Shown here one piece after another: positions 1 through 64,000 of a stretch of 64,000 bases of DNA. The DNA comes from Bugula neritina (taxonomy: Eukaryota; Animalia; Bryozoa). Where the stretch lies: positions 17,266,633 to 17,330,632 of the forward strand of contig OZ037769.1 of NCBI GenBank assembly GCA_964035545.1, written 5' to 3'. Position 1 is the first letter of the stretch, and each line of letters starts with the position of its first letter. The translations under genes were made by a program, and so were the position numbers. The notes beneath the pieces were generated by a model. It saw nothing but the letters and a program-made list of their open reading frames with translations, did not search any database and was not told where the DNA came from.

Positions 1-25
1 ATGTTAACAGCGACTACCGACTAAC

Positions 26-3000
26 CTTTGAACGACCTTGGAAGCGTGGATATTGCTGCAGATTTCACCGGAGCTACAGTGGATGACGGCCTTAGGTGAC
101 CCGAGGTCGGTGAGGTCAAAGTCCACTGAAACAGGATGTGGAGCTAGTATGAGGGAGACAACTTCAACTTATACAAGTATGTGGAGCTAGTATGAGGGAG
201 ACAACTTCAACTTATACAAGGATGTGGAGCTAGTACGAGGGAGACAACTTCAACTTATACAAGTATGTGGAGCTAGTATGAGGGAGACAACTTCAACTTA
301 TACAAGTATGTGGAGCTAGTATGAGGGAGACAACTTCAACTTATACAAGGATGTGGAGCTAGTATGAGGGAGACAACTTCAACTTATACAAGGATGTGGA
401 GCTAGTGTGAGGGAGACAACTTCAACTTATACAAGTATGTGGAGCTAGTATGAGGGAGACAACTTCAACTTATACAAGGATGTAGAGCTAGTATGAGGGA
501 GACAACTTCAACTTATACAAGGATGTGGAGCTAGTATGAGGGAGACAACTTCAACTTATACAAGTATTACTAGACATTACTGATGCATTACAATAGTGTG
601 AGATATGCTAAGCTTTGCTGAAGGTATTATTGCAGGTGTAATAGGACTTTATTTCCTATGTAAGTACATACAGAGTGTAAGTACATACAGAGTGTAAGTA
701 CATACAGAGTGTAAGTACATACAGAGTGTAAGTATATACAGACAGCACATACCAGTAGCTATACTGTCAGCGTACACATACTGTCAGCGTATACATACCA
801 GTAGCTATACTGTCAGCGTAGGGGTGTTTGAAAGTGGCCGTCAACAGCTGGTAGGTCACCACATTCAACTCCACACTCAGTGCTCTCGTCTTCACGGCAC
901 CTAAACAGGGGAGATAATGATATGAGGTTACACCAGGATACCAGGAACTTAGTCTATATGAGTCACACACACACTAACAGAACCATAAGAAGAGACCTAA
1001 GCTGCTCGATCTCACACAGCTCATGATCAGAGTGTTGAGGAATAGTTGCTGTCGCAGCAGCCCGATCACGGACAGTATGAAGGCCGGGTGGGTGAAGGGG
1101 AGCTTCGTAACCAGACAGCCCAGCATTGGTTCTCCGCTAACCTTCAGCTCATTGATGAAATAATTCTGTACCTGACCAGGGAGAACCTATAAACACAGGA
1201 TATGACATCATCAACACAGGATATGACATCATCAACATACATACAGGGGCTGTGATGTCACGGAGACAGATAAACACAGGATGTGATGTCACGGAGACAG
1301 ATCAACACAGGATGTGATGTCACGGAAACAGATAAATACAGGATGTGATGTCACGGAGACAGATAAACACAGGATGTGATGTCACGGAGACAGATAAACA
1401 CCAACCACAGTGAAATTGTTGGTCGCAGGGGGTACTTTTACTCCACTCGACTCGACTATCGCATCCAACATGGGTTTCATCTGCAGACCTTCACTGAATG
1501 GACAAGCACCTGCAATATGAGAGTAATGACAGCTGGTAGCAGGTGCTTAGTGAGTATATACAGTGTAATGTAAGTATACAGCATACAGTGCAAGTATATA
1601 GTCCAAGTATATATAAAGTAAGTAGGAATAAGGTAAGTATATATAAAGTAAGAATAAGGTAAGTATATATAAAGTAAGAATAAGGTAACCCACCTGACAG
1701 CTTTTCAATCTGCCGAATGAGCTGATGACTCAGAGCCACGGGTTTCTTAAACTTGAGAATGAAGGCAGCCGGCAGCATGACGCTGTTGATGTTAGTCAGC
1801 GGGACAAACTGTGTGCCTCTGAAACAGCAAACAATGTCATGAGGAGACAACTCTGTGTACTGAGATGCTGAAAGCAACCGAAATGTATGAAATTATCTTC
1901 ACTTACGTTCTGTTATCAGAAAACCGGGAAACATTCACAAGAGGAATAGTTTGCAGCTGGTGAGACGCGGCCCGCTGTTCTATGCCAATGACTGCTGAGA
2001 AACCCAAGTCTAAATTCTGAATACCTGAAACATTGCAGAGTTACATATACAGCAGAGTGATATTAGAGTGATATTAGAGTGCTATTAGAGTGATATTGGA
2101 GTGATATTAGAGTGGTATTGGAGTGATATTAGAGTGATATTAGAGTGCTATTAGAGTGATATTGGAGTGATATTAGAGAGATAGTACACGACTCACTCTC
2201 CACTGAGGTAGGATAAAGCGTCTCAGTCTTCTCGTTGAAGAAGTCGTAAGGAGTTATGAAGAAAGTGAGTTTAGTTGGAAGTCCTCCAGTTCTTGGCTGC
2301 ACCAGACCGATAGTTGACTTGTATATCTGTCCACCCAGACTCTTTGTGGACCTGCAGATTGTATACTTACTATATTATACTTACTATACTTACTATATCA
2401 TACTTACTATAATTATTATACTTACGATATTATACTTACTATATTATACTTGGGTGTGTTTGCCTAATTTAGTACAAACTGGGAAAAACAAGGCAAAAAT
2501 TATTTTTTGCTTGAAAATTACAAAATTTGCCCAACTGATGTAATTTGACCTGCTGAATTCAAATATATATGTAAAAAATTGATTTGAGTGGGTAATCCAA
2601 CAGTTTGATGCAAGAAGGTATATGACATTACAGCAATTTCAGTATACATAGAGCATTAACTTTAGGCTGGTAAGATTGTTATTCATTAGCTACAAAGTAA
2701 AATAAAACAGAAAGTTGACTTAAAACTGGTTGTAAGAGGGAAAATTGTTCAAATTTATTCATCGTAAACAACTATGAGTACATATATTGTGTGAATGTTT
2801 CATACACTAATTTTTTTAGCAGAATAGAATTGATTGATTTTCTGCATGATCAGATGCATTGCAAAAGAAATTATTCATTTACAAATAGAAAAGATACAAT
2901 TGAAATTATTACAATAAAAAATATGCTATTTTTTATAATTGTATAAGTTTTTTCAGTCTTCGGCCAACTTTTCAAAATTATCTTCGTCTAACTCTCTGTT

Positions 3001-5635
3001 ATACTCCGTAACTGCCATAACGGATAACACCTATAATAAACATTATTTCTTTAAAAAAGTCTTAGTGCGTATATGATTTGCAAAATATCTGAGTCTATTT
3101 TACACTGAATATAATCATTAGCATTTATTTTCTGTAATTGATGGATTATAATAATCGTTATCATGACGATATTGATAATCATCAATTTCAAACTCAAACT
3201 GTAATTGTAAAAGTTGGACTTTGAGTAAGTCAAATATTAACAACTTGCAACTCCTACTAAATATTATTAGTTATAAATTAAAACCACCAAATGATTAAAT
3301 GTCATGAAACACTCACCTATTTGTAGGATGTAGGTTAATTGAGAGAATTAGGAATATTTTTTCGTTTATTTCAACAAGTCAATTGAATTTCAATTTGAAA
3401 CCCGTAAAATGTTGCTAAGCGGATGCGTCAGATTAATCTCTCTCAAACTTGAATTGCAATATTTCTTTGTGAAATTTGACAAATAACTATAATTTTTATG
3501 CAGCAATATAATTAATAACAAATTTTCAATATTTATTCAAAATAAAAATAAAACTTTAGAGAAATTAAGTTTAGTTTTTATTTTTATTACAAGACTTTTG
3601 AAAGTAAGTCGCTTAATAAATAGACAACTCCGCAGTCATTTCGCGCCATTTGGTTATCTATTTGCACGGAGAGGAACGGAGAGGTGAACTTTGAGTTAAC
3701 TTCAACATTCAAAATCACATTGTATGCGAACACGCCAATAAAACCGGGCAATATGCATATTGTTTAAAAGAGAAAAATATATTCTACAAAATGAAATGAA
3801 TAATGTGAAGTTTTAATGAACTTGATAAAAATTATGTCCTGTTAAATGTACAAAACCTCTGAAACTTCAAAAATGTCACTAAGATATTTAGTACAAAATA
3901 CCACAGTAAACTTCAATTTCTTAGTCTAATGTTGAACGCATATTATCAATGTTTGTTTTTTCAGATTATTTAGAGGATTTTACACAAGATAAGTGTAATT
4001 ACAATCTTTCACAGCTAAAAAATACTGAAATTAGACAGCTTAAAAATTTTATGTTTGGCATTAGGGATTTGTACTAAATTAAGTGGACATAGCCACTTAC
4101 TATATTATACTTACTATATTATACTTACTATATTATACTTACTATATTATACTTACTATATTATACTTACTATATTATACTTACTATATTATACTTACTA
4201 TATTATACTTACTATATTATACTTACTATATTATACTTACTATATTATACTTACTATATTATACTTACTATATTATTATAGTAGATACACTTACTGGTGC
4301 CGCTGAACTTGTACTTTGTTTATTTTGTCGATATCCGTCTCCAGTGACTGCTGCACTATAAAGAACTTGGTCTTCAGAGGTCTAATATATAAATATAATA
4401 CATCACACTACGCATATTAGAGTTGTCCTCTCATACTATACCATACTAAAGTATTCTAATGTAGAGAACTGAATTCTAGCAAAGTTTTAAAGATAGATTC
4501 CTGTTTTGATGCACAACATATAATCAGATTTGACCCATATAATTCTATCTATCTAGAAAACTTAGTGGAAGACAACTCCATGTATGATATTGTAGACACA
4601 GGAATATCTGGGAGGATAACTCTACATTAATCACAAGATGACATCATAGTCTAATAGATACGTTATGGTTGACAGGAAGAGATGACATTAGACAAACAGA
4701 TAAAATGGACTCACTGCTCACTCTCTAGATTGTACATGTCCATGTAGCCCTTGACGTGCTCCATGAAGAGGCTGACATTGGCTAGCCTCAGGGCATGTGC
4801 CATAGCAGACACACTGGCGGGCTGGGTGCCGTTGTGGGTGACTCGCACATCTCTCACTGTCTGGTTGTTAGCTGTGATGTCACACTGAATGTCTATATAG
4901 AACAGGTCCGTAGAGATGAACACAGTATTGCCCTATAAGCAAACAGCATCTCAGCCTATTATCCCTCCTCACCTGTTCACTCTACAACCACCCCTCACCT
5001 GCTCACTCTAAAACCACCCCTCACCTGTTACTCTACATCCACCCCTCACCTGTTCACTGTACAACCACCCCTCACCTGTTCACTGTACAACCACCCCTCA
5101 CCTGCTCACTCTACATCCACCCCTCACCTGCTCACTCTAAAACCACCCCTTACCTGTTCACTCTACAACCACCCCTCACCTGTTCACTGTACTTTAAGCC
5201 CAACTTCTGACAAGCCGAGTTGATTCGCTGTAGAATCTGAGGCAGACTATTGGCTGGCATGACACTCTGCAGCTTCTCCAGTGACTCGTGAATCACTATC
5301 GGGTCTCGGAACTGCTTGTTCACATCCTGCAACGAGTCTCGACTTTAGCAAACATATTTCCTTTCAACACAAGAGTTGGCAACAGAGAGAATATATGATA
5401 CGTAGAATAGTGTAGTGTTTATCATATAAGCTTATCTCACACGCCTTTATATATAGGAATCAGTTCGAGCAGTAAACACAGGGAATAGACCTACCAAAGA
5501 AGACATCCGTATTTGCTTTGCGAACTCGTTCCACGAGTCAGAACTCTGCTGCACCAGGTGTTTGTTCCTGAGCTGCTCCAAAAGTGCCTCCATCTTGGCC
5601 GTGTTGGAAGCCGAGTTGACGGACTGGTCTGTCAT
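26..5635 (-). CDS. MED1: Mediator subunit 1, multi-exon, 3' end continues beyond the left edge of the window
   Basis: Approximate exons 5495-5635 (KMEALLEQLRNK..WNEFAKQIR), 5180-5326 (LEKLQSVMPANSLPQILQRI), 4715-4933 (FISTDLFYIDIQ..DVRVTHNGTQP..EHVKGYMDMYNL), 4294-4381 (KTKFFIVQQSLETDI), 2198-2352 (IGLVQPRTGG..FFITPYDF), 1907-2024, 1693-1818 (NSVMLPAAFILKFKKPV), 988-1186, 804-900 (TFKHPYADS) and 26-124 (ICSNIHASKVVQR). The peptides follow, in order, the N-terminal Med1 domain of metazoan MED1 as I recall it. Boundaries are GT-AG. Confidence 0.92.
134..566. repeat. 43-bp minisatellite, about 10 copies, in a MED1 intron
   Basis: Unit atgtggagctagtatgagggagacaacttcaacttatacaag(g/t), repeated head to tail. 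Confidence 0.95.
1192..1400. repeat. ~29-bp intronic minisatellite
   Basis: Unit aaacacaggatgtgatgtcacggagacagat repeated next to a MED1 acceptor site. Confidence 0.85.
2452..4094. mobile_element. Non-autonomous DNA transposon (1.64 kb) with imperfect 27-bp TIRs and a 4-bp TSD
   Basis: The left end gggtgtgtttgcctaatttagtacaaa matches the reverse complement of the right end, ggctatgtccacttaatttagtacaaa, at 21/27 positions. ACTT flanks both sides (2448-2451, 4095-4098). It splits a tatacttactatat minisatellite. No transposase ORF. Confidence 0.7.
4095..4280. repeat. 14-bp minisatellite (tatattatacttac)n; a left remnant lies at 2362-2451
   Basis: Direct tandem repeat. It explains the spurious YYTY-rich ORFs. 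Confidence 0.9.
4965..5190. repeat. 26-bp tandem repeat that includes the MED1 5' splice donor
   Basis: Unit caaccacccctcacctgttcactcta reads ...gaacag|gtgagggg on the minus strand; about 8 copies. Confidence 0.85.
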
Positions 5636-7219
5636 ATTGACCTTGACCTGTAGAGAGGGTAGTAAACCACTTAAACGATCACCAGTCTTTCAATAACAAT
5701 TGCTACATTAGTATTAGATGTAATTAAATAACATCCTTTTAGTTCTAGAAACCAATAAGCATTCAGTCTACAATAGTATATAGTAATTGTCACATTAAAC
5801 AATCAATACATCTACTACCAATGATAAATACCTCAGCATTACCATCATCTTGTAATATTTGTTTAAAAATAGACTTAGTGTTTTCAGTTATGAGCTTTAT
5901 GTTAAAAATACTATTCGTATTAGTTATAACTTTAAAAATTAATAGTTAATATCAAAGGAAACAGCTGTGCGACTTGAAACTAAAACTGCTTTCTAAAGCT
6001 AAAACTTAGACTAATTTAGTAATTATTAGCTTAACCATAATGTCTAATGCTAACAGTCATAGCTACAGAGTTTTAGACATAAGTGGGCTAACATTAGTTG
6101 TTAGTATTAATTGATAAGATACTCATAGTCCTACTCATACCAATACTGAGTCTGATGGGTGACACTGATAGGTCAAGTTGAAGCTAAACTTAAGCTTCGC
6201 GTAAGTGTTTTTTTAATTTTATACACTAAATCAGTAACATTAAAAGTACATGACTAAGACTAATAGTAATAGTAATTACAATATCAATTAATCAATTATA
6301 TTTATTGAATATTAATTATTCAATATGAATATCAATATCAATATGAAATAGAATATTATAATTAAATTTTAATTATTAATAACTATAATATAAATATTAA
6401 TATCATTTTATACAAACTCAAAGCTTTTTATCAACTTCTCAAGTGTCTTCAAATTATTTATCGTACCAATTCAGTGGTAATGCTAGTAACTATTAAAACA
6501 ATAATTATAAAGACTACACAAAATTTTATGAGTTGATGGATGAAAACCCTAAAATGTACCTTTAGTTAGTATAACATTCAAGTCTGTGGGAAACTACTAG
6601 AAGCAGCAGGTAGTTGGGGGGTAATTAATTGCAGAGTTTGAATTGACAATTGTTGTCTGATTCTACACACGACACCTATTGCACTTAATGACCATGAACT
6701 CGCTGCTGTATCTAACGACGTTTTATTTTGCGAGATTCGATTAGCTGCAATGTTTATATCGCGTTGCAGATAGGATTCAAGCTGGTCTATATACCCGCCC
6801 CGTGTTTTAAAATTTTATGCCTATTTACGTCTGTGTAGCTTTTGATTGCAAGAAAATAGTTATGTCCACTCACTGAGCTGGAATAGACCAATATTTTAGA
6901 CCTAATAATTAGACCTCAATAATAATTATTGAGTTCACTGTGTCCACTGAGCTGGAATAGACCAATATTTATGTTAATATTATTGAGTTCATTGGTTATG
7001 CCGTTGTAAATTGATTGACCAGCTTTTCGGTAACACTCGGCCAATCCCTGTAGTAGCGATTATATTACTAACTCTTTTAAACCACCATAATAATAATAAT
7101 ATTACACTAGTACTTGGTACTAGTAGGTTACTTGAAGTTGAGTCTAGGAGTTTCAGTACCCCTGCATGTATATTAAGATTTAAATACTTTTATTCTCGCT
7201 ATTGTTATATAAAATATTG

Positions 7220-9016
7220 ATGGCAGCATCTAACAACTCAGCTTTAAAGGGACTTTCAGAGCGTTCTGGGGTATTTAGGGGTGAAGATGGTAAGGCCCGA
7301 TCAATCAGCAATTTCAATTTGCATTTCAAAATCTTATTGATATTCAATGGGATAACTCTGTCTACTAAAAGTAAATCACCAAATCTAATACTAATACCAA
7401 TGCTACCAGTATTAGTTTTACTATAATATTTAATAATACTAGTAGTTGTAATAGTAGGTAATATTAATAGTAATAGTAATAGACCAATACTAGCCTACTA
7501 ATAGTAATACTAATACTCACTGTAATAGTTATACTTATACTAATACTTATACTTACTAACTTAGTAATACTGTTGCAGCTACAAGTACAACAATTTTAAT
7601 TTAATTCACTTATAATTATATAACAATATAAATATAAGGTAGGCTCTAATAGTGATACACAAAACCTAGAAATTAAGTTATTACTCTAAATTATGAATGT
7701 AATTACATTGAAAAGACTGAATGTTGAATACTGGAACGTTGAACAGATTGTAATTGTCATTGTAGTTTAAGTTAGTTATGTTGTGAGACTTGCAGAATTA
7801 AATAAGTCATCTTGTGATTTTCTGTTAGTTGTTTATAAGCTATAGTGCTTAAAACAAAAATTACAGAACAGTTTGTGACATTTATCTGAATTATGATTAT
7901 TATAAATGACAGATGCTCATTGGGATTTTATCTGTTCAGAACTTAGCATACTTCTGAGATTGATCAATGTGACTTGTATCCCTAATTTGAACTTGGATTA
8001 AAGCATAGGCATTGCTGAAACAATATGGTATGTTGGTTTATAATTTGAAGTGACAATTCATATACTACCTATATTCATTAAATGGCTAACCTCTGTCACT
8101 GTTCTTGTTGATGAAGGTTTGCTGTACATACCTGGCACTAAAAGATCAGATGGATCATACAGAAAGCCTATTCGAGTAAAGGAAGGTTATATTCCACAAG
8201 ACGAGCAGCCAGCGTAAGTCTTCTTTTAGTTACTAGTCGCCAGCAAAGTGATATCAAGTAACTACTCATCTCCAATTAAACTTCTTCACTTAAACTTCCA
8301 AGTTCTAAAGGCAAGTGAAACTGGCAATTTTGATGGAAGATCAAATGTCTTGATTGAATGTAGATTCGATTAATGCTTTAAATATATTTGTTAGCTAATT
8401 ATTTAAACCAAATATTTCAAATTGGTTATTTCAATTTGCTAGTGACGGTGGTGCAACTTCAAACCGTTATATGATGAACAACCAAGAGTAAACAATTGTG
8501 TTTTAGTCAATTTTTTAAGGTATGCTAAGCAGTATAACTAATAACTTATAACACTGGCATTGTGTAACAGAGTTTATATGCGCTCTATATGCATGCAGGT
8601 ATGAAAACAAGGGAGTTAAATGGCAGAAAGAGCGGCCTGCTTGTCCAGGGTTGTACGTAGAGCCGACCTCTACCGAAGAAGCTCCCACAGGAAATGAAAG
8701 AAACCGGAAGAAAAAGGAAGCAAGAAAGAAAGCTGCGGAAAGAAAATTAGTTGTTGAAAGTGGTCCTTCATCTACTAGTGTAAGTCATTCTCTTTCGGAG
8801 GGTGTTAAAGGAATGGACATAACGGATTCAGAACCCAAAGGTGCAGTTGATGCAGCTAAACGATTAAAGAACCTTAGAAAGCGCCTAGCACAAATTAACT
8901 CTTTAAAAGAGAAAATTGACAGTGGTGAATTAAAGAACCCTGACCCAGATCAAGTGCGTAAAGTGGGGCGGAGACAGGAAGTACTCGATGAAATATCTGA
9001 GTTGGAATCATTGTGA
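7220..9016 (+). CDS. PYM1: Partner of Y14 and Mago (PYM/WIBG), 3 exons
   Basis: Exons 7220-7289, 8117-8213 and 8599-9016 splice in frame. [30 protein letters not shown] is the Mago-binding motif; the C-terminus reads KRLKNLRKRLAQINSLKEKIDSGELKNPDPDQVRKVGRR. Confidence 0.92.
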
Positions 9017-9357
9017 TCAATACTTTTTTAGATAGTCTTTTATGTCACTTTTTATACACCAGATGAGAAAATTTAAATAGCTATTCATGCACAACTGTAA
9101 CATAGACAATACTTGATTTAGTAAATATATATCATTTCATAAATAATTATTGGATTTACTATAAAACAAACATGTGGATATGATTTTATAAAGTTTTACA
9201 ATGAAATAAGCACCAGGATGAAATATTCGTATGTACAACACGAGGAAAATAAACTTTACTAAACAAATTAGTGTATTGATATATTGTATACTACTTTCCA
9301 AATGAGAGCTCACAATGCTCACTAATGTTAATAACATGAACTGAAGAGTTAAGCTGA

Positions 9358-11235
9358 CTATCGGGCTGAAGCCAATAGAGCCGTTGGACTAGGTAGAGGA
9401 ATGATCATAACCTCTTCATCAGTGGTAGTGGTGAGGTCCACCAACTCAGGAACTTCTATTAGTACTTTGGGCGCATCACAAACCAACTCCTAGAGAACAA
9501 TGGATTAGAATAAATGTTGAACCAGAATGTGTGAAAATTTGCAACTTCTATATAATGGAATCAAAGATAAATATTTCACGACTATAGCAGCTTACCACTA
9601 CAGAAGTCAACACCACCTTCACTTCACTTGACAACAAATACATTCAAAGTTAGCGCAGAAAGCAACTCAACATACCTCCCACATAAAAGGCTTGATACTT
9701 GTGTTAGGACTCTTCAAGTTAGCTTTAAGTTGAGTTAGTCTCGGCTCTGGAGCTACACAGTTATCAACAGCAGACAAACCCAGCTCTATCATGCTATTTG
9801 GACAATTGGAGTTAGATAATAGCTCAGAGTGATGGCAGCAACTCTCTGGTGAAGTTACAAGTTTGCTGGTCTGCTTCGTACAAACACTCACACCACCCTT
9901 TCTATCGGCACCTAGAATAGTAACATCGGCAACTAAGGAACCAAACAGAGCTGATACCTTCAAAAAAATTAATTTGCCAAAAGGCATTGAATCAGTAAGG
10001 ATGTGAGCAAATAACTGTTTGTGACATCTGTACCTTGGGGAGCAGTATCAGAGGGACGCGTCAATAAGTAAGAAAATATATCCTTTAGTAAAACGGAACA
10101 AGGTTTCAGCCGCCGCATTAATCTTCGAGATCTTTTATTTAATCGTGACCTGAGAGTTCTAAATCGATCTCGTCTTTCCCGCCGACCAAATGTATATTTA
10201 TGGTCTGTATAGCCATGACAGTCTCTCTTAACGTAGTGAATGTTGGTCAGATACCATAGATCATCACCTAATAGAAAATTCGGCAAACTTGTCAGGTAAC
10301 AAAATAAAAGTTGCTCATGCAAATGCACTATTCTCTTGGAGGAAAATGTGAGAGTCAAAAATGGAAGAATTTCTAAGAACTGCTTTCTTCAAACTAGAAA
10401 TTAAAGGCTTTACTTGTTGGACAAAGATAATAAAATCCAACTGTGATGATTTTGTAGACAGAATTGGAAAACACTTACAGTGTGCCATTTGTGACCTAAG
10501 TGCCCTGTTGCCATCATCTTCTGGTTGCCCGCTGCAATACCGATCATAATCTCTATTGGAGACTTTGTTGGTGTTGAAATGTTCCGAGACAAATGGCTGT
10601 AACTTCTCACCGAGTGGTGAGGTAAGATCAATATGCAGCAGACGTCTGACAGTAGCAGCACCAGCAGAGAACTGGATGTCTTTAGTCAAGTCTATCACTT
10701 CTACCGGGTTGAGTTGAATCTCTTCTTGCTTATTCATTTGCAGTGAAGATAATAGAGAAAGGGTTTTACCAGAAATTGGGGACAACAGAGTCTTGCATGT
10801 CACACTTTGATCAACTGGCCCAATACTAGTCACACTGTCTATTCTTACTCGCAACTTCTTTGGTTCAACTGATACATTTTGTGCTGGTCTCAGTTTGATG
10901 GCGTTGGTAAAATCTGTTTGAAGCACTTCTTCGTTATCATTAGAAATGGGTGTAGACACTTTGCAGCACTTAGTGCTTCGATAATGCTTCCTAGGTTCGG
11001 CTTCCCTAATGTGGAGTTCAGTGTTTTCAGAATACTGGCCATTTATAAACTCGACTGGAAGGTTTTGAGTAAACTTTTCTCTCACAACAACTGGCTCACA
11101 TCTATATCTGGAAGCTACAACATGCCAGCAATGTCAATGTAGTGAACTTCCCACACTGAGATATATATCACTATACAGGGCATCTCGTTCCTTCAACGTA
11201 TAAGCATACTTACAATAGTCTTGTTTCTCCCTCAT
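9358..11235 (-). CDS. Uncharacterised nuclear-type protein with several SIM-like motifs and an Arg-rich block
   Basis: The overlapping ORFs can be joined by phase-compatible GT-AG introns: approximately 11214-11235, 10479-11114, 10034-10268, 9676-9911 and 9358-9489. Motifs VIDLT, HIDLT and LVDLT, plus HKYTFGRRERRDRFRTLRSRLNKRSRRLMRRLKPCSV. Confidence 0.6.
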
Positions 11236-13537
11236 GGTATTTGAGTATTGATATATGGAGATCACAATACACTTCTAGTCAAATCCCCATTATTACTATT
11301 TACCTGCAAGTTAATAGTATTGTTATCAAAGTTTGAAGTAAACAAAACCTGACTATGAAAACATTTAGTAGAAAAGCTATGATTGCGGTTAAAACATTTT
11401 TGGTTAAAATTAATGTTTTAAAAACTGACCACAGGTAGTTAGGGTCCAGCAAGATTATCAATAAATTGGTAGCCGATCCAACTTTCTAATATCTGCGCAG
11501 GCTGTAGTGAGTATTTCCATGTGTGAAATGCACTAAGTTAAATGCAACAGCTCAGGATTTGTCATATTTTGCCACACTCTTTGTTCTTTTATTCAAAGGA
11601 GTTATACATGTTATGTTGCAAAGAAGCTAAAATACAATACTACATGATAAAAACATGCTATTTTAACACTATTAGTAATACCAATAGTAACATTTTTATT
11701 ATCCACTGAACTCTCAGTTAGCATACTGATACTCTCACAAACAGTTTACTAGTGAGGCAATGTTCAGACAATATAGAAACGAATGATTAAATGCCTACAT
11801 TTACATACATTAATTTTTAGCATACCATATTTTTAATTTAGAGTATAGGCTTTTCTCAGTTTCTCCATGACTGTATCTACCATTATAATCGTATAAGTAT
11901 TACTATTAGTATTATGGCTAGTAAGACCAAGTGTAACTGAAAGTATTACTGTAGTTATACTTAAACTTATAGTTATACTAATCTTTATACTGTAATACAG
12001 TATTACCAATAGTTCTATCACTATGACTGTATGAGTATGACTCATTGACTGAGTATTAACTATTGAGATTAATTTGAAACTATGAATTCAAAAAACATTT
12101 CATTTTAATTATTTAAATTCAACAAATAAAAATAATACTTGCTCATATAAAATAAATATTTTTAAATTTATTCTTAATGACTATTATTATTTGTATTAGT
12201 ATTACTATTAGTATGAGCATGACTATCTTATTATCCGTATGATAATGACACATCTTTTCATTTTCACTTTCTCATTGACATTCAGTCTGACTCCGACTCA
12301 TTTTGATTTTGATTTTACTTTAATCAATAACTAGTCTTATTTAACTTCTAAAACCTAAACAGTAGTAAAAAGAGTCAATAGCTTTAAAACTAAATGTCAT
12401 AGACTCAATATGAATAGCAGCGCTGAGAGTCATGAGTATACTATGAAAAATTCTGATTACTACAACTATAAAGCACAGGGTCCTACATTTAAACCACTAA
12501 ATGCACGCTTCCGGTATATTTGAACACATTCATGCTCGAGAGTGATGCCGCACAGTACAACGACTGTGAGTGCTTAGTGATAGTTGCCAGTATGTTAGTC
12601 GCACGGAGTGCCTAGTGAGATATCAGTTAAACTGTAAATAGTAAAAGACGTAGTCAAGCGTCGCCTCCCTAGCGCTACTCTCCGCAATAGCCTGCGAAGA
12701 CATAGCGACAATCGTGAGTAAATCGCGAATAAGGCACAGTCGTAATACTTGTACTCTCTCAACCAATTGCAGTAAAGCATTTTCTGCCTAACGCGTAGCA
12801 ACCAATAACCAAATTTGCTAGCTTTACCAGACCCGTTCAACTTGATACACTAACAGGGCTAAAGCTAATTTGTTAATACATAGCATGCAAGTTTACTAAA
12901 AATATAGATTTGCATTAAATTTAAATAGATTCAACAACGCAATTTAGCCATACTAATAACGAGGATAACTTTTAGACGGGTAGTTTAGTTCTTCTAAGAG
13001 AAGACAACTCGATAGTTGATGGACTGCGTTAGCAAATCTGTATGCTATTATATAATCCGTTGGTGGAGTTGCACTATCTTACTACTGCCAAGTGGCCTTT
13101 GGCTAATTACTATGGATACCAAATAGCAAAATTTGAATATTTTCTCTTAGAACTGTTTATAGTCACCAGCAAATCAAAATATTCTCAAATTTATTCAATT
13201 TTTCAAATGAATAAACAAAATCATTCTAATATCCTAATTTTCTGCTCCACAAATGCACAGGTTATAAAAAAGTATAAAAATTACTAGATTGAGCTGAATC
13301 AAAGAGTATATATGTTCAGTGTAAGCTCACAATTTGTTATCAGTCAAAAAATGCAAAATGCCACAGCGAAGTCCGAAATAGACACACAGTATATTACAGA
13401 TATATACAATGTTAGAACAGCAACTCAACATGAGTGGAAATTTGATAGATATTATGAAAACTGTGGGACTTGTAATGGTAAGAAGACAAATTTGAAATGA
13501 GCAAATTGTTTAGAAGCAAGAGAAGAGTCAGAGAGAT

Positions 13538-14815
13538 TCACGCGTCATACGAGGACATTGCATCATCCGACAGATCACTGACAGCGTTGGTTATGGGAGT
13601 CATATACTGAGCGGGTTGACCCTCCATCTTTTCCTGGTACAAGTGGAAAGCGAATGCCAGACAGGAAGCGAGTTTACGGGCGCTCTTTGAAGAGTCACAC
13701 GCGTAGACATGACAGTCTAACTTCTTGCTGCGAGAAGACATTTCTCTCACCATGATGAAGCAGAATATGCGAGGAAAGTTCTGGTCCTGTGACCCATAGG
13801 AGATGAACTTGATGGGGATAGACACACTCTCAAACAGCTTCACTTTGTTACGCTTGTGAGGCACCATATGCAGCCCCTCCTCCGACACTTCCATCTTGAC
13901 GAGAGGCAAGTCAGAGCCCCTGGGCATCTGATTAACCACCTCCACAACCTCCTCCACCGGCCCCTGTATGTACTTAGCACCTCCGTAGCCCTTAGACGGC
14001 TTGCTACCCATGTACTTCACAATAAAAGTCTGTGGCAGAGTGGGGTACTGCTCACCGCCCCCGACTGTGTTTTGATTTTCATCAGATTTCTTTACAGGCT
14101 TGAAAATTTTTAATATCTTTGAACTTTTCTGGTTTTGAGACTTGTCGTCGAGAGGTTTAGGGTGCGACAGCACTCCTTCTTCGGCAGCATAGACGTCCTG
14201 CAGTCTGTACTGCTGACCTTTGCCGAGGGTTGTCTGAATTTCTTGATCACGCAATTTAGGTTTGGGTTTTACAGTTTTCTCTCGAGGTCTGGGGCTAGGA
14301 TCATTGCCTACAACATTGAACAACCTCAGTATGCCTTGAGCCAAAGCTATCCCTCTCAGACTACCTGAGTACACACCTAGACTACCTGAGTATACACCTA
14401 GACTACCTGAGTACATACCTAGACTACCTGAACCACTGTCTCTACTAGAACCGCTGAGACGTCTCTTCACCTTCTTGTCCTTGTAACTCTCCTCTGAGGT
14501 CACCGAGTAGGTCTCGCTCTTCTCCAGAGCTTCCGTCTCTTCGTACGACAGAACCGGTACGTCTGCATCCACCACTATTGACCTTCTCGCCTGCAAAGGT
14601 CAGCATACTAGCCTGTGTACCTACTACTACTAGTACTACTACTATTACTACTGCTAATACTACTACAACAACTACTACTACTACTACTACTACTACTGCT
14701 ACTACCACTACTACTGCTACTACTACTATTACTACCACTGCTACTACCACTACTACTGCTACTATTACTGTTACTACCACTACTACTACTACTACCGCTA
14801 CCGCTACCGCTACCG

Positions 14816-14855
<40 letters not shown>

Positions 14856-16194
14856 CACTACTACTACTTAGAGATGAGACAACTGCCAGTTAGTACAGAG
14901 TAGACAGAGGAAATAGTCGCAGAGTACTACTGACTAGAAGATGTTTACTCAGAGTGAATATGCTAACAGATTACTAGATGCAGTTTTGTGATAATCTGCA
15001 AGTGATAGCCACTTCACTGAATTGTCAATACAATACACATTATTAGAGTAGTGTTGATAGAATAGCAGTGTTGAATGGCTGAGAAGTATTGTATATTAGT
15101 AAAAGTGTTATATAATACATTAGTAATATTAGTAAAGGAATGTATAATATATAATCATAGCAAACACACTCTTATAGTAACTACTCTGTATCCCTCCACC
15201 TCTCTTCTACAATTAGCCCCTCACAGTTTATAGTAGCTATGATCCACCCCCTGACTATTCATGGTAAATTTGATCCACCCCCTCTGTGCAGACTAGTACG
15301 TCATAAACTAACTTATGACTCACGAATATTACGACCTTGAGCTATCCTGAGTGAATTCTGGTTGGTCTGAAGGCCCCCTCCCCCCTAACATCAACTGACG
15401 GAGTGTTCTACTAGTTAGTAGTGACTGTGTGTTCTACTAGTTAGTAGTGACTGAGTGTTCTACTAGTTAGTAGTGACTGTGTGTTCTACTAGTTAGTAAT
15501 GACTGTGTGTTCTACTAGTTAGTACTGACTGTGTGTTCTACTAGTTAGTAGTGACAGAGTGTTCTACTAGTTAGTACTGACTGTGTGTTCTACTAGTTAG
15601 TAGTGACTGTGTGTTCTACTAGTTAGTAGTGACTGAGTGTTCTACTAGTTAGTAGTGACAGAGTGTTCTACTAGTTAGTACTGACTGTGTGTTCTACTAG
15701 TTAGTACTGACTGTGTGTTCTACTAGTTAGTAGTGACAGAGTGTTCTACTAGTTAGTACTGACTGTGTGTTCTACTAGTTAGTAGTGACTGTGTGTTCTA
15801 CTAGTTAGTAATGACTGTGTGTTCTACTAGTTAGTAGTGACTGAGTGTTCTACTAGTTAGTAGTGACTGTGTGTTCTACTAGTTAGTAATGACTGTGTGT
15901 TCTACTAGTTAGTACTGACTGTGTGTTCTACTAGTTAGTAGTGACAGAGTGTTCTACTAGTTATTAGTGACTGTGTGTTCTACTAGTTATTAGTGACCGA
16001 GTGTTCTACTAGTTATTAGTGACTGAGTGTTCTACTAGTTATTAGTGACAGTGTATTAGTACCTTTAATCTCTCTCGCTTCAGAGTGCCGATGTGCAGTC
16101 TGTCTATGATGTCATCAAGGTCATGGGGGTCAGCACTAGCCGACACACGCGCTGCTGCCTCATGATTCGTACTCTTCTTATGAGACGCTGCCAT
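13538..16194 (-). CDS. PTB/PID-domain adaptor protein (LDLRAP1/FAM43/GULP-like fold), 2 coding exons
   Basis: Exon 16063-16194 (MAASHKK..RERLK) joins in phase 0 to exon 13538-14590. PTB motifs: FIVKYMGS, ISYGSQDQNFPRIFCFI, LDCHVYACDS..ARKLASCLAFAF. Confidence 0.8.
14622..14868. repeat. (ACT)n trinucleotide microsatellite
   Basis: Degenerate actactact run in the PTB-gene intron; it produces the poly-T/V/L ORF artefacts. Confidence 0.95.
15402..16055. repeat. 26-bp minisatellite, about 25 copies
   Basis: Unit gtgttctactagttagtagtgactg(t/a). Confidence 0.95.
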
Positions 16195-17269
16195 GTCAGC
16201 CTGCTAACAGCGAGAAGAGTTGCCATGACTACCAGTGTAAACAACTCTGGGAGGTGTATAGGTTGTTCAGACAATAGAGCCAGTAGCTTCATATAAATAC
16301 TACGATACTGAGTGAGAATGCCTGCACTTGCTGAGTAGACCAATAAAGACAGATAAGCTGATAAGTCGTACTACAGACTACACTAATTCCGTCACTTTAA
16401 CAGACCTTCTCACACAACAGTACCTCTGCCACTGATTGAGATAGTACTATCAGCATACTCCTACAGCCGGTGGGAGGCCACAGTGCTGTTTAAGGTACAC
16501 ACTAGCCCCTATCTCTACAACCTGGACCAGGTTATACAGCATAAGTTATTAGTATTGAAGTTATATATTTACCTTGAGACATGGTGACTAGAGAGTAGAG
16601 AGTGAGATGTGGGTGTAGCTCAAGTTGAGAAAAGAACCTCCAAGGCAAGAGAACACAGCTTGCAGTAATAGATTTATTTCTTATTCAGACTAACAATGTT
16701 GATTTGTCTGGTTAGGAGCATCAATATGGCAGCTGTGTAGTGAGTAGAGTGAGTCAAGGTGACTGTTAGTATGTAGTATCTAGTATCTAGTCAGTAGAGT
16801 GAGTCAAGGTGACTGTTAGTATGTAGTGTCTAGTATCTAGTCAGTAGAGTGAGGCAAGGTGACTGTTAGTATGTAGTGTCTAGTACCTAGTCAGTACCTT
16901 ACAGTAAGAGTTCAGTCAGTAGAGTGAGTGAGAGAGTCACGCCAGCTCCTAGCTCCTTCCACTGATGTAATAATACTATACATGCCGTATCTTATTATGA
17001 TCATAGTTGACTGAGCAAACACAAAAGCCACTTTGCACCTATTGAATAAGAAGGGTGGGGACTCCCTATACAACAATACCAACGACAACAACCACCACGC
17101 TAACCTTCAACTACAATGCAGCAATTATTTCAAATATTTGCATCGAAAGACAGGTTATAAAAACAGTAGCTGATTGAGAAAGCTTCACTGCATTGAAACC
17201 ATGTAAATAAGTATTGTGTAGGCGAATTTTGGGATGGTATTATGTAATATATGTGTTCATGTTTGCATA

Positions 17270-18075
17270 CACAGTATATCACACAAAATATTACATAGTA
17301 TATTATACAGTATATTACACAGTATATTATACAGTAAAATATTATACAGTATATTACACAGTATATTATACAGTATAATATTATACAGTATATTACACAG
17401 TATATTATACAGTATATTATACAGTATATTATACAGTATATTATATCAGTATATTATACAGTATATTATACAGTATAATATACAGCATAATATACAGTAT
17501 ATTATACAGTATATTACACAGTATATTACACAGTATATTATACAGTATATTATACAGTATATTACACAGTATATTACACAGTATATTACACAGTATATTA
17601 TACAGTATAATATACAGCATAATATACAGTATATTATACAGTATATTATACAGTATATTATACTGTATATTATACTGTATAATATACTGTATAATATACT
17701 GTGTAATATACTGTGTAATATACTGTATAATATACTGTATAATATACTGTGTAATATACTGTGTAATATACTGTATAATATACTGTATATTATGCTGTAT
17801 ATTATACTGTATAATATACTGTATAATATACTGATATAATATACTGTATAATATACTGTATAATATACAGTATATTATACAGTATATTACACAGTATATT
17901 ATACAGTATATTATACAGTATATTACACAGTATATCATACAGTATATTATACAGTATATTACACAGTATATTATACAGTATATTACACAGTATATTATAC
18001 AGTATATTATACAGTATATTACACAGTATATTATACAGTATATTACACAGTATATTATACAGTATATTATACTGT
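17270..18075. repeat. 12-bp satellite (cagtatattata)n with an internal inverted segment
   Basis: Orientation switches near 17660 and switches back near 17868. Confidence 0.9.
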
Positions 18076-19328
18076 ATACAACAGAGCTGAGAATACCTTC
18101 AGCTTCAAGGACTCAATGAAAGTGAGTGTTGCAAATGGATAGATATGACATACTCAATACTCTATACTCTATAGTCTACAGTCTATACCACATACTCTAT
18201 ACTCTATACCACATAGTCTATAGTCTATGGTACATACTCTATATTCTATACAATTTCTTCTGTTGTCCAATCACAGCTGGTCTTACATCATAAACTAGCC
18301 AATTAGCTTTATTTCCACCACAACCCACGGCTAAAACATTTCATTCAACAAAGTTGACCCACTTTTTAAAAAGGGATAGAGGCAGATAAAAACAGCAATA
18401 TATATAATATGACTATATACTCTACATACTGTTAGAATATGACTGTATACTATACATACTGTTATAATATGACTGTATACTCTACACACTGTTAGAATAT
18501 GACTGTATACTCTACATACTGTTAGAATATGACTATATATTCTACACATTGTTATAATATGACTGTATACGCTACGTACTGTTATATGACTACATTATAA
18601 TTTACATACACAATGCAATGAGTCTCCTATTTTCTATATGAAATAGAGTAGTTTATTTACGCCTAATTTATCTCGAAGAACTAAACATATCACGTAACAT
18701 TACAAGGCTCACATTATAGCAGTATACGCCCCAGCATGCATAGCTCTAGTACACAATACCGTACCATCATATACTGCATAGCTCTAGTACACAATACCGT
18801 ACCATCATATACTGCATAGCTCTAGTACACAATACCGTACCATCATATAATGCATAGCTCTAGTACACAATACCGTACCATCATATACTTTATTCCCACA
18901 GCAATGGTGAGTTTGAAGCCTAATAAAGTTATAAATACTCTCGGAATGAAAAGGGCAGAATGTTCTCACATCAGACTTATGTATTTCACACTCAATGTTA
19001 CTAGAGAGGATTATTTAGTCTGAAGATCTTACTGATCATTTTCCCATTGACTTGATACTTTGATAAACTTTCAACAGCAGCACACAACAAAGAGCAACAA
19101 GTAAAACTAATCTTGGAAAATTATTTCTTGCTGAAGTGAAAAGAAAATGAGCTGTTTGTTAACTAAACAACGAGCAGTAAATTAATTGGCATACAAAATG
19201 TATTATTGAACTGAGAAATTTATTTTTTTCAAAAATGCATTTGTAGAAAATCAAAGATAAAAAGAAACGTTTTCAACTGAAACCATCGGAATAAAAGTGG
19301 AAAAGTTTAACATCCTGTGAGCACTTGA

Positions 19329-21143
19329 CTACCGGGAGAGACTTCTGTTTGCTTCATTATAAGTGAAATATGCAGCATCCCCGAAGGCAGAGGACCTGGC
19401 GCGGCCGGATCGAGGTTGAGATATGCTCGACATCGGATATATGCTCCGCTGTCTCTTTCTCGCATTCTCCAACTTAACTTTGGTGTAGAACACTGCGCCT
19501 AGGATGAATATCAAGAAGCTGGACAGAATGATGATGACTTTAATCCAGCCACCATACAGCTGGGACCACGACAGCTGCACACCCGGGGTTGAAACGACCT
19601 TCTGCCGAGGTTTGTACGTAATATTGCAGTTCCGCTGCAGAGAGTTTTTAAAAGTGTATAATTTCGTTCTGGAGACACACTCTCCATATTGACACCATCT
19701 ACCATCAAACCCACAGGCCACACCGTTCAAGGCCGGCAGACCCTTTTTAATAGCGCAGTCATCCTTTATCTTTGTATTTGAGCAAAACACACCTTTACAA
19801 AAGCCGATACCCTCGGTGTCAAACTGGCTCCTGGCACAAGCCTTGAAGTGAGCGCCCTCTGTCAGTCTGCAGTAGTCATCAATAGTCACGAGCTGACCTA
19901 ATTGCATGCTCTTATACGCTGCCAAAGACAGGATACTGCTGTTAGCTGGTCTCCGCTGTAAACAGCTCTCTCGCTTCATTATGTAATACATCTGAGCAAG
20001 GCTGCAGCACGAGAAGACAAATGAAAACTCTGGATTATTTTTATTGAATGTTTTTCCCATTAGCATGTCCACAGTTGACCCGCAATCAATAAACAGACCG
20101 TCATGTTCAGACCCAAATATATGGCCCAACTCGTGTATCAGCGTGAAGAACGAGGAATATCCAAATCTCTCCTCGATTACGGCTACCGCAGTGCGACCGC
20201 ATACACTATGCGGAAATGCCCCTCCGATGGTGCGCTGCCCGCTCTTCCCTGCAAGGTCATGTGCCACAAAGGTCACCGATGCTGCAATGTTGTTGTAGTT
20301 AGAGGATACAGATTTAGTTAAGGATATAGCATACTGTGCAGCTTTAGAAATGGGCAATGTTGGCACACCATTCTTCAACTGAACAAATTGATCAAAATAC
20401 GAGCTATTACCATCCTTTGAGATGACCAAGATGTCTACAACAGATACATCTATAGTCATCCCGTCGTGATCAATGTCCAGGAAGAGTTGCTGGTTGGCCG
20501 ACATGACATTCATATAGTAATCTCTTACTTGGTCACACAGATTCTCAGTGTTGATTTCTTGGTGACAGCAAGTGGGCCACTGCCTCTTACAATGTTCTTC
20601 AACCGTGGTGCTGTCAATCATGACCAACACAGGAACATAGAAATCCCGGTGCGAACCACCTCCTTGCTCCGCAATAGACATGTGGGGTGGATAGCGAATA
20701 GATCGATGTCTTCTACTAGACGCATCTTCAACTCGGTCAATGAAATGGCCGTCCACTGTACTTTTGTGCACAGAAGTTTCAGTTATATTACAGAGGTCCT
20801 GCATGCATACTACTTCCAAAATAGAATTCGTGTCTGATACGAAAAAGCCAGTAACCGTTACACCATTGTCACTCTGACGTATCGCAAGGAAAGTGTGACG
20901 ACGATCATCCCGACAATAATGCACTGCGTCCTTCGAACTTCCTTTAGAATAAACGATGGTGCGAATAGTTTCATCTGCATTCACAGCTTCAAAAGTCAGC
21001 AGAAATATCTGAGTCTCACTGTCAGCTACGTTTTTGGATATTCTTTGAAGAAAATACTTGTAGAGAGAGCCGAGTGCCAAGCCATGCTGGATTTGTAACA
21101 ACATTAGAACTGATAACCAACTTCTACCTCCCACAGACTTCAT
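19329..21143 (-). CDS. Intronless M12B (reprolysin) zinc metalloprotease with an ADAMTS-type disintegrin-like domain and a transmembrane anchor
   Basis: Signal peptide MKSVGGRSWLSVLMLLQIQHGLALG; furin-like site RRHR; zinc motif HELGHIFGSEHD with a downstream LM Met-turn; Cys-rich YCRL..NGVACGFDGRWCQYGECV; TM segment WIKVIIILSSFLIFILGAVFY; basic cytoplasmic tail. Confidence 0.88.
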   Translation of the reverse strand: MKSVGGRSWLSVLMLLQIQHGLALGSLYKYFLQRISKNVADSETQIFLLTFEAVNADETIRTIVYSKGSSKDAVHYCRDDRRHTFLAIRQSDNGVTVTGFFVSDTNSILEVVCMQDLCNITETSVHKSTVDGHFIDRVEDASSRRHRSIRYPPHMSIAEQGGGSHRDFYVPVLVMIDSTTVEEHCKRQWPTCCHQEINTENLCDQVRDYYMNVMSANQQLFLDIDHDGMTIDVSVVDILVISKDGNSSYFDQFVQLKNGVPTLPISKAAQYAISLTKSVSSNYNNIAASVTFVAHDLAGKSGQRTIGGAFPHSVCGRTAVAVIEERFGYSSFFTLIHELGHIFGSEHDGLFIDCGSTVDMLMGKTFNKNNPEFSFVFSCCSLAQMYYIMKRESCLQRRPANSSILSLAAYKSMQLGQLVTIDDYCRLTEGAHFKACARSQFDTEGIGFCKGVFCSNTKIKDDCAIKKGLPALNGVACGFDGRWCQYGECVSRTKLYTFKNSLQRNCNITYKPRQKVVSTPGVQLSWSQLYGGWIKVIIILSSFLIFILGAVFYTKVKLENARKRQRSIYPMSSISQPRSGRARSSAFGDAAYFTYNEANRSLSR

Positions 21144-21416
21144 AATCTTATATCCACATAGAATTTCTAAATAGAAGAGTGTTGCAGGGGCGCACTGAAA
21201 TGCGATAGTCAAACCCAACAATGCCCTAATTTATCTGACATTCCTAAAATACCTATTGCACCAACAGTTTTTTGAGATTACATATTTTATTGTACCAACA
21301 GTCTTATGAGATTACTTATTTTCTTAGTCTAGATTTTAAATACCTTCCCCTAACTCTCAACTGGTCAAAACCCTAAGGCTAAGATTGTTTACATGTGCTG
21401 GAGTGAAGGAAAACAA

Positions 21417-24040
21417 TAGAGTTATGTATAGAGTTATGTATAGAGTTATATATATAAAGTTATATATATAGAGTTATATATATAGAGTTATATATAGAGT
21501 TATATATAGAGTTATATGTATAGAGTTATATATAGAGTTATATGTATAGAGTTATATATAGAGTTATGTATATAGTTATATATAGAGTTATGTATAGAGT
21601 TATGTATAGAGTTATATATAGAGTTATGTATAGAGTTATATATATATAGAGTTATATATAGAGTTATATATAGAGTTATATATAGAGTTATATATAGAGT
21701 TATATATAGAGTTATATATAGAGTTATATGTATAGAGTTATATATATAGAGTTATATATAGAGTTATATGTATAGAGTTATATATAGAGTTATGTATATA
21801 GTTATATATAGAGTTATGTATAGAGTTATGTATAGAGTTATATATAGAGTTATATATATAGAGTTATGTATAGAGTTATATGTATAGAGTTATATATATA
21901 GTTATATATATAGAGTTATATACAGAGTTATATATAGAGTTATGTATAGAGTTATATATAGAGTTATATATAGAGTTATGTATAGAGTTATATATAGAGT
22001 TATGTATAGAGTTATATGTATAGAGTTATATATAGAGTTATATATATAGAGTTATATATATAGAGTTATATATAGAGTTATATATAGAGTTATATGTATA
22101 GAGTTATATAATATATAGAGTTATATATAGAGTTATATATAGAGTTATATATAGAGTTATGTATAGAGTTATATATAGAGTTATATATAGAGTTATGTAT
22201 AGAGTTATGTATAGAGTTATATATAGAGTTATATATATATAGAGTTATATATATAGAGTTATATATATAGAGTTATATACAGAGTTATATGTATAGAGTT
22301 ATATATAGAGTTATATATAGAGTTATATGTATAGAGTTATATAATATATAGAGTTATATATAGAGTTATATATAGAGTTATATATAGAGTTATATATAGA
22401 GTTATATATAGAGTTATATATAGAGTAATGTATAGAGTTATATATAGAGTTATATATAGAGTTATGTATAGAGTTATGTATAGAGTTATATATAGAGTTA
22501 TATATATAGAGTTATATATATAGAGTTATATACAGAGTTATATGTATAGAGTTATATATAGAGTTATATATAGAGTTATATGTATAGAGTTATATAATAT
22601 ATAGAGTTATATATAGAGTTATATACAGAGTTATATGTATAGAGTTATGTATAGAGTTATATATAGAGTTATGTATAGAGTTATATATAGAGTTATATAT
22701 ATAGAGTTATATATATAGAGTTATATACAGAGTTATATGTATAGAGTTATATATAGAGTTATATATAGAGTTATGTATAGAGTTATATATAGAGTTATGT
22801 ATAGAGTTATGTATAGAGTTATATATAGAGTTATATATAGAGTTATGTATAGAGTTATATATATATAGAGTTATATATAGAGTTATATATAGAGTTATAT
22901 ATAGAGTTATGTATAGAGTTATATATAGAGTTATATATAGAGTTATATGTATAGAGTTATGTATAGAGTTATATATAGAGTTATATATATAGAGTTATAT
23001 ATATAGAGTTATATATATAGAGTTATATACAGAGTTATATGTATAGAGTTATATATAGAGTTATATATAGAGTTATATGTATAGAGTTATATAATATATA
23101 GAGTTATATATAGAGTTATATATAGAGTTATATATAGAGTTATATATAGAGTTATATATAGAGTTATATATAGAGTTATGTATAGAGTTATATATAGAGT
23201 TATATATAGAGTTATGTATAGAGTTATGTATAGAGTTATATATAGAGTTATATATATAGAGTTATATACAGAGTTATATGTATAGAGTTATATATAGAGT
23301 TATATATAGAGTTATATGTATAGAGTTATATAATATATAGAGTTATATACAGAGTTATATGTATAGAGTTATATATAGAGTTATATATAGAGTTATATGT
23401 ATAGAGTTATATAATATATAGAGTTATATATAGAGTTATATATAGAGTTATATATAGAGTTATATATAGAGTTATATATAGAGTTATGTATAGAGTTATA
23501 TATAGAGTTATATATAGAGTTATGTATAGAGTTATGTATAGAGTTATATATAGAGTTATATATATAGAGTTATATATATAGAGTTATATACAGAGTTATA
23601 TGTATAGAGTTATATATAGAGTTATATGTATAGAGTTATATAATATATAGAGTTATATATAGAGTTATATATAGAGTTATGTATAGAGTTATATATAGAG
23701 TTATGTATAGAGTTATATATAGAGTTATATATATAGAGTTATATATATAGAGTTATATACAGAGTTATATGTATAGAGTTATATATAGAGTTATATATAG
23801 AGTTATGTATAGAGTTATATATAGAGTTATGTATAGAGTTATATATAGAGTTATATATATAGTTATATATAGAGTTATATATAGAGTTATATATAGAGTT
23901 ATGTATAGAGTTATGTATAGAGTTATATATAGAGTTATATACAGAGTTATATGTATAGAGTTATATATAGAGTTATATATATAGTTATATATAGAGTTAT
24001 ATATAGAGTTATATATATAGTTATATATAGAGTTATATAT
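21417..24040. repeat. 2.6-kb simple satellite (tatatagagtta)n
   Basis: Continuous 12-14-bp unit with tatg/tata variants. Confidence 0.97.
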
Positions 24041-24127
24041 ACACCCCAAGTACACTGAAGTGTGTGATGAGAGCTAGGAACTCACCGGTGGACTCTATTG
24101 GCAGCGTCAGCTTGACCTCTACAGACA

Positions 24128-25713
24128 TCAGAACCTGTCAGCAACACTCCGACTATACGAGACGTCTAGCTTGAGGAGAGACATCGCCTACGGAATATAT
24201 CGGTTAGCTGGTGTCAACATTAACAGCTACTCCATTTTCTCTCAGATAATTATATCAACAGGAATCACTAAAATCAACAGCTCAGAACTTTTACAATAGA
24301 GAAGATTTCAAAATGAGGCTCTGAATACAAGCAACAAACCTGCATGAATTTATTTTGGATTTTCTCGATTCGTTTGGTTAGATCTTCATCCATCAAATCC
24401 AGATGATGGGCGGAGCTGCAGAAATCGTCTAGCAACGTGTTTAAAGAGGAGACGACTCTGACTGCCCTGTATGTACATCATGTATTGTGTGAGAATATAG
24501 GCACCGTAATAATATCCGCACCACTGAGTGCTACTCTCAGTATGTTAACATACAATTTAGTTGCAGACACTAAAACCGAGAAGGAAGTAGTATGAGACGC
24601 TACCAAACAGACAGACACGAAGTTGAGTCTAATCTGGCTCTATAATTGGTTAGTATAAACTTAGTGATAGTCGGTGTAGGGGGGATGACTCACTAACCTC
24701 TTGGTGTAGAGCAGATTTGACGAGTCACTGTTCAACTCAGAGTTCATCTTCTCCTGTAGAAGGTCTATGAAGCCTTTGTAGAACCCAATCTATGAATAGA
24801 AATAGAAATATTATAGAGTAGATATAGTATAGTGTATAGAGTAGATATAGTATAGTATATAGAGTAGATATAGTATAGTGTATAGAGTAGATATAGTAGA
24901 GTGTATAGAGTAGATAGAGTATAGTGTATAGAGTAGATATAGTATAGTGTATAGAGTGGATATAGTATAGTGTACAGAGTAGATATAGTATAGTGTATAG
25001 AGTAGATATAGTATAGGGTATAAAGCTATGTAGTGATGGTGTAGATGCACACAAACCTCCTGGGCCAGTTCAAATCCCTTGCTAACACCCAGCCTAAATC
25101 CTTGCTCCACATTTTGCTTCTCTGCAATTTCTTTTCCTTCTTCTCGCCCAGTTTCATAATGACTAAAAAATTAGACAATATGTATAACACTTCTCAGATT
25201 TCTGCAGAAACGCAGGAAAAGGAGCAAAATCTTGATACACACAAATTGGAAAACTCTTTTAACTTTCTTTTATTTTCTGCCAAGCAACTTGTACTTGCAA
25301 GAAAAAATATATATCTCCGTATAATAATAAAAAAAGTGAATCGAAATGTTTCTATTTCTACTAAAATTTAAAGTGATTGATGAGTGATACTGATTGTGCG
25401 GTGAACATTTCACTCAGACACTCTGACTCTTACTCTTAGTGACCACCAACTTTGCGCTGCTTCAAGCAATTTTCGATGTGACAGTGATAGTCATACTCAT
25501 AGTCATAGTGAGTGCTCAGTCTTGCACTTTCGCTTTGCCTGTTGCGTTGGATTTAATTTTGATTTTCAATTTGAAGATGAATTTCTGGGCTCTTGCACAT
25601 TGTGATTGTCAGTGTGATTGTGACTGGACGTCTACGGCTACGAGTACGGGTACCTACCTATTTTCAGTCATAAATATTTCCTCTAATACAACGTTAACAT
25701 CTTTTTCTGCCAT
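24128..25713 (-). CDS. LTO1: LTO1/ORAOV1 (ABCE1 Fe-S maturation adaptor), 5 exons
   Basis: The spliced product reads MAEKDVNVVLEEIFMTENS-HYETGREEGKEIAEKQNVEQGFRLGVSKGFELAQE-IGFYKGF...-RIEKIQNKFMQ-AMSLL. It has the deca-GX3-type repeat and EIGFYKGF motif of the Yae1/Lto1 family. Confidence 0.85.
24812..25015. repeat. 22-bp intronic minisatellite
   Basis: Unit tagagtagatatagtatagtgta. Confidence 0.85.
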
Positions 25714-27095
25714 TTTATTTGCTAAAGTTAGTATAAATGCTTACAATTGAAAATAGTAAGAAAATCAATATTGTAATCAAAGAACGATCAAATTGAAGAT
25801 TATGAAATACATATAACAGTAACTTAGCCTTATAAGTTATAACTTATAAGTATAATAATAATAATGATGTTCTTTCGAATGAAAACTAAATGTAAACGAG
25901 AATAAAACCTATTTGAGTTGCTAAAATATCCCTGTTTCTAGTGAGTTGTGTCTTAAATTTGGAGGGGTGTACTAGAAACAAATAGGGCTGAATGGAAGAC
26001 AGCTTATAGCTAAAGAACATGCTATGGGAAAGAGAGAATAACTCTATTTCATTGCTACTGTCGCAGTCGGATTTTTTTTCAGTACTCGATGATATATTAT
26101 TCTGTTTATTGTTACACTTTGATTTAAATTAGCACAATACTCAACAGTACTTTAAAATAAAATTTTCTTTTGTATAATCAACTATTAAATATAGTGGTAA
26201 ATAATGTCGCTGAATTTGTGGTCCTGCTTATGATATGCAAGTTGGGCAATTTGCAAGCATTTACGATGACTGCATTAGCGGAAGCTTTGCAAGATTACTT
26301 GCCTGGGTTCTGAAAACATTTAGTTTTGAGGGTGGTGGTAACCAAAAGTAATAATAAATTGCCAATTGATAATATGTAGCACAGGCCAAGTGTAGTTGAG
26401 TTACAAGTTTGTTTCATCTCCAAAAAGTATTATATTTTCTTTGTCTTTCTCTGTTGATATTGCCATATAACATTGAAGACTGCGTTTAATTACTGAAGGG
26501 TGCTTTTGGTGTAACATTGTGACACAACAGGTTTCTAATATTCATCATGCTACCCTAAAAATAAAATAAAAATCAATCATTTTAGACTTGGTTGAAGTTT
26601 TTGTTTAGACTTGGATTTGAAGCTAGTAGTAGTTGTATATAATTTTATCAATATGAATATGAATATGAATGGTGTTATTAAATCGCTGCGAAGCAGTTTA
26701 ATTCTGTTATTTTATACTTTATAGTAATTTACAATTATAAATTTGGATTTAAATCTGTAAAAGTAAAACTTATAAGTTATAACTTATAGTTATAGTTATG
26801 AAATTGAATATAACTATAAGTATTAAAGTTCTTTAAGTTATAAATTAATCACTCACTTAGTCTGTCAGTGTCTACTATAAGTATTAGTAATATTGCTCTA
26901 GCTCAGTAATACTAATAGTGATACTAATACTATTACTGTAATAGCTAACTAATTAACTTTCAAATAAGCTGTTTCTTTCATCTTTTAGTTTTAGTTTTTG
27001 CTATATGAAACTAGGACGTTTAAGTATATTGTAGATTCAAGAATAATTTCACCACGAAGGCTCTCAACCAAATTAGCTCAAGTAGTAGTAGCAAG

Positions 27096-29737
27096 ATGAG
27101 ATATATATTACAGAAAGCAAAGTTTCACCTTCATCGGATTCAGATTGCATCACCATCATCGAAATTTTTGACAAAGCACCGAACTCTCAGTCTTAGAAAC
27201 TTTTCCTGTAAGTTCAAGTTCTGATCCAGGTTATGATAATTGGTCGTGATTGAAATATGAGAAAGGGAATTGTTAGTACTGAACAGGAGATATGTTTTAT
27301 ATAGAGTGTTGGAGCAAAGGCTAAGTGTATTGTTGTGTTTAAACTTAGTCTAAGTTGATACCCCATATTTTACAGGCTCTCGAGTGAGTAACAAGGATGT
27401 TGGGTTTATCGGTCTGGGAGTTATGGGCTCTCACATGGCTCAGAACCTTGTCAATGCCGGCCACAACGTGATAGCATACGATATTGTGAAAGAGAATCTG
27501 GACAAGGCAGTGTCTGGAGGCAGGTTTCCTACTGATACTACTGTCTGTCTGTCTGTCTGTCTGTCTAGAAGGTGGCAGACCCTGGCTCTGTCTTACCTCT
27601 GGTCAGCCTCAGTCTACATTCAGTCATATGATTGTTTATTCTGTTGCTAGGAGCTGTCGCTGCTGCCAGCCCCGCTGCCGTGGCCAGCCAATCAGAATGT
27701 GTTATAACGATGCTGCCCTCAAGTCCACACGTTATAGAGTGCTACACCAAAGATGGTATACTGAGGTAAAGCGTCATCATATTTTGACACTTTTTCTGTA
27801 AATCTAGCCCTTGCTCCTTTCTCTCAATAGCCTTAGCTTCTCCTGTTGAATAGCCTATGTCTATTTGCTTACCAGGAAATAGTTTCTATGTTTCAGTTCG
27901 GTGAAGGCCGGCTCTCTGCTCCTCGACTGCAGTACAATTGATCCGTTAGTTTCTAAAGAGATGGCCGAGCAGGCCAGTGCCGAAGGGGCCGTCTACATGG
28001 ATGCCCCCGTATCTGGAGGTATGAAAATTGTGGTTCTCAAGCTATTCCTTCTGCTTTCCCTTCAGCCAGTGTGTTTTGTTGTACAACAAAATATTATTAA
28101 CAGATGACTAGTGTACACTGCACTGTATAGCTCTATAACACAAGGGAAGACAATTCCTGTCTACTTTATCACTGAACAATAAACTAAGTAACTATTTCCT
28201 GTGGTTTATAGGTAGTATGGGGGCCAAAGCAGCCACCCTCACATTTATGGTGGGCGGACCTGCGGAACACTTTGCTGAAGCTAAAAGTGTCCTTGACCTG
28301 ATGGGCAAGAATGTAGTGCATTGTGGGGCAGTGAGTGCCGGGCAGGTTGGTTTCCTCTACATTTAAGTGAACTAGACAGTGACTTCTTGAGATTATATTA
28401 TACTTCCTGTCACATGACGTACTGTGTGTACTTCCTGTCACATGACGTACTGTGTGTACTTCCTGTCACATGACGTGTCGTGTGTACTTCCTGTCACATG
28501 ACGTACTGTGTGTACTTCCTGTCACATGATGTGCTGTGTGTACTTCCTGTCACATGACGTACTGTGTGTACTGTAGGCCGCTAAGATCTGCAACAATATG
28601 ATGCTCGGGATATCCATGTTCGGCATGTCTGAGGTCATGAATCTAGGTCAAAGGTAAGCACTTTATTTGGCTTAATTAGAAGTAATGTGTTTAGTTTTAA
28701 ATTAGCCTAGGGCCACATGGTGCGTATTTTCGCATGCGAAAATTGAAACCACAAGTAGCAAAGGTGTCCACTGTAGCGTCAGTGATGCGTGATAAATAAA
28801 GCTTTAATTTTTAAATCGCACTCGCTTTCAATAAAACGCAATTTACTGGAATGTAGCACTAAAATAAAGAAATTGGGCTCGCTGAATAACTACCAGCCAA
28901 TTAGGTGACGACGACAGAGACGATTCTCACTAGCGTTGAGAATGCTGAGCGACAAGTGCGAATGTTTTCTCAACGCGTACAGTGGACACCTTTGCCACTT
29001 GTGATTTCAATTTTCGCATGCGAAAATACGCACAGTGTGGCTCTAGGCTTAGTCTTTTATTTAGCTAATATGTTAATGTTAATGGTAGTTACTGTTTCAA
29101 TTCTTAAGTAGGTATCGTACTTATATTTTCATCCTAACAAGAAATTCACTGCTCAGCTGTTTGCCGGTGAATGAACCGTGTTTCATGTTGAATTTAGTCT
29201 GATGTGTCACTCAGTATTGTATTGACTCGAGTAGATTGGGTTTGGACGCCAAGTTGTTAGCCTCAATTCTTAACACAAGCAGTGGCCGCTGTTGGGCTGG
29301 TGATACATACAACCCCTGTCCAGGGGTCATGGAAAATGTGCCATCCAGTAACAACTATGCAGGCGGCTTTGGAACAGCGCTAATGACCAAGGTCAGTATC
29401 TAGTGTAGAGGTCAGTTTCTAGTACAGAGGTCAAGGTTGAATTCTAGATGTATAGCATGTGGGAGTTGCCCTTCCTCAATGGTTACTAATATTTCTTGTC
29501 CACTCGTGTATATATATAGTGCTTTCTTATCTGATGTGTTTTCATAGCCTACTGTTCTCTACTTCCATGCAGGACTTGGGGCTGGCCCAGGACGCTGCGA
29601 CTACTACCAAGTCTCCCACTCCCTTAGGATCTGCAGCTCACCAACTCTACAGACTCATGTGTAACAAGGGCTACGGCCATCTTGATTTCTCTTCCGCCTA
29701 TAAATTTCTCCAAGAAGATGAGAAGAGCAAAAAGTAA
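27096..29737 (+). CDS. HIBADH: 3-hydroxyisobutyrate dehydrogenase, mitochondrial
   Basis: Basic targeting peptide, then [91 protein letters not shown] and DFSSAYKFL. The exons splice in frame; one intron is GC-AG. Confidence 0.96.
28401..28572. repeat. 28-bp minisatellite, about 6 copies
   Basis: Unit tacttcctgtcacatgacgtactgtgtg. Confidence 0.9.
28705..29048. mobile_element. MITE (PIF/Harbinger Tourist-like), 344 bp, in a HIBADH intron
   Basis: About 70-bp TIRs (gcctagggccacatggtgcgtattttcgcatgcgaaaattgaaa... and ...tttcaattttcgcatgcgaaaatacgcacagtgtggctctaggc), with TTA on both flanks as a 3-bp TSD. Confidence 0.88.
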
Positions 29738-30794
29738 CTTCAACTCTGGACTCTAGAATCAAACGTGTGTTAAACGTGGCTTCCCCATAATACTACTTAT
29801 TTACTCAAGTCTTGGCTGTTATTTTTAGGTTGTCTTTTTATATTTACCTGTCAACTCATGTTTTATTTTATTAAACAAACAAACTGAAATCTCTAACCTA
29901 CTGTGCCAATCCGTGATTTAAGGGTTATATTTTCTCAATGGGTTGCTGTATTACAATATATAATTAATATTGGTATACTTGGGATTGTTCTCAACCGTTT
30001 CTATTTGTTAATAGAATTTTTATTGCTGTCAACTCCATTTTGTGTTTCAAAGTAGTTGAAAATAAAAGTCAATTAGAAGATGAAGTAATGAAATGAGTTG
30101 TATCTTTGTCTAGTATAATTGTGAGTTACCCACTGGGTACAAATCAAGGACTCTATTTTTGCTGGAGAAATCAATATGATAAAATAACTCGCGGCACACA
30201 CCATCTCATTCACAGCAAGTCCCATGTGTTAAAATTTTGTCAAACAGGAAATTGCAGTGTGTTGGTTTTGTTCACTTGTAACTTAATTTTATTACATATT
30301 ATCAATAGAATTTCTGTCACATTATGTTATGCTGTATTAGTGAGAGCTGAATCTGCCCGCAGGCGTTAGACGCTGCCTTCGTCTTACATAATATTCTGTC
30401 ACATGTGTGTCACAGCTGTTCTACTCGTCGCCGTTGCCAGTCTTACTCCTGAGTCATTCTGGAAGCTTCCATATGAAGATTGACGTTAGCCTTGGTTACA
30501 GATTTCTCTGATAGTTGCAGGTAATGGAGAGCTCTATAGGCATAATATTCTCAGACTGTACCTTAAGTGACCTCTCCTGAACTATACTGTAGAATATTAT
30601 AGATAGTTGGTAGCATCTCAAAGTAAATGACCAACAATTGCACTGGACAAGCTATAATTTGTATTGTAAAGAATATTAAATGTTAGCAGTGGTTGTAAGT
30701 TTACATTAGTATAATATGATGATGTGATTTGTGTATGTTTGTATTCTCATCACTTCATGCCTGTTCATAGATAGAAAGTCACGTTGCTACGACG

Positions 30795-31499
30795 ATGAAG
30801 TTTGAGCTGCAGCAGCGGCATACAGAAAAGACTAAGCTCTCGCTACCCAAGGTCGAGGGAAGCGCTATACTTCCCGCTATAGACAAAGCGTCCTCTACCA
30901 GACAGAATCTCAGGATGCTACAAGAGAAACGACTTCCCTTGCCGCCGATTCGTTCGAAATCACTGCCGAAGTCGACGTACCACTCCTCCGAATTAGAGCT
31001 CTGCTCTGCCTCGTGTTTCAGGATGTCTGACCAAATAAACACTCACACTTTGATCTCTCCATCAACAGCTCATGTCGTCTGCTTCTCAGTTAAAGATGGC
31101 CTCCAATCACTGGAGGCGGAGGTAAACCTGCTGCCTTCGACAATAAATCCAGCAAGCAGTTTCCCAGCTTTCCCCGAGGCCACCAAAGTGATCCGCTCAT
31201 ACACAGTGCACATGCCCTCTACAGCTCACGTGTATGCTGAAGGAGATGAAGAGGCATCCAATCAGTCAGAGGTCACTGGTGTTGCTATGGCAACAACCAA
31301 CAGGAAACAGGATGAGAATGCAGTACCATTGATGAATGAGAGACAGGGGTGTGTGGATGGCGGATGTATGGAATGCTATGGTTACCCCAGACTATACAAC
31401 ACTCCTGTATCCGAGTCACACGTGTCTGCTGCTGATGCCAAAATGAAGAGAGTTCGTGATTGGTTGTTTGATTCTCCTCCCCTTCCCGTAGATCGCTGA
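30795..31499 (+). CDS. Uncharacterised 234-aa protein
   Basis: Long non-repetitive ORF with higher GC than its flanks, preceded by a plausible acceptor (tgttcatag). No family recognised. Confidence 0.55.
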   Translation: MKFELQQRHTEKTKLSLPKVEGSAILPAIDKASSTRQNLRMLQEKRLPLPPIRSKSLPKSTYHSSELELCSASCFRMSDQINTHTLISPSTAHVVCFSVKDGLQSLEAEVNLLPSTINPASSFPAFPEATKVIRSYTVHMPSTAHVYAEGDEEASNQSEVTGVAMATTNRKQDENAVPLMNERQGCVDGGCMECYGYPRLYNTPVSESHVSAADAKMKRVRDWLFDSPPLPVDR

Positions 31500-31534
31500 A
31501 CTTCTGTTACTACTTGATAATCTAATTTACAACT

Positions 31535-32135
31535 GCTATGTACTATAATCTAACTATACGTCTGCTATATGTACTATAATCTAACTATACGTCTGCTTTA
31601 TGTACTATAATCTAACTATACGTCTGCTATATACTATAATCTAACTATACGTCTGCTGTATATACTATAATCTAACTATACGTCTGATATATACTATAAT
31701 CTAACTATACGTCTGCTATATACTATAATCTAACTATACGTCTGCTATATACTATAATCTAACTATACGTCTGCTATGTACTATAATCTAACTATACGTC
31801 TGCTATATACTATAATCTAACTATATGTCTGCTATGTACTATAATCTAACTATACGTGTGCTATATACTATAATCTAACTATACGTCTGATATATACTAT
31901 AATCTAACTATACGTCTGCTATATACTATAATCTAACTATACGTCTGCTATATACTATAATCTAACTATACGTCTGCTATGTACTATAATCTAACTATAC
32001 GTCTGCTATATACTATAATCTAACTATATGTCTGCTATGTACTATAATCTAACTATACGTGTGCTATGTACTATGATCTAACTATACGTCTGCTATGTAT
32101 ACTATAATCTAACTATACTGTGCTATGTACTATAA
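31535..32135. repeat. ~29-bp minisatellite
   Basis: Unit tactataatctaactatacgtctgctata, about 20 copies. Confidence 0.93.
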
Positions 32136-33128
32136 TCAACACAGCACAACCCATCATTTATCAGTTTTTTATTTCAAATTATAATTCAAAATTGTGTTTT
32201 CACACAATTAAATATTTACTATATAGATTCTACAGCAAATGTTTACTGTCTACATTAGTGTATACAGATATGTTTAGTGTTTAGTATAATATTATGTTAT
32301 ACAATTGATTATATTATACTGCAATATCTAATAATTCATGCCATCTTTAGTACACTATTATTATAGTCTTATACTTCATAATAATATACTATTTATGTGT
32401 TGTGATTCATTGACAGTACATTTTGCTTCAATTAGATGTATTTACAACATATTTCAAACTTTCTAACAGCATATCAAAGCTCTAAAAATTCAAAAGTTGG
32501 AGTTGTGAACTTTCTGCAGAGCTCTGTTTAAACCACCATATAGACAATTTCAAATTACTATTCTTATCCCCCTCTCCATACAAAGTGACGACTCAGCTAT
32601 ATTATAACTTTGAGAATATTATTGCACTACGTGATGACATTTCTTGTTAAGTATAGTATATAGGTCACAGTATCCTACTGGGACATACTGATTGGTTGAT
32701 GTAAAACCTCTACATTTAGACCATAGTACTCAACACTAAGCATCTGTAATACTGAGAACTGGCCAATAAGAAGCGTGATAAGATTTATCAAACAGGCAAT
32801 GCATAGTCTGCATGCTAATTTTATTAGAGTTATTATACAGTGGTATTAGAACAGATTCCACATAAATAGCCCGAGAGTGAAGCCGGTGGTGGACAGGTTT
32901 ACGACAGGCTCAAATATAAATTATATTTCATGTTTTTGGACGGCAAACATTATAATTATTTACTTTCTATTTCTAAAACTTGCAGAATTTTATAAGCTGA
33001 AAGAAGCAACACAAAAAATAACAACGCAAAAAATAAAAACACAAAAATAATAACGCAAAAAATAAAATTATAAATTAAAATAAATTACAATTCGAATTTG
33101 ATTGCTTCTAAACTAATTACTATTTCTC

Positions 33129-36100
33129 CTAAGTTACATACAAAGTCATTACGGATAATATCCACACATAAGTAAGCCACGTAGTGCCGAGGTGTTGTGA
33201 TGAGGAGTTGTCTTCTCTAACTTGTTTCTCTACTTTGGAGTTATTTTCTATTGGTTTGAGAGCAGTAATACTGTCCTTATTGCACTTGTCGTAGTAACAT
33301 ACACACACCTGGATGGATAACCAACTTATGATATGAAAATAGCCGGGCATATGAAAGTGAAATGAAGTCTAGAAGTCACAGTTCAATGTCACGTTGTCAA
33401 AGGTCACGGGCTCAGGTCACAGGCTAACGTAACTGTCACAGGTCAGGGTCAAAGGTCACTAGAATATTAGACATAAAATAATATGTGGAAAAAAAATTCA
33501 ACATAGCTAAAATATGTAATACAGCATTATCTATAATATAGTAATACAACTTTGACTATAATACAGTAATATATTATATTTTTAAAGTGTTCCATTTCAC
33601 TTATTTCAAAGTATGGCTGTCTGTAACTTTAGAATTGAACAAATGGAAACACTGCCCTATCAAGGTAAAGTTTTAGTCAATAGCAAAGAGGACACTAACT
33701 AGGATCACAGGCTACAGTTGACCTGAATATTACCTCACTAGATGATAGACTTTGGTCCCTGAAAACAGTGTAACAGCCACTGGGGTAATACGTAGCTGGT
33801 CCCTGGTCTTCAAAACACAGTCTATTATATATCGTAAGTCCCTCACCTGAAATTTATCAGAGATTTTTTGATATAATATTTATTCAAGCTTATTTATTAA
33901 CATCGTGTGCTACATTTCATTTTGTATCCTTTATAGATAACTCTTCTTTCGTGATTGGAGTTATGACATCATAGCTTTTGGTGCAGAAAGCTTTGTTCAT
34001 GCAATTCAAAGGCTAAGTTATAAATTTACTGTCATATACTACCTTCTCCTCACTTACCATCTAATCGTTTCATAAAGTAGCAGCCGTTGACAGCAGGGCA
34101 AGTTTTAACATTTATATTACTGTCGCTGTGAATAGTGTAAGTACAGGAAGTGTCTGTCATACTGCTGCACTCGTAGCAGTCTATCGTCTGCTTCTGTTGT
34201 ACGTGTTTCTCTATAGCTGCTTTATCCGCAGGTATTCCAACATTGCACCTGCAGGAGAAGAGACAACTCCCCAGCTTATTGAACACTTATAGTTACTAAT
34301 GAGAAAGCAATAAGTTGAAAGGATAAATCATGTAGAGAAGTACTACGGCTATAGTATGATTAGAAAGGTGAAGGTCAGATAGAGGTGTTGGTTCCTAGTT
34401 TATTCCTTTAGCAGTTTGTTAAAGTCTATAACACAATAAAAAGCAATTTATTAAAAGCTGGATACATAAATTTGAAATTGCACTGGCAATAAATAGACCA
34501 TAAAATAATCAAACATGTAATTATTATATTACTGTAGGAAGTTATTCATAAATAGACACTCTATTAGAGATTATTACTTTATAGAACAGGTTTAATACCT
34601 CTTCACTAAAGAGTTACACTCACCTGTCAGTATGACACACGCACTCAGTGCCGAATACTATGCTCACTTGACACCCTTGTGGAGTCAGCCCTATGTCAGA
34701 ACAACCTCTCACAACTGCCCCATTTGTTGCTAATTTCGTAGCACATCCCTTGCCGTGTGTCAGCGAGCAGCTAGTGGTAGATGTGGGATTATCAATGCAT
34801 GAGTCATCTAGTTCACTGGAACATGAGTAACAGGTTACTTCGCTGCCGGCAGCTGAAACATTATATATGTAGTTCGTAGTTCTACTCTCTGCTGAACAAC
34901 TAGAGAGTTAGAAAATAAAACAAATTGGCAGCGAGTAACATTAAAGCCTCTGATTTCTATAACTTGTAGATAACAATTGTTAACTTATATTATTAGAAAG
35001 ATTTCTCTAGTGTACTCAGTCTAAGGACATTCATGAAGTAAACTGAGACATGGCAGGATAACTCCACTCTCTAAGTATCACTTGGAATTCCACTCTAGAA
35101 CTGCACTTAACTCAAATAGTATTCACAGTCTATTTGACTCTTCTGATATCAGCCTATCAGTAATTCACTGACTGGTACTTAAGGAAGACCTGCTGAGCCC
35201 CTAAGTGCCAGACTTGGGCCAATTTATTGTCAAATAATATGAGTAATTAGTGAATTACAGCACAGCAGTAGCAGTTATTTACTCATAAGTTATGTAGTAT
35301 CAGATATCACATTAACTCAGTAGCTCACTGACATACAAACCCTCAGGGCATGTAAATACTTCATAGTCTAGTATTTCACTGATAAATATTAACTCTTAGG
35401 CTCAACAAATGCCACTTTAACTTTTGTCAAAAGGCACTTGGAACTTGCAGACAGGAAATGGAGTTTGCTGTGTCTGCTGACAAAAGAAATTTGTGAACTT
35501 GCTGACAATAGAATATGAATATTGATGGGGACAATGCAATGTATATCCTTTTTAAGGACACAATACAATGTATATCCTTTCTAAGGACACAGTACAATGT
35601 ATATCCTTTCTAAGGACACAATACAATGTGTTCCTCTTTGCTACTGCAGGACAATATAAAAAAATTTCTTCAAGTTAGTTTCACACACTCTAAGTTAATT
35701 AGCTATTGTTATACTGGCAGGGCCCAGCAGGTGGTTGCTTTCACTGCTATACTAGCAATACATACAGAGATAAACTACAAACACTGTGTAAGTAACTTCT
35801 CCACAGTGTATGTAATATATTTCTTTATGTATTGTAATGGTTATGCATCTCTTTGTAACTCACAAATGATGATATACTAGTCTGGAGGGAATTTAGAGAC
35901 TAATGTAATGATATACTGTTGTTGTGTTACCATGGTGATTGTGTAACCAATCAATATCTGTGCTGGTCATCTCATTGCCTTGCAAAGTGTGCAAGTCCAT
36001 GGAAATAGTATGACAGCTTGTAAAGAACTATTCTAGAGTTGAAACTGCACAAGGAAATTAGATTTCGTATTAGGAGAAGCTCTGTATTATAGTTGTAAAT

Positions 36101-36766
36101 CTAATTATCATAAGCAGTGTATCAGTATGAACCCTAATCTAATATTCTACACTGTATTAAAAGCATCCAAATTCATGAAAGTCTGGGAACTTCACAGAAG
36201 GAGAGAAAGAAATCTATATGACAGATACTAGATATGGTGGTGACAGTTTCTGCTGTGATGTAAAAATAGACATAGTTCTAGAAAATATCTGTAGCACTCA
36301 AAGGTGTTTTTCTCAAATACTAGATCTCAGTCTAGAAAACTGCACTTACTTCTTAATAGAATTGAAATGTGAAGCAACTTCAGAGGCCTATGAAGTAGGA
36401 AACTTTATAGCTTAGGATTCATAAACACTTGTATCTGTGGAAAGGCTGTTATAGTATCAAATGACCCCTCACCCAAACACACTGTTGGAACCTATGCTAT
36501 CAGAGCAGCTAATTCTCCATTAGATTAGAGTTACTAGTAAACTATGAAGACTGGAGGTTGTGAATGTTGAAGTTATAATGCAGTGAAAGAGATAACTGAA
36601 ACCTTGCAAGGAGAATAAACTATGCTAACTCTTTGGATATATAAATTATACTGGATATATCCAACATGGCTGACAGGAAGTCACTCTGCTGACACTTACC
36701 AGCTACCAAAGTCATCCAGTGAGTTAGTAATCCAAGACAGCAAGATACTGTTACCATCAGCTCCAT
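33129..36766 (-). CDS. GPI-anchored Ly6/uPAR (three-finger) protein with two LU domains
   Basis: Exons 36700-36766 (signal peptide), ~34624-34852 (VTCYSC..C..C..GC..RGC..C..CVCHTDR|CN), ~34058-34248 (IDCYECSS..), ~33734-33846 and 33129-33308 (CVCYYDKCN.. followed by a hydrophobic C-terminal GPI signal). Phases are compatible. Confidence 0.8.
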
Positions 36767-38421
36767 TCTGTCAGGTGTTACAGAATGTACACAACAGGAA
36801 ATGGCTTCTTAATCTCTATAACTAGATAAACTATAGCCACTATGGATACTTTGTCTCTGTTTACATTCTATATCTTGTCAACACTGCAAGCTATTTGTGT
36901 TGTAATCTCTCCACTGCATTGATCTCTATGCCAGCTACAGCATGTTGATATTTGAAACTAGAAGCAGACGTCATGTGCAGACGAACATCGACCCACTCAC
37001 TGCTCACAGCAACTACTCAGTCCTTCTCTCTATTGATTAGTGACTTGCACTGCAGTCACTGATAGTGGCACACAATGAGCACATTGTACCTCTGTGTAGC
37101 CCTAGGTTCTAGCACATACAAGGCTGTGTGTAAGGAGTGGTGCAGCTACCACCCCTAACTCCTGTTGGTTAGAAGTAGAACTCAGTGCTTGTACATAATT
37201 AGCCATGTATTATATCATAAAGAGCTGCTAATGGAGTGTTTGTAACTATTAGCTGGAATTAACTGTGCAGTGATTATTTGTGGGGGTATTGCCATATGCC
37301 CCTATCTTTATTGGCACAGAAAGTACACAGTCTATTTTAAATCTGATGTAAAAATTAGGCCAATAATTTAATAGTTTATAAAAAGAGGAGGAAACTGTGT
37401 ATATAACACATGATGTAATACTAAACAATGTCATACTTTATAGCACAATGTTATCCATTATAATGCATAATATATTATGTTATAAAAAATATATTATACC
37501 CAACATAAAGCACGATAAATTATGTAATGTTTTATACTATACTATACTATAATATACACTATAAAGCCTGGATAATTCAAAACTGCATCCTTTCAAATAA
37601 ACCGAAAGCTATAGAAACTAAATAACTTTGTGTATCTTGTTCTACCTTCTTAATGAAGCTTTGTTAGATAGTATTTTTACTTTGATTTTTATTCTATTAC
37701 GCTTCAAAAACTGTATATTTTTAGGCACTTTTGGTCACTATAGCATGGTGTCATGCACAATACATTATGTTATATAAAATATATTATACCCAACATCTTA
37801 AATTGGTCTCTTAATTGACTTTATTAAATTTTATTTTTACCTTGACTTTTATTTTATTATGCTGCAAAGCTGTATATTTGTGGGCACTTTTGGTCACTAT
37901 AGCATGATGTCAGAACCCTCAAACCCCTTCTCTAGTTGAGCTAACTCTGAAGAGAATATAGTGCTAGAATCTTAAGAAAATGGTGCCTTGGAAACTTTTT
38001 GATTTTTTTAGCAAAAACACAAACAGGTTTGTGCTCTGATATATTCAAGCATTTTAGCAATTGTTCCTCTTGTTTACATAAGTAAAGCTGAGTTAGTAAG
38101 TTTGTCTTTGTTACATATTCTTTGTTACATCTTTACTCTCTCTACTTGGAATTTGTAATGAAGTAGCCATTTAAGTCTAGACTTGTTATTTATAAGTTAC
38201 TTGAAGCTGTAACTTCTAGTTGTAACAGCTCTCATGGCTATTTGACTAAACATTCATTTTGACTCACTTCTAGTAAACTTAGTAAAGTATATGTGTTAAT
38301 ACTGCTATTTATTTCTAAATCCTGGAGTGGATGAAAAGACCACAGGATAATCTTATTTGTTCATTGTCAATTCACCAGCTCATGTAATAGAAAGAATCAC
38401 AGCTCTACCTCAGTGTGCTCT

Positions 38422-39373
38422 ATTAACTTTAACCCTTTGCTCTAGTACAACCAAACTTATATTGTTACAGCTTAGCCATGAATTAGTAAATATTTTAAGG
38501 AGAAGTACCTAAACCAGCCATAGAGCACATTCATTAAAGATCCAAGGCTACAATTTGAAGAAGGGGCTAACCCTACCCATACTGCCTAGCTTCTACCTCA
38601 CTATTCAAGTTTATTGTTATACCCTAATGACTACAGTCTTTGTTATTGACTAAACAAACATGTTAAACTAGATATCAGGGATTATATTACAAACTGGGCA
38701 GCCATAACTTGTGTAATATAACTATAAATCTTTCCATGTATGTATTCATCTATTCTTTATAACTACCACCATATTATTAGCTAACAAAGCTTTTTATTAC
38801 AAGCTATTATTCACATTTCTCACTAGTAGACTACAAACTTTCCTGTTGGGTGATTGCCAAATGTTATTTATAAACTAGAACCAATACCAAAGAGCTGTAG
38901 TGAATATGATTATTCATAACAGCCAATACCAAAGAGCGTACCATTTCGTAACTCATCACGTGATCATGTAACAACTATTACTTGCAGTAGCAATACTAAC
39001 TAGCACGCACTAAGAGGGAAGTCACTGTATCTTCCTAGTCAGAGTGGGAAGATAATCAAGTCGGTTTATGGAGGATATTATGTAACATATGCAGATGGTG
39101 AAGAGTATCTCAACTCACCTGCTGTCTTCCTTTGAATTCACTGTAAGTATAATTTATTTAATATATAAATGTAAATGACTAAAGGTTAGTTTCCTTTGGT
39201 ACATATGAACCTGTAGGGGGTAAAATTAAGTCGAATATGAAGACACCTACAAAGTGGGTTAACCTCAAATTGAAAACAACTCAACTCCTCTGTGAGTACA
39301 TGAAACACAAAACACAGAACAATACTTTGGTGTTATAGAATCTCTCAGCAAACTAGCTATATCTAACATTACA
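38422..39373 (+). repeat. Copy 1 of a ~950-bp duplicated block (upstream region and putative 5' non-coding exon of the Roco-caspase gene)
   Basis: Colinear with 55657-56587 from attaactttaaccctttgctctagtac to atctaacattaca, including the donor-like ttcact|gtaagta. Confidence 0.85.
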
Positions 39374-39563
39374 GGTCTTGTTTGGTTTTACATTCTTTCT
39401 AAATCGCTGGCTCATGGTATCAGTGGAGATATATTACAGAAATTGCAAATGCTAGCTGTAGTTTGTATAAATGTTTCACCATGTTTAGAGGAATAAACTA
39501 AATAAAATGGTTGTTACAGATGAGAATAAAAATGTGATTATAGCTGTAACCAGAGACTACAGG

Positions 39564-42500
39564 ATGGGTCAACGTAAATCTGTCCCTCAACCTCCACGTC
39601 AGTCTGTGATAAGTTAGTAAACCATATGAATACAAATACTGCAACTAGTGACTATAACAGAAATTATATAATTTTATGTTCTGAAAATAAGGTGCAGTAG
39701 CAGAGAAACTGAGATAGCCTAAGTTCTTTAAGTTTTCTAACAAATTTTGAGTTAAGGTGCAGGTAAAAATTATCATCAAAACATAACTTCTTTGCTACAT
39801 TTCTGACCTAGAAACACAGGTATTTTTCACTTGTTTCATTATGGTACACCTACCTCTGTTTTGACCACAGCTGAGTATATTACATTGCTTGTGTTTATTA
39901 TATAATGTTATATACTGAGTATAATATATATATAGCTATTATATACTGACTTATATTATACTATTCTATAACTATTAGACTAACCTATGTCATATTATAT
40001 TATATAGTATATTATATTAAATTATATTATAGCCTACTATATGACCAATTATAATATATCATAACGCATGCTGCGTACAATACCAAAGTTAATTACTTCA
40101 ATACTGTATAGAGTGTTGAGACATATACTCTGTTATTTGATATCAATGTTATTATTCATATAGTGGTGAATATTTTGTAGAAAGGTACAAGGTGTGGTTC
40201 AACATATCCAGTATAGATGGAGCTGATTATAAGTGGATGAAGAATGATACTACACACTACACTATAGAAGAGATCAAGAAGAGAACTAGACATCATACAG
40301 TGACTCATGTTACACTGGAGGATGACATCCCTCCAAATATGAACACACTGTTTCCTCATCTCACACACCTGAGTGTAGAAGGAGTAAATAGTAGTGCTGA
40401 CTGGACCAGGTATACTAGTGTTATAATATAAAACTATATATTCAATAAGTGACATATTATCTTGTAGTAGAATGTGGAGTAATCTCCCCTCACAATAACA
40501 CTACCTTTAGTAACAACTGTTGTATTATTTACCTGGTTTATTGTATTTCTATTTATTATTCAATGTAATGTGAGTGAATCTCATTCAAACTAATATGTGA
40601 TAATTATATAGAGTTGAATACTGTCACATACCTGTGTGTTATGTTACAGCATATCTTCGCTGAAGAATCTTGAGGTATTGGATATATCAGATAATTACCT
40701 ATCTGAAGGTCAACCTGACAATATATTCACATCCTTACTATCATTGAGAGAGTTGAACATGAGGAACTGTGGACTACCAACTCTACCAAACAGGTGTGTA
40801 TTATATTATAGTGTAGAATGGTACTGCAATAATCATAAGTTATAAATATACTATAAATAGGTAGGAGTTGTATAGTATTTTTTGATATACAATATTTCAC
40901 ACCTGCATAATATGCTACAGCATATCTTCACTGAAGAATCTTGAGGTATTGGATATATCGTGGAGTAAGCTATCTGAAGGTCTACCTGACAATATATTCA
41001 CATCCTTACTATCATTGAGAAAGTTGAACATGAGTTACTGTAACCTACCAACTCTACCAAACAGGTGTGTATTATATTATATTGTATAATGGTACTGCAA
41101 TAAGCATAAGTTATAAATATATTATAGATATGATTAGGTAGAGGTTGTATGGTATTTTTAATATACAGCATTTCACACCTGTATGTTATGTTACAGCATA
41201 TCTTCACTGAAGAATCTTGAGGTATTGGATATATCAGATAATAACCTATATGAAGGTCTACCTGACAATATATTCACATCCTTACTATCATTGAGAGAGT
41301 TGGACATGAGTTACTGTAACCTACCAACTCTACCAAACAGGTGTGTATTATATTATATTGTATAATGGTACTGCAATAAGCATAAGTTATAAATATATTA
41401 TAGATATGATTAGGTAGAGGTTGTATGGTATTTTTAATATACAGCATTTCACACCTGTATGTTATGTTACAGCATATCTTCACTGAAGAATCTTGAGGTA
41501 TTGGATATATCAGATAATAACCTATATGAAGGTCTACCTGACAATTTATTCACATCCTTACTATCATTGAGAGAGTTGAACATGAGGGACTGTAAACTAC
41601 CAACTCTACCAAACAGGTGTGTATTATATTATAGTGTAGAATGGTACTGTAATAAGTATAAATTATAAATATAATATAGATATGATTAGGTAGAAGTGTA
41701 TGGTATTTTTTGATATACAACATTTTACACCTGTGTGTTATGTTACAGCATATCTTCACTGAAGAATCTTGAGGTATTGTATATATCAGTGAATAACCTA
41801 TCTGAAGGTCTACCTGACAATATATTCACATCCTTACTATCATTGAGAGAGTTGAACATGAGTCACTGTGAACTACCAACTCTACCAAACAGGTGTGTAT
41901 TAAATTATAGTGTAGAATGGTACTGCAATAATCATAAGTTATAAATATACTATAAATAGGTAGGAGTTGTATAGTATTTTTTGATATACAATATTTCACA
42001 CCTGCGTAATATGCTACAGCATATCTTCACTGAAGAATCTTGAGGTATTGTATATATCATGGAATAAGCTATCTGAAGGTCTACCTGACAATATATTCAC
42101 ATCCTTACTATCATTGAGAGAGTTGTACATGAGTTGGTGTAAACTACCAACTCTACCAAACAGGTGTGTATTATATTATACATTATGAAGTTGTCTGCAC
42201 TATCTTTATTGAGTCAACTAGACTCTGTGTATACGACACGTCATAAGACAACTACTCTATTCAATCAGATATACTCAGATAGATATGGTATGACAACTTC
42301 TCACTTATTACTCTAATAAATTTATTGACAAATAAATTGTTTTGCTACAAAATGAAAGTATATTGAGACTTAGCTGAGAGTTGTATATTGTAACTTGTAT
42401 AATTTTTAAGGAAGTTAATGAATAGAAGACAACTAACAAAATATTCATTTTTAGCTGTACTTAATTATGAAACTCTCACTGATTTATTATACTGAGATAT

Positions 42501-45500
42501 ATTATAATGTTATACTGAGATATAATAGTATACTATACTGAGATATATTATAATACTATACTGAGATATATTATAATATTATACTGAGATATATTATATT
42601 ACTATACTGAGATATATTATAATACTATACTGAGATATATTATAATATTATACTGAGATATATTATAATATTATACTGAGATATATTATAATATTATACT
42701 GAGATATATTATAATGCTATACTGAGATATATTATAATATTATACTGAGATATATTACAATATTATACTGAGAAATATTATAATACTATACTGAGATATA
42801 TATAATGTTATACTGAGATATATTGTAATGTTATACTAAGATATATTACAATATTATACTGAGATATATTATAATACTATACTGAGATATAATATAATGT
42901 TATACTGAGATATAATATAATACTATACTGAGATATATTATAATGTTATACTGAGATATATTGTAATGTTATACTAAGATATATTACAATATTATACTGA
43001 GATATATTATAATACTATACTGAGATATATTATAGTGTTATACTGAGATATATTATAATATTATACTGAGATATAATATAATATTATACTGAGATATATT
43101 ATAATATTATACTGAGATATATTATAATATTATACTGAGATATATTATAATATTATACTGAGATATATTATAATATTATACTGAGATATATTATAATGTT
43201 ATACTGAGATATATTATAATATTATACTGAGATATATTATAATGTTATACTGAGATATATTATAATACTATACTGAGTTATATTATAATGTTATGCTGAG
43301 ATATTATATAATTTATCTGTATGATATAATATATGTTAAAGCATATCTTCACTGAAGAATCTTGAGGTATTGGATATATCAATGAATAACCTATCTGAAG
43401 GTCTACCTGAAAATATATTCACATCCTTACTATCATTGAGAAGGTTGAACATGGCGGGCTGTGAACTACCAACTCTACCAAACAGGTGTGTATTATATTA
43501 TACATTACGAAGTTGTCTGCACTATCTTTATTGAGTCAACTAGACTCTGTGTATACGACACGTCATAATAAGACAACTACTCTATTCTATCAGATATACT
43601 CAGATAGAAATGGTATGACAACTTCTCGCATATTATTCTAAAAAATTCATTGACAATTAAATTGTTTTGCTACAAAATGAACTCTATTGAGACTTATCTG
43701 AGAGTTGTATATTGTAACGTGTAATTTTTAGAGAAGCTAATGAATATCGAAGACAACTAACAAAATATTCATTTTTAATTATGAAACTCTCACAGATTTA
43801 TTATACTGAGATATATTATAATATTATACTGAGATATATTATAATATTATACTGCGACATATATTATAATATTATACTGAGATATATTATAATATTATAC
43901 TGAGATATATTATAATATTATACTGAGATATATTATAATATTATACTGAGATATATTATAATGTTATACTGAGATATATTACAATGTTATACTGAGATAT
44001 ATTATAATGTTATACTGAGATATATTATAATATTATACTGAGATATATTATAATATTATACTGCGACATATATTATAATATTATACTGAGATATATTATA
44101 ATATTATACTGAGATATATTATAATACTATACTGAGATATATTATAATACTATACTGAGATATATTATAATGTTATACTGAGATATATTATAATATTATA
44201 CTGAGATATATTATAATATTATACTGAGATATAATATAATATTCTACTGAGATATATTATAATATTATACTGAGATATATTATAATGCTATACTGAGATA
44301 TATTATAATATTATACTGAGATATATTACAATATTATACTGAGAAATATTATAATACTATACTGAGATATATATAATGTTATACTGAGATATATTGTAAT
44401 GTTATACTAAGATATATTACAATATTATACTGAGATATATTATAATACTATACTGAGATATAATATAATGTTATACTGAGATATAATATAATACTATACT
44501 GAGATATATTATAATGTTATACTGAGATATATTGTAATGTTATACTAAGATATATTACAATATTATACTGAGATATATTATAATACTATACTGAGATATA
44601 TTATAGTGTTATACTGAGATATATTATAATATTATACTGAGATATAATATAATATTATACTGAGATATATTATAATATTATACTGAGATATATTATAATA
44701 TTATACTGAGATATATTATAATATTATACTGAGATATATTATAGTGTTATACTGAAATATATTATAATATTATACTGAGATATAATATAATATTATACTG
44801 AGATATATTATAATATTATACTGAGATATATTATAATATTATACTGAGATATATTATAATATTATACTGAGATATATTATAATATTATACTGAGATATAT
44901 TATAATGTTATACTGAGATATATTATAATATTATACTGAGATATATTATAATGTTATACTGAGATATATTATAATACTATACTGAGATATATTATAATGT
45001 TATACTGAGATATAATATAATATTATACTGAGATATATTATAATGTTATACTGAGATATATTATAATACTATACTGAGTTATATTATAATGTTATGCTGA
45101 GATATTATATAATTTATCTGTATGATATAATATATGTTATAGCATATCTTCACTGAAGAATCTTGAGGTATTGAATATATCATATAATAACCTATCTGAA
45201 GGTCTACCTGAAAATATATTCACATCCTTACTATCATTGAGAAGGTTGAACATGGCGGGCTGTGAACTACCAACTCTACCAAACAGGTGTGTATTATATT
45301 ATACATTACGAAGTTGTCTGCACTATCTTTATTGAGTCAACTAGACTCTGTGTATACGACACGTCATAATAAGACAACTACTCTATTCTATCAGATGTAC
45401 TCAGATAGAAATGGTATGACAACTTCTCGCATATTATTCTAAAAAATTCATTGACAATTAAATTGTTTTGCTACAAAATGAACTCTATTGAGACTTATCT

Positions 45501-48500
45501 GAGAGTTGTATATTGTAACGTGTAATTTTTAGAGAAGCTAATGAATATCGAAGACAACTAACAAAATATTCATTTTTAATTATGAAACTCTCACAGATTT
45601 ATTATACTGAGATATATTATAATATTATACTGAGATATATTATAATATTATACTGCGACATATATTATAATATTATACTGAGATATATTATAATATTATA
45701 CTGAGATATATTATAATATTATACTGAGATATATTATAATATTATACTGAGATATATTATAATGTTATACTGAGATATATTACAATGTTATACTGAGATA
45801 TATTATAATATTATACTGAGATATATTATAATACTATACTGAGATATATTATAATACTATACTGAGATATATTATAATGTTATACTGAGATATATTATAA
45901 TATTATACTGAGATATATTATAATATTATACTGAGATATAATATAATATTATACTGAGATATATTATAATATTATACTGAGATATATTATAATGCTATAC
46001 TGAGATATATTATAATATTATACTGAGATATATTACAATATTATACTGAGAAATATTATAATACTATACTGAGATATATATAATGTTATACTGAGATATA
46101 TTGTAATGTTATACTAAGATATATTACAATATTATACTGAGATATATTATAATACTATACTGAGATATAATATAATGTTATACTGAGATATAATATAATA
46201 CTATACTGAGATATATTATAATGTTATACTGAGATATATTGTAATGTTATACTAAGATATATTACAATATTATACTGAGATATATTATAATACTATACTG
46301 AGATATATTATAGTGTTATACTGAGATATATTATAATATTATACTGAGATATAATATAATATTATACTGAGATATATTATAATATTATACTGAGATATAT
46401 TATAATATTATACTGAGATATATTATAATATTATACTGAGATATATTATAGTGTTATACTGAGATATATTATAATATTATACTGAGATATAATATAATAT
46501 TATACTGAGATATATTATAATATTATACTGAGATATATTATAATATTATACTGAGATATATTATAATATTATACTGAGATATATTATAATATTATACTGA
46601 GATATATTATAATGTTATACTGAGATATATTATAATATTATACTGAGATATATTATAATGTTATACTGAGATATATTATAATACTATACTGAGATATATT
46701 ATAATGTTATACTGAGATATAATATAATATTATACTGAGATATATTATAATGTTATACTGAGATATATTATAATACTATACTGAGTTATATTATAATGTT
46801 ATGCTGAGATATTATATAATTTATCTGTATGATATAATATATGTTATAGCATATCTTCACTGAAGAATCTTGAGGTATTGAATATATCATATAATAACCT
46901 ATCTGAAGGTCTACCTGACAATATATTCACATCCTTACTATCATTGAGAGAGTTGTACATGGAGAGATGTAAACTACCAACTCTACCAAACAGGTGTGTA
47001 TTATATTATACATTATGAAGTTGTCTGCACTATCTTTATTGAGTCAACTAGACTCTGTGTATACGACAAGTCATAATACAACTACTCTATTCTATCAGAT
47101 ATACTCAGATAGAAATGGTATGACAACTTCTCACTTATTGCTCTAATAAATTTATTGATAATTAGATTGTTTTGCTACGAAATGAAATCTATTGAGACTT
47201 AGCTGAGAGTTGTATATTGTAACGTGTAATTTTTAGAGAAGTTGATGAATAGAAGACAACTAACAAAATTATCATTTTCAGCTGTAATTGTGAAATTCTT
47301 ACTGATTGTTACACTGAGTTATAATATAGAAATTATACTGAGATATATTATAATATTTACTGAGATATATTATAATATTATACTGAGATATAATGTAATG
47401 TTATACTGAGATATATTATAATGTTATACTGAGATATATTATAATATTATACTGAGATATATTATAATATTATACTGAGATATATTATAATATTATACTG
47501 AGATATAATATAATACTATACTGAGATATAATGGTAGTCAATCAACTGTTACCTAGTGATGCATTGTATCATTTACCTGCTCTTTTGCATCAAATAACTG
47601 GGAGGATAACTCCTAAAATATCTATAAATTTTATACAATACTTTGCACAATCTTACATATATGTATTATAATTATTAATTGTATTATGGAACTCCAATGT
47701 TTATTTTTGTGCAAACCCCATTTTTGTAACCTCAAATATATTATTTTATTTTTATTAGCATGCAGAGTCTACAGAAGTTAGAGAAACTGAACATATCAAG
47801 GAACAAGTCCACCAGTTTACCATCTATTGTGTACACACTGAGCAGTCTGCAAGAACTGAATATATGTAATAATAAATCCCTGACATCATTAGATCCTGAG
47901 ATACTACAGCTAACTCAACTTCATACACTGGAGGTCTGGGGTTGTGATGCTCTCACATCTCCTCCACTAGAAGTATGTAAGAGAGGACTAGATGCTCTGA
48001 GACAATACTACACAGACTTGGCTAAAGGTGCTGGTAAAAGTCTACCATTTGCTACTGTAGCTGTGCTGGGTAATACGATGGCCGGGAAGACCAGTCTAAT
48101 CAGAACATTACAGAGTGCTGACAGAAAGAGAGTTCTGACCAACAGAGGGCCAGATGCTGTGAGAGATGAGACAACAAAGGTGTTTAATGTTGAAGAGGTG
48201 GAGGTGGATGGTACAGTACTCCGTGTCATTGATATGGGAGGCCAGGAGGTCTACCATATCACCTATCAACTGACACTGAGACAGAACTGTATTCCAGTCA
48301 TAGTAGTCAACATGGAGCAGTATGATAAGATTTCAAGTGAATCAACCCACAGAGAAGCTGTTAGAAGATTAGCCTTTGATTACATGTCCCACCTCTACCT
48401 GGCTAACCCAACTCTGGGTCCACCAAAACTTATCTTCACCCATGAAGATAAGTTTCAACGTACGGAATTTCAGAAGCTTCGAAAAACCTTTCTAGAAACT

Positions 48501-51500
48501 TCCAATCAACTGTGTGAGGAGATGATTAGAGAAGAGAAAGCGTTGGGTGGAGAATTTGCTCGAATCAAATATTTCAGTGAATCAACTGATGGCGTCTTTC
48601 TTGGTGAGGACATTTTTGAGCTGGGAAAGGATGACAAGTATGAAGTGTTTGACCTGATCAAAGAGTCTCTTCTTCAAAGCAGTCAAAATTTTGTGAAACC
48701 TTTACCTCTGGTCTGGGAGGAAGTGAATGAAAAAGTTCTGTCTATTCCCTCTGTGTACAGCACCTTTGATGAGACACTGAAATACATACAAACAGAACTT
48801 CAACACATTGAGTCAAGTCAGCTGGACATAATCCTCACATACATGCATGACTGCGGCAAAGTCTTGTGGTATAAAGATATCAGCTCTCTCCGGCCATACG
48901 TATTCCACAAGATTTCAGAAGTCACCAAACTCCTCTGTGTCTTGTATCATCATGATCCTAAGATCTGGCAGAGTAGAGTTGACCAGTTCCAGCCATACTA
49001 TTCGCAGACTGAACTACGTGTCGAAAAGCAGGACTTTGAGAAATCCGTCAATGATTTCACTGACACTGGTTTGATGATGCCGTCCCTTCTTTTTTATTTC
49101 GTTGAAAAAGAGACATCATTCAGTAGCTCTAAGGACGTTGAAGTTGCCGTCTGCTTACTCCAGACGTTTCGTTTGCTGCACGGTCCAATACATAGCGAGT
49201 CTGAAGAGCCATGGTTCATTGTACCTCAGTTTGCTAAAAACTACTACAGCACCTCCTATTCCTCACCCAAAGACATACGTCTTCAGGTGGAGACACAGTT
49301 CAATGGTCTAGCCCTGCCACAATATGTCTACCACCAGATGACGGTCGGTTTGTTGGAATCGTTCCCAGATGAGTTTGCTGTGATGGAAGTGAAGAGAAAC
49401 GGAGCCAATGTCTATCAAGATGAAATCCACACACAGCTGGTACATGATTGCAAATCTAGAAAAGTGTCACTTCACGTGTCATCCAATGCTGCCAACATCA
49501 GCAAAGTGTGGGAGAGACTCATCACCACCAACAACAACATCCTTAGACATGTTCTAGAAACCTGGACAGCAAGTAGAGCAGTCACTACATGCTACTGTGC
49601 TCACTGCCTTCTGCTAGGACTTCCTTGTCCTAAGAAAGTACTCCATCCTCCATGGTGTCTTCGCTCCTTGAAACATCCCACACCAAATCCCAGACTGTGT
49701 AGTGGATCTTCAACAACTCTGTGTGGCAGTGAGGAGATACCGAGTGCTTTTCTCTATCCATGTATGTTTGGTTACATTATGGTGCAGTGTGTGTAATAAC
49801 TTTTATTTCTTTCTAATTTACCACATTATTTAGATATGAACTGAGTCAATCCTCCCCATTCCTTGGTATAATTGGGGTAAGAAAAATATAGTGAGTTGGA
49901 ATTATTTATTATATTTTTAAGTATTTCAACTTTTCAGGTGAAACATTGTCTAAGAAAGAAGCTGATAAGTTGGAGAAGTTTGGGAAGGAACTGAATCTTC
50001 GAGGAGCTCAAAGAAGAGTAACTAATTCTGGTAAACACGGAGTTACCAGTTTGTGCAAGCGTGTGTTCTTTTTATGTTAATCAAGTTCAACTTGAGCCGT
50101 GAATGATTCTACTGCGTTTTATTTCATACCATGTCAACAGTTTCTTAGGAATGTGTATCATTTAAAAATTGAACTTTATTTTGCAAGTTAATGAAAGCGT
50201 TTAACTTTACATGGTGAAGCAATGAACGTATATTACTGAGTTACAGCTCAGTACTACTTTGCCGATCTTTGTATTTCTTACTTATTCTGTGATGTGATAT
50301 GAGTCTGTACTTTATAGCTGCTAACAGTAGCCAATCAGATCTCCTGACCTCCGCGATAACAGCCAATGACGATCTCAGTGATCTCTCTGATGACGATGAG
50401 AATCTGTACCCTGATAGAGAGGAAGTTGAAAATATGAAGTTTATAAGACTCAGACTGAATCCCACCAGTAACCCAAAGATAAGACAGCTGTTCTCAAACA
50501 CTGACAAGGTGATCACTTCTAATGGCTATGTCCTTTATTCTTGCCAGTTGTTTAGTTCAGCAGTGACACGTATTTCTCTGTTACATTCAGGTGTTTACTA
50601 TGACTAGAAAAAGAGGAAGAGCTCTGATAATAAACAACATGAACTTTGAGAAGAGACCAGATTTGTGTAGGACAGGTTCAGATGTGGATGTAGAGAATTT
50701 GTCTGCCCTGTTGAAAACTCTCAAGTTTGATGTTGTGACACACGCAGACCTGAAAGCTGAGGTACGTTTTGTTGCTGTTTACTTATCAAGTTAAAAACCT
50801 ACTTCTCTGTTAGTATACAATATCTATATTTATACAGAATACGTTGCAAGGGTTTACAGGTCTTACAGTTTTCATGGACTTTAAATAAAAATTCAATTTA
50901 ACATAAGACTTCCTCCTTCCCAATTTCATTATTTTACTTCCTGTTGTAGGAGATGCTGTCTGCTGTGAAATCTGAGGTGAAAAAAGAGGAACACGAAGAT
51001 CTGGGATGTCATGTGTTGGTTATCATGACTCATGGAGGGCTGAACAACCACATCTTGGGTACAGACCTGAAACGAGTCAAATTAACAGATGTGTATGACC
51101 TTCTGACCCCTTTGAACTTCCCTGGAATGGCTGGCAAACCAAAGGTTGTTATACTGGAAGTCTGTAGTGGAGGTAATCAATTTATAAAACATTTCTGGTC
51201 AGTGCAGAGTTGTGTTCTCTTGAATGTTAAGTATTTGGTAGAGTGTGTTAACTTACAACTAATTTCACAATTATGTAGAATAATTCTTACATATTTAACC
51301 TTGTTTGTGTTCATTATATGAAGTGAATATAAATGTTTTTATATCGCTCACAGAGAGAAGTGACTATGGCCAAAGAGGTATAGACAGATTTGATATCGGA
51401 GAATCACAGAAGGAGGGGGAGAGTATCTCACCTCCACTTGCTAAAGTTCCAGGAGACAAAAATGCTGAGGCTATGAATAGACTGAACTATGATGACCTGC

Positions 51501-52675
51501 TAGTAGTGAAATCTAGCATGGAGTGTAAGTAAGACACATGTAATGGAGTACAAGTTACTGTATCCATGATATTATACTGTATAACTAGTCAACTAGTTGT
51601 ATTTCCAATAGTTGAATATTTTATATGATTGATTCTACTTGTAGCATTCATATCAAAAAGTCACCCTGAGTGTGGATCTCTAATGGTTAGAGCTCTTGTA
51701 TCCTCCATGTATAAACATGCCTGTCACCATGACCTCTACACTATATTCAAACAGGTTAATGTGTTGCACTTTGTTACACTTATAAACATAGAGATCTGAT
51801 GAAATTGAAAATGTCACAAATTAATGTTAGCTGTTGGCAAACTAATAATATTAGGAGTAAATATTTATAATTATTTTACAGTTTGTTATAGAGTATTTAC
51901 AGTTTCCTTTTGTTATAGTGTAGGTATTGTTATAGTGTAGGTATTGTTATAGTGAAGGTATTGTTATAGTGTAGGTATTGTTATAGTGAAGGTATTGTTA
52001 TAGTGAAGGTATTGTTATAGTGAAGGTATTGTTATAGTGTAGGTATTGTTATAGTGTAGGTATTGTTATAGTGTAGGTATTGTTATAGTGTAGGTATTGT
52101 TATAGTGAAGGTATTGTTATAGAGAAGGTATTGTTATAGTGTAGGTATTGTTATAGTGTAGGTATTGTTATAGTGTAGGTATTGTTATAGTGTAGGTATT
52201 GTTATAGTGTAGATATTGTTATAGTGTAGGTATTGTTATAGTGTAGGTATTGTTACAGTTAGTGTAGGTATTGTTATAGTGAAAGTATTGTTACAGTGTA
52301 GGTATTGTTATAGTGTAGGTATTGTTATAGTGAAGGTATTGTTATAGTGAAGGTATTGTTACAGTGTAGGTATTGTTATAGTGTAGGTATTGTTATAGTC
52401 TAGGTATTGTTATAGTGTAGGTATTGTTATAGTGTAGGTATTGTTATAGTGTAGGTATTGGTTATTTAGAATAATATGGTATAAAATAGCAATAAGATTT
52501 CACTGTTTACTTGCTTAACATTCTTCAGGTACAGACTAAAGTGAGAAAACTGTGTTTAGATAAAAATCTAGAGAGTGGAGGACAGTTGGTTGTAGTCTGG
52601 GATACTCTCACTCATATGAGAAAACTTTACCTGTTTCCTGGGTTTAATGGCAACCAAAGAGAAGATGACTCTTAG
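39564..52675 (+). CDS. LRR-Roc-COR-caspase fusion protein (MFHAS1-like Roco fused to a caspase-2/9-like peptidase C14), about 1560 aa, 19 coding exons
   Basis: Exons 39564-39612, 40181-40409, nine 144-bp LRR exons, 47759-49761, 49938-50030, 50318-50508, 50591-50761, 50950-51172, 51354-51524, 51645-51754 and 52529-52675 total 4683 nt. All introns are GT-AG and phase-compatible, with no stops. Roc motifs GNTMAGKTS, DMGGQEVY and THEDK; COR-like PLVW, YMHDCGKVLW and FIVP; caspase motifs RGRALIINN, RTGSDVD, MTHG, GKPKVVILEVCSG and KLYLFPG. Confidence 0.85.
40650..46993 (+). repeat. Tandem array of nine 144-bp phase-2/2 LRR cassette exons (48 aa, two LRRs each)
   Basis: Exons 40650-40793, 40921-41064, 41197-41340, 41473-41616, 41749-41892, 42020-42163, 43342-43485, 45143-45286 and 46850-46993. 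Each runs ag|catatcttc...ccaaacag|gtgtgt. Consensus SISSLKNLEVLxISxNxLxEGLPDNIFTSLLSLRxLxMxxCxLPTLPN. Confidence 0.95.
42488..47530. repeat. 23-bp minisatellite arrays (ttatactgagatatattataata)n inside the last four LRR-cassette introns
   Basis: Arrays at about 42488-43300, 43800-45105, 45600-46815 and 47335-47530, each preceded by the same ~310-bp intron segment. Confidence 0.93.
51911..52460. repeat. 17-bp minisatellite in the last intron of the caspase region
   Basis: Unit tgttatagtgtaggtat. Confidence 0.92.
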
Positions 52676-53316
52676 AGTAGTCTATGGAGAAAATGTCAAT
52701 TTAGACATAAATTTATAACTTTTGTTTATCATAGCCCCATAGATATGCCTGTATGCAAATATATTGTATGCAGTTCTTCTAGTTTAGATGTGTCATGTGA
52801 CACTACAGAGTAGTTTATACACAACAATGTTATATTATATACAGGTATACAGTGTTATACTATTATTCTGTTTTACTTCTGTTTACTAGTTCAAAATGTA
52901 TTATAATCTGAGATATACTGGTAGTTCTCAGGTTATTCTACCATGTGTGATACTCCATGTGTTACTAATAGAGTTTGTATGTAGGAGTTGTATTCCTATG
53001 ACATCACTAGACAGAGACTTGGTAACTCAGATATCAGCGTAGTTATGTAATCACGTAATAATATGAATTATAAACATCATAAATCACCAATCTTCTTGTT
53101 TTATTATTATTTTTAATATATTAACAGGCAAATATTATACTTATTCAACTTGTAATGTTTCTTTGAGGCTTGAGATTAATGTTTTTGTGTAGTTTGTTTA
53201 TAAGTGAACTATTAATATATAGATACACATATCATATATGACATAAAGAAATATATATCTATAATATATATGTATTTGTCATAACGTACTCCATATTTGT
53301 TTAGCCTGAGATCTAA

Positions 53317-55358
53317 TCATAAACTGACTAGTATCCTTATGAGTCTCTCCATACTCGGTGATAGATGAATATCTTTTAACTTATAGTTCAGCCCATGGAA
53401 ATCAATCTACAAACACACCATGTAGTGCAAGTTGTAGTACATTATGAGTAGATATATCGCAGGGAAGACAATTCTAAGTTCTAAAAAGTAAAACCTACGG
53501 CTCTGTGTATTCAGTAAAGTAAACTGAAGTACACAAGTAAATGCTGTATGCTGCGTAGTAATGATTATAAGGTATTCAACACATAATACTATATCTTATA
53601 TATCTATGTATAGCAGCTGACTGAGTAAGTTAGTCTGAGAAATATGGCTTTACCTGCTCCATCAGCTCTTTGGGGTACTTTCTAGGTCTACTATTCAACT
53701 CGAGTATTTGAGTCACGGAGATTTTATTCTCTAGTTTAACTCTGTTTCTCTCCACCTATTAAACACACAAGAGAGCATACTATATATATACCCTGACACA
53801 TGTGACTGAACAGATGGTGTCATGTGACTGAACAGATTGTGTCATGTGACTGAACAGATGGTTTCATGTGACTGAACAGATGGTGTCATGTGACTGAACA
53901 GATGGTGTCATGTGACTGAACAGATGGTGCCATGTGACTGAACAGATGGTGTCATGTGACTGAACAGATGGTGTCATGTGACTAAACAGATGGTGTCATG
54001 TCACTGAACAGATGGTGTCATGTGACTGAACAGATGGTGTCATGTGACTGAACAGATGGTGTCATGTGACCTCACAGCTCCTTACCTCCTTCACCAAGTG
54101 TTTCTCGCTGTCACTGACATCTACAGTCACATTGACCTCTGTGTGTAGTAACTCACTCTCCAGCTGAGCTTTGTCTTTGTACACATTAGCGGAGATCTTT
54201 CTGGCTGTCTTCTCCAAGGCTGCCCGTTGCTATGAAATACCAACTGCTGGTTACTAGAGTTACGGTGACATCAGAATACGCTGCCGACAGCACAGGAAGT
54301 TACACTCACCAGAGACTGCTGATGTACTTGCTCTCGTTCTCTCTGCTCGGACCGACTCTTCAGTTGAACCTCACGCTCTCTCAGAGTGATGTACGTCGTG
54401 TAGTCTGCCTCTAGTCGCTGCTCGTTCTCCCACCTGCACAGGATGTCCACTTAGTATACAGACGTACACTTAGTATACAGACTAAGTATACAGATATACA
54501 CTTAGTATACAGACTTAGTATACAGACGTACACTTAGTATACAGACGTATACACTTAGTATACAGATGTACACTTAGTATACAGACGTACACTTAGTATA
54601 CAGACGTACACTTAGTTTACAGACTTAGTATACAGACGTACATGAAAAAGAAAGACTCACCAAGATTCCATGTAACTCGGGTCAAAAAGTCTCTCTGCCA
54701 GGGCCGCCTGACCCATAAACATTTTGAAAGTAATTTTGATGGTTTCTTCGAGTTCATAGCAAAGTATACCGTGTATGTAGTAGTTGAGGGATGAGTCGGA
54801 TGGACTAAATGACCTTGAGGTCACCGAAAAGGTGCAAACAGCTTTCAGTGCTTTCTTTAATTTCTAGAGAAACGGAATAAACCAGGTTTATAAAACAGAC
54901 CTGATTGAAAGAAGCTTTTAATGATGAGCTAGAGTTTCAACAGGCATGTGACCTATATCTAACAAGTGTGTGACCTATATGTGATAATAATATGACCTAT
55001 ATCTGACAAGCGTGTGACCTATAACCGACAGGCATATGACCCATATCTAACAAGTGTGTGACCTACATCTGATAAGTGTGTGATCTATATCTCACGAGCG
55101 TGACCTATACCTGACCAGCAAGTGACCTATATATCTGACCAGCATTTGACCTACTTCTAGAGAGTCTATGCCATCTGCTTTAATATCCTTATGTTTGGTA
55201 TACTGTCTGTGGTAAAGTAACTTCTTCACCCGAGAGGTGATGACGCAGTACTTGGCGAGGTAGTCTACGGGAGTCAGTTCGGAGAGGGTCTCCAGGTTGA
55301 TGGGCATCTCAAACCTCGGCAGCTCCACAAATCCCTTCGGCAGCCATTCCGAGGGTTG
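53317..55358 (-). CDS. Uncharacterised protein with a degenerate EF-hand-like region; 5' exons not found in the window (partial)
   Basis: Six phase-compatible exons: ..LTPVDYLAKYCVITSRVKKLLYHRQYTKHKDIKADGIDSLE|KLKKALK..ITFKMFMGQAALAERL..|..YPKELMEQ|IDFHGLNYKLKDIHLSPSMERLIRILVSL*. The first visible exon begins at an acceptor. Confidence 0.65.
53800..54070. repeat. 22-bp intronic minisatellite
   Basis: Unit catgtgactgaacagatggtgt. Confidence 0.9.
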
Positions 55359-55656
55359 CTACAGGCAGACAGCAGAGGGTGAAGTTATATAATATGAGCA
55401 CAGCAAGTCATGTCTATTATAATTCCTTATCAAATAAGGAGTTGTGTTCTCCTAAAGGTTGATATACTGGTTTGAAGTATTTAGTTTGGTTGTGAAACTA
55501 GATGCTTATCTCTCAGACTAGGAAGCTGTGATTTACTGAGAAGACAATTTTACAATAACTATGTATTTATGTAATATATGATAATGATCTAACAGCATTG
55601 TTAGTTGAGTCATATGTTACAGTCACTGTGAACTCAAAGTGATGGTGTGTTTAGTA

Positions 55657-56587
55657 ATTAACTTTAACCCTTTGCTCTAGTACAAACAAACTTCTATTGT
55701 TACAGCTTAGCCATGAATTAGTTAGTATTTTATTGAAAAGCACCTAAACCACCCATAGAGCACATTCACTAGAGATCCAAGGCCACAACTTGAAGAAGGG
55801 ACTAACCCTATTCATGCTGTCTAGCTTCTACCTCACTATTCAAGTTTATTGATATACTCTAATAACTACAGTCTTTGTTATTGACTAGACAAGCTAAATT
55901 AAGAAATATCAGGGATTATATTACAAACTGGGCAGCCATAACTTGGGTAATATAACCAAAGCTCTTTCCATGTATGTATTCATCTATTCTTTATAACTAC
56001 CATCATATTATTAGCTAACAAAGCTTTTTATTACAAGCTATTATTCACATTTCTCACTAGTAGACTACAAACTTTCCTATTGGTTGATTGCCAAATCTCA
56101 TCAATAAACTAGAATCAATACCAAAGAGTATACACAGCTTGAGTAAATATGATTATTCATAACAGCCAATACCAAAGTGCATATAGTATTTCAACAACAT
56201 ATCACTTGACCGTGTAACAACTATTACTTGCAGTAACAATACTAACTAGCACACACTAAGATGGAAGTCACTGGTCCCTTCCTAGTCATATTAAAAAGAT
56301 AATCAAGTTGATTTATGGAGGATATGACGTAACATATGCAGATGGTGAAGAGTATCTCAACTCACCTGCTGACTTCATTTGAATTCACTGTAAGTAAATT
56401 TTGTTTATTATATAAATGTATATGAACCTGTAAAGGGTAAAATTGAGTTGAATATGAAGACACCTACGAAGTGAAAGTGGGTTAACCTCAAAATGAAAAC
56501 ATTATTCGTGTGCCCGAGGCACAAAACATTTATTAATACCTCAATATTATAAAATCTCTCAGTACAACTACGTCATCTAACATTACA
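55657..56587 (+). repeat. Copy 2 of the Roco-caspase 5' block, ending at the Gypsy 5' LTR
   Basis: Diverged but colinear copy of 38422-39373. Confidence 0.85.
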
Positions 56588-56939
56588 TATTGTGGTGGCT
56601 TGCGGGGCTACCAGCAGCGTAATTATGGAGAAATGTTATTTCCCCCACGAGTGCAGCACGGGGTCATTGAGATGACCCGGAACAGCAGACAACCAATCGG
56701 CGTGACTAACAGTTTTGGTAGTCGTAGTTTCCCGCTGTTTAGTTAGTAGAGTTTAGACTGGTGAACTGTATAGACCGTATCAATTAGCTGAATGTATTTG
56801 TGTTACTATAGTTTTTGTGATGTATTCTTGTGTGTAAAATATATTAGTGTTAACTCGAATTATCCTGGCGAAGTTTCTTTAGCATAATAAATAGACTCTC
56901 GTGATTGCACACCAACCCAAATTCTGGAAATTATAACAG

Positions 56940-56957
56940 TGGTGGCAGCGGTGGGAT
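56940..56957 (+). promoter_or_regulatory. Primer-binding site complementary to the tRNA-Leu 3' end
   Basis: tggtggcagcggtgggat is the complement of ...atcccaccgctgccacca and lies 1 nt after the 5' LTR. Confidence 0.85.
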
Positions 56958-56971
56958 AGTGCACATCCAAG

Positions 56972-57903
56972 ATGGAGACTGAAGATGCTGGAACGCAACC
57001 ACAGCCGGTAGAAGGTGAGCGTAGAGATGATGTTATTCCTGTGAATCGTGTTGTAGAAGAGCGAAGAGTTCCTCGGGAACTGAACGAAGACCTCTGCCGG
57101 TTAAAGGCACCCACCTTCACTGGCGAAGGCGAAGTGGAACAATTCATTCAAGAGTTTAGCGACGTGATGGACGTTGCCCAGTAGCCACCTAGGGTGGCCC
57201 TGCTGAAGCTCAGAATGTCATTGATGGATAAGGCCAAGCCCTATGGGTTAGGGGCAGACATCGATAGTATCTTTGCTTCTCCACGAGCCCGCTTCGGCAT
57301 CTCTGCCATAGATGCCCGGGCTTGTCTACAAAGGCTGCGGCGTGATCCCACACCCCGCTACAGGAACATGCCACCACGATGATGAAGCTGGCGCAGATTG
57401 CGTATAGCGATCTGCCTCAAGCTAACCGTGAGAGGTGCACCTTTGACGCCTTTGTGCAATCTGTCAACGACTTGGGACTCCACCATCAATTTCTAGCTAG
57501 GGGAGTTACCACAGTCGAAGACGCTCTGGCGGAAGGAGAAGCTTATCTTCTGGCAAACCAGATGCATAGAAATCGCGGGAACTCCCACCAGGTGGAGATA
57601 GAGCCCACGGACACGGCAGCCGATCGGGAGGCAGAGCCCTCCGCGACCGCTGTCGTGGGACAGTTAACTGCCGCATCGAAGGTCGCCCAACTGACTGACA
57701 TGTTGGCTAAACTGGTAGCAGCACTGACACATCAAACCCCAGTAGGTACCGTCTATGAGCCTCCGCAGCCACCGGGGGAAACAGTCAGTTTTTGCTGGGA
57801 ATGTGGAAACCAAGGACATTTCCGCAGATACTGGCCTCTCCTTGCTCCGGGGTTAAACTACCGTGGCCCGCAGATGTTCCCGCCTCCTGCGGGCCGACGA
57901 TGA
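56972..57903 (+). pseudogene. gag: Gypsy gag, disrupted
   Basis: APTFTGEGEVEQFIQEF and a degenerate zinc knuckle CWECGNQGHFRRYW; in-frame stop near 57182 and a frameshift near 57355. Confidence 0.85.
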
Positions 57904-58159
57904 ATCCCCCAGGGAAGAGGAAACGTAGGTCACTCAGACGGGTACTGCGTGCTAACAACCAGAAGGGGCGACAGCCACGGCAAACAGGTAAGGGGCTCCG
58001 CCCCGCTGTTACCTTCTCTATGCCACTCCACAACCGATTCAACGGGCCCAAGAATCAGAAAGGGAACCAATACAGGCAACTGGAAACTTACCCTCCCTAT
58101 CTCCGAGGACACCCTACCACCGTCCCAAACGACCACCCTCGCGACCTAAAGCGAGGGAG

Positions 58160-61100
58160 GTGCTCCCTGCGAGAGTAAGGCACGAAGAGAGAGTACAGGT
58201 ACAGCCTCATGGGAACAGCTATTTCTTACCCGGCAAAATAAAGGGTAAAGCTGTTACTTTCCTGCTTGATTTGGGCTGTACCACGAACCTCATAAGTCGC
58301 CAACTCTTCGATACCCTCAGCACTAGGGTCAGGGGCGAGATGGAACCGTACGAGGGAGAGTATGGCACCCTGGCTGACGGGTCGTGCATTCCCTTCTATG
58401 GTATAATTAAGCTGACCGGACGCGTCTGAGATCAAACGATCCAAGAGACGTTTATCGTTAGTCAGCTCAAAGAGGACGCCATCCTCGGGATGCCATTCCT
58501 GAAACGGCACGGATGTCACATTGACTTCAGTAAGTCTGCAATGGTGATGTCCGGGCGAGAACTCACCTGTGTCGACAAGTTCTGTCGCCCCTTAGTGGGA
58601 GGCGTGCAGGTGGTACGAAACTGTACTGTACCAGGCCGCTCCCGAGCTACTATCCACTGTAGAGTGAACAATAACCAGATCTCTGGACTCGGAGTAGTTG
58701 AAAGCGTGCACGAAAGAATCCAACTCGCCAGCAGTTTGAACCAACTGACTGCGCGAGGAGAGATCTTAGTGCAGTGCGTAAACCCTTTTACCGAGTCCAT
58801 TAAGCTACCAGCTGGATCTATGCTGGGCCGGTTCCACTCTGTCCAAGAGGAGGATGTGGGCCCGTCGCTGGGAGACGCAACAGAAGAGCACCCTCGACGC
58901 CCTCAGAAGGGGCGGGGGACTGTCCCAACACACATCAGGGAGTTATACGAGACAGCTTGTGGTGGCTGTGCAAGCAACGAGGAACGCCAGGCTATGGCGA
59001 AGTTGCTACGCGACTACGGTGATGTGTTCAGCAGCGGAGATCACGACGTGGGACTGACTGGAGCTGTCAGACACGAGATACCGCTGACTGCAGGGACAGT
59101 CCCTATTCGGCAACCCACCCGCAGGTTGGGGCCGGAGAAGGAGAAGGAGGTCAGCTGACAAATCCGGGATCTTCTGGACTGCGGCTTTATCGAGCCAGCC
59201 CACAGTGCGTGGAGCTCGCCGGTCGTGTTGGTCTGGAAGAAAGACGGAAGTTGGCGGTTCTGTGTGGACTACCGCAAGCTCAATAGCGTGACCATACAGG
59301 ACGCCTACCCTCTACTTCGTATTGATGAATCACTGGACGCCCTAGCCGGCAGCAAGTACTTCAGTACATTAGACTTGTTGAGGGGTTACTGGCAGGTTCC
59401 TCTGAGTCCCGACGCCTAGGAGAAGGCGGCGTTTAACACACGGTACGGACTGTGGAAGTGGAAGGTGCTGCCCTTCGAGTTAAGCTCCGCACCGGCCACC
59501 TTTCAGAGGCTGATGGAGCAAGTCCTCAGCGGACTCCACTGGAAAACACTGCTGATCTACCTCGATGACGTCATCGTGATCTCCCTGGACTTCGAGACAC
59601 ACGTCAGCCGTCTGCGGGAGGTTTTCAAAAGACTCAGAGGTGCCGGTCTGAAGCTCAAACCTTCCAAGTGTGCTCTTTTGCAGCTGGAGATCAAGTACCT
59701 GGGGCACGTTGTCGGTCGAAACGGCGTGGCAACGGATCCCGAAAAGGTGCGGGCGATAGAGGACTGGGTCACTCCCCAAGATTTGACCGGACTCCGGGCT
59801 TTCTTGGGTCTGGTGGGGTATTACAGGCAATACATACCAGACTTTGCGGGGATAGAACAGCCGTTAAACCGGCTCACCGCAAAGGGAGTGACGTGGCAGT
59901 GGACCCCGGTCGTACAACGGGCGTTCGACCGCCTCAAGGGTTGTCTACTTACGGCACCCATCTTGGCCTACCTAGACCCCACTCTGGAGTACATCCTTGA
60001 CACAGACGCTAGTGACCAGAATGTTGGCGCTGTGCTGTCTCAAGTGCAGGAAGGCCGAGAAGTAGTGGTAGCGTACTAAAGCAAGTCTCTCTCACCCACT
60101 GAACGAAATTACTGCACTACCCGCAAGGAGTTGCTGGCAGTAATCAAGTCAGTGAAGCACTTCAGACCACACCTGTATGGCAGGAACTTCCGGCTGCGTA
60201 CGGATCATGCCTCTCTGATTTGGTTGTGCAAGAAAGCTGAGCCGTCCAGTCAGGTCGCCCGGTGGCTCGAAATCCTAGCTGAGTTCTCCTACCGGATCGA
60301 ACACTGGCCGGGTAAGAGGCACAGGAATGCGGATGGGTTGAGCCAGCGACGTGATGGAGGTTGTAAACAGTGTCTCAACATTGAGAGGAGGGATGGAGGT
60401 CCCCCACGATGTGAGTTAGAGACACTGGCTCACCACGGAGCACAGTTTGACTGGGACCAGGGTCAACTCCAGCAGACGGTTGACGAGTCCCCGGAGGTTG
60501 TACTAAACCTTCGCGCCAACCCTGTTTTGGCCGATAATGTCCAGGAGCTGAAGAATCTTCAGGAAGAGCTGCCTGGAGTAGTGGCAGACATATATCGGGC
60601 CAAAAAGGAAAGGCGACGACCCAGCGAGGAACAACTGCGGCAGGGATGCGCCGAGTTCCGGCTATTCTGCCAACGTTGGGACTCGCTGAGGATTGGGCCA
60701 GATGGTCTGCTGACCATTTCTTTGGCCGCCAACGGCAGACACCCGGAGAGGAAGAAAGTGGTCTGCCCCACTGCCATACGCCGTGAGTTAATTTGGGACA
60801 CTCATAAACAGGCTCACGCAGGAGTCAAGAGAGTGATCTCCAAATTGCAACTCCGGTGGTATTGGCCCAAGATGGGGCGTGATGTCCGACTCAGAGTCAA
60901 ACAGTGTAAAATCTGCCAGGCCAGCAAGCATGTCCGTCTCCCTGGTGAAGCGGGACGGCGAAGGTTATATGCTGAAAGGCCGTGGCAAGTAGTAACTGTC
61001 GACCTGGTCGGACCCATGCCCCTAACCCCCAGAGGCAATAGTTGGATCTTAGCATTAACCGACCACTTTACGAGGTGGGCGGATGCTCCGGCGATCCCAG

Positions 61101-61981
61101 ATGCGTCAGCTCCGACAGTGGCCAGGGTGCTAGACCAACATGTATTCTGTCACTTTGGCCTCTTCGAACAGATACACTTTGACCAAGGCGTCCAGTTCCA
61201 GTCTCAACTGATGAGCGACCTTTGTCGCCTCTGGGGAGTAAATCAGAGCAGGACCACTCCTTACCATCCCCAAGGCAACGAGGTGGTGGAGCGCAATAAC
61301 CGGATGCTAAGTGATGCGCTCCGGAGTCTACTCCTCGGACACAGTCAGGAGGAATGGGACACGGTGTTGCAGCAAGTCATGCGCGCATACCGTAGCACCC
61401 CACACACCAGTACTGGTGAGACCCCAAACCTCCTGATGCTCGGGAGGGAGACTCGTGTCCCAGACCATCTTACCTACCACATTCCAGAACAAGACAACTC
61501 AGTTCACGAGTATGCCAGTGAACTAGTGGAACGGATGAAGGTCGCACACGAAATGCTGCGAGAGAAGCAGTGGCAGGTGCGGCGCGAAGATTCCGAGAAA
61601 CCACCTCTCTATCAGACAGGAGATTGGGTGTGGATGGTCAATTACCGTAGGCATTGCGGACAGGCGGCTAAGTTACAGCCTAAGTTCGTGGGACCCTACG
61701 TGATAGTCGAGGCTATGCCCAACCATACCTACAAGATCGAGCGCTCAGGACAAGTGTCCATCCCAAATGAGGCTCGCTTGAAGCCGTATTGGGCTAGCCC
61801 AGACGCAGTGAGAGAAGCCCCCCCCCATTGTTGGAACCCAGGAGGCAGACGACAATGCGTGGGCGACGGCGGCATGGATCCGAGTATGAAGTGGTCATTC
61901 CGCAGGAAGAAGATTTGGTACGAGACGAGCGACCGCTTCTACCCACAGAAGTGCGTCCGCCGCCTCCTATACCAAGTCTGA
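58160..61981 (+). pseudogene. pol: Gypsy pol (protease-RT-RNase H-integrase), multiple stops
   Basis: FLLDLGCTT (protease); WRFCVDYRKLN and YLDDVIV (RT); DTDASD and RTDHASL (RNase H); HxxxHxG..CKIC, DLVGP, TTPYHPQGN and GPY (integrase). Stops at about 58427, 59156, 59417 and 60077. Confidence 0.93.
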
Positions 61982-62614
61982 TGCCATCACTTCCAGAAAC
62001 CGAACCGGTTCCGAAAGTGCAAACCCTCACGGAGGGAGGGGCTCCATCCAGAGAACAGGAAAAAGTAACCACTACCGGTGAATTAGAAGCGCCACCAGAG
62101 GCCCCTACTAGCCGGTGAGTGCGCCACCTCCCCTAGAGTGGGGACAACGTACGAGGCAACCCCCATCATATTCAAAAGATTTCGTATGTGACTGCATGCA
62201 AAGCGGCGCGTATGAAAGTCTAGAGGGGAACCATACGAGAAAAGTATCGAGCAATTGTAGGAATTGTCAGCACCACGGGAATATCAACTTTTGCATCGGC
62301 GGATTTAGAAATAAAATTCATTCGCCGAGTGTGCAAAGTCCTAGTCACGCACCCCAACCATGTTGCTCGATCTTTTCTCACGCTGATGCAGTCAAGAGCA
62401 GACGTGCTTCTAGTCACTAGTACAAACCATTCACAAACATTCAGTACGTCATACAATACCGGATCGTGGGGTGAGTTAGCTATGTTCCTGATATGGAAAC
62501 TAGATTGCATCACTCAGCTCTGACTCGACTGAGTCAATCGAGCTGGAGATAGGCTAGTGAACTGTAGTGGTAGGAACTCAGATTGACTTAGAGATTTCAC
62601 GATCTCACTGCAGT

Positions 62615-63489
62615 ATGTGTTCTCTTCCAACTATTCACTACCGTAAATCTCTGCGAGTGTTAACCGAACGGGAAGTTGTCAGGCTGTTTAAGGCCGACAA
62701 CACTACAGTGTATGTTACTAATGCTGTTGAAACTCTTTCAGGTTCCACTCGGCCCGCTACAACCAGGGTACGGGATAGAGCACCTCCCGCTCCGCACCAC
62801 GAGGAGAATGTCAATGACAGACTACCCGGGCCACTGCGCCGCCGCTGGCGGTGGGTGTCGCCAGAGACGGAGAGGAAAATAGAGGCTGCATGGGGACCCA
62901 AAGAGAGTACACAGTGCCAACTCTGTTATGAGGATAGCCCGTCTCACCGCGCACTAAGCTTACACGTGGACGCCCACTACCTCCTGACATTCTGCCCCTG
63001 TGGACACCACGACATTTATCCATACCCCGTTATTAGACATCGAGCAGCTGGATGCTTTCCGGGGGAAAACTACGTGGTGGATGCTGATCTATACCCGAAA
63101 TTCTTAGTACTAATACGGCCTTTTGTGAGGAAAGCGATGCTGTTGGCCGTTTTGACTGCCGGGTTCCAGCATGTGATAAAATACGCTCGACAACAATCCT
63201 CGATGGTATCGGACAGACCCAGATTACATACACCCCTGAAAAAATCACCTACTCGGATGCGGAAGAGGAAGTCACACCTCCCCCTCGTAAAGTCCCGACC
63301 CCATCTCCAGACCGTACTCGTCTTGCTACTGTAGAGGAGCGGCTCCTTCGGCGACAGGCTGAATTTACTCAGTTAGCACCAGACCTACTCAGTACCACAA
63401 CAGGACTTTATCAATTAAAGGGCTCCGTGGGCCAGATTAAACGGAAATTACGTGCCCGTCGAGCCAAACATCGGCTCTTCAAACCCTGA
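62615..63489 (+). pseudogene. Extra Cys/His-rich ORF between the integrase and the 3' LTR, frameshifted near its 3' end
   Basis: CQLC..LSLHVDAH..CPCGH..HRAAGC, then a frameshifted coiled-coil-like tail ending at tga 63489. Confidence 0.6.
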
Positions 63490-64000
63490 CTCTGGTTCTC
63501 TTGCCTGGAATGATTCGTAAGCCTTACCCTCTTGGAAGTGCTTGACTACAACGCTGTGATTGTGTAAATGCTCGACAGCTCATCTTCCTTGTCCGCTACC
63601 ACAGCTAGCGCTACTCTCTCTATAGCTAGCCAATTGTATGTGACGTACTGTTATAATGATTATGTCTGTCATTGTTATATATATATATATCTGTCTGTAT
63701 TTTTATGTTTTGGTCTACTGATATTATGTGCGCTGATTTTAAAATTTTTGTATCAGAAAGAGGGCTTTCTGCTGGTGGGGGCGGTGTGGTGGCTCGCGGA
63801 GCTACCAGCAGCGTAATAACGGGGAAATGTTATTTCCCCCACGAGTGCAGCACGGGGTCATTGAGATGACCCGGAACAGCAGACAACCAATCGGCGTGAC
63901 TGACAGTTTTGGTAGTCGTAATTTCCCGCTGTTTAGTTAGTAGAGTTTAGACTGGTGAACTGTATAGACCGTATCAATTAGCTGAATGTATTTGTGTTAC

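What the first reader, a model, noticed from the sequence alone, without database searches (positions are those of the whole stretch)
39564..52675. One-chain LRR-Roc-COR-caspase: a Roco GTPase directly fused to a caspase, a candidate new innate-immune or death receptor
Seen: 19 exons with compatible GT-AG phases join without stops into about 1560 aa. The order is LRR array, Roc P-loop GTPase (GxxxxGKT, DxxG, THxD), COR, acidic linker and complete caspase p20/p10 with His and Cys retained. No CARD, DED or death domain is visible. Established: Roc-COR modules dimerise in a nucleotide-dependent way; initiator caspases are activated by induced proximity, normally through death-fold adaptors (apoptosome, PIDDosome); the well-known animal Rocos (LRRK1/2, DAPK1, MFHAS1) carry no caspase. 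Inference: ligand binding by the LRRs drives Roc-COR dimerisation, which activates the fused protease, collapsing sensor, switch and effector into one polypeptide. I know of no characterised animal protein with this architecture, but I cannot search for one.
Basis: partly seen in the sequence, partly recalled or inferred. Interest (0 to 1): 0.95.

Follow-up and report, generated by a model that had tools for sequence, protein, structure and literature searches.

The report
Bryozoan LRR-Roco GTPase fused to caspase
This is a real, expressed animal gene (probably a bryozoan's) that joins a leucine-rich-repeat sensor, a Roco GTPase switch and a caspase protease in one protein. It is one of at least 66 copies in this genome, and the design has been noticed before in amphioxus but never tested.

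Summary
Nineteen exons (39564-52675, + strand) with GT-AG borders and matching phases add up to 4680 nt, or 1560 codons. They encode a short N-terminus, nine 144-nt LRR cassette exons, one 2003-nt LRR-Roc-COR exon, two linker exons and five caspase exons. RNA contigs confirm most junctions, and introns have zero RNA depth. The Roc-COR exon folds with pLDDT 88.8 and matches LRRK1, C. tepidum Roco and LRRK2 over its whole length.

The caspase keeps its His/Cys dyad, but the S1 pocket is altered: EVCSG replaces QACXG, and the Arg341 equivalent is Ser.

The gene is not unique. The genome holds at least 66 near-intact copies. All 20 sampled copies have caspase exons downstream, of two types that do not follow Roc-COR similarity.

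Full-length LRR-Roc-COR-caspase models exist for the bryozoan Watersipora subatra and for at least 12 amphioxus genes. Zhang et al. 2008 already called amphioxus "LRRs-caspase" hybrids shortcut receptors, without naming Roc-COR. A Roc-COR tree and 27% caspase identity suggest the two lineages made the fusion independently. I found no functional study.

Verdict: a real, uncharacterised new variant of a known kind. The earlier scan had also flagged a tandem copy just beyond this window.

The parts
39564..39612 (+). Exon 1. It holds the start codon and 16 codons plus 1 nt, beginning MGQRKS, which fits the N-myristoylation pattern M-G-x-x-x-S. The donor is GTTAGT.
   Evidence: Read from the sequence. 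The 5' UTR and first codons recur at 84-94% identity at about 17 other places. Those I compared lie 3-8 kb upstream of paralogous Roc-COR exons on the same strand. There is no RNA evidence for this exon.
40181..40409 (+). Exon 2. A unique N-terminal region of 76 codons lying before the LRR array.
   Evidence: Acceptor TTTTGTAG and donor GTATAC; the phase fits exon 1 and the cassettes. No Pfam hit at E<=0.1.
40650..46993 (+). Nine LRR cassette exons of 144 nt each (two 24-residue LRRs per exon), all in the same phase. The introns carry a 23-nt minisatellite.
   Evidence: Coordinates and translations are, Pfam LRR hits and the tandem array. Only 13 of 47 residues vary, mostly within the LxxLxLxxNxL segments. 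Pooled pN/pS is 3.65. Exons are 92% identical against 60-72% for the flanking intron. An RNA loose end at 47757 reads the end of an LRR exon, which shows splicing into the next exon.
47759..49761 (+). A single 2003-nt exon holding the last three LRRs, the Roc GTPase (G1 GNTMAGKT, G3 DMGGQ, G4 THED), COR-A and COR-B. A conserved Cys/His cluster sits at its end.
   Evidence: Pfam Roc 4e-7, COR-A 0.019. A profile search of PDB sequences aligns it with LRRK1 over positions 3-394 (2e-30) and with LRRK2 over 4-387. The AF2 model has pLDDT 88.8 and pTM 0.88. Foldseek top hits are LRRK1, C. tepidum LRR-Roc-COR and LRRK2, aligned over 650-720 columns at E 1e-17 to 4e-23. RNA depth covers the exon and falls to zero just after the donor at 49762.
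49938..50030 (+). Linker exon L1: 93 nt with symmetric phase, so skipping it keeps the reading frame.
   Evidence: Splice sites are. One RNA contig in run X3 joins 49764 to 49953, with 12 divergent letters between that indicate a paralogue's transcript. At this locus the exon has depth only in X3. By tblastn it is detectable only in the four closest of the 20 sampled paralogues.
50318..50508 (+). Linker exon L2, which is acidic (..DDLSDLSDDDENLYPDREEVEN..).
   Evidence: RNA depth starts at the acceptor. The junction 50508/50591 is seen in runs X1 and X5. No Pfam hit.
50591..50761 (+). Caspase exon 1: the start of p20, with RGRALIINN and the Arg179-equivalent Arg in CRTGSD.
   Evidence: Peptidase_C14 9e-10. 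An RNA loose end at 50762 reads into the next exon.
50950..51172 (+). Caspase exon 2: catalytic His (IMTHGG) and catalytic Cys (ILEVCSG). Glu stands in place of the Gln of QACXG.
   Evidence: Peptidase_C14 1e-9. Alignment to CED-3 places the His and Cys. The junction 51172/51354 is seen in X1, X3 and X5.
51354..51524 (+). Caspase exon 3: the intersubunit linker, rich in Asp and Glu, and the start of p10.
   Evidence: Junction 51524/51645 is seen in X1. The exon is conserved at 54-98% in type-A paralogues.
51645..51754 (+). Caspase exon 4: the p10 core. SKSH stands where caspase-1 has SWRH, so the Arg341 equivalent is Ser.
   Evidence: Alignment to caspase-1 p10. More distant paralogues keep SKRH. 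Pfam C14 is weak here, 0.048.
52529..52675 (+). Caspase exon 5: the C-terminus and the TAG stop.
   Evidence: RNA loose ends at 51756 in X3 and X5 read the first letters of this exon. The exon was not itself laid with reads, because I left out the 17-nt repeat in the intron.

Best explanation
Shown: this is one expressed 19-exon gene of an animal, most likely a cheilostome bryozoan. It encodes a 1560-residue protein with a short, possibly myristoylated N-terminus, 21 LRRs, a Roc GTPase, COR-A/COR-B, an acidic linker and a caspase domain that keeps its His/Cys dyad. It belongs to a lineage-specific family of at least 66 copies. In that family the LRR faces and the caspase module vary between copies.

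Inferred: it works as a one-chain cytoplasmic sensor-switch-effector. The variable concave face of the LRRs binds a ligand, either foreign or from non-kin. That changes the nucleotide state of Roc and the COR-mediated monomer/dimer state. The change brings two caspase domains together, or releases them, so that they activate by proximity and self-cleavage in the Asp-rich intersubunit linker. The active protease then kills the cell or cleaves a signalling substrate. In this copy the S1 pocket is changed (Glu for Gln283, Ser for Arg341), so the preferred P1 residue may not be Asp.

The likely role is innate immunity or allorecognition, in a genome where I found almost no NACHT and no NB-ARC.
For: Gene model and phases. 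RNA junctions, and zero RNA depth in introns while the DNA run X15 covers them. Roc-COR by sequence, profile and fold. Caspase domain and dyad.

Family size: at least 66 copies of the Roc-COR exon, 64 of them without stops, from 177 candidates. Of 20 sampled copies, 19 have caspase exons within 4.5 kb downstream on the same strand with no stops in the hits. The twentieth has caspase exons about 10 kb downstream.

The same architecture appears in independent gene models of Watersipora and Branchiostoma. LRR variation is confined to 13 of 47 positions, with pN/pS 3.65. Genome-wide hits: NACHT one weak hit, NB-ARC none, CARD 4, Death 11, against 177 exon-level caspase hits.

The idea that LRR-caspase fusions short-cut recognition to apoptosis was published for amphioxus (PMC2575513).
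Against: No read or contig spans the whole stretch from Roc-COR to caspase at this locus. The 49761/49938 junction rests on one contig that comes from a paralogue, and 50030/50318 has no direct read support in the tables shown. Exon L1 has depth only in X3.

The S1 pocket of this copy lacks two of its three canonical residues, so activity or specificity may be lost. Two sampled paralogues have lost the catalytic Cys.

No ligand, GTPase activity, dimerisation or proteolysis has been measured. A COR-B homodimer prediction gave no verdict. The NACHT and NB-ARC counts come from an exon-by-exon six-frame search and are lower bounds.
Confidence: 0.5

Rival explanations
1. The caspase-like domain of this copy is not an Asp-directed death protease. 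Either it has another P1 preference, for example basic residues as in paracaspases and metacaspases, and processes a signalling substrate. Or it is a weak or dead protease that serves as a scaffold or a decoy for active family members.
For: EVCSG replaces QACXG, and Ser replaces Arg341. The position of Gln283 varies across paralogues (E, H or Q) and Arg341 varies (R, S or I). Two copies lost the Cys. That pattern fits diversification or decay of the active site.
Against: The His/Cys dyad and the Arg179 equivalent are kept. All five caspase exons are intact in this copy. In the paralogues all tblastn hits to caspase exons are free of stops, with 62-97% identity within type A. That argues for continued selection on the fold.
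Confidence: 0.25
2. The family serves developmental or housekeeping cell death in the colony, such as polypide regression or metamorphosis, rather than recognition of pathogens or non-kin.
For: From my own knowledge of the field, not tested here: bryozoans undergo cyclic programmed degeneration of polypides. Transcripts of the family appear in many unrelated RNA runs of organism A.
Against: A housekeeping role does not predict at least 66 copies, variation confined to the LRR binding face with pN/pS above 1, or effector swapping. Those features are typical of conflict or recognition genes.
Confidence: 0.15
3. There are two separate neighbouring genes, a Roco gene ending at the stop at 49794-49796 and a downstream caspase gene, and the fusion is a reading artefact.
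For: The big ORF runs 11 codons past the proposed donor to a stop. Direct RNA support for the two junctions around exon L1 is thin at this locus.
Against: RNA depth is zero from 49785 to 49923 in all three RNA runs, so there is no 3' UTR. L2 coverage starts exactly at an AG acceptor with nothing expressed upstream of it except L1. One contig joins the Roc-COR exon's end to L1. The order, strand and frame are conserved in 20 of 20 sampled paralogues. Watersipora and amphioxus gene models have the same single-chain architecture.
Confidence: 0.07

Closest known systems
Amphioxus 'LRRs-caspase' hybrid genes (Zhang, Zmasek et al. 2008, Genome Biol 9:R123), which probably correspond to the Branchiostoma LRR-Roc-COR-caspase proteins such as UniProt C3XQ16, now annotated 'MFHAS1 homolog' or 'SHOC-2'
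   Same: The domain order is the same: LRR, Roc, COR-A/B, Peptidase_C14 in one chain. The proposed logic of a direct link from recognition to apoptosis is also the same. Both are multi-copy, and both swap the C-terminal effector between close paralogues.
   Different: The Roc-COR modules fall in separate, strongly supported clades, and the amphioxus one nests among deuterostome MFHAS1-like and Death-bearing Rocos. The caspase modules are only 27% identical. The amphioxus module is caspase-3/7-like with QACRG. The bryozoan module is closest to CED-3, and here it reads EVCSG. The amphioxus paper did not name Roc-COR, and I could not confirm that its models are these proteins, because the supplement figure is an image.
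Animal Roco proteins MFHAS1/MASL1, LRRK1, LRRK2 and DAPK1
   Same: The LRR-Roc-COR core, the THxD G4 motif and a fold match over the whole 667-residue exon. Public annotation pipelines name the relatives 'MFHAS1 homolog'.
   Different: There is no kinase, ankyrin, WD40 or death domain. The output domain is a caspase. The family has at least 66 copies instead of one to four.
NLR inflammasomes, the Apaf-1/CED-4 apoptosome and the PIDDosome
   Same: The functional logic is the same: an LRR or repeat sensor, a nucleotide-driven switch, and caspase activation by induced proximity.
   Different: The switch is a Ras-like Roc GTPase with COR, not a STAND ATPase. There is no CARD, PYD, DED or Death adaptor. 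The caspase is covalently attached. NACHT and NB-ARC are nearly or wholly undetected in this genome.
Bacterial Roc-COR fused to CHAT or other caspase-fold peptidases (the AP-GTPase effectors of conflict systems, Kaur et al. 2020)
   Same: A Roco GTPase is combined with a caspase-superfamily protease. A cyanobacterial COR-A/COR-B + CHAT cluster was the nearest named ESM-Atlas cluster to the Watersipora relative (a lead only). AP-GTPase with COR in conflict systems is described in PMC7159879.
   Different: The protease there is CHAT, not an animal-type C14A caspase. The setting is prokaryotic and operon-based. No homology of the fusion itself has been shown.

Membership tests
Roco proteins (Roc-COR tandem GTPases) | Roc (Ras-of-complex) GTPase domain with G1, G3 and G4 motifs | tested here: met
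   Pfam PF08477 scores 30.7 bits against a cut-off of 27. GNTMAGKT, DMGGQ and THED are present. G104 is invariant, and G109, K110, D158, G161, T227, H228 and D230 are nearly invariant, across 45 relatives.
Roco proteins (Roc-COR tandem GTPases) | COR domain (COR-A and COR-B) directly following Roc | tested here: met
   Pfam COR-A alone is below its cut-off (0.019). However, the profile aligns with LRRK1 and LRRK2 through COR-A. The AF2 model (pLDDT 88.8) aligns over 650-720 columns with LRRK1, CtRoco LRR-Roc-COR and LRRK2, and over 324 columns with the isolated COR domain 3dpt.
Roco proteins (Roc-COR tandem GTPases) | GTP binding and hydrolysis, and COR-mediated dimerisation | not testable with these tools
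   The COR-B homodimer prediction returned no verdict. Biochemistry is needed.
Caspases (peptidase family C14A) | Caspase p20/p10 domain | tested here: met
   Peptidase_C14 hits at 9e-10 and 1e-9 in two exons, plus a weak third, which together cover roughly profile positions 1-130 and 173-208. Best PDB sequence hits are CED-3 and caspases 8, 3/6/7, 9, 2 and 1. The spliced domain was not folded or searched as one piece.
Caspases (peptidase family C14A) | Catalytic His-Cys dyad | tested here: met
   IMTHGG aligns with CED-3 ILSHGE, and ILEVCSG aligns with VFVQACRG.
Caspases (peptidase family C14A) | QACXG pentapeptide and an Asp-binding S1 pocket (Arg179, Gln283, Arg341 in caspase-1 numbering) | tested here: not met
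   The Arg179 equivalent is present (CRTGSD). Gln283 is Glu (EVCSG). Arg341 is Ser (SKSH against SWRH). Some paralogues keep QACSG or SKRH. This copy is therefore a caspase homologue, but Asp specificity is unproven.
NLR / STAND receptors | NACHT or NB-ARC ATPase domain | tested here: not met
   There was no such Pfam hit in the pieces scanned (the Roc-COR exon, exon 2, one LRR cassette, linker L2 and the caspase exons). Exon 1 and the 30-codon exon L1 were not scanned. The nucleotide switch is Roc. The protein resembles an NLR in logic only.
Death-fold-recruited initiator caspases | CARD or DED prodomain | tested here: not met
   No CARD, DED or Death hit at E<=0.1 in exon 2, the linker L2 or the Roc-COR exon.

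The most novel reading that the evidence does not exclude
Bryozoans built their main expanded family of intracellular receptors independently of amphioxus. It has at least 66 and perhaps about 170 genes, and a Roco GTPase takes the place that the STAND ATPase holds in NLRs. The caspase is attached covalently, without any death-fold adaptor. LRR cassette exons and caspase modules are shuffled between copies to diversify both recognition and output, including a caspase subtype with a rebuilt S1 pocket. The family serves immunity or colony allorecognition in a lineage that has lost NLRs and Apaf-1.
Probability: 0.35. Interest if true: 0.8.

Novelty: new variant of a known kind. Interest (0 to 1): 0.62.

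Why it matters
If the mechanism holds, the family is a natural experiment in how few parts a death or immune receptor needs: sensor, GTPase switch and protease in one chain, with no adaptor.

It would give Roco biology, including LRRK2, a system where the output of the Roc-COR switch is easy to read, because it is proteolysis. It would also test whether COR-mediated dimer changes can drive proximity activation.

It would show convergent invention of the same short-cut in bryozoans and amphioxus. It would point to a Roco-based rather than NLR-based expanded receptor repertoire in a colonial animal. The variable S1 pocket offers natural caspase variants for studying specificity.

The claim of absolute novelty must be lowered, however. 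The architecture sits in public databases, and its LRR-caspase logic was discussed in 2008.

Tried and rejected
1. Joined protein. Everything was done exon by exon by reference, so the caspase domain of this copy was never folded as a whole.

2. Complex prediction on two copies of COR-B (residues 470-667) gave no verdict, score 0.00. It counts neither for nor against dimerisation.

3. The search for homologous proteins with Watersipora P0044, region 470-1413, found only itself. The word index is too insensitive at 30-40% identity.

Only 20 paralogues were sampled, so I could not read exon 1 of the paralogues.

5. Read laying covered 47700-51850 only. Tables of loose ends before 50318 were not shown, so the 50030/50318 junction stays without direct support.

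6. The careful ML tree did not finish, so the quick IQ-TREE (SH-aLRT support, midpoint root) is reported. Rows with fewer than 480 matched profile positions (P0166, P0128, P0204, P0206, P0232, P0228) and P0225 (no hit) were left out.

7. Huang et al. 2008 (amphioxus immune repertoire) is not held in the library.

8. Paper searches pairing Roco or Roc-COR with caspase, amphioxus or bryozoans found no description of a Roco-caspase.

9. I first guessed that the organism was a sponge. I rejected that because the nearest annotated relatives are all from the bryozoan Watersipora.

Full report
**What is there**

On the + strand between 39564 and 52675 lie 19 exons with GT-AG borders and compatible phases.
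- Exon 1 (39564-39612) starts with ATG and encodes MGQRKS...
- Exon 2 (40181-40409) encodes a unique 76-codon region.
- Nine 144-nt cassette exons between 40650 and 46993 each encode two 24-residue LRRs in the same phase.
- One 2003-nt exon (47759-49761) follows.
- Two short linker exons (49938-50030 and 50318-50508) come next.
- Five caspase exons (50591-50761, 50950-51172, 51354-51524, 51645-51754 and 52529-52675) end the gene.

I checked frames, junction codons and stops exon by exon.

**Domains**

Pfam finds LRR and Roc (4e-7, above the cut-off) and a weak COR-A in the big exon. It finds Peptidase_C14 in the first two caspase exons (about 1e-9 each) and weakly in the fourth. It finds nothing in exon 2 or the acidic linker, so no CARD, DED or Death domain is detected.

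A profile of 45 relatives aligns continuously with LRRK1 (positions 3-394, 2e-30), with LRRK2 and with the C. tepidum Roco. An AlphaFold2 model of the 667-residue exon is confident (pLDDT 88.8, pTM 0.88). Its best structural matches are dimeric LRRK1, the C. tepidum LRR-Roc-COR crystal structure and LRRK2, over 650-720 aligned columns at E 1e-17 to 4e-23. The isolated COR domain also matches. The Roc-COR assignment is therefore solid.

The G1 (GNTMAGKT), G3 (DMGGQ) and G4 (THED) motifs are conserved across the family.

**The caspase**

The catalytic His (IMTHGG) and Cys (ILEVCSG) align with those of CED-3. The pentapeptide is EVCSG rather than QACXG. In the p10 exon the window reads SKSH where caspase-1 reads SWRH, so the Arg341 equivalent is Ser. 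The Arg179 equivalent (CRTGSD) is kept. Two of the three residues that hold the P1 aspartate are thus changed in this copy. It is a caspase homologue with an intact dyad, but its specificity is open.

**Is it one transcript?**

Four runs were laid on 47700-51850. X15 covers introns and exons evenly and is DNA. X1, X3 and X5 cover exons and have zero depth in the introns, so they behave as RNA.

Junction evidence:
- 50508/50591 is seen in X1 and X5.
- 51172/51354 is seen in X1, X3 and X5.
- 51524/51645 is seen in X1.
- Loose ends show the 47758 acceptor joined to the end of an LRR exon, 50761 joined to 50950, and 51754 joined to 52529.

For the key link, RNA depth falls to zero right after the donor at 49762. 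So there is no 3' UTR behind the stop at 49794-49796. Coverage of the acidic linker exon begins at its AG acceptor. One X3 contig joins the end of the Roc-COR exon to linker exon L1, with 12 divergent letters that mark it as a paralogue's transcript.

The 50030/50318 junction has no direct support in the tables shown. No single contig spans the whole stretch, because the contigs are very short. Hundreds of contigs at 95-99% identity pile up here from paralogues.

Taking this together with the conservation described next, I put the fusion at about 90%.

**A large family**

The genome is 216 Mb in 321 contigs. The Roc-COR exon has at least 66 scored matches out of 177 candidates, at 63-91% identity. 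Of these, 64 have no stop. They are clustered on contigs C1 (33.8-35.1 Mb), C6 (2.5-6.3 Mb) and C5. One copy lies just beyond the window's end, and the scan had noted it separately.

I fetched 20 paralogous loci. Nineteen have caspase exons within 4.5 kb downstream on the same strand, with no stops in the hits. The twentieth has caspase exons about 10 kb downstream.

There are two caspase types:
- Type A, as in the window: THGG with E[VAT]CSG.
- Type B: SHGT with [HQ]ACSG, about 45% identical to type A.

Copies whose Roc-COR is 77-85% identical to the window's carry type B. Copies at only 67-76% carry type A. So the C-terminal module has been exchanged between family members.

More distant type-A copies keep Arg at the 341 position (SKRH). 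Two copies have lost the catalytic Cys.

Exon 1's 5' UTR and first codons recur at about 17 other places. Those I compared lie 3-8 kb upstream of paralogous Roc-COR exons on the same strand.

Among the nine LRR cassettes only 13 of 47 residues vary, mostly within the LxxLxLxxNxL segments. Pooled pN/pS is 3.65. The exons are more alike (92%) than their flanking introns (60-72%). This pattern fits selection for diverse binding faces.

**Genome context**

Six-frame family searches of the same genome gave one weak NACHT hit, no NB-ARC hit, 4 CARD hits, 11 Death hits and 177 exon-level caspase hits. These searches work exon by exon and give lower bounds. Even so, the contrast suggests that this family, not NLRs, is the expanded intracellular LRR repertoire here.

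**Relatives and prior knowledge**

An exhaustive phmmer search with the Roc-COR exon gave 3962 hits.

The closest named proteins are from the bryozoan Watersipora subatra. XP_067947674 (1419 aa) and XP_067948342 (1413 aa) have LRR, the Roc-COR region and a complete Peptidase_C14. They are annotated 'MFHAS1 homolog' or 'uncharacterized'. This is why I take the window's organism for a bryozoan. The species name is coded in the tools, so I leave it open.

Amphioxus C3XQ16 (1609 aa) has LRR, Roc, COR-A, COR-B and Peptidase_C14. At least 12 Branchiostoma proteins share that architecture. Close paralogues carry Death, OTU, glycosyltransferase or trypsin-like domains instead.

Zhang, Zmasek et al. 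2008 (PMC2575513) already listed amphioxus 'LRRs-caspase' hybrids with QACXG. They proposed that these link recognition directly to apoptosis. The text never mentions Roc or COR.

I found no paper that describes a Roco-caspase or that tests one.

**One origin or two?**

In a quick maximum-likelihood tree of the Roc-COR region (41 rows), all bryozoan sequences form one clade with SH-aLRT support of 100. The amphioxus caspase-bearing proteins form another clade with support of 100. That clade nests among deuterostome MFHAS1-like and Death-bearing Rocos.

The caspase modules are 27% identical. The amphioxus module is caspase-3/7-like (1.6e-35, QACRG). The bryozoan module is closest to CED-3. Independent fusion is the simpler reading, but the tree is quick and midpoint-rooted.

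**Mechanism**

The anatomy, expression, family structure and fold are shown. The following steps are inferred from the known behaviour of the parts: ligand binding on the LRR face, a nucleotide- and COR-dependent change in monomer/dimer state, proximity activation and self-cleavage of the caspase, and then cell death or substrate processing. The MGxxxS start suggests membrane anchoring.

From my own knowledge of the field, not checked here: in the C. tepidum Roco, COR mediates dimerisation and GTP binding favours the monomer. So the direction of the switch cannot be assumed. A COR-B homodimer prediction gave no verdict.

**Verdict**

The claim of an unknown architecture is too strong.

Three things are new here:
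- the bryozoan expansion;
- the cassette and module shuffling;
- the altered S1 pocket, together with the likely convergence with amphioxus.

I rate it a new variant of a known kind, with interest 0.62.

Noticed in passing
window 57379-63334 (+): ORFs with reverse transcriptase, RNase H, integrase zinc-binding and integrase core domains sit in several frames. This is a Ty3/gypsy-like LTR retroelement in the GC-rich end of the window. I observed it only.
   Followed up: partly
window 19329-21221 (-) and 13538-14596 (-): Long ORFs with reprolysin/ADAMTS-type metalloprotease domains and with a PTB/PID domain. These are neighbouring genes unrelated to the finding.
   Followed up: partly
window 21500-24041: A 12-nt satellite (TTATATATAGAG, about 200 copies). 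It explains the GC content of 0.18 and the GC skew of 0.95 there.
   Followed up: yes
window 42485-46848, 47309-47530 and 51910-52465: The introns between the last LRR cassettes hold a 23-nt minisatellite (about 190 copies). The last caspase intron holds a 17-nt one (32 copies). The first six cassettes form a 276-nt tandem array of exon plus intron.
   Followed up: yes
window about 49596-49724 (residues 613-655 of the Roc-COR exon): A nearly invariant C613, H615, C616, C655 cluster lies at the end of COR-B in all bryozoan relatives. It may be a zinc site and is not part of Pfam COR-B.
   Followed up: no
own genome: C7 5.07-5.11 and 7.58-7.71 Mb, C4 21.1-21.2 Mb, C2 30.5 Mb: Arrays of caspase p20 exons sit inside open frames of 330-660 codons, away from the Roc-COR clusters. 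They may be other caspase fusion families.
   Followed up: no
L033:4001-9043: A metagenome (ENA) contig of unknown organism carries an intronless 1680-residue ORF with a faint Roc match and a complete C-terminal caspase domain, next to a Mutator-type transposase.
   Followed up: partly
L016, L018-L021, L024, L029, L031 (paralogous loci): These copies have a Roc-COR 67-85% identical to the window's, but a caspase module only about 45% identical and no detectable L1. L2 was undetected or only weakly matched (L029, L031). This shows exchange of the whole C-terminal module within the family. L018 (Cys to Tyr) and L026 (Cys to Ala) lack the catalytic Cys.
   Followed up: partly
ESM Atlas, named clusters nearest to P0044:470-1413: A cyanobacterial cluster combines COR-A and COR-B with CHAT, a caspase-fold peptidase. 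There are also molluscan Roc-COR-Death and poriferan Roc-COR-CARD clusters. These are leads only, with scores of 0.75-0.86.
   Followed up: no

Follow-up and report, generated by a model that had tools for sequence, protein, structure and literature searches.

Lamprey VLRs are surface or secreted receptors whose genes are incomplete in the germline and are put together somatically. Among animal proteins with a leucine-rich repeat (LRR)-ROC-COR core, vertebrate MFHAS1 is single copy, conserved and devoid of a caspase. LRR-ROCO genes with shuffled LRR exons have been described in the brown algae Ectocarpus and Saccharina (PMC3341825, PMC11378527). In bacteria, proteins that couple LRR-ROC-COR to a caspase effector are predicted to serve as counter-invader systems (PMC8195603); in Runella, a Roc-COR-CHAT protease activates a gasdermin (bioRxiv 2021.06.07.447441). 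A literature search, of incomplete coverage, retrieved no description of a ROCO-caspase from a bryozoan or any other animal. The locus described here lies in a 64,000-nucleotide stretch of DNA from the bryozoan Bugula neritina (the window), for which a first-pass annotation had claimed nine LRR exons wired to a caspase and had drawn an accurate comparison with the Ectocarpus ROCO genes (PMC3341825, PMC11378527).

A single-chain gene model

The nine exons belong to a forward-strand gene of 19 exons with an open frame of 1,555 residues and the domain order myristoylation-type N terminus, LRRs, ROC-COR and caspase. The inferred first coding exon (39564 to 39597) starts with MGQRKS, an N-myristoylation-type sequence, after which comes a Pro-rich stretch whose length varies among paralogs. 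The same start context and phase-1 donor were present in paralogs L011, L013, L015 and L019, and an MGxxxS start occurs in this protein and in two models from Watersipora. The second exon (40181 to 40409; phase 1 to 2), placed by frame continuity, encodes the N-terminal cap region that precedes the cassettes and has 81 related exons in the genome; an acceptor at 40163 was dropped in favour of 40180, given the phase-1 first exon.

Nine LRR cassette exons, each of 144 nt, stop-free, in phase 2/2, with AG/GT splice sites and encoding two LRRs, were located at 40650 to 40793, 40921 to 41064, 41197 to 41340, 41473 to 41616, 41749 to 41892, 42020 to 42163, 43342 to 43485, 45143 to 45286 and 46850 to 46993 (exons 1 to 9). 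This confirmed the location originally given (40650 to 46993), and all 18 of the peptide strings quoted with it were exact. Introns 2 and 3, which flank exon 3, are identical over 132 nt, and the repeat A strand of exon 4 is that of exon 3. Exon 8 is a mosaic, its repeat A strand being that of exon 9 (and of cassettes of two other genes) and its repeat B strand that of exon 7. Introns 6 to 8 are filled by a 23-bp AT-rich minisatellite (42485 to 46848, and also 47309 to 47530), which travelled with the exon-intron unit at duplication; the introns 3′ of exons 7 and 8 have 289 of their first 290 nt in common.

A large exon (47759 to 49761), identified by Pfam and homology, encodes the last LRRs and their cap, the ROC GTPase and COR. 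Membership of the ROCO group was indicated by a ROC domain with P-loop (GNTMAGKT), DxxG (DMGG) and G4 (THED) motifs and a Pfam Roc match above the cut-off (PF08477; E = 4e-7), with COR directly after it. COR-A alone was below the cut-off (E = 0.019), and full-length homologs at 35 to 42% identity carry PF16095. By analogy with PMC4104024, the domain pair would bind and hydrolyse GTP and act as a COR-mediated dimer switch. Two acidic linker exons (49938 to 50030 and 50318 to 50508), placed by splice joints, lie between COR and five caspase exons (50591 to 50761, 50950 to 51172, 51354 to 51524, 51645 to 51754 and 52529 to 52675, the last containing the stop), which were placed by joints and loose ends in RNA-like contigs and by paralog exons. 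The joints 49761>49938, 50030>50318 and 50508>50591, the splice from cassette to ROC and most of the downstream splices were present in these contigs (region 47560 to 51850), which come, at 90% likeness, from runs tentatively taken to be RNA and whose joints may belong to paralogs. The open 19-exon frame, these splice joints and the one-chain Watersipora gene models supported the claim that the LRR exons are wired to a caspase. The protein showed no transmembrane stretch over its 1,555 residues (best 19-residue hydropathy, 1.05) and no hydrophobic leader or anchor; the putative receptor would be cytosolic and probably membrane-tethered.

Variation, selection and reshuffling of the cassettes

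Pairwise, the nine exons differ at 4 to 15 positions per 144 nt. There are 25 variable columns, 18 of which lie inside eight strand codons (11, 14, 16, 34, 36, 38, 39 and 41), corresponding to x5, x8 and x10 of repeat A and x3, x5, x7, x8 and x10 of repeat B. The other seven comprise two silent TCG/TCA columns, as the first-pass annotation had seen, the structural Asn of repeat A (changed in exon 2) and four off-strand replacements at codons 18, 21, 23 and 25; x2 of both repeats and x3 and x7 of repeat A are invariant. Hypervariability was thus concentrated at the concave face as proposed, but the four replacements off the strand make the original "only" a slight overstatement, and the scaffold codons described as invariant are mostly so, apart from that Asn and the same four codons. 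With solvent exposure taken from standard LRR geometry, 12 strand codons designated a priori as exposed contained 86% of the non-synonymous differences, a proportion equalled by none of 100,000 random 12-codon sets. The predicted structure of a Watersipora homolog has short strands at the equivalents of codons 10 to 12 and 35 to 37.

Site models favoured positive selection at strand codons. M2a was better than M1a for the nine exons (likelihood ratio test [LRT] values of 58 to 82) and for 49 paralogous cassettes from 12 other genes (LRT values of 208 to 360 with three different trees and multi-base changes allowed), and the same codons were picked independently in the two sets. As the omega estimates (11 to 68) are inflated by recombination, tree-free ratios are safer; pN(exposed)/pS was 12.0 in the nine exons (bootstrap, 5.8 to 35) and 3.7 in the 49 paralogous cassettes (2.1 to 6.0), with off-strand pN about or below pS in the latter (0.041 versus 0.071). 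All 58 cassettes are intact and no two share a combination of exposed residues, and ROC-COR is under purifying selection (pN/pS of about 0.3). The diversifying selection postulated for the predicted concave strand was, therefore, supported by both site model and tree-free count and replicated on the 49 cassettes, demonstrating that selection keeps the eight strand codons diverse.

The genome contains at least 75 ROC-COR exons and 139 cassette matches, with the gene family spread over at least seven contigs. About 13 of these genes were read and had two to nine cassettes each, symmetric exons having been gained or lost in frame. At separations above 3 nt the cassette sites were almost unlinked (mean r2 of about 0.02). 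Of the site pairs, 282 of 496 failed the four-gamete test, and pS across genes was lower in the cassettes (0.07) than in ROC-COR (0.10 to 0.30). These analyses showed that more than 100 cassettes exchange sequence on a fine scale, through recombination or gene conversion, which maintains a uniform scaffold while codon alleles are reshuffled; the first-pass annotation had not noted this process.

It is highly improbable that this pattern arose without selection, whether through local hot spots of mutation, through DGR-like mutagenesis directed at adenines or through conversion sparing certain sites. Several variable codons are indeed built on AAC/AAT, different genes have codon alleles in common and recombination raises omega, but silent sites of the interleaved structural codons (10, 12, 35 and 40) are at background (pS of 0 to 0.05), leading to rejection of regional hypermutation. 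Four-fold A positions elsewhere vary by merely 0 to 7.5%, and G- and third-position changes equal A changes in frequency; as the variation is not adenine-specific, DGR-like mutagenesis was also rejected. Moreover, Watersipora cassettes vary at equivalent positions. Sequencing error, which the first-pass annotation had itself raised as an alternative, and assembly artefact have a negligible probability. Exon-intron units 7 and 8 are nearly identical and lie inside a long minisatellite, so the number of cassettes might be wrong by one. However, the 58 cassettes have no indels or stops, the same multi-base codon alleles are found on more than one contig, and errors would fall without regard to codon position.

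The caspase end

The C-terminal exons matched Pfam Peptidase_C14 (PF00656; E = 1e-9), with CED-3 and caspase-8 as the closest solved structures by sequence. Fold and catalytic dyad are those of C14A caspases, with His (MTHGG) and Cys (LEVCSG) kept here and in eight of eight window-type genes read, but the Asp-specific S1 pocket is not preserved. In the Arg179/Gln283/Arg341 numbering, Arg179 is kept, the Gln283 equivalent is Glu (CED-3 alignment) and the Arg341 equivalent is Ser (register to the following Gly-Ser, read by eye). As this pocket is non-canonical, the caspase of this gene may be a weak protease or one that does not cleave after Asp. Across genes the Arg341 position is variable (Ser, Arg, Val or Ile); a second caspase type (L024) has a canonical QACSG motif and Arg341, and one paralog has Tyr in place of the catalytic Cys. 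In two paralogs a DNA search had suggested absence of a caspase, and a protein search found a different caspase type. Three caspase types were carried by 29 close ROC-COR exons (15, 13 and 1), showing that paralogous genes swap their caspase ends and, hence, that exchange affects both gene ends, which was likewise absent from the first-pass annotation.

Proposed function and comparison with known systems

The reading that we favour, and consider reasonably probable, is that the nine exons serve as interchangeable modules, encoded in the germline, for the sensor arm of a bryozoan one-chain receptor-protease that has a ligand-triggered ROC-COR switch and a caspase activated by proximity. The concave LRR face would bind variable foreign or altered-self molecules, and binding would shift the ROC-COR monomer/dimer switch so as to pair two caspase domains, an induced proximity like that of initiator caspases. 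The activated protease could then set off cell death or an immune signal, with the gasdermin-like genes of the genome (three matches) as candidate substrates. Such a protein would function as an NLR/inflammasome contained in a single polypeptide, a Roco GTPase substituting for the STAND ATPase; in this genome NACHT gave one short match and NB-ARC none. Since the genes trade both sensor pieces and protease ends, the at least 75 genes are, on sequence grounds, strong candidates for the intracellular immune receptors of this animal.

It is unlikely that the repertoire is diversified further within the individual, through alternative splicing that skips cassettes or through somatic recombination, as has been suggested for the ROCOs of brown algae. 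As every cassette is in phase 2/2, any subset remains in frame, and Ectocarpus ROCOs are reported to splice their LRR exons alternatively (PMC11378527), but germline duplication needs exon symmetry just as much, the splice sites are strong and almost identical, and neither spare or promoterless donor cassettes nor signal sequences were seen at the locus. It is rather unlikely that the same protein and diversification respond to colony allorecognition or bacterial symbiont control instead of pathogens. The allorecognition determinants known from invertebrates sit at the cell surface, whereas this protein is without a signal or transmembrane segment, and its genes are scattered over contigs rather than forming one histocompatibility locus. 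Hydractinia Alr, for example, are IgSF proteins. Conversely, the host is colonial, symbiont metagenomes are among the datasets containing the sequence, the multigene family is extremely diverse and PMC8195603 links bryozoan allo-incompatibility to cell death. A broader scenario, which appears distinctly unlikely, is that bryozoans largely replaced NLRs with a combinatorial family of one-chain ROCO-caspases modular at both ends (LRR cassettes and caspase types, including an inactive one), with additional within-colony variation (cassette skipping or somatic exchange) or a role in fusion/rejection. A non-lytic signalling or regulatory role is improbable; here the altered caspase, like the paralog with Tyr for Cys, would be a scaffold, a decoy or a protease of other specificity, and the LRR arm would guard host proteins or track fast-evolving effectors. 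The altered S1 pocket, the variable Arg341 position and the resemblance of this paralog to cFLIP, which has Tyr at the catalytic Cys position, are consistent with such a role, but the dyad is retained in all eight window-type genes and the L024 type is canonical.

The receptor-protease reading suggests a large family, diversifying rapidly and independent of adaptors, in an animal phylum whose immunity is almost unstudied. It provides concrete candidate genes for bryozoan pathogen sensing, symbiont control or allorecognition and, for the debated monomer/dimer switch of ROC-COR in LRRK2-type proteins, a read-out through the attached protease.

True relatives were found among RefSeq models of Watersipora subatra (for example XP_067949563.1, XP_067935480.1 and XP_067937032.1), sharing the LRR-ROC-COR core at 33 to 38% identity. 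These models, auto-named MFHAS1-like, have 141-nt phase-2 two-LRR cassettes, several have a fused caspase and those read carry the QACSG motif; to judge from them, Watersipora shares the same design. MFHAS1/MASL1 resembles the bryozoan protein in its animal LRR-ROC-COR core. Animal NLRs/inflammasomes and plant NLRs are similar in having a cytosolic variable LRR sensor, a nucleotide switch, caspase or death output and birth-and-death clusters, but the central domain here is ROC-COR, a Roco GTPase, and not NACHT/NB-ARC of the STAND ATPases, and the effector is C-terminal in the same chain and adaptor-free. In lamprey VLRs, too, the LRR cassettes are hypervariable at these strand positions, whereas the bryozoan germline carries a complete gene whose product, without leader or anchor, is intracellular.

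Brown algal ROCOs share LRR-ROC-COR, an expanded clustered family, symmetric repeat exons of variable number and positive selection at concave-face sites. However, each algal LRR has its own 72-nt exon, as opposed to two per 144-nt exon here (138/141 nt in relatives), alternative splicing is reported there (PMC11378527), and a 2024 survey makes no mention of a caspase on these proteins. As the exon units differ, the likeness is likely to be convergent; no algal proteins were among the homologs in protein searches, and a query with a Watersipora ROC-COR-caspase retrieved, among named proteins, only those of Watersipora. Bacterial LRR-AP-GTPase(ROC)-COR-effectors have fast-evolving LRRs, ROC-COR and an exchangeable C-terminal effector, possibly a caspase, and one genome can hold several paralogs bearing different effectors. 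They are prokaryotic and intron-free, whereas here the caspase is of animal type, nearest CED-3/caspase-8 by sequence, and exon cassettes drive diversification. The bryozoan genes join two designs from distant groups, the exon-cassette LRR-ROCO of brown algae and the LRR-ROC-COR-caspase of bacteria.

Cassette exons and the gene that carries them

Nine exons of 144 nt, each flanked by 5′ AG and 3′ GT, were found to start at 40650, 40921, 41197, 41473, 41749, 42020, 43342, 45143 and 46850, where the first-pass annotation had placed them, and all 18 peptide strings that it quoted were exact. Each of these cassettes consists of 48 codons encoding two LRRs (repeats A and B). The nine exons differ pairwise by 4 to 15 bases, and 18 of the 25 variable columns lie in eight codons, three in repeat A (x5, x8, x10) and five in repeat B (x3, x5, x7, x8, x10; places in the strand LxxLxLxxN/C). 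The other columns comprise two silent changes, one change of the Asn of repeat A and four off-strand replacements (codons 18, 21, 23 and 25). In standard LRR geometry, x3, x5, x7, x8 and x10 face or edge the concave surface. Twelve strand positions designated a priori as exposed held 86% of the nonsynonymous differences, a proportion reached by 0 of 100,000 random codon sets. Concentration of variability at the concave face, as previously claimed, was therefore observed, but "only" was too strong a word because of the off-strand replacements and the Asn change. All 58 cassettes read from 13 genes were intact, and each had a different combination of exposed residues. An AlphaFold model of the LRR arm of a protein from the bryozoan Watersipora subatra was a regular solenoid (pLDDT 97) with strands centred on the x5 equivalent, resembling SHOC2, Leptospira and Chlorobium Roco LRR domains.

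The gene (39564-52675) has 19 exons with canonical splice sites throughout and one stop after 1,555 codons, and its product is a ROCO protein. A short first exon (start MGQRKS) is followed by a cap exon, the nine cassettes (all phase 2/2), a large exon of 2,003 nt encoding the last LRRs, ROC and COR, two linker exons and, at the 3′ end, five caspase exons. Single exons or stored proteins were the input for database searches and structure modelling, the joined translation serving as a frame check. A hydropathy scan of the 1,555-codon product detected no 19-residue stretch sufficiently hydrophobic for a membrane helix. The MGxxxS start is common to four paralogs and two Watersipora models, and two paralogs on contig C1 begin otherwise, lacking Gly-2; from this consensus, the protein may be N-myristoylated. 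At paralog loci L013, L019, L021 and L023, the first coding exon includes a tandem Pro-rich stretch that varies in length.

Transcripts were examined, at 90% likeness to the window, in contigs from four runs whose RNA nature is a guess. Joints were detected at 49761>49938, 50030>50318, 50508>50591, 51172>51354 and 51524>51645, and the sequences of loose ends matched exon 50591-50761 ahead of 50950, the last exon past 51754 and the end of a cassette ahead of the ROC exon. Intron coverage was nil or low except in one run with some DNA. As joints at this likeness may be derived from paralogs, the structure of the family is better supported than expression of this gene. The proposed link to a caspase was supported by the single open 19-exon frame containing both cassettes and caspase and by the COR-to-caspase joints, possibly those of paralogs.

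Selection on the strand codons

A purpose-written codon site model (M1a versus M2a) was run separately on the nine window exons and on 49 other cassettes. M2a, with a positively selected class of ~17% of codons, was preferred in both, with LRTs of 58 to 82 for the nine exons and 208 to 360 for the others. Codons 11, 14, (16), 34, 36, 38, 39 and 41 were positively selected in both sets, a result that was stable with or without multi-base changes and with three different trees, one of which loses 11 and 16. Because recombination inflates the site-model omegas (11 to 68), a tree-free count is safer; this gave a pN(exposed)/pS of 12.0 (5.8 to 35) in the window exons and 3.7 (2.1 to 6.0) in the other cassettes. 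Off-strand pN in the paralog cassettes (0.041) was below pS (0.071), and ROC-COR exhibited purifying selection (pN/pS of ~0.3). Over 132 nt, introns 2 and 3 show no difference, and divergence between introns 1 and 5 is 1.6% (other intron pairs, 8 to 13%), while the exons beside these introns have 5 to 9 base differences, nearly all replacements; these local controls agree with selection on the exons. The earlier inference of diversifying selection was thus sustained by the site models and by tree-free ratios above 1 at exposed positions, repeated in the 49 cassettes, and at the level of sequence diversifying selection on the strand codons is shown.

Silent sites of structural codons wedged among the variable ones were at background, and adenines outside the variable codons were unmutated. 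Both observations led to rejection of a regional mutation hot spot or DGR-like process and make it very improbable that the pattern arose without selection. That it is an artefact of sequencing or assembly is hardly credible.

Gene family, cassette reshuffling and caspase exchange

The 216-Mb genome contains at least 75 related ROC-COR exons, 81 cap exons and 135 caspase exons, and an 18-base word from the cassettes matched at 139 places; family members are clustered on several contigs, with 2 to 9 cassettes in each gene read. Data sets in which the sequence occurs include 2016 symbiont metagenomes and biofilm samples, in keeping with Bugula neritina. The next ROCO-caspase paralog (L011/L012), 1.8 kb past the window, has two cassettes and a ROC exon 94% identical. 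In L025, a nine-cassette paralog, the ROC exon (138-582; G000:C1:33968437-33968881) aligns with an excess of four bases close to the 5′ end, possibly a frameshift. The closest named relatives are Watersipora subatra proteins (33 to 38% identity). RefSeq models of that species, under automatic names, include ones that join LRR, ROC-COR and caspase on a single chain; the cassettes there are 141 nt, phase 2, with two LRRs and variation at equivalent positions, so that, as modelled, this species shares the design.

The cassettes act as a single recombining pool. Sites more than three bases apart showed practically no linkage (mean r2, ~0.02), repeat A and repeat B distances were weakly correlated (r, 0.15) and 282 of 496 site pairs failed the four-gamete test, some possibly because of recurrent mutation under selection. 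Exon 8 pairs the exon 9 A strand with the exon 7 B strand, and identical multi-base codon alleles were shared across contigs by as many as 8 genes or more. Between genes, pS was 0.07 for cassettes versus 0.10 to 0.30 for ROC-COR exons, a sign of between-gene exchange. Germline variation in cassette number and recombination are shown; further diversification by splicing or somatic exchange, compatible with this reading, is a modest possibility.

ROC-COR exons were matched by hand to downstream caspase exons by position. All 29 that were 78 to 100% identical to the window's had a same-strand downstream caspase exon: 15 of the window type (88 to 100% identity to the window caspase), 13 of a second type (43 to 46%) and 1 of a third. 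The second type (L024, G000:C1:34004192, and 12 similar genes), as read in L024, has canonical QACSG and Arg at position 341. The third (L029:5898-6119, G000:C1:32582822) has Tyr for the catalytic Cys and in this is likened to cFLIP, as an inactive caspase. In the window type, His and Cys are retained, Glu replaces Gln283, and position 341 is Ser, Arg, Val or Ile. Residues of the 341 region vary (window 51645-51680; L018, L020, L022, L027; RNA loose ends) in a domain otherwise 85 to 98% identical, a hint that substrate specificity may also be diversifying. In L024 and L029, the ROC exons nest among window-type genes and, as far as the donor site, have 88% DNA identity to that of the window; conversely, ROC exons with only 57 to 62% identity to the window's were found with caspases 86% identical to the window caspase. 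These mismatches indicate that sensor, switch and effector have different histories, which would have arisen by either 3′-end exchange or conversion of the 5′ part. Judged from sequence comparison, effector exchange between paralogs is shown.

Two copies, 83% identical, of a ~950-bp element lie upstream of the gene (38400-39400) and beside a retrotransposon (55660-56590); the element likewise occurs near some paralogs. The retrotransposon (56900-63400) is GC-rich and Ty3/Gypsy-like, with gag-like, protease, RT/RNase H and integrase ORFs by motif and with stops and frame breaks. The window also contains, both on the minus strand, a PTB/PID-domain protein (13538-14596) and a single-exon M12B/ADAMTS-like metalloprotease with a hydrophobic C-terminal segment (19329-21221), as well as a 2.6-kb minisatellite of 12-bp units with an extreme GC skew of 0.95 (21416-24041) and many mutually unrelated intronic minisatellites.

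Proposed mechanism and known systems

We consider it reasonably probable that a lipid-anchored, cytosolic LRR sensor would, on binding ligand, shift the dimer state of ROC-COR (PMC4104024 for this switch step), that this shift would dimerize the caspase and that the dimer would elicit cell death or signalling. A selective agent in allorecognition or symbiont control is doubtful, and a nonlytic or decoy role of the protein is unlikely. Gasdermin is cleaved by the Runella Roc-COR-CHAT protease (bioRxiv 2021.06.07.447441), and three gasdermin family matches above the Pfam cut-off in the present genome (G000:C2:4312189, C2:2048552 and C2:4286293) are candidate substrates. An exon-by-exon search, giving lower bounds, detected in the genome a single short match to NACHT (C6:312551) and none to NB-ARC; set against at least 75 ROCO genes, this suggests that NLR-type receptors may be scarce in Bugula neritina.

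By the defining tests of NLRs, VLRs and DGRs, the gene falls outside all three classes. No description of a bryozoan ROCO-caspase family was found in the literature, of which coverage was incomplete, and the cassette variation is real, selected and part of an apparently undescribed animal receptor-protease family. Sea anemones have a related animal architecture with another effector, LRR-ROC-COR-TIR (PMC5094078). In its working, the bryozoan gene is likened to the exon-shuffled ROCOs of brown algae (PMC3341825, PMC11378527), which, in contrast, have one LRR per 72-nt exon; the bryozoan gene adds a caspase. It also matches the bacterial LRR-ROC-COR-effector plan, in which at least 24 effector types, caspases included, are known (PMC8195603), but differs in its spliced cassettes and animal-type caspase. 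Precedents are clear in algae and bacteria.

Follow-up and report, generated by a model that had tools for sequence, protein, structure and literature searches.

Introduction

The HNWD/het-E/het-R genes of Podospora anserina encode STAND NTPases with a recognition arm of conserved tandem repeats (PMC2873952). Each repeat carries two small groups of hypervariable codons under positive selection, and unequal crossing over within the repeats adds a 5'/3' hybrid unit and reshuffles the paired hypervariable codons (PMC2873952). One such gain was seen directly in het-E, where the new repeat had its 5' end from repeat 3 and its 3' end from repeat 2 (PMC2873952). The gene described here, from the bryozoan Bugula neritina, is likewise an NTPase-type receptor with two positively selected, hypervariable codon groups in each conserved repeat unit, and it has probably gained hybrid units in the same way. 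However, the fungal repeats are WD40 and not leucine-rich repeats (LRRs), and they lie contiguously in one exon with no introns between them (PMC2873952). It is also only in the fungus that rearrangements have been observed experimentally, at a measurable frequency, and that RIP mutagenesis acts as well (PMC2873952).

The LRR-ROCO genes of brown algae (Ectocarpus and kelps) share with the bryozoan gene 24-residue LRRs, phase-2 cassette exons and, probably, an LRR-Roc(-COR) architecture (PMC3341825, PMC11378527), and in both the exons begin at one and the same position within the LRR consensus (PMC11378527). In both, cassette number varies, recent duplicates have recombined in the LRR region, and the variable residues are under diversifying selection. 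Somatic recombination has been speculated on for the algae as well (PMC3341825, PMC11378527). However, one algal exon of 72 bp encodes a single LRR, whereas one bryozoan exon of 144 bp encodes two. Whole exons have been taken as the shuffled unit in the algae, with breakpoints unmapped, whereas the bryozoan switches mapped here often lie inside an exon, between its LRRs. The algal genes have intronic and inverted non-coding cassettes and no caspase, whereas the bryozoan cassettes all have the same orientation.

Plant NLR and receptor-like clusters, such as banana RGA08, also show unequal recombination and gene conversion between LRR paralogues, with chimeric genes, copy-number change and diversifying selection on exposed LRR residues (PMC3017797). 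Their repeats, however, usually share a single exon and resemble one another far less than these cassettes do, and exchanges occur mostly between genes and not between adjacent exons (PMC3017797). Lamprey VLRs are patchworks of LRR modules whose joins are guided by short homology in LRR-coding sequence, and single mature modules are hybrids of several cassettes (PMC3308329). There, assembly is somatic and lymphocyte-specific (PMC3308329), from an incomplete germline gene and unspliced donors in either orientation. The bryozoan case is known from a germline assembly, in which the gene is complete.

A candidate LRR-Roc-caspase gene with cassette exons

We analyzed a window of 64,000 nucleotides, and all coordinates below are positions in that window, with genes and exons on the plus strand. 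Nine near-identical 144-bp phase-2 exons, E1 to E9, lie between 40650 and 46993, and each encodes two 24-residue LRRs. Every cassette is open, has AG/GT splice sites and keeps one phase, and the array joins in frame to a Roc exon. Pfam was run on the translations of individual exons, not on the spliced protein. The translation of E1 (40650-40793) matched LRR_1, LRR_4 and LRR_8. The exon that follows the array (47759-49796) opens at a phase-2 acceptor (47759), stays in the LRR register and encodes more LRRs (LRR_4 and LRR_8) and a Roc GTPase domain (Pfam 4e-7; 30.7 bits against a cut-off of 27). This 678-residue exon gave no Pfam match to COR at E <= 0.01; the COR domain of the brown-algal proteins likewise escapes standard scans (PMC11378527). 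A caspase-domain (Peptidase_C14) coding stretch lies further downstream (50953-51321; Pfam 1.2e-9). E1 to E9 are best explained as ordinary spliced exons of one predicted LRR-Roc-(COR)-caspase gene.

The cassettes vary in two patches on the predicted binding strand, one in each LRR, HV1 (residues 11, 14 and 16) and HV2 (residues 36, 38, 39 and 41). The hypervariable codons have a pN/pS of 1.8 to 2.6, and about 57 bp of mostly conserved sequence lies between the two patches. Introns 6, 7 and 8 are filled by arrays of a 23-bp minisatellite (42485-46848, no strand assigned), which TRF gives as one row although E7, E8 and unique intron sequence interrupt the arrays.

Logan contigs over 40300-42500 were just 60 to 130 bp long and fit many family members. 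A run that is possibly RNA showed exon-only depth and exon-exon joins over the same interval, but also mismatches, which point to paralogues and not to expression of this particular gene. The Roc exon found no match when used as the query against independent assemblies.

E8 joins the left half of E9 to the right half of E7

The preliminary description had read E8 (45143-45286) as the 5' half of E9 (46850-46993; NISYNN ... ELYMERCK) followed by the 3' half of E7 (43342-43485; DISMNN ... PEN ... RRLNMAGCE). This reading proved exact. We placed switches by in-register run counts and a two-parent scan. Columns 1 to 69 of E8 are those of E9, and columns 44 to 144 are those of E7; the overlap (columns 44 to 69; 45186-45211), identical in all three exons, is the crossover interval. 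In the 5' half (72 columns), E8 departs from E9 at column 70 alone and from E7 at 4 columns; in the 3' half, it departs from E9 at 7 columns and matches E7 throughout. With 300-bp flanks included, all 45 informative events sorted perfectly: the 10 events from -266 to column 43 side with E9, and the 35 from column 70 to +463 side with E7, without exception. The chance of such a split is 2/C(45,10) = 6e-10.

The same parentage extends into the introns. E8 and the start of intron 8 are 99% identical to the E7 unit, against 91% for the E9 unit and 89% for the E6 unit. The introns after E7 and E8 are near-identical, as had been noticed, because they belong to two copies of a tandem duplication of about 1.8 kb. 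Copy 1 (43385-45211) runs from column 44 of E7 through intron 7 to column 69 of E8, and copy 2 (45186-46918) from column 44 of E8 through intron 8 to column 69 of E9. Between the copies there are 3 substitutions and, within the 23-bp minisatellite, one length change of 94 bp; the exact runs they share lie at offsets 1801 and 1707.

By in-register run counts, the identity between the E7 and E8 units spans one full period plus 26 bp. Therefore, both ends of the run map to a single window of 26 bp. Such coincident ends are what one crossover predicts. We weighed this against out-of-register gene conversion with cassette number unchanged, in which about one unit's worth of sequence from the next unit down would have replaced the second half of one exon, the following intron and the first half of the exon after it, so that an existing exon became the hybrid. 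A conversion tract would give the coincident ends of the E7/E8 run only by chance, about 26/1750, or about 1.5%. As the origin of E3 and E8, we consider such conversion unlikely; the evidence that it draws from E3 is given below. The intron tails flanking E8 contain identical tracts of 124 bp, longer than the 26 bp of the exon window, and the site of the E8 crossover therefore cannot be put down to homology length alone.

E3 is a second hybrid, of E4 and E2

E3 (41197-41340) had been described as the 5' half of E4 (41473-41616; DNNLYEG ... MRDCK) with the MSYCN ending of E2. The E4 half is confirmed at all 72 columns. For the 3' half, the shared MSYCN ending stood, but a clean copy of E2 did not: columns 101 and 107 differ. 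Columns 1 to 73 are those of E4 and columns 108 to 144 those of E2, and the switch interval (columns 55 to 114; 41251-41310) has a patchy pattern, in which column 74 is like E2, column 101 like E4 and column 107 private to E3. A single switch fits 48 of 49 informative events. Introns 2 (41065-41196) and 3 (41341-41472), each of 132 bp, are identical as claimed (132/132).

A 242-bp exact run (41028-41269) recurs at +276. It is 34 bp short of the 276-bp period, and the differences at columns 74, 101 and 107 all crowd into the missing 34 bp. Since the run is shorter than the period, out-of-register conversion fits E3 about as well as duplication does. These three columns would lie outside a conversion tract, with no extra mutation needed, whereas a crossover needs patchy heteroduplex repair and one mutation. 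On the other side, a conversion tract would have both ends inside one 34-bp part of the 276-bp period in about 12% of cases by chance.

Left-half and right-half trees, built separately, gave the same parentage. The preliminary description had taken congruent trees to speak against recombination; the trees were incongruent. In the left-half tree, E8 and E9 are identical, as are E3 and E4. In the right-half tree, E7 and E8 are identical, and E2 and E3 group with support of 96/97. Correlating distances across all pairs of introns and exon halves gave weak, uninformative values. Convergent mutation was considered separately for the shared motifs and rejected, since the flanking introns have that parentage over their whole length.

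Could the hybrids be products of assembly? Two haplotypes, or collapsed or expanded repeats, laid in tandem would place an E3 or E8 in the sequence that is not in the animal, and the duplications are indeed very young (0% and 0.17% divergence) and lie in repeat-rich DNA. However, the window is free of N and is part of a 17.7-Mb contig, and the assembly holds no second haplotype copy of the locus. Homologous sites in two different paralogous exons bound the repeats, which recombination predicts and a linearized heterozygous bubble does not. The 1.8-kb copies differ at 3 sites over 1.2 kb, and the duplicated span reaches beyond, to the differences between E7 and E9. Equivalent mosaics also occur at other loci. 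An artefact is therefore very unlikely. The 216-Mb assembly contains a single instance each of the junction signatures of E8 (a 43-mer) and E3 (a 59-mer). JGI metagenome contigs lacked the E8 signature, but they also lacked the control, an invariant family core, so this absence carries no weight.

Proposed origin of E8 and E3

We suggest that E8 and E3 are most probably two recent germline tandem duplications of about 1.8 kb and 276 bp that arose by unequal homologous recombination. In the germline, neighboring cassettes would now and then pair out of register and recombine, by unequal crossover or sister-chromatid exchange. An exchange resolved in the conserved stretch would add one unit to the array, and the new junction exon would combine the HV1 patch of the downstream parent with the HV2 patch of the upstream parent. 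E8 would have formed in this way from E7 and E9; the unit is about 1.8 kb long and would since have diverged by 0.17%. E3 would have formed from E2 and E4, with a unit of 276 bp and zero divergence outside the junction. The earlier proposal that crossovers create new combinations of halves is thus supported for E8 and probably applies to E3, for which the conversion model is about as good a fit. Because the switches lie between the two hypervariable patches, E8 and E3 would each present a new pairing of LRR binding-face motifs, which may be relevant to binding.

E1-E2 and E5-E6 resemble each other across four units

The spacing is 271 bp both from E1 to E2 and from E5 to E6, and both E2 and E6 carry W-x-K, as had been noted. 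Introns 1 (40794-40920) and 5 (41893-42019), each of 127 bp, are of the same type, with 125 of 127 matches against 109 to 120 for other intron pairs and an exact 102-bp run at offset 1099. The exons themselves have mixed affinities. E2 (40921-41064; W-S-K ... MSYCN) is like E6 on the left and like E3 on the right (switch columns 55 to 117). E5 (41749-41892) is like a cassette 2.7 Mb off on the same contig on the left and like E1 on the right (switch columns 64 to 109). E6 (42020-42163; W-N-K) is like E2 on the left, and its right side plus intron is like E9. This likeness across four units is not a simple adjacent duplication. With both ends in exons, the intron 1/intron 5 block resembles ectopic conversion more than adjacent duplication, a point in favor of the conversion model.

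Mosaic exons elsewhere in the family

Our family survey took in 19 segments with 84 cassettes, a part of the whole family. Mosaics are common among the 83 sister exons elsewhere in the genome. The fetched arrays have from at least 1 to 9 cassettes each, some being truncated where the fetched segment ends. On contig C1 lie two segmental copies of recent origin, one with 8 cassettes and one with 9, including a mosaic exon at C1:34299639. Cassette number thus appears to change in the family, which would argue against conversion at constant cassette number.

Crossovers had been placed in the invariant exon core. Scanning without positional bias, we counted 11 switches conservatively, of which 7 fell between HV1 and HV2; length alone would put 29% there (binomial p = 0.017, based on these 11 events and on our own event clustering). 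Of the other four, three lay between HV2 and the donor site and one lay in an intron. The core is thus enriched in switches, though some fall outside it. The longest tract of perfect identity lies in the HV1-HV2 stretch for 74% of cassette pairs (median 39 bp).

The preliminary description had also raised a combinatorial diversification mechanism, germline and possibly also somatic. In a programmed, VLR-like version of it, cells or zooids would recombine cassettes, yielding a receptor repertoire for each individual, and the germline chimeras would be by-products. Circumstantial points in its favor are the cassette architecture, the hypervariable binding-face codons, the recombination within cassettes, and the colonial habit of the animal, in which somatic variants could propagate. 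However, a programmed or somatic system found no support, and we hold it to be extremely improbable. The germline gene is complete, with ordinary exons, and all 84 family cassettes have canonical AG/GT splice sites. The cassettes of each fetched array lie on one strand, and these arrays contained no inverted or unspliceable donor cassettes. Very recent unit duplications number only two or three among the 84 cassettes. The Logan contigs gave no sign of variant junctions, which contigs of 60 to 130 bp could not have revealed. The same idea has stayed unconfirmed for brown algae after more than a decade (PMC11378527). A related idea goes further: the conserved HV1-HV2 stretch would be kept invariant partly as a recombination substrate, and cassettes would be exchanged often enough for colonies, or even zooids of one colony, to differ, giving the bryozoan LRR-Roc-caspase receptor family individual-specific or somatically varying repertoires. 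We regard this as highly improbable.

Biological meaning

E3 and E8 probably illustrate a known process in an animal, and they reveal no new mechanism. Germline unequal recombination, our preferred reading, would make them base-pair-resolved animal cases of a repeat-built candidate sensor that gains repeats and re-pairs its binding-face motifs. The same route has been demonstrated by experiment in the NLR-like receptors of fungi and has been inferred for plant resistance genes and the ROCO genes of brown algae. Although each exon encodes two LRRs, the effective shuffling unit would be the single LRR. Because the two events are very young, with 0% and 0.17% divergence, cassette number may serve as a practical marker for differences between colonies. 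A comparison of colonies would be a first step toward testing whether the LRR-Roc-caspase family has a role in allorecognition or immunity.

Architecture of the exon array

The animal DNA of the window (C5:17266633-17330632 in the assembly) is AT-rich (36% G+C), contains no N, and has numerous minisatellites. On the plus strand, positions 40650-46993 hold nine units of exactly 144 bp each, here called E1 to E9 (starting at 40650, 40921, 41197, 41473, 41749, 42020, 43342, 45143, and 46850). Every unit has AG before it and GT after it, and a single frame stays open throughout. With the introns in phase 2, each exon begins with the base that completes a serine codon, AG|C. Translated singly, exon by exon, each unit encodes two 24-residue leucine-rich repeats (LRRs); E1 matches Pfam LRR_1, LRR_4, and LRR_8. 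Introns 1 to 5 are 127 or 132 bp each. Introns 6, 7, and 8 (1178, 1657, and 1563 bp) are filled with a 23-bp minisatellite, which forms long arrays in introns 6 to 9 (42485-43320, 43800-45100, 45600-46810, and 47309-47530). From E9 the LRR register continues, through a phase-2 acceptor at 47759, into an exon of 678 codons that includes a Roc GTPase domain; farther downstream (50953-51321) comes a caspase-domain stretch.

Two other features of the window lie outside the array. On the minus strand, one apparently intronless 630-codon ORF (19329-21221) encodes reprolysin (M12B) metalloprotease and ADAMTS cysteine-rich domains. On the plus strand, a G+C-richer segment with long ORFs (about 57380-62000) has a gag-like zinc knuckle and, by eye, protease, reverse transcriptase, and integrase frames; judged from its ORF list, the segment resembles a Ty3/gypsy-type LTR retrotransposon.

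E8 and E3 are hybrid exons

The preliminary description proposed that E8 joins the 5' half of E9 to the 3' half of E7, and this was borne out: the 5' half differs from E9 at column 70 only (columns are exon positions 1 to 144), and the 3' half equals E7 at every column. The introns after E7 and E8 are near-identical, as described; by exact-run counts, 43385-45211 equals 45186-46918 save for three substitutions and one 94-bp minisatellite length difference. That gap of about four units, already present between the copies, indicates that minisatellite length changes faster than point substitutions build up. With flanking introns aligned, all 10 informative events from -266 to column 43 are E9-like, and the remaining 35, from column 70 to +463, are all E7-like with zero exceptions. 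Such a perfect split has a probability of 2/C(45,10) = 6e-10 and was reached in 0 of 200,000 shuffles. The junction signature occurs once in the 216-Mb assembly.

The near-identity of the E7 and E8 units exceeds a full period by 26 bp, and both of its ends therefore fall in one window, E8 columns 44-69. Coincident ends of this kind are what one unequal exchange leaves behind: most likely E7 and E9 misaligned, and the exchange added a unit of about 1.8 kb whose junction exon is E8. The alternative, gene conversion, would need a tract with both ends inside those 26 bp of a period of about 1750 bp, which is expected only about 1.5% of the time.

E3 equals E4 over the whole 5' half and shares the MSYCN ending with E2, with mismatches at columns 101 and 107 only; introns 2 and 3 are identical (132/132), as they had appeared to be. 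With flanking introns aligned, 26 events are E4-like and 23 E2-like, a single switch fits 48 of the 49, and this junction signature too is found once in the assembly. The segment 41028-41269 recurs unchanged 276 bp farther on, an exact run of 242 bp that is 34 bp shorter than the 276-bp period. Three differences lie within 34 bp around the junction, at columns 74 (E4-private), 101 (E2-private among E2, E3, and E4, with the E2 state also in E7 and E8), and 107 (E3-private). All three (41251-41310) are non-synonymous between the repeat copies (I/L, E/K, and N/D). Patchy mismatch repair, selection, or chance are possible causes of this crowding. If E3 arose by crossover, patchy heteroduplex repair and a single subsequent mutation would yield the three columns. 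One-unit out-of-register gene conversion, leaving cassette number unchanged, would explain E3 about as well as a crossover.

Maximum-likelihood trees were built from two parts, the left one being the upstream intron with columns 1-56 and the right one columns 89-144 with the downstream intron. Congruence, named beforehand as evidence against hybrid exons, was not seen. The left tree has E8 identical to E9 and E3 identical to E4; the right tree has E7 identical to E8 and groups E2 with E3 (support, 96/97).

Mis-assembly is an unlikely source of E3 and E8 on structural grounds. The locus was unmatched in independent assemblies and metagenomes; a control, the invariant family core, was equally absent from JGI metagenome contigs. 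Logan contigs over 40300-42500 are 60 to 130 bp long and compatible with many paralogues. Over the same interval, a run that may be RNA, labelled as metagenomic RNA-Seq and belonging to a "symbiont metagenome" study, has depth on cassette exons and little or none in introns, and its contigs join cassette end straight to cassette start. This is splicing evidence at the family level only, not assignable to the E1-E9 gene.

An additional block around introns 1 and 5

The recurrence of the E1-E2 arrangement at E5-E6 also held: introns 1 and 5 match at 125 of 127 positions (109 to 120 for the remaining short-intron pairs), both spacings are 271 bp, and E2 and E6 share W-x-K. Both bounds of the block lie inside exons, with switches at E5 columns 64-109 and at E2 and E6 columns 44-117. 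Because the copies are four units apart, an older ectopic exchange seems a better fit than duplication of an adjacent unit. The introns (40794-40920 and 41893-42019) differ at 2/127 positions and the adjoining exon halves at 3/72 each, so divergence is faster in exons than in introns, consistent with hypervariable codons having pN/pS above 1.

Mosaic cassettes across the family

A survey of 19 segments of the assembly (216 Mb, 321 contigs) gave 84 cassettes of this type, 83 of 144 bp and one of 132 bp, all 84 with AG|GT. The short one (contig C3, 4517744; locus L029/L034) has an in-frame 12-bp shortening and keeps AG|GT. Arrays hold 1 to 9 cassettes, always on a single strand, some being cut at a segment boundary. 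Variation is focused on residues 11, 14, and 16 (HV1, in the first LRR) and 36, 38, 39, and 41 (HV2, in the second), which are the x positions of LxLxxNxL. At these hypervariable codons pN/pS is 1.8 among the 83 full-length cassettes and 2.6 among the nine in the window; family-wide, framework codons give 0.74.

A position-unbiased two-parent scan of the 83 cassettes with 110-bp flanks found 15 robust mosaics, conservatively clustered into 11 events. Crossovers had been placed in the invariant exon core. This fits the seven switches between HV1 and HV2, but three lie between HV2 and the start of the downstream intron and one in an upstream intron. By its length the core should receive 29% of switches (binomial p = 0.017); the enrichment there is suggestive rather than established. 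The longest perfectly identical tract (median, 39 bp) lies in the core for 74% of cassette pairs, a plain reason why ectopic exchange would tend to resolve there when introns have diverged. At E8, however, the intron tails offered identical tracts longer than the exon window.

Further clean mosaic exons, on contig C1, are those at 34299639 (switch at columns 44-77), 34858212 (columns 44-54), and 34351520 (columns 68-78). Contig C1 also has two segmental copies of recent origin, separated by 67 kb, with 8 cassettes (34228931-34233706; loci L011, L024, L027, and L038) and 9 cassettes (34295951-34301214; L010, L025, L026, L028, and L040). Their first four or five cassettes pair one to one at 94 to 100% identity (exon plus flanks), and the last three or four are rearranged, the mosaic exon at 34299639 among them.

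Discussion

The hybrid exons E3 and E8 are real and significant, and the likeliest reading is that two unequal exchanges took place recently, in the germline, within a tandem LRR exon array. Nearly the same type of event is described for Podospora het-E/het-R: one WD40 repeat that was gained consists of the 5' end of repeat 3 and the 3' end of repeat 2, and new combinations come from reshuffling the hypervariable codon pairs of the parents (PMC2873952). The same unequal recombination, with conversion, drives the evolution of plant resistance clusters (PMC3017797). Brown-algal LRR-ROCO genes are alike in Roc architecture, in LRRs of 24 residues, in phase-2 cassette exons, and in the point of the LRR consensus at which the exon starts, but each of their 72-bp exons encodes a single LRR, and breakpoints inside exons have not been mapped in them; the somatic recombination proposed for them is still unconfirmed (PMC3341825, PMC11378527). 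Lamprey VLRs likewise form hybrid LRR modules at short homologies, but are assembled somatically from an incomplete germline gene (PMC3308329); that defining germline feature is absent from the E1-E9 gene. We found no paper on a bryozoan ROCO or LRR cassette family.

Of the diversification mechanism first proposed, germline recombination that makes new combinations is the probable part; nothing points to a dedicated or somatic one. The E1-E9 array adds another case, with its breakpoints mapped, to a known evolutionary process, in an animal receptor family about which little is known, and is not a new diversification system.
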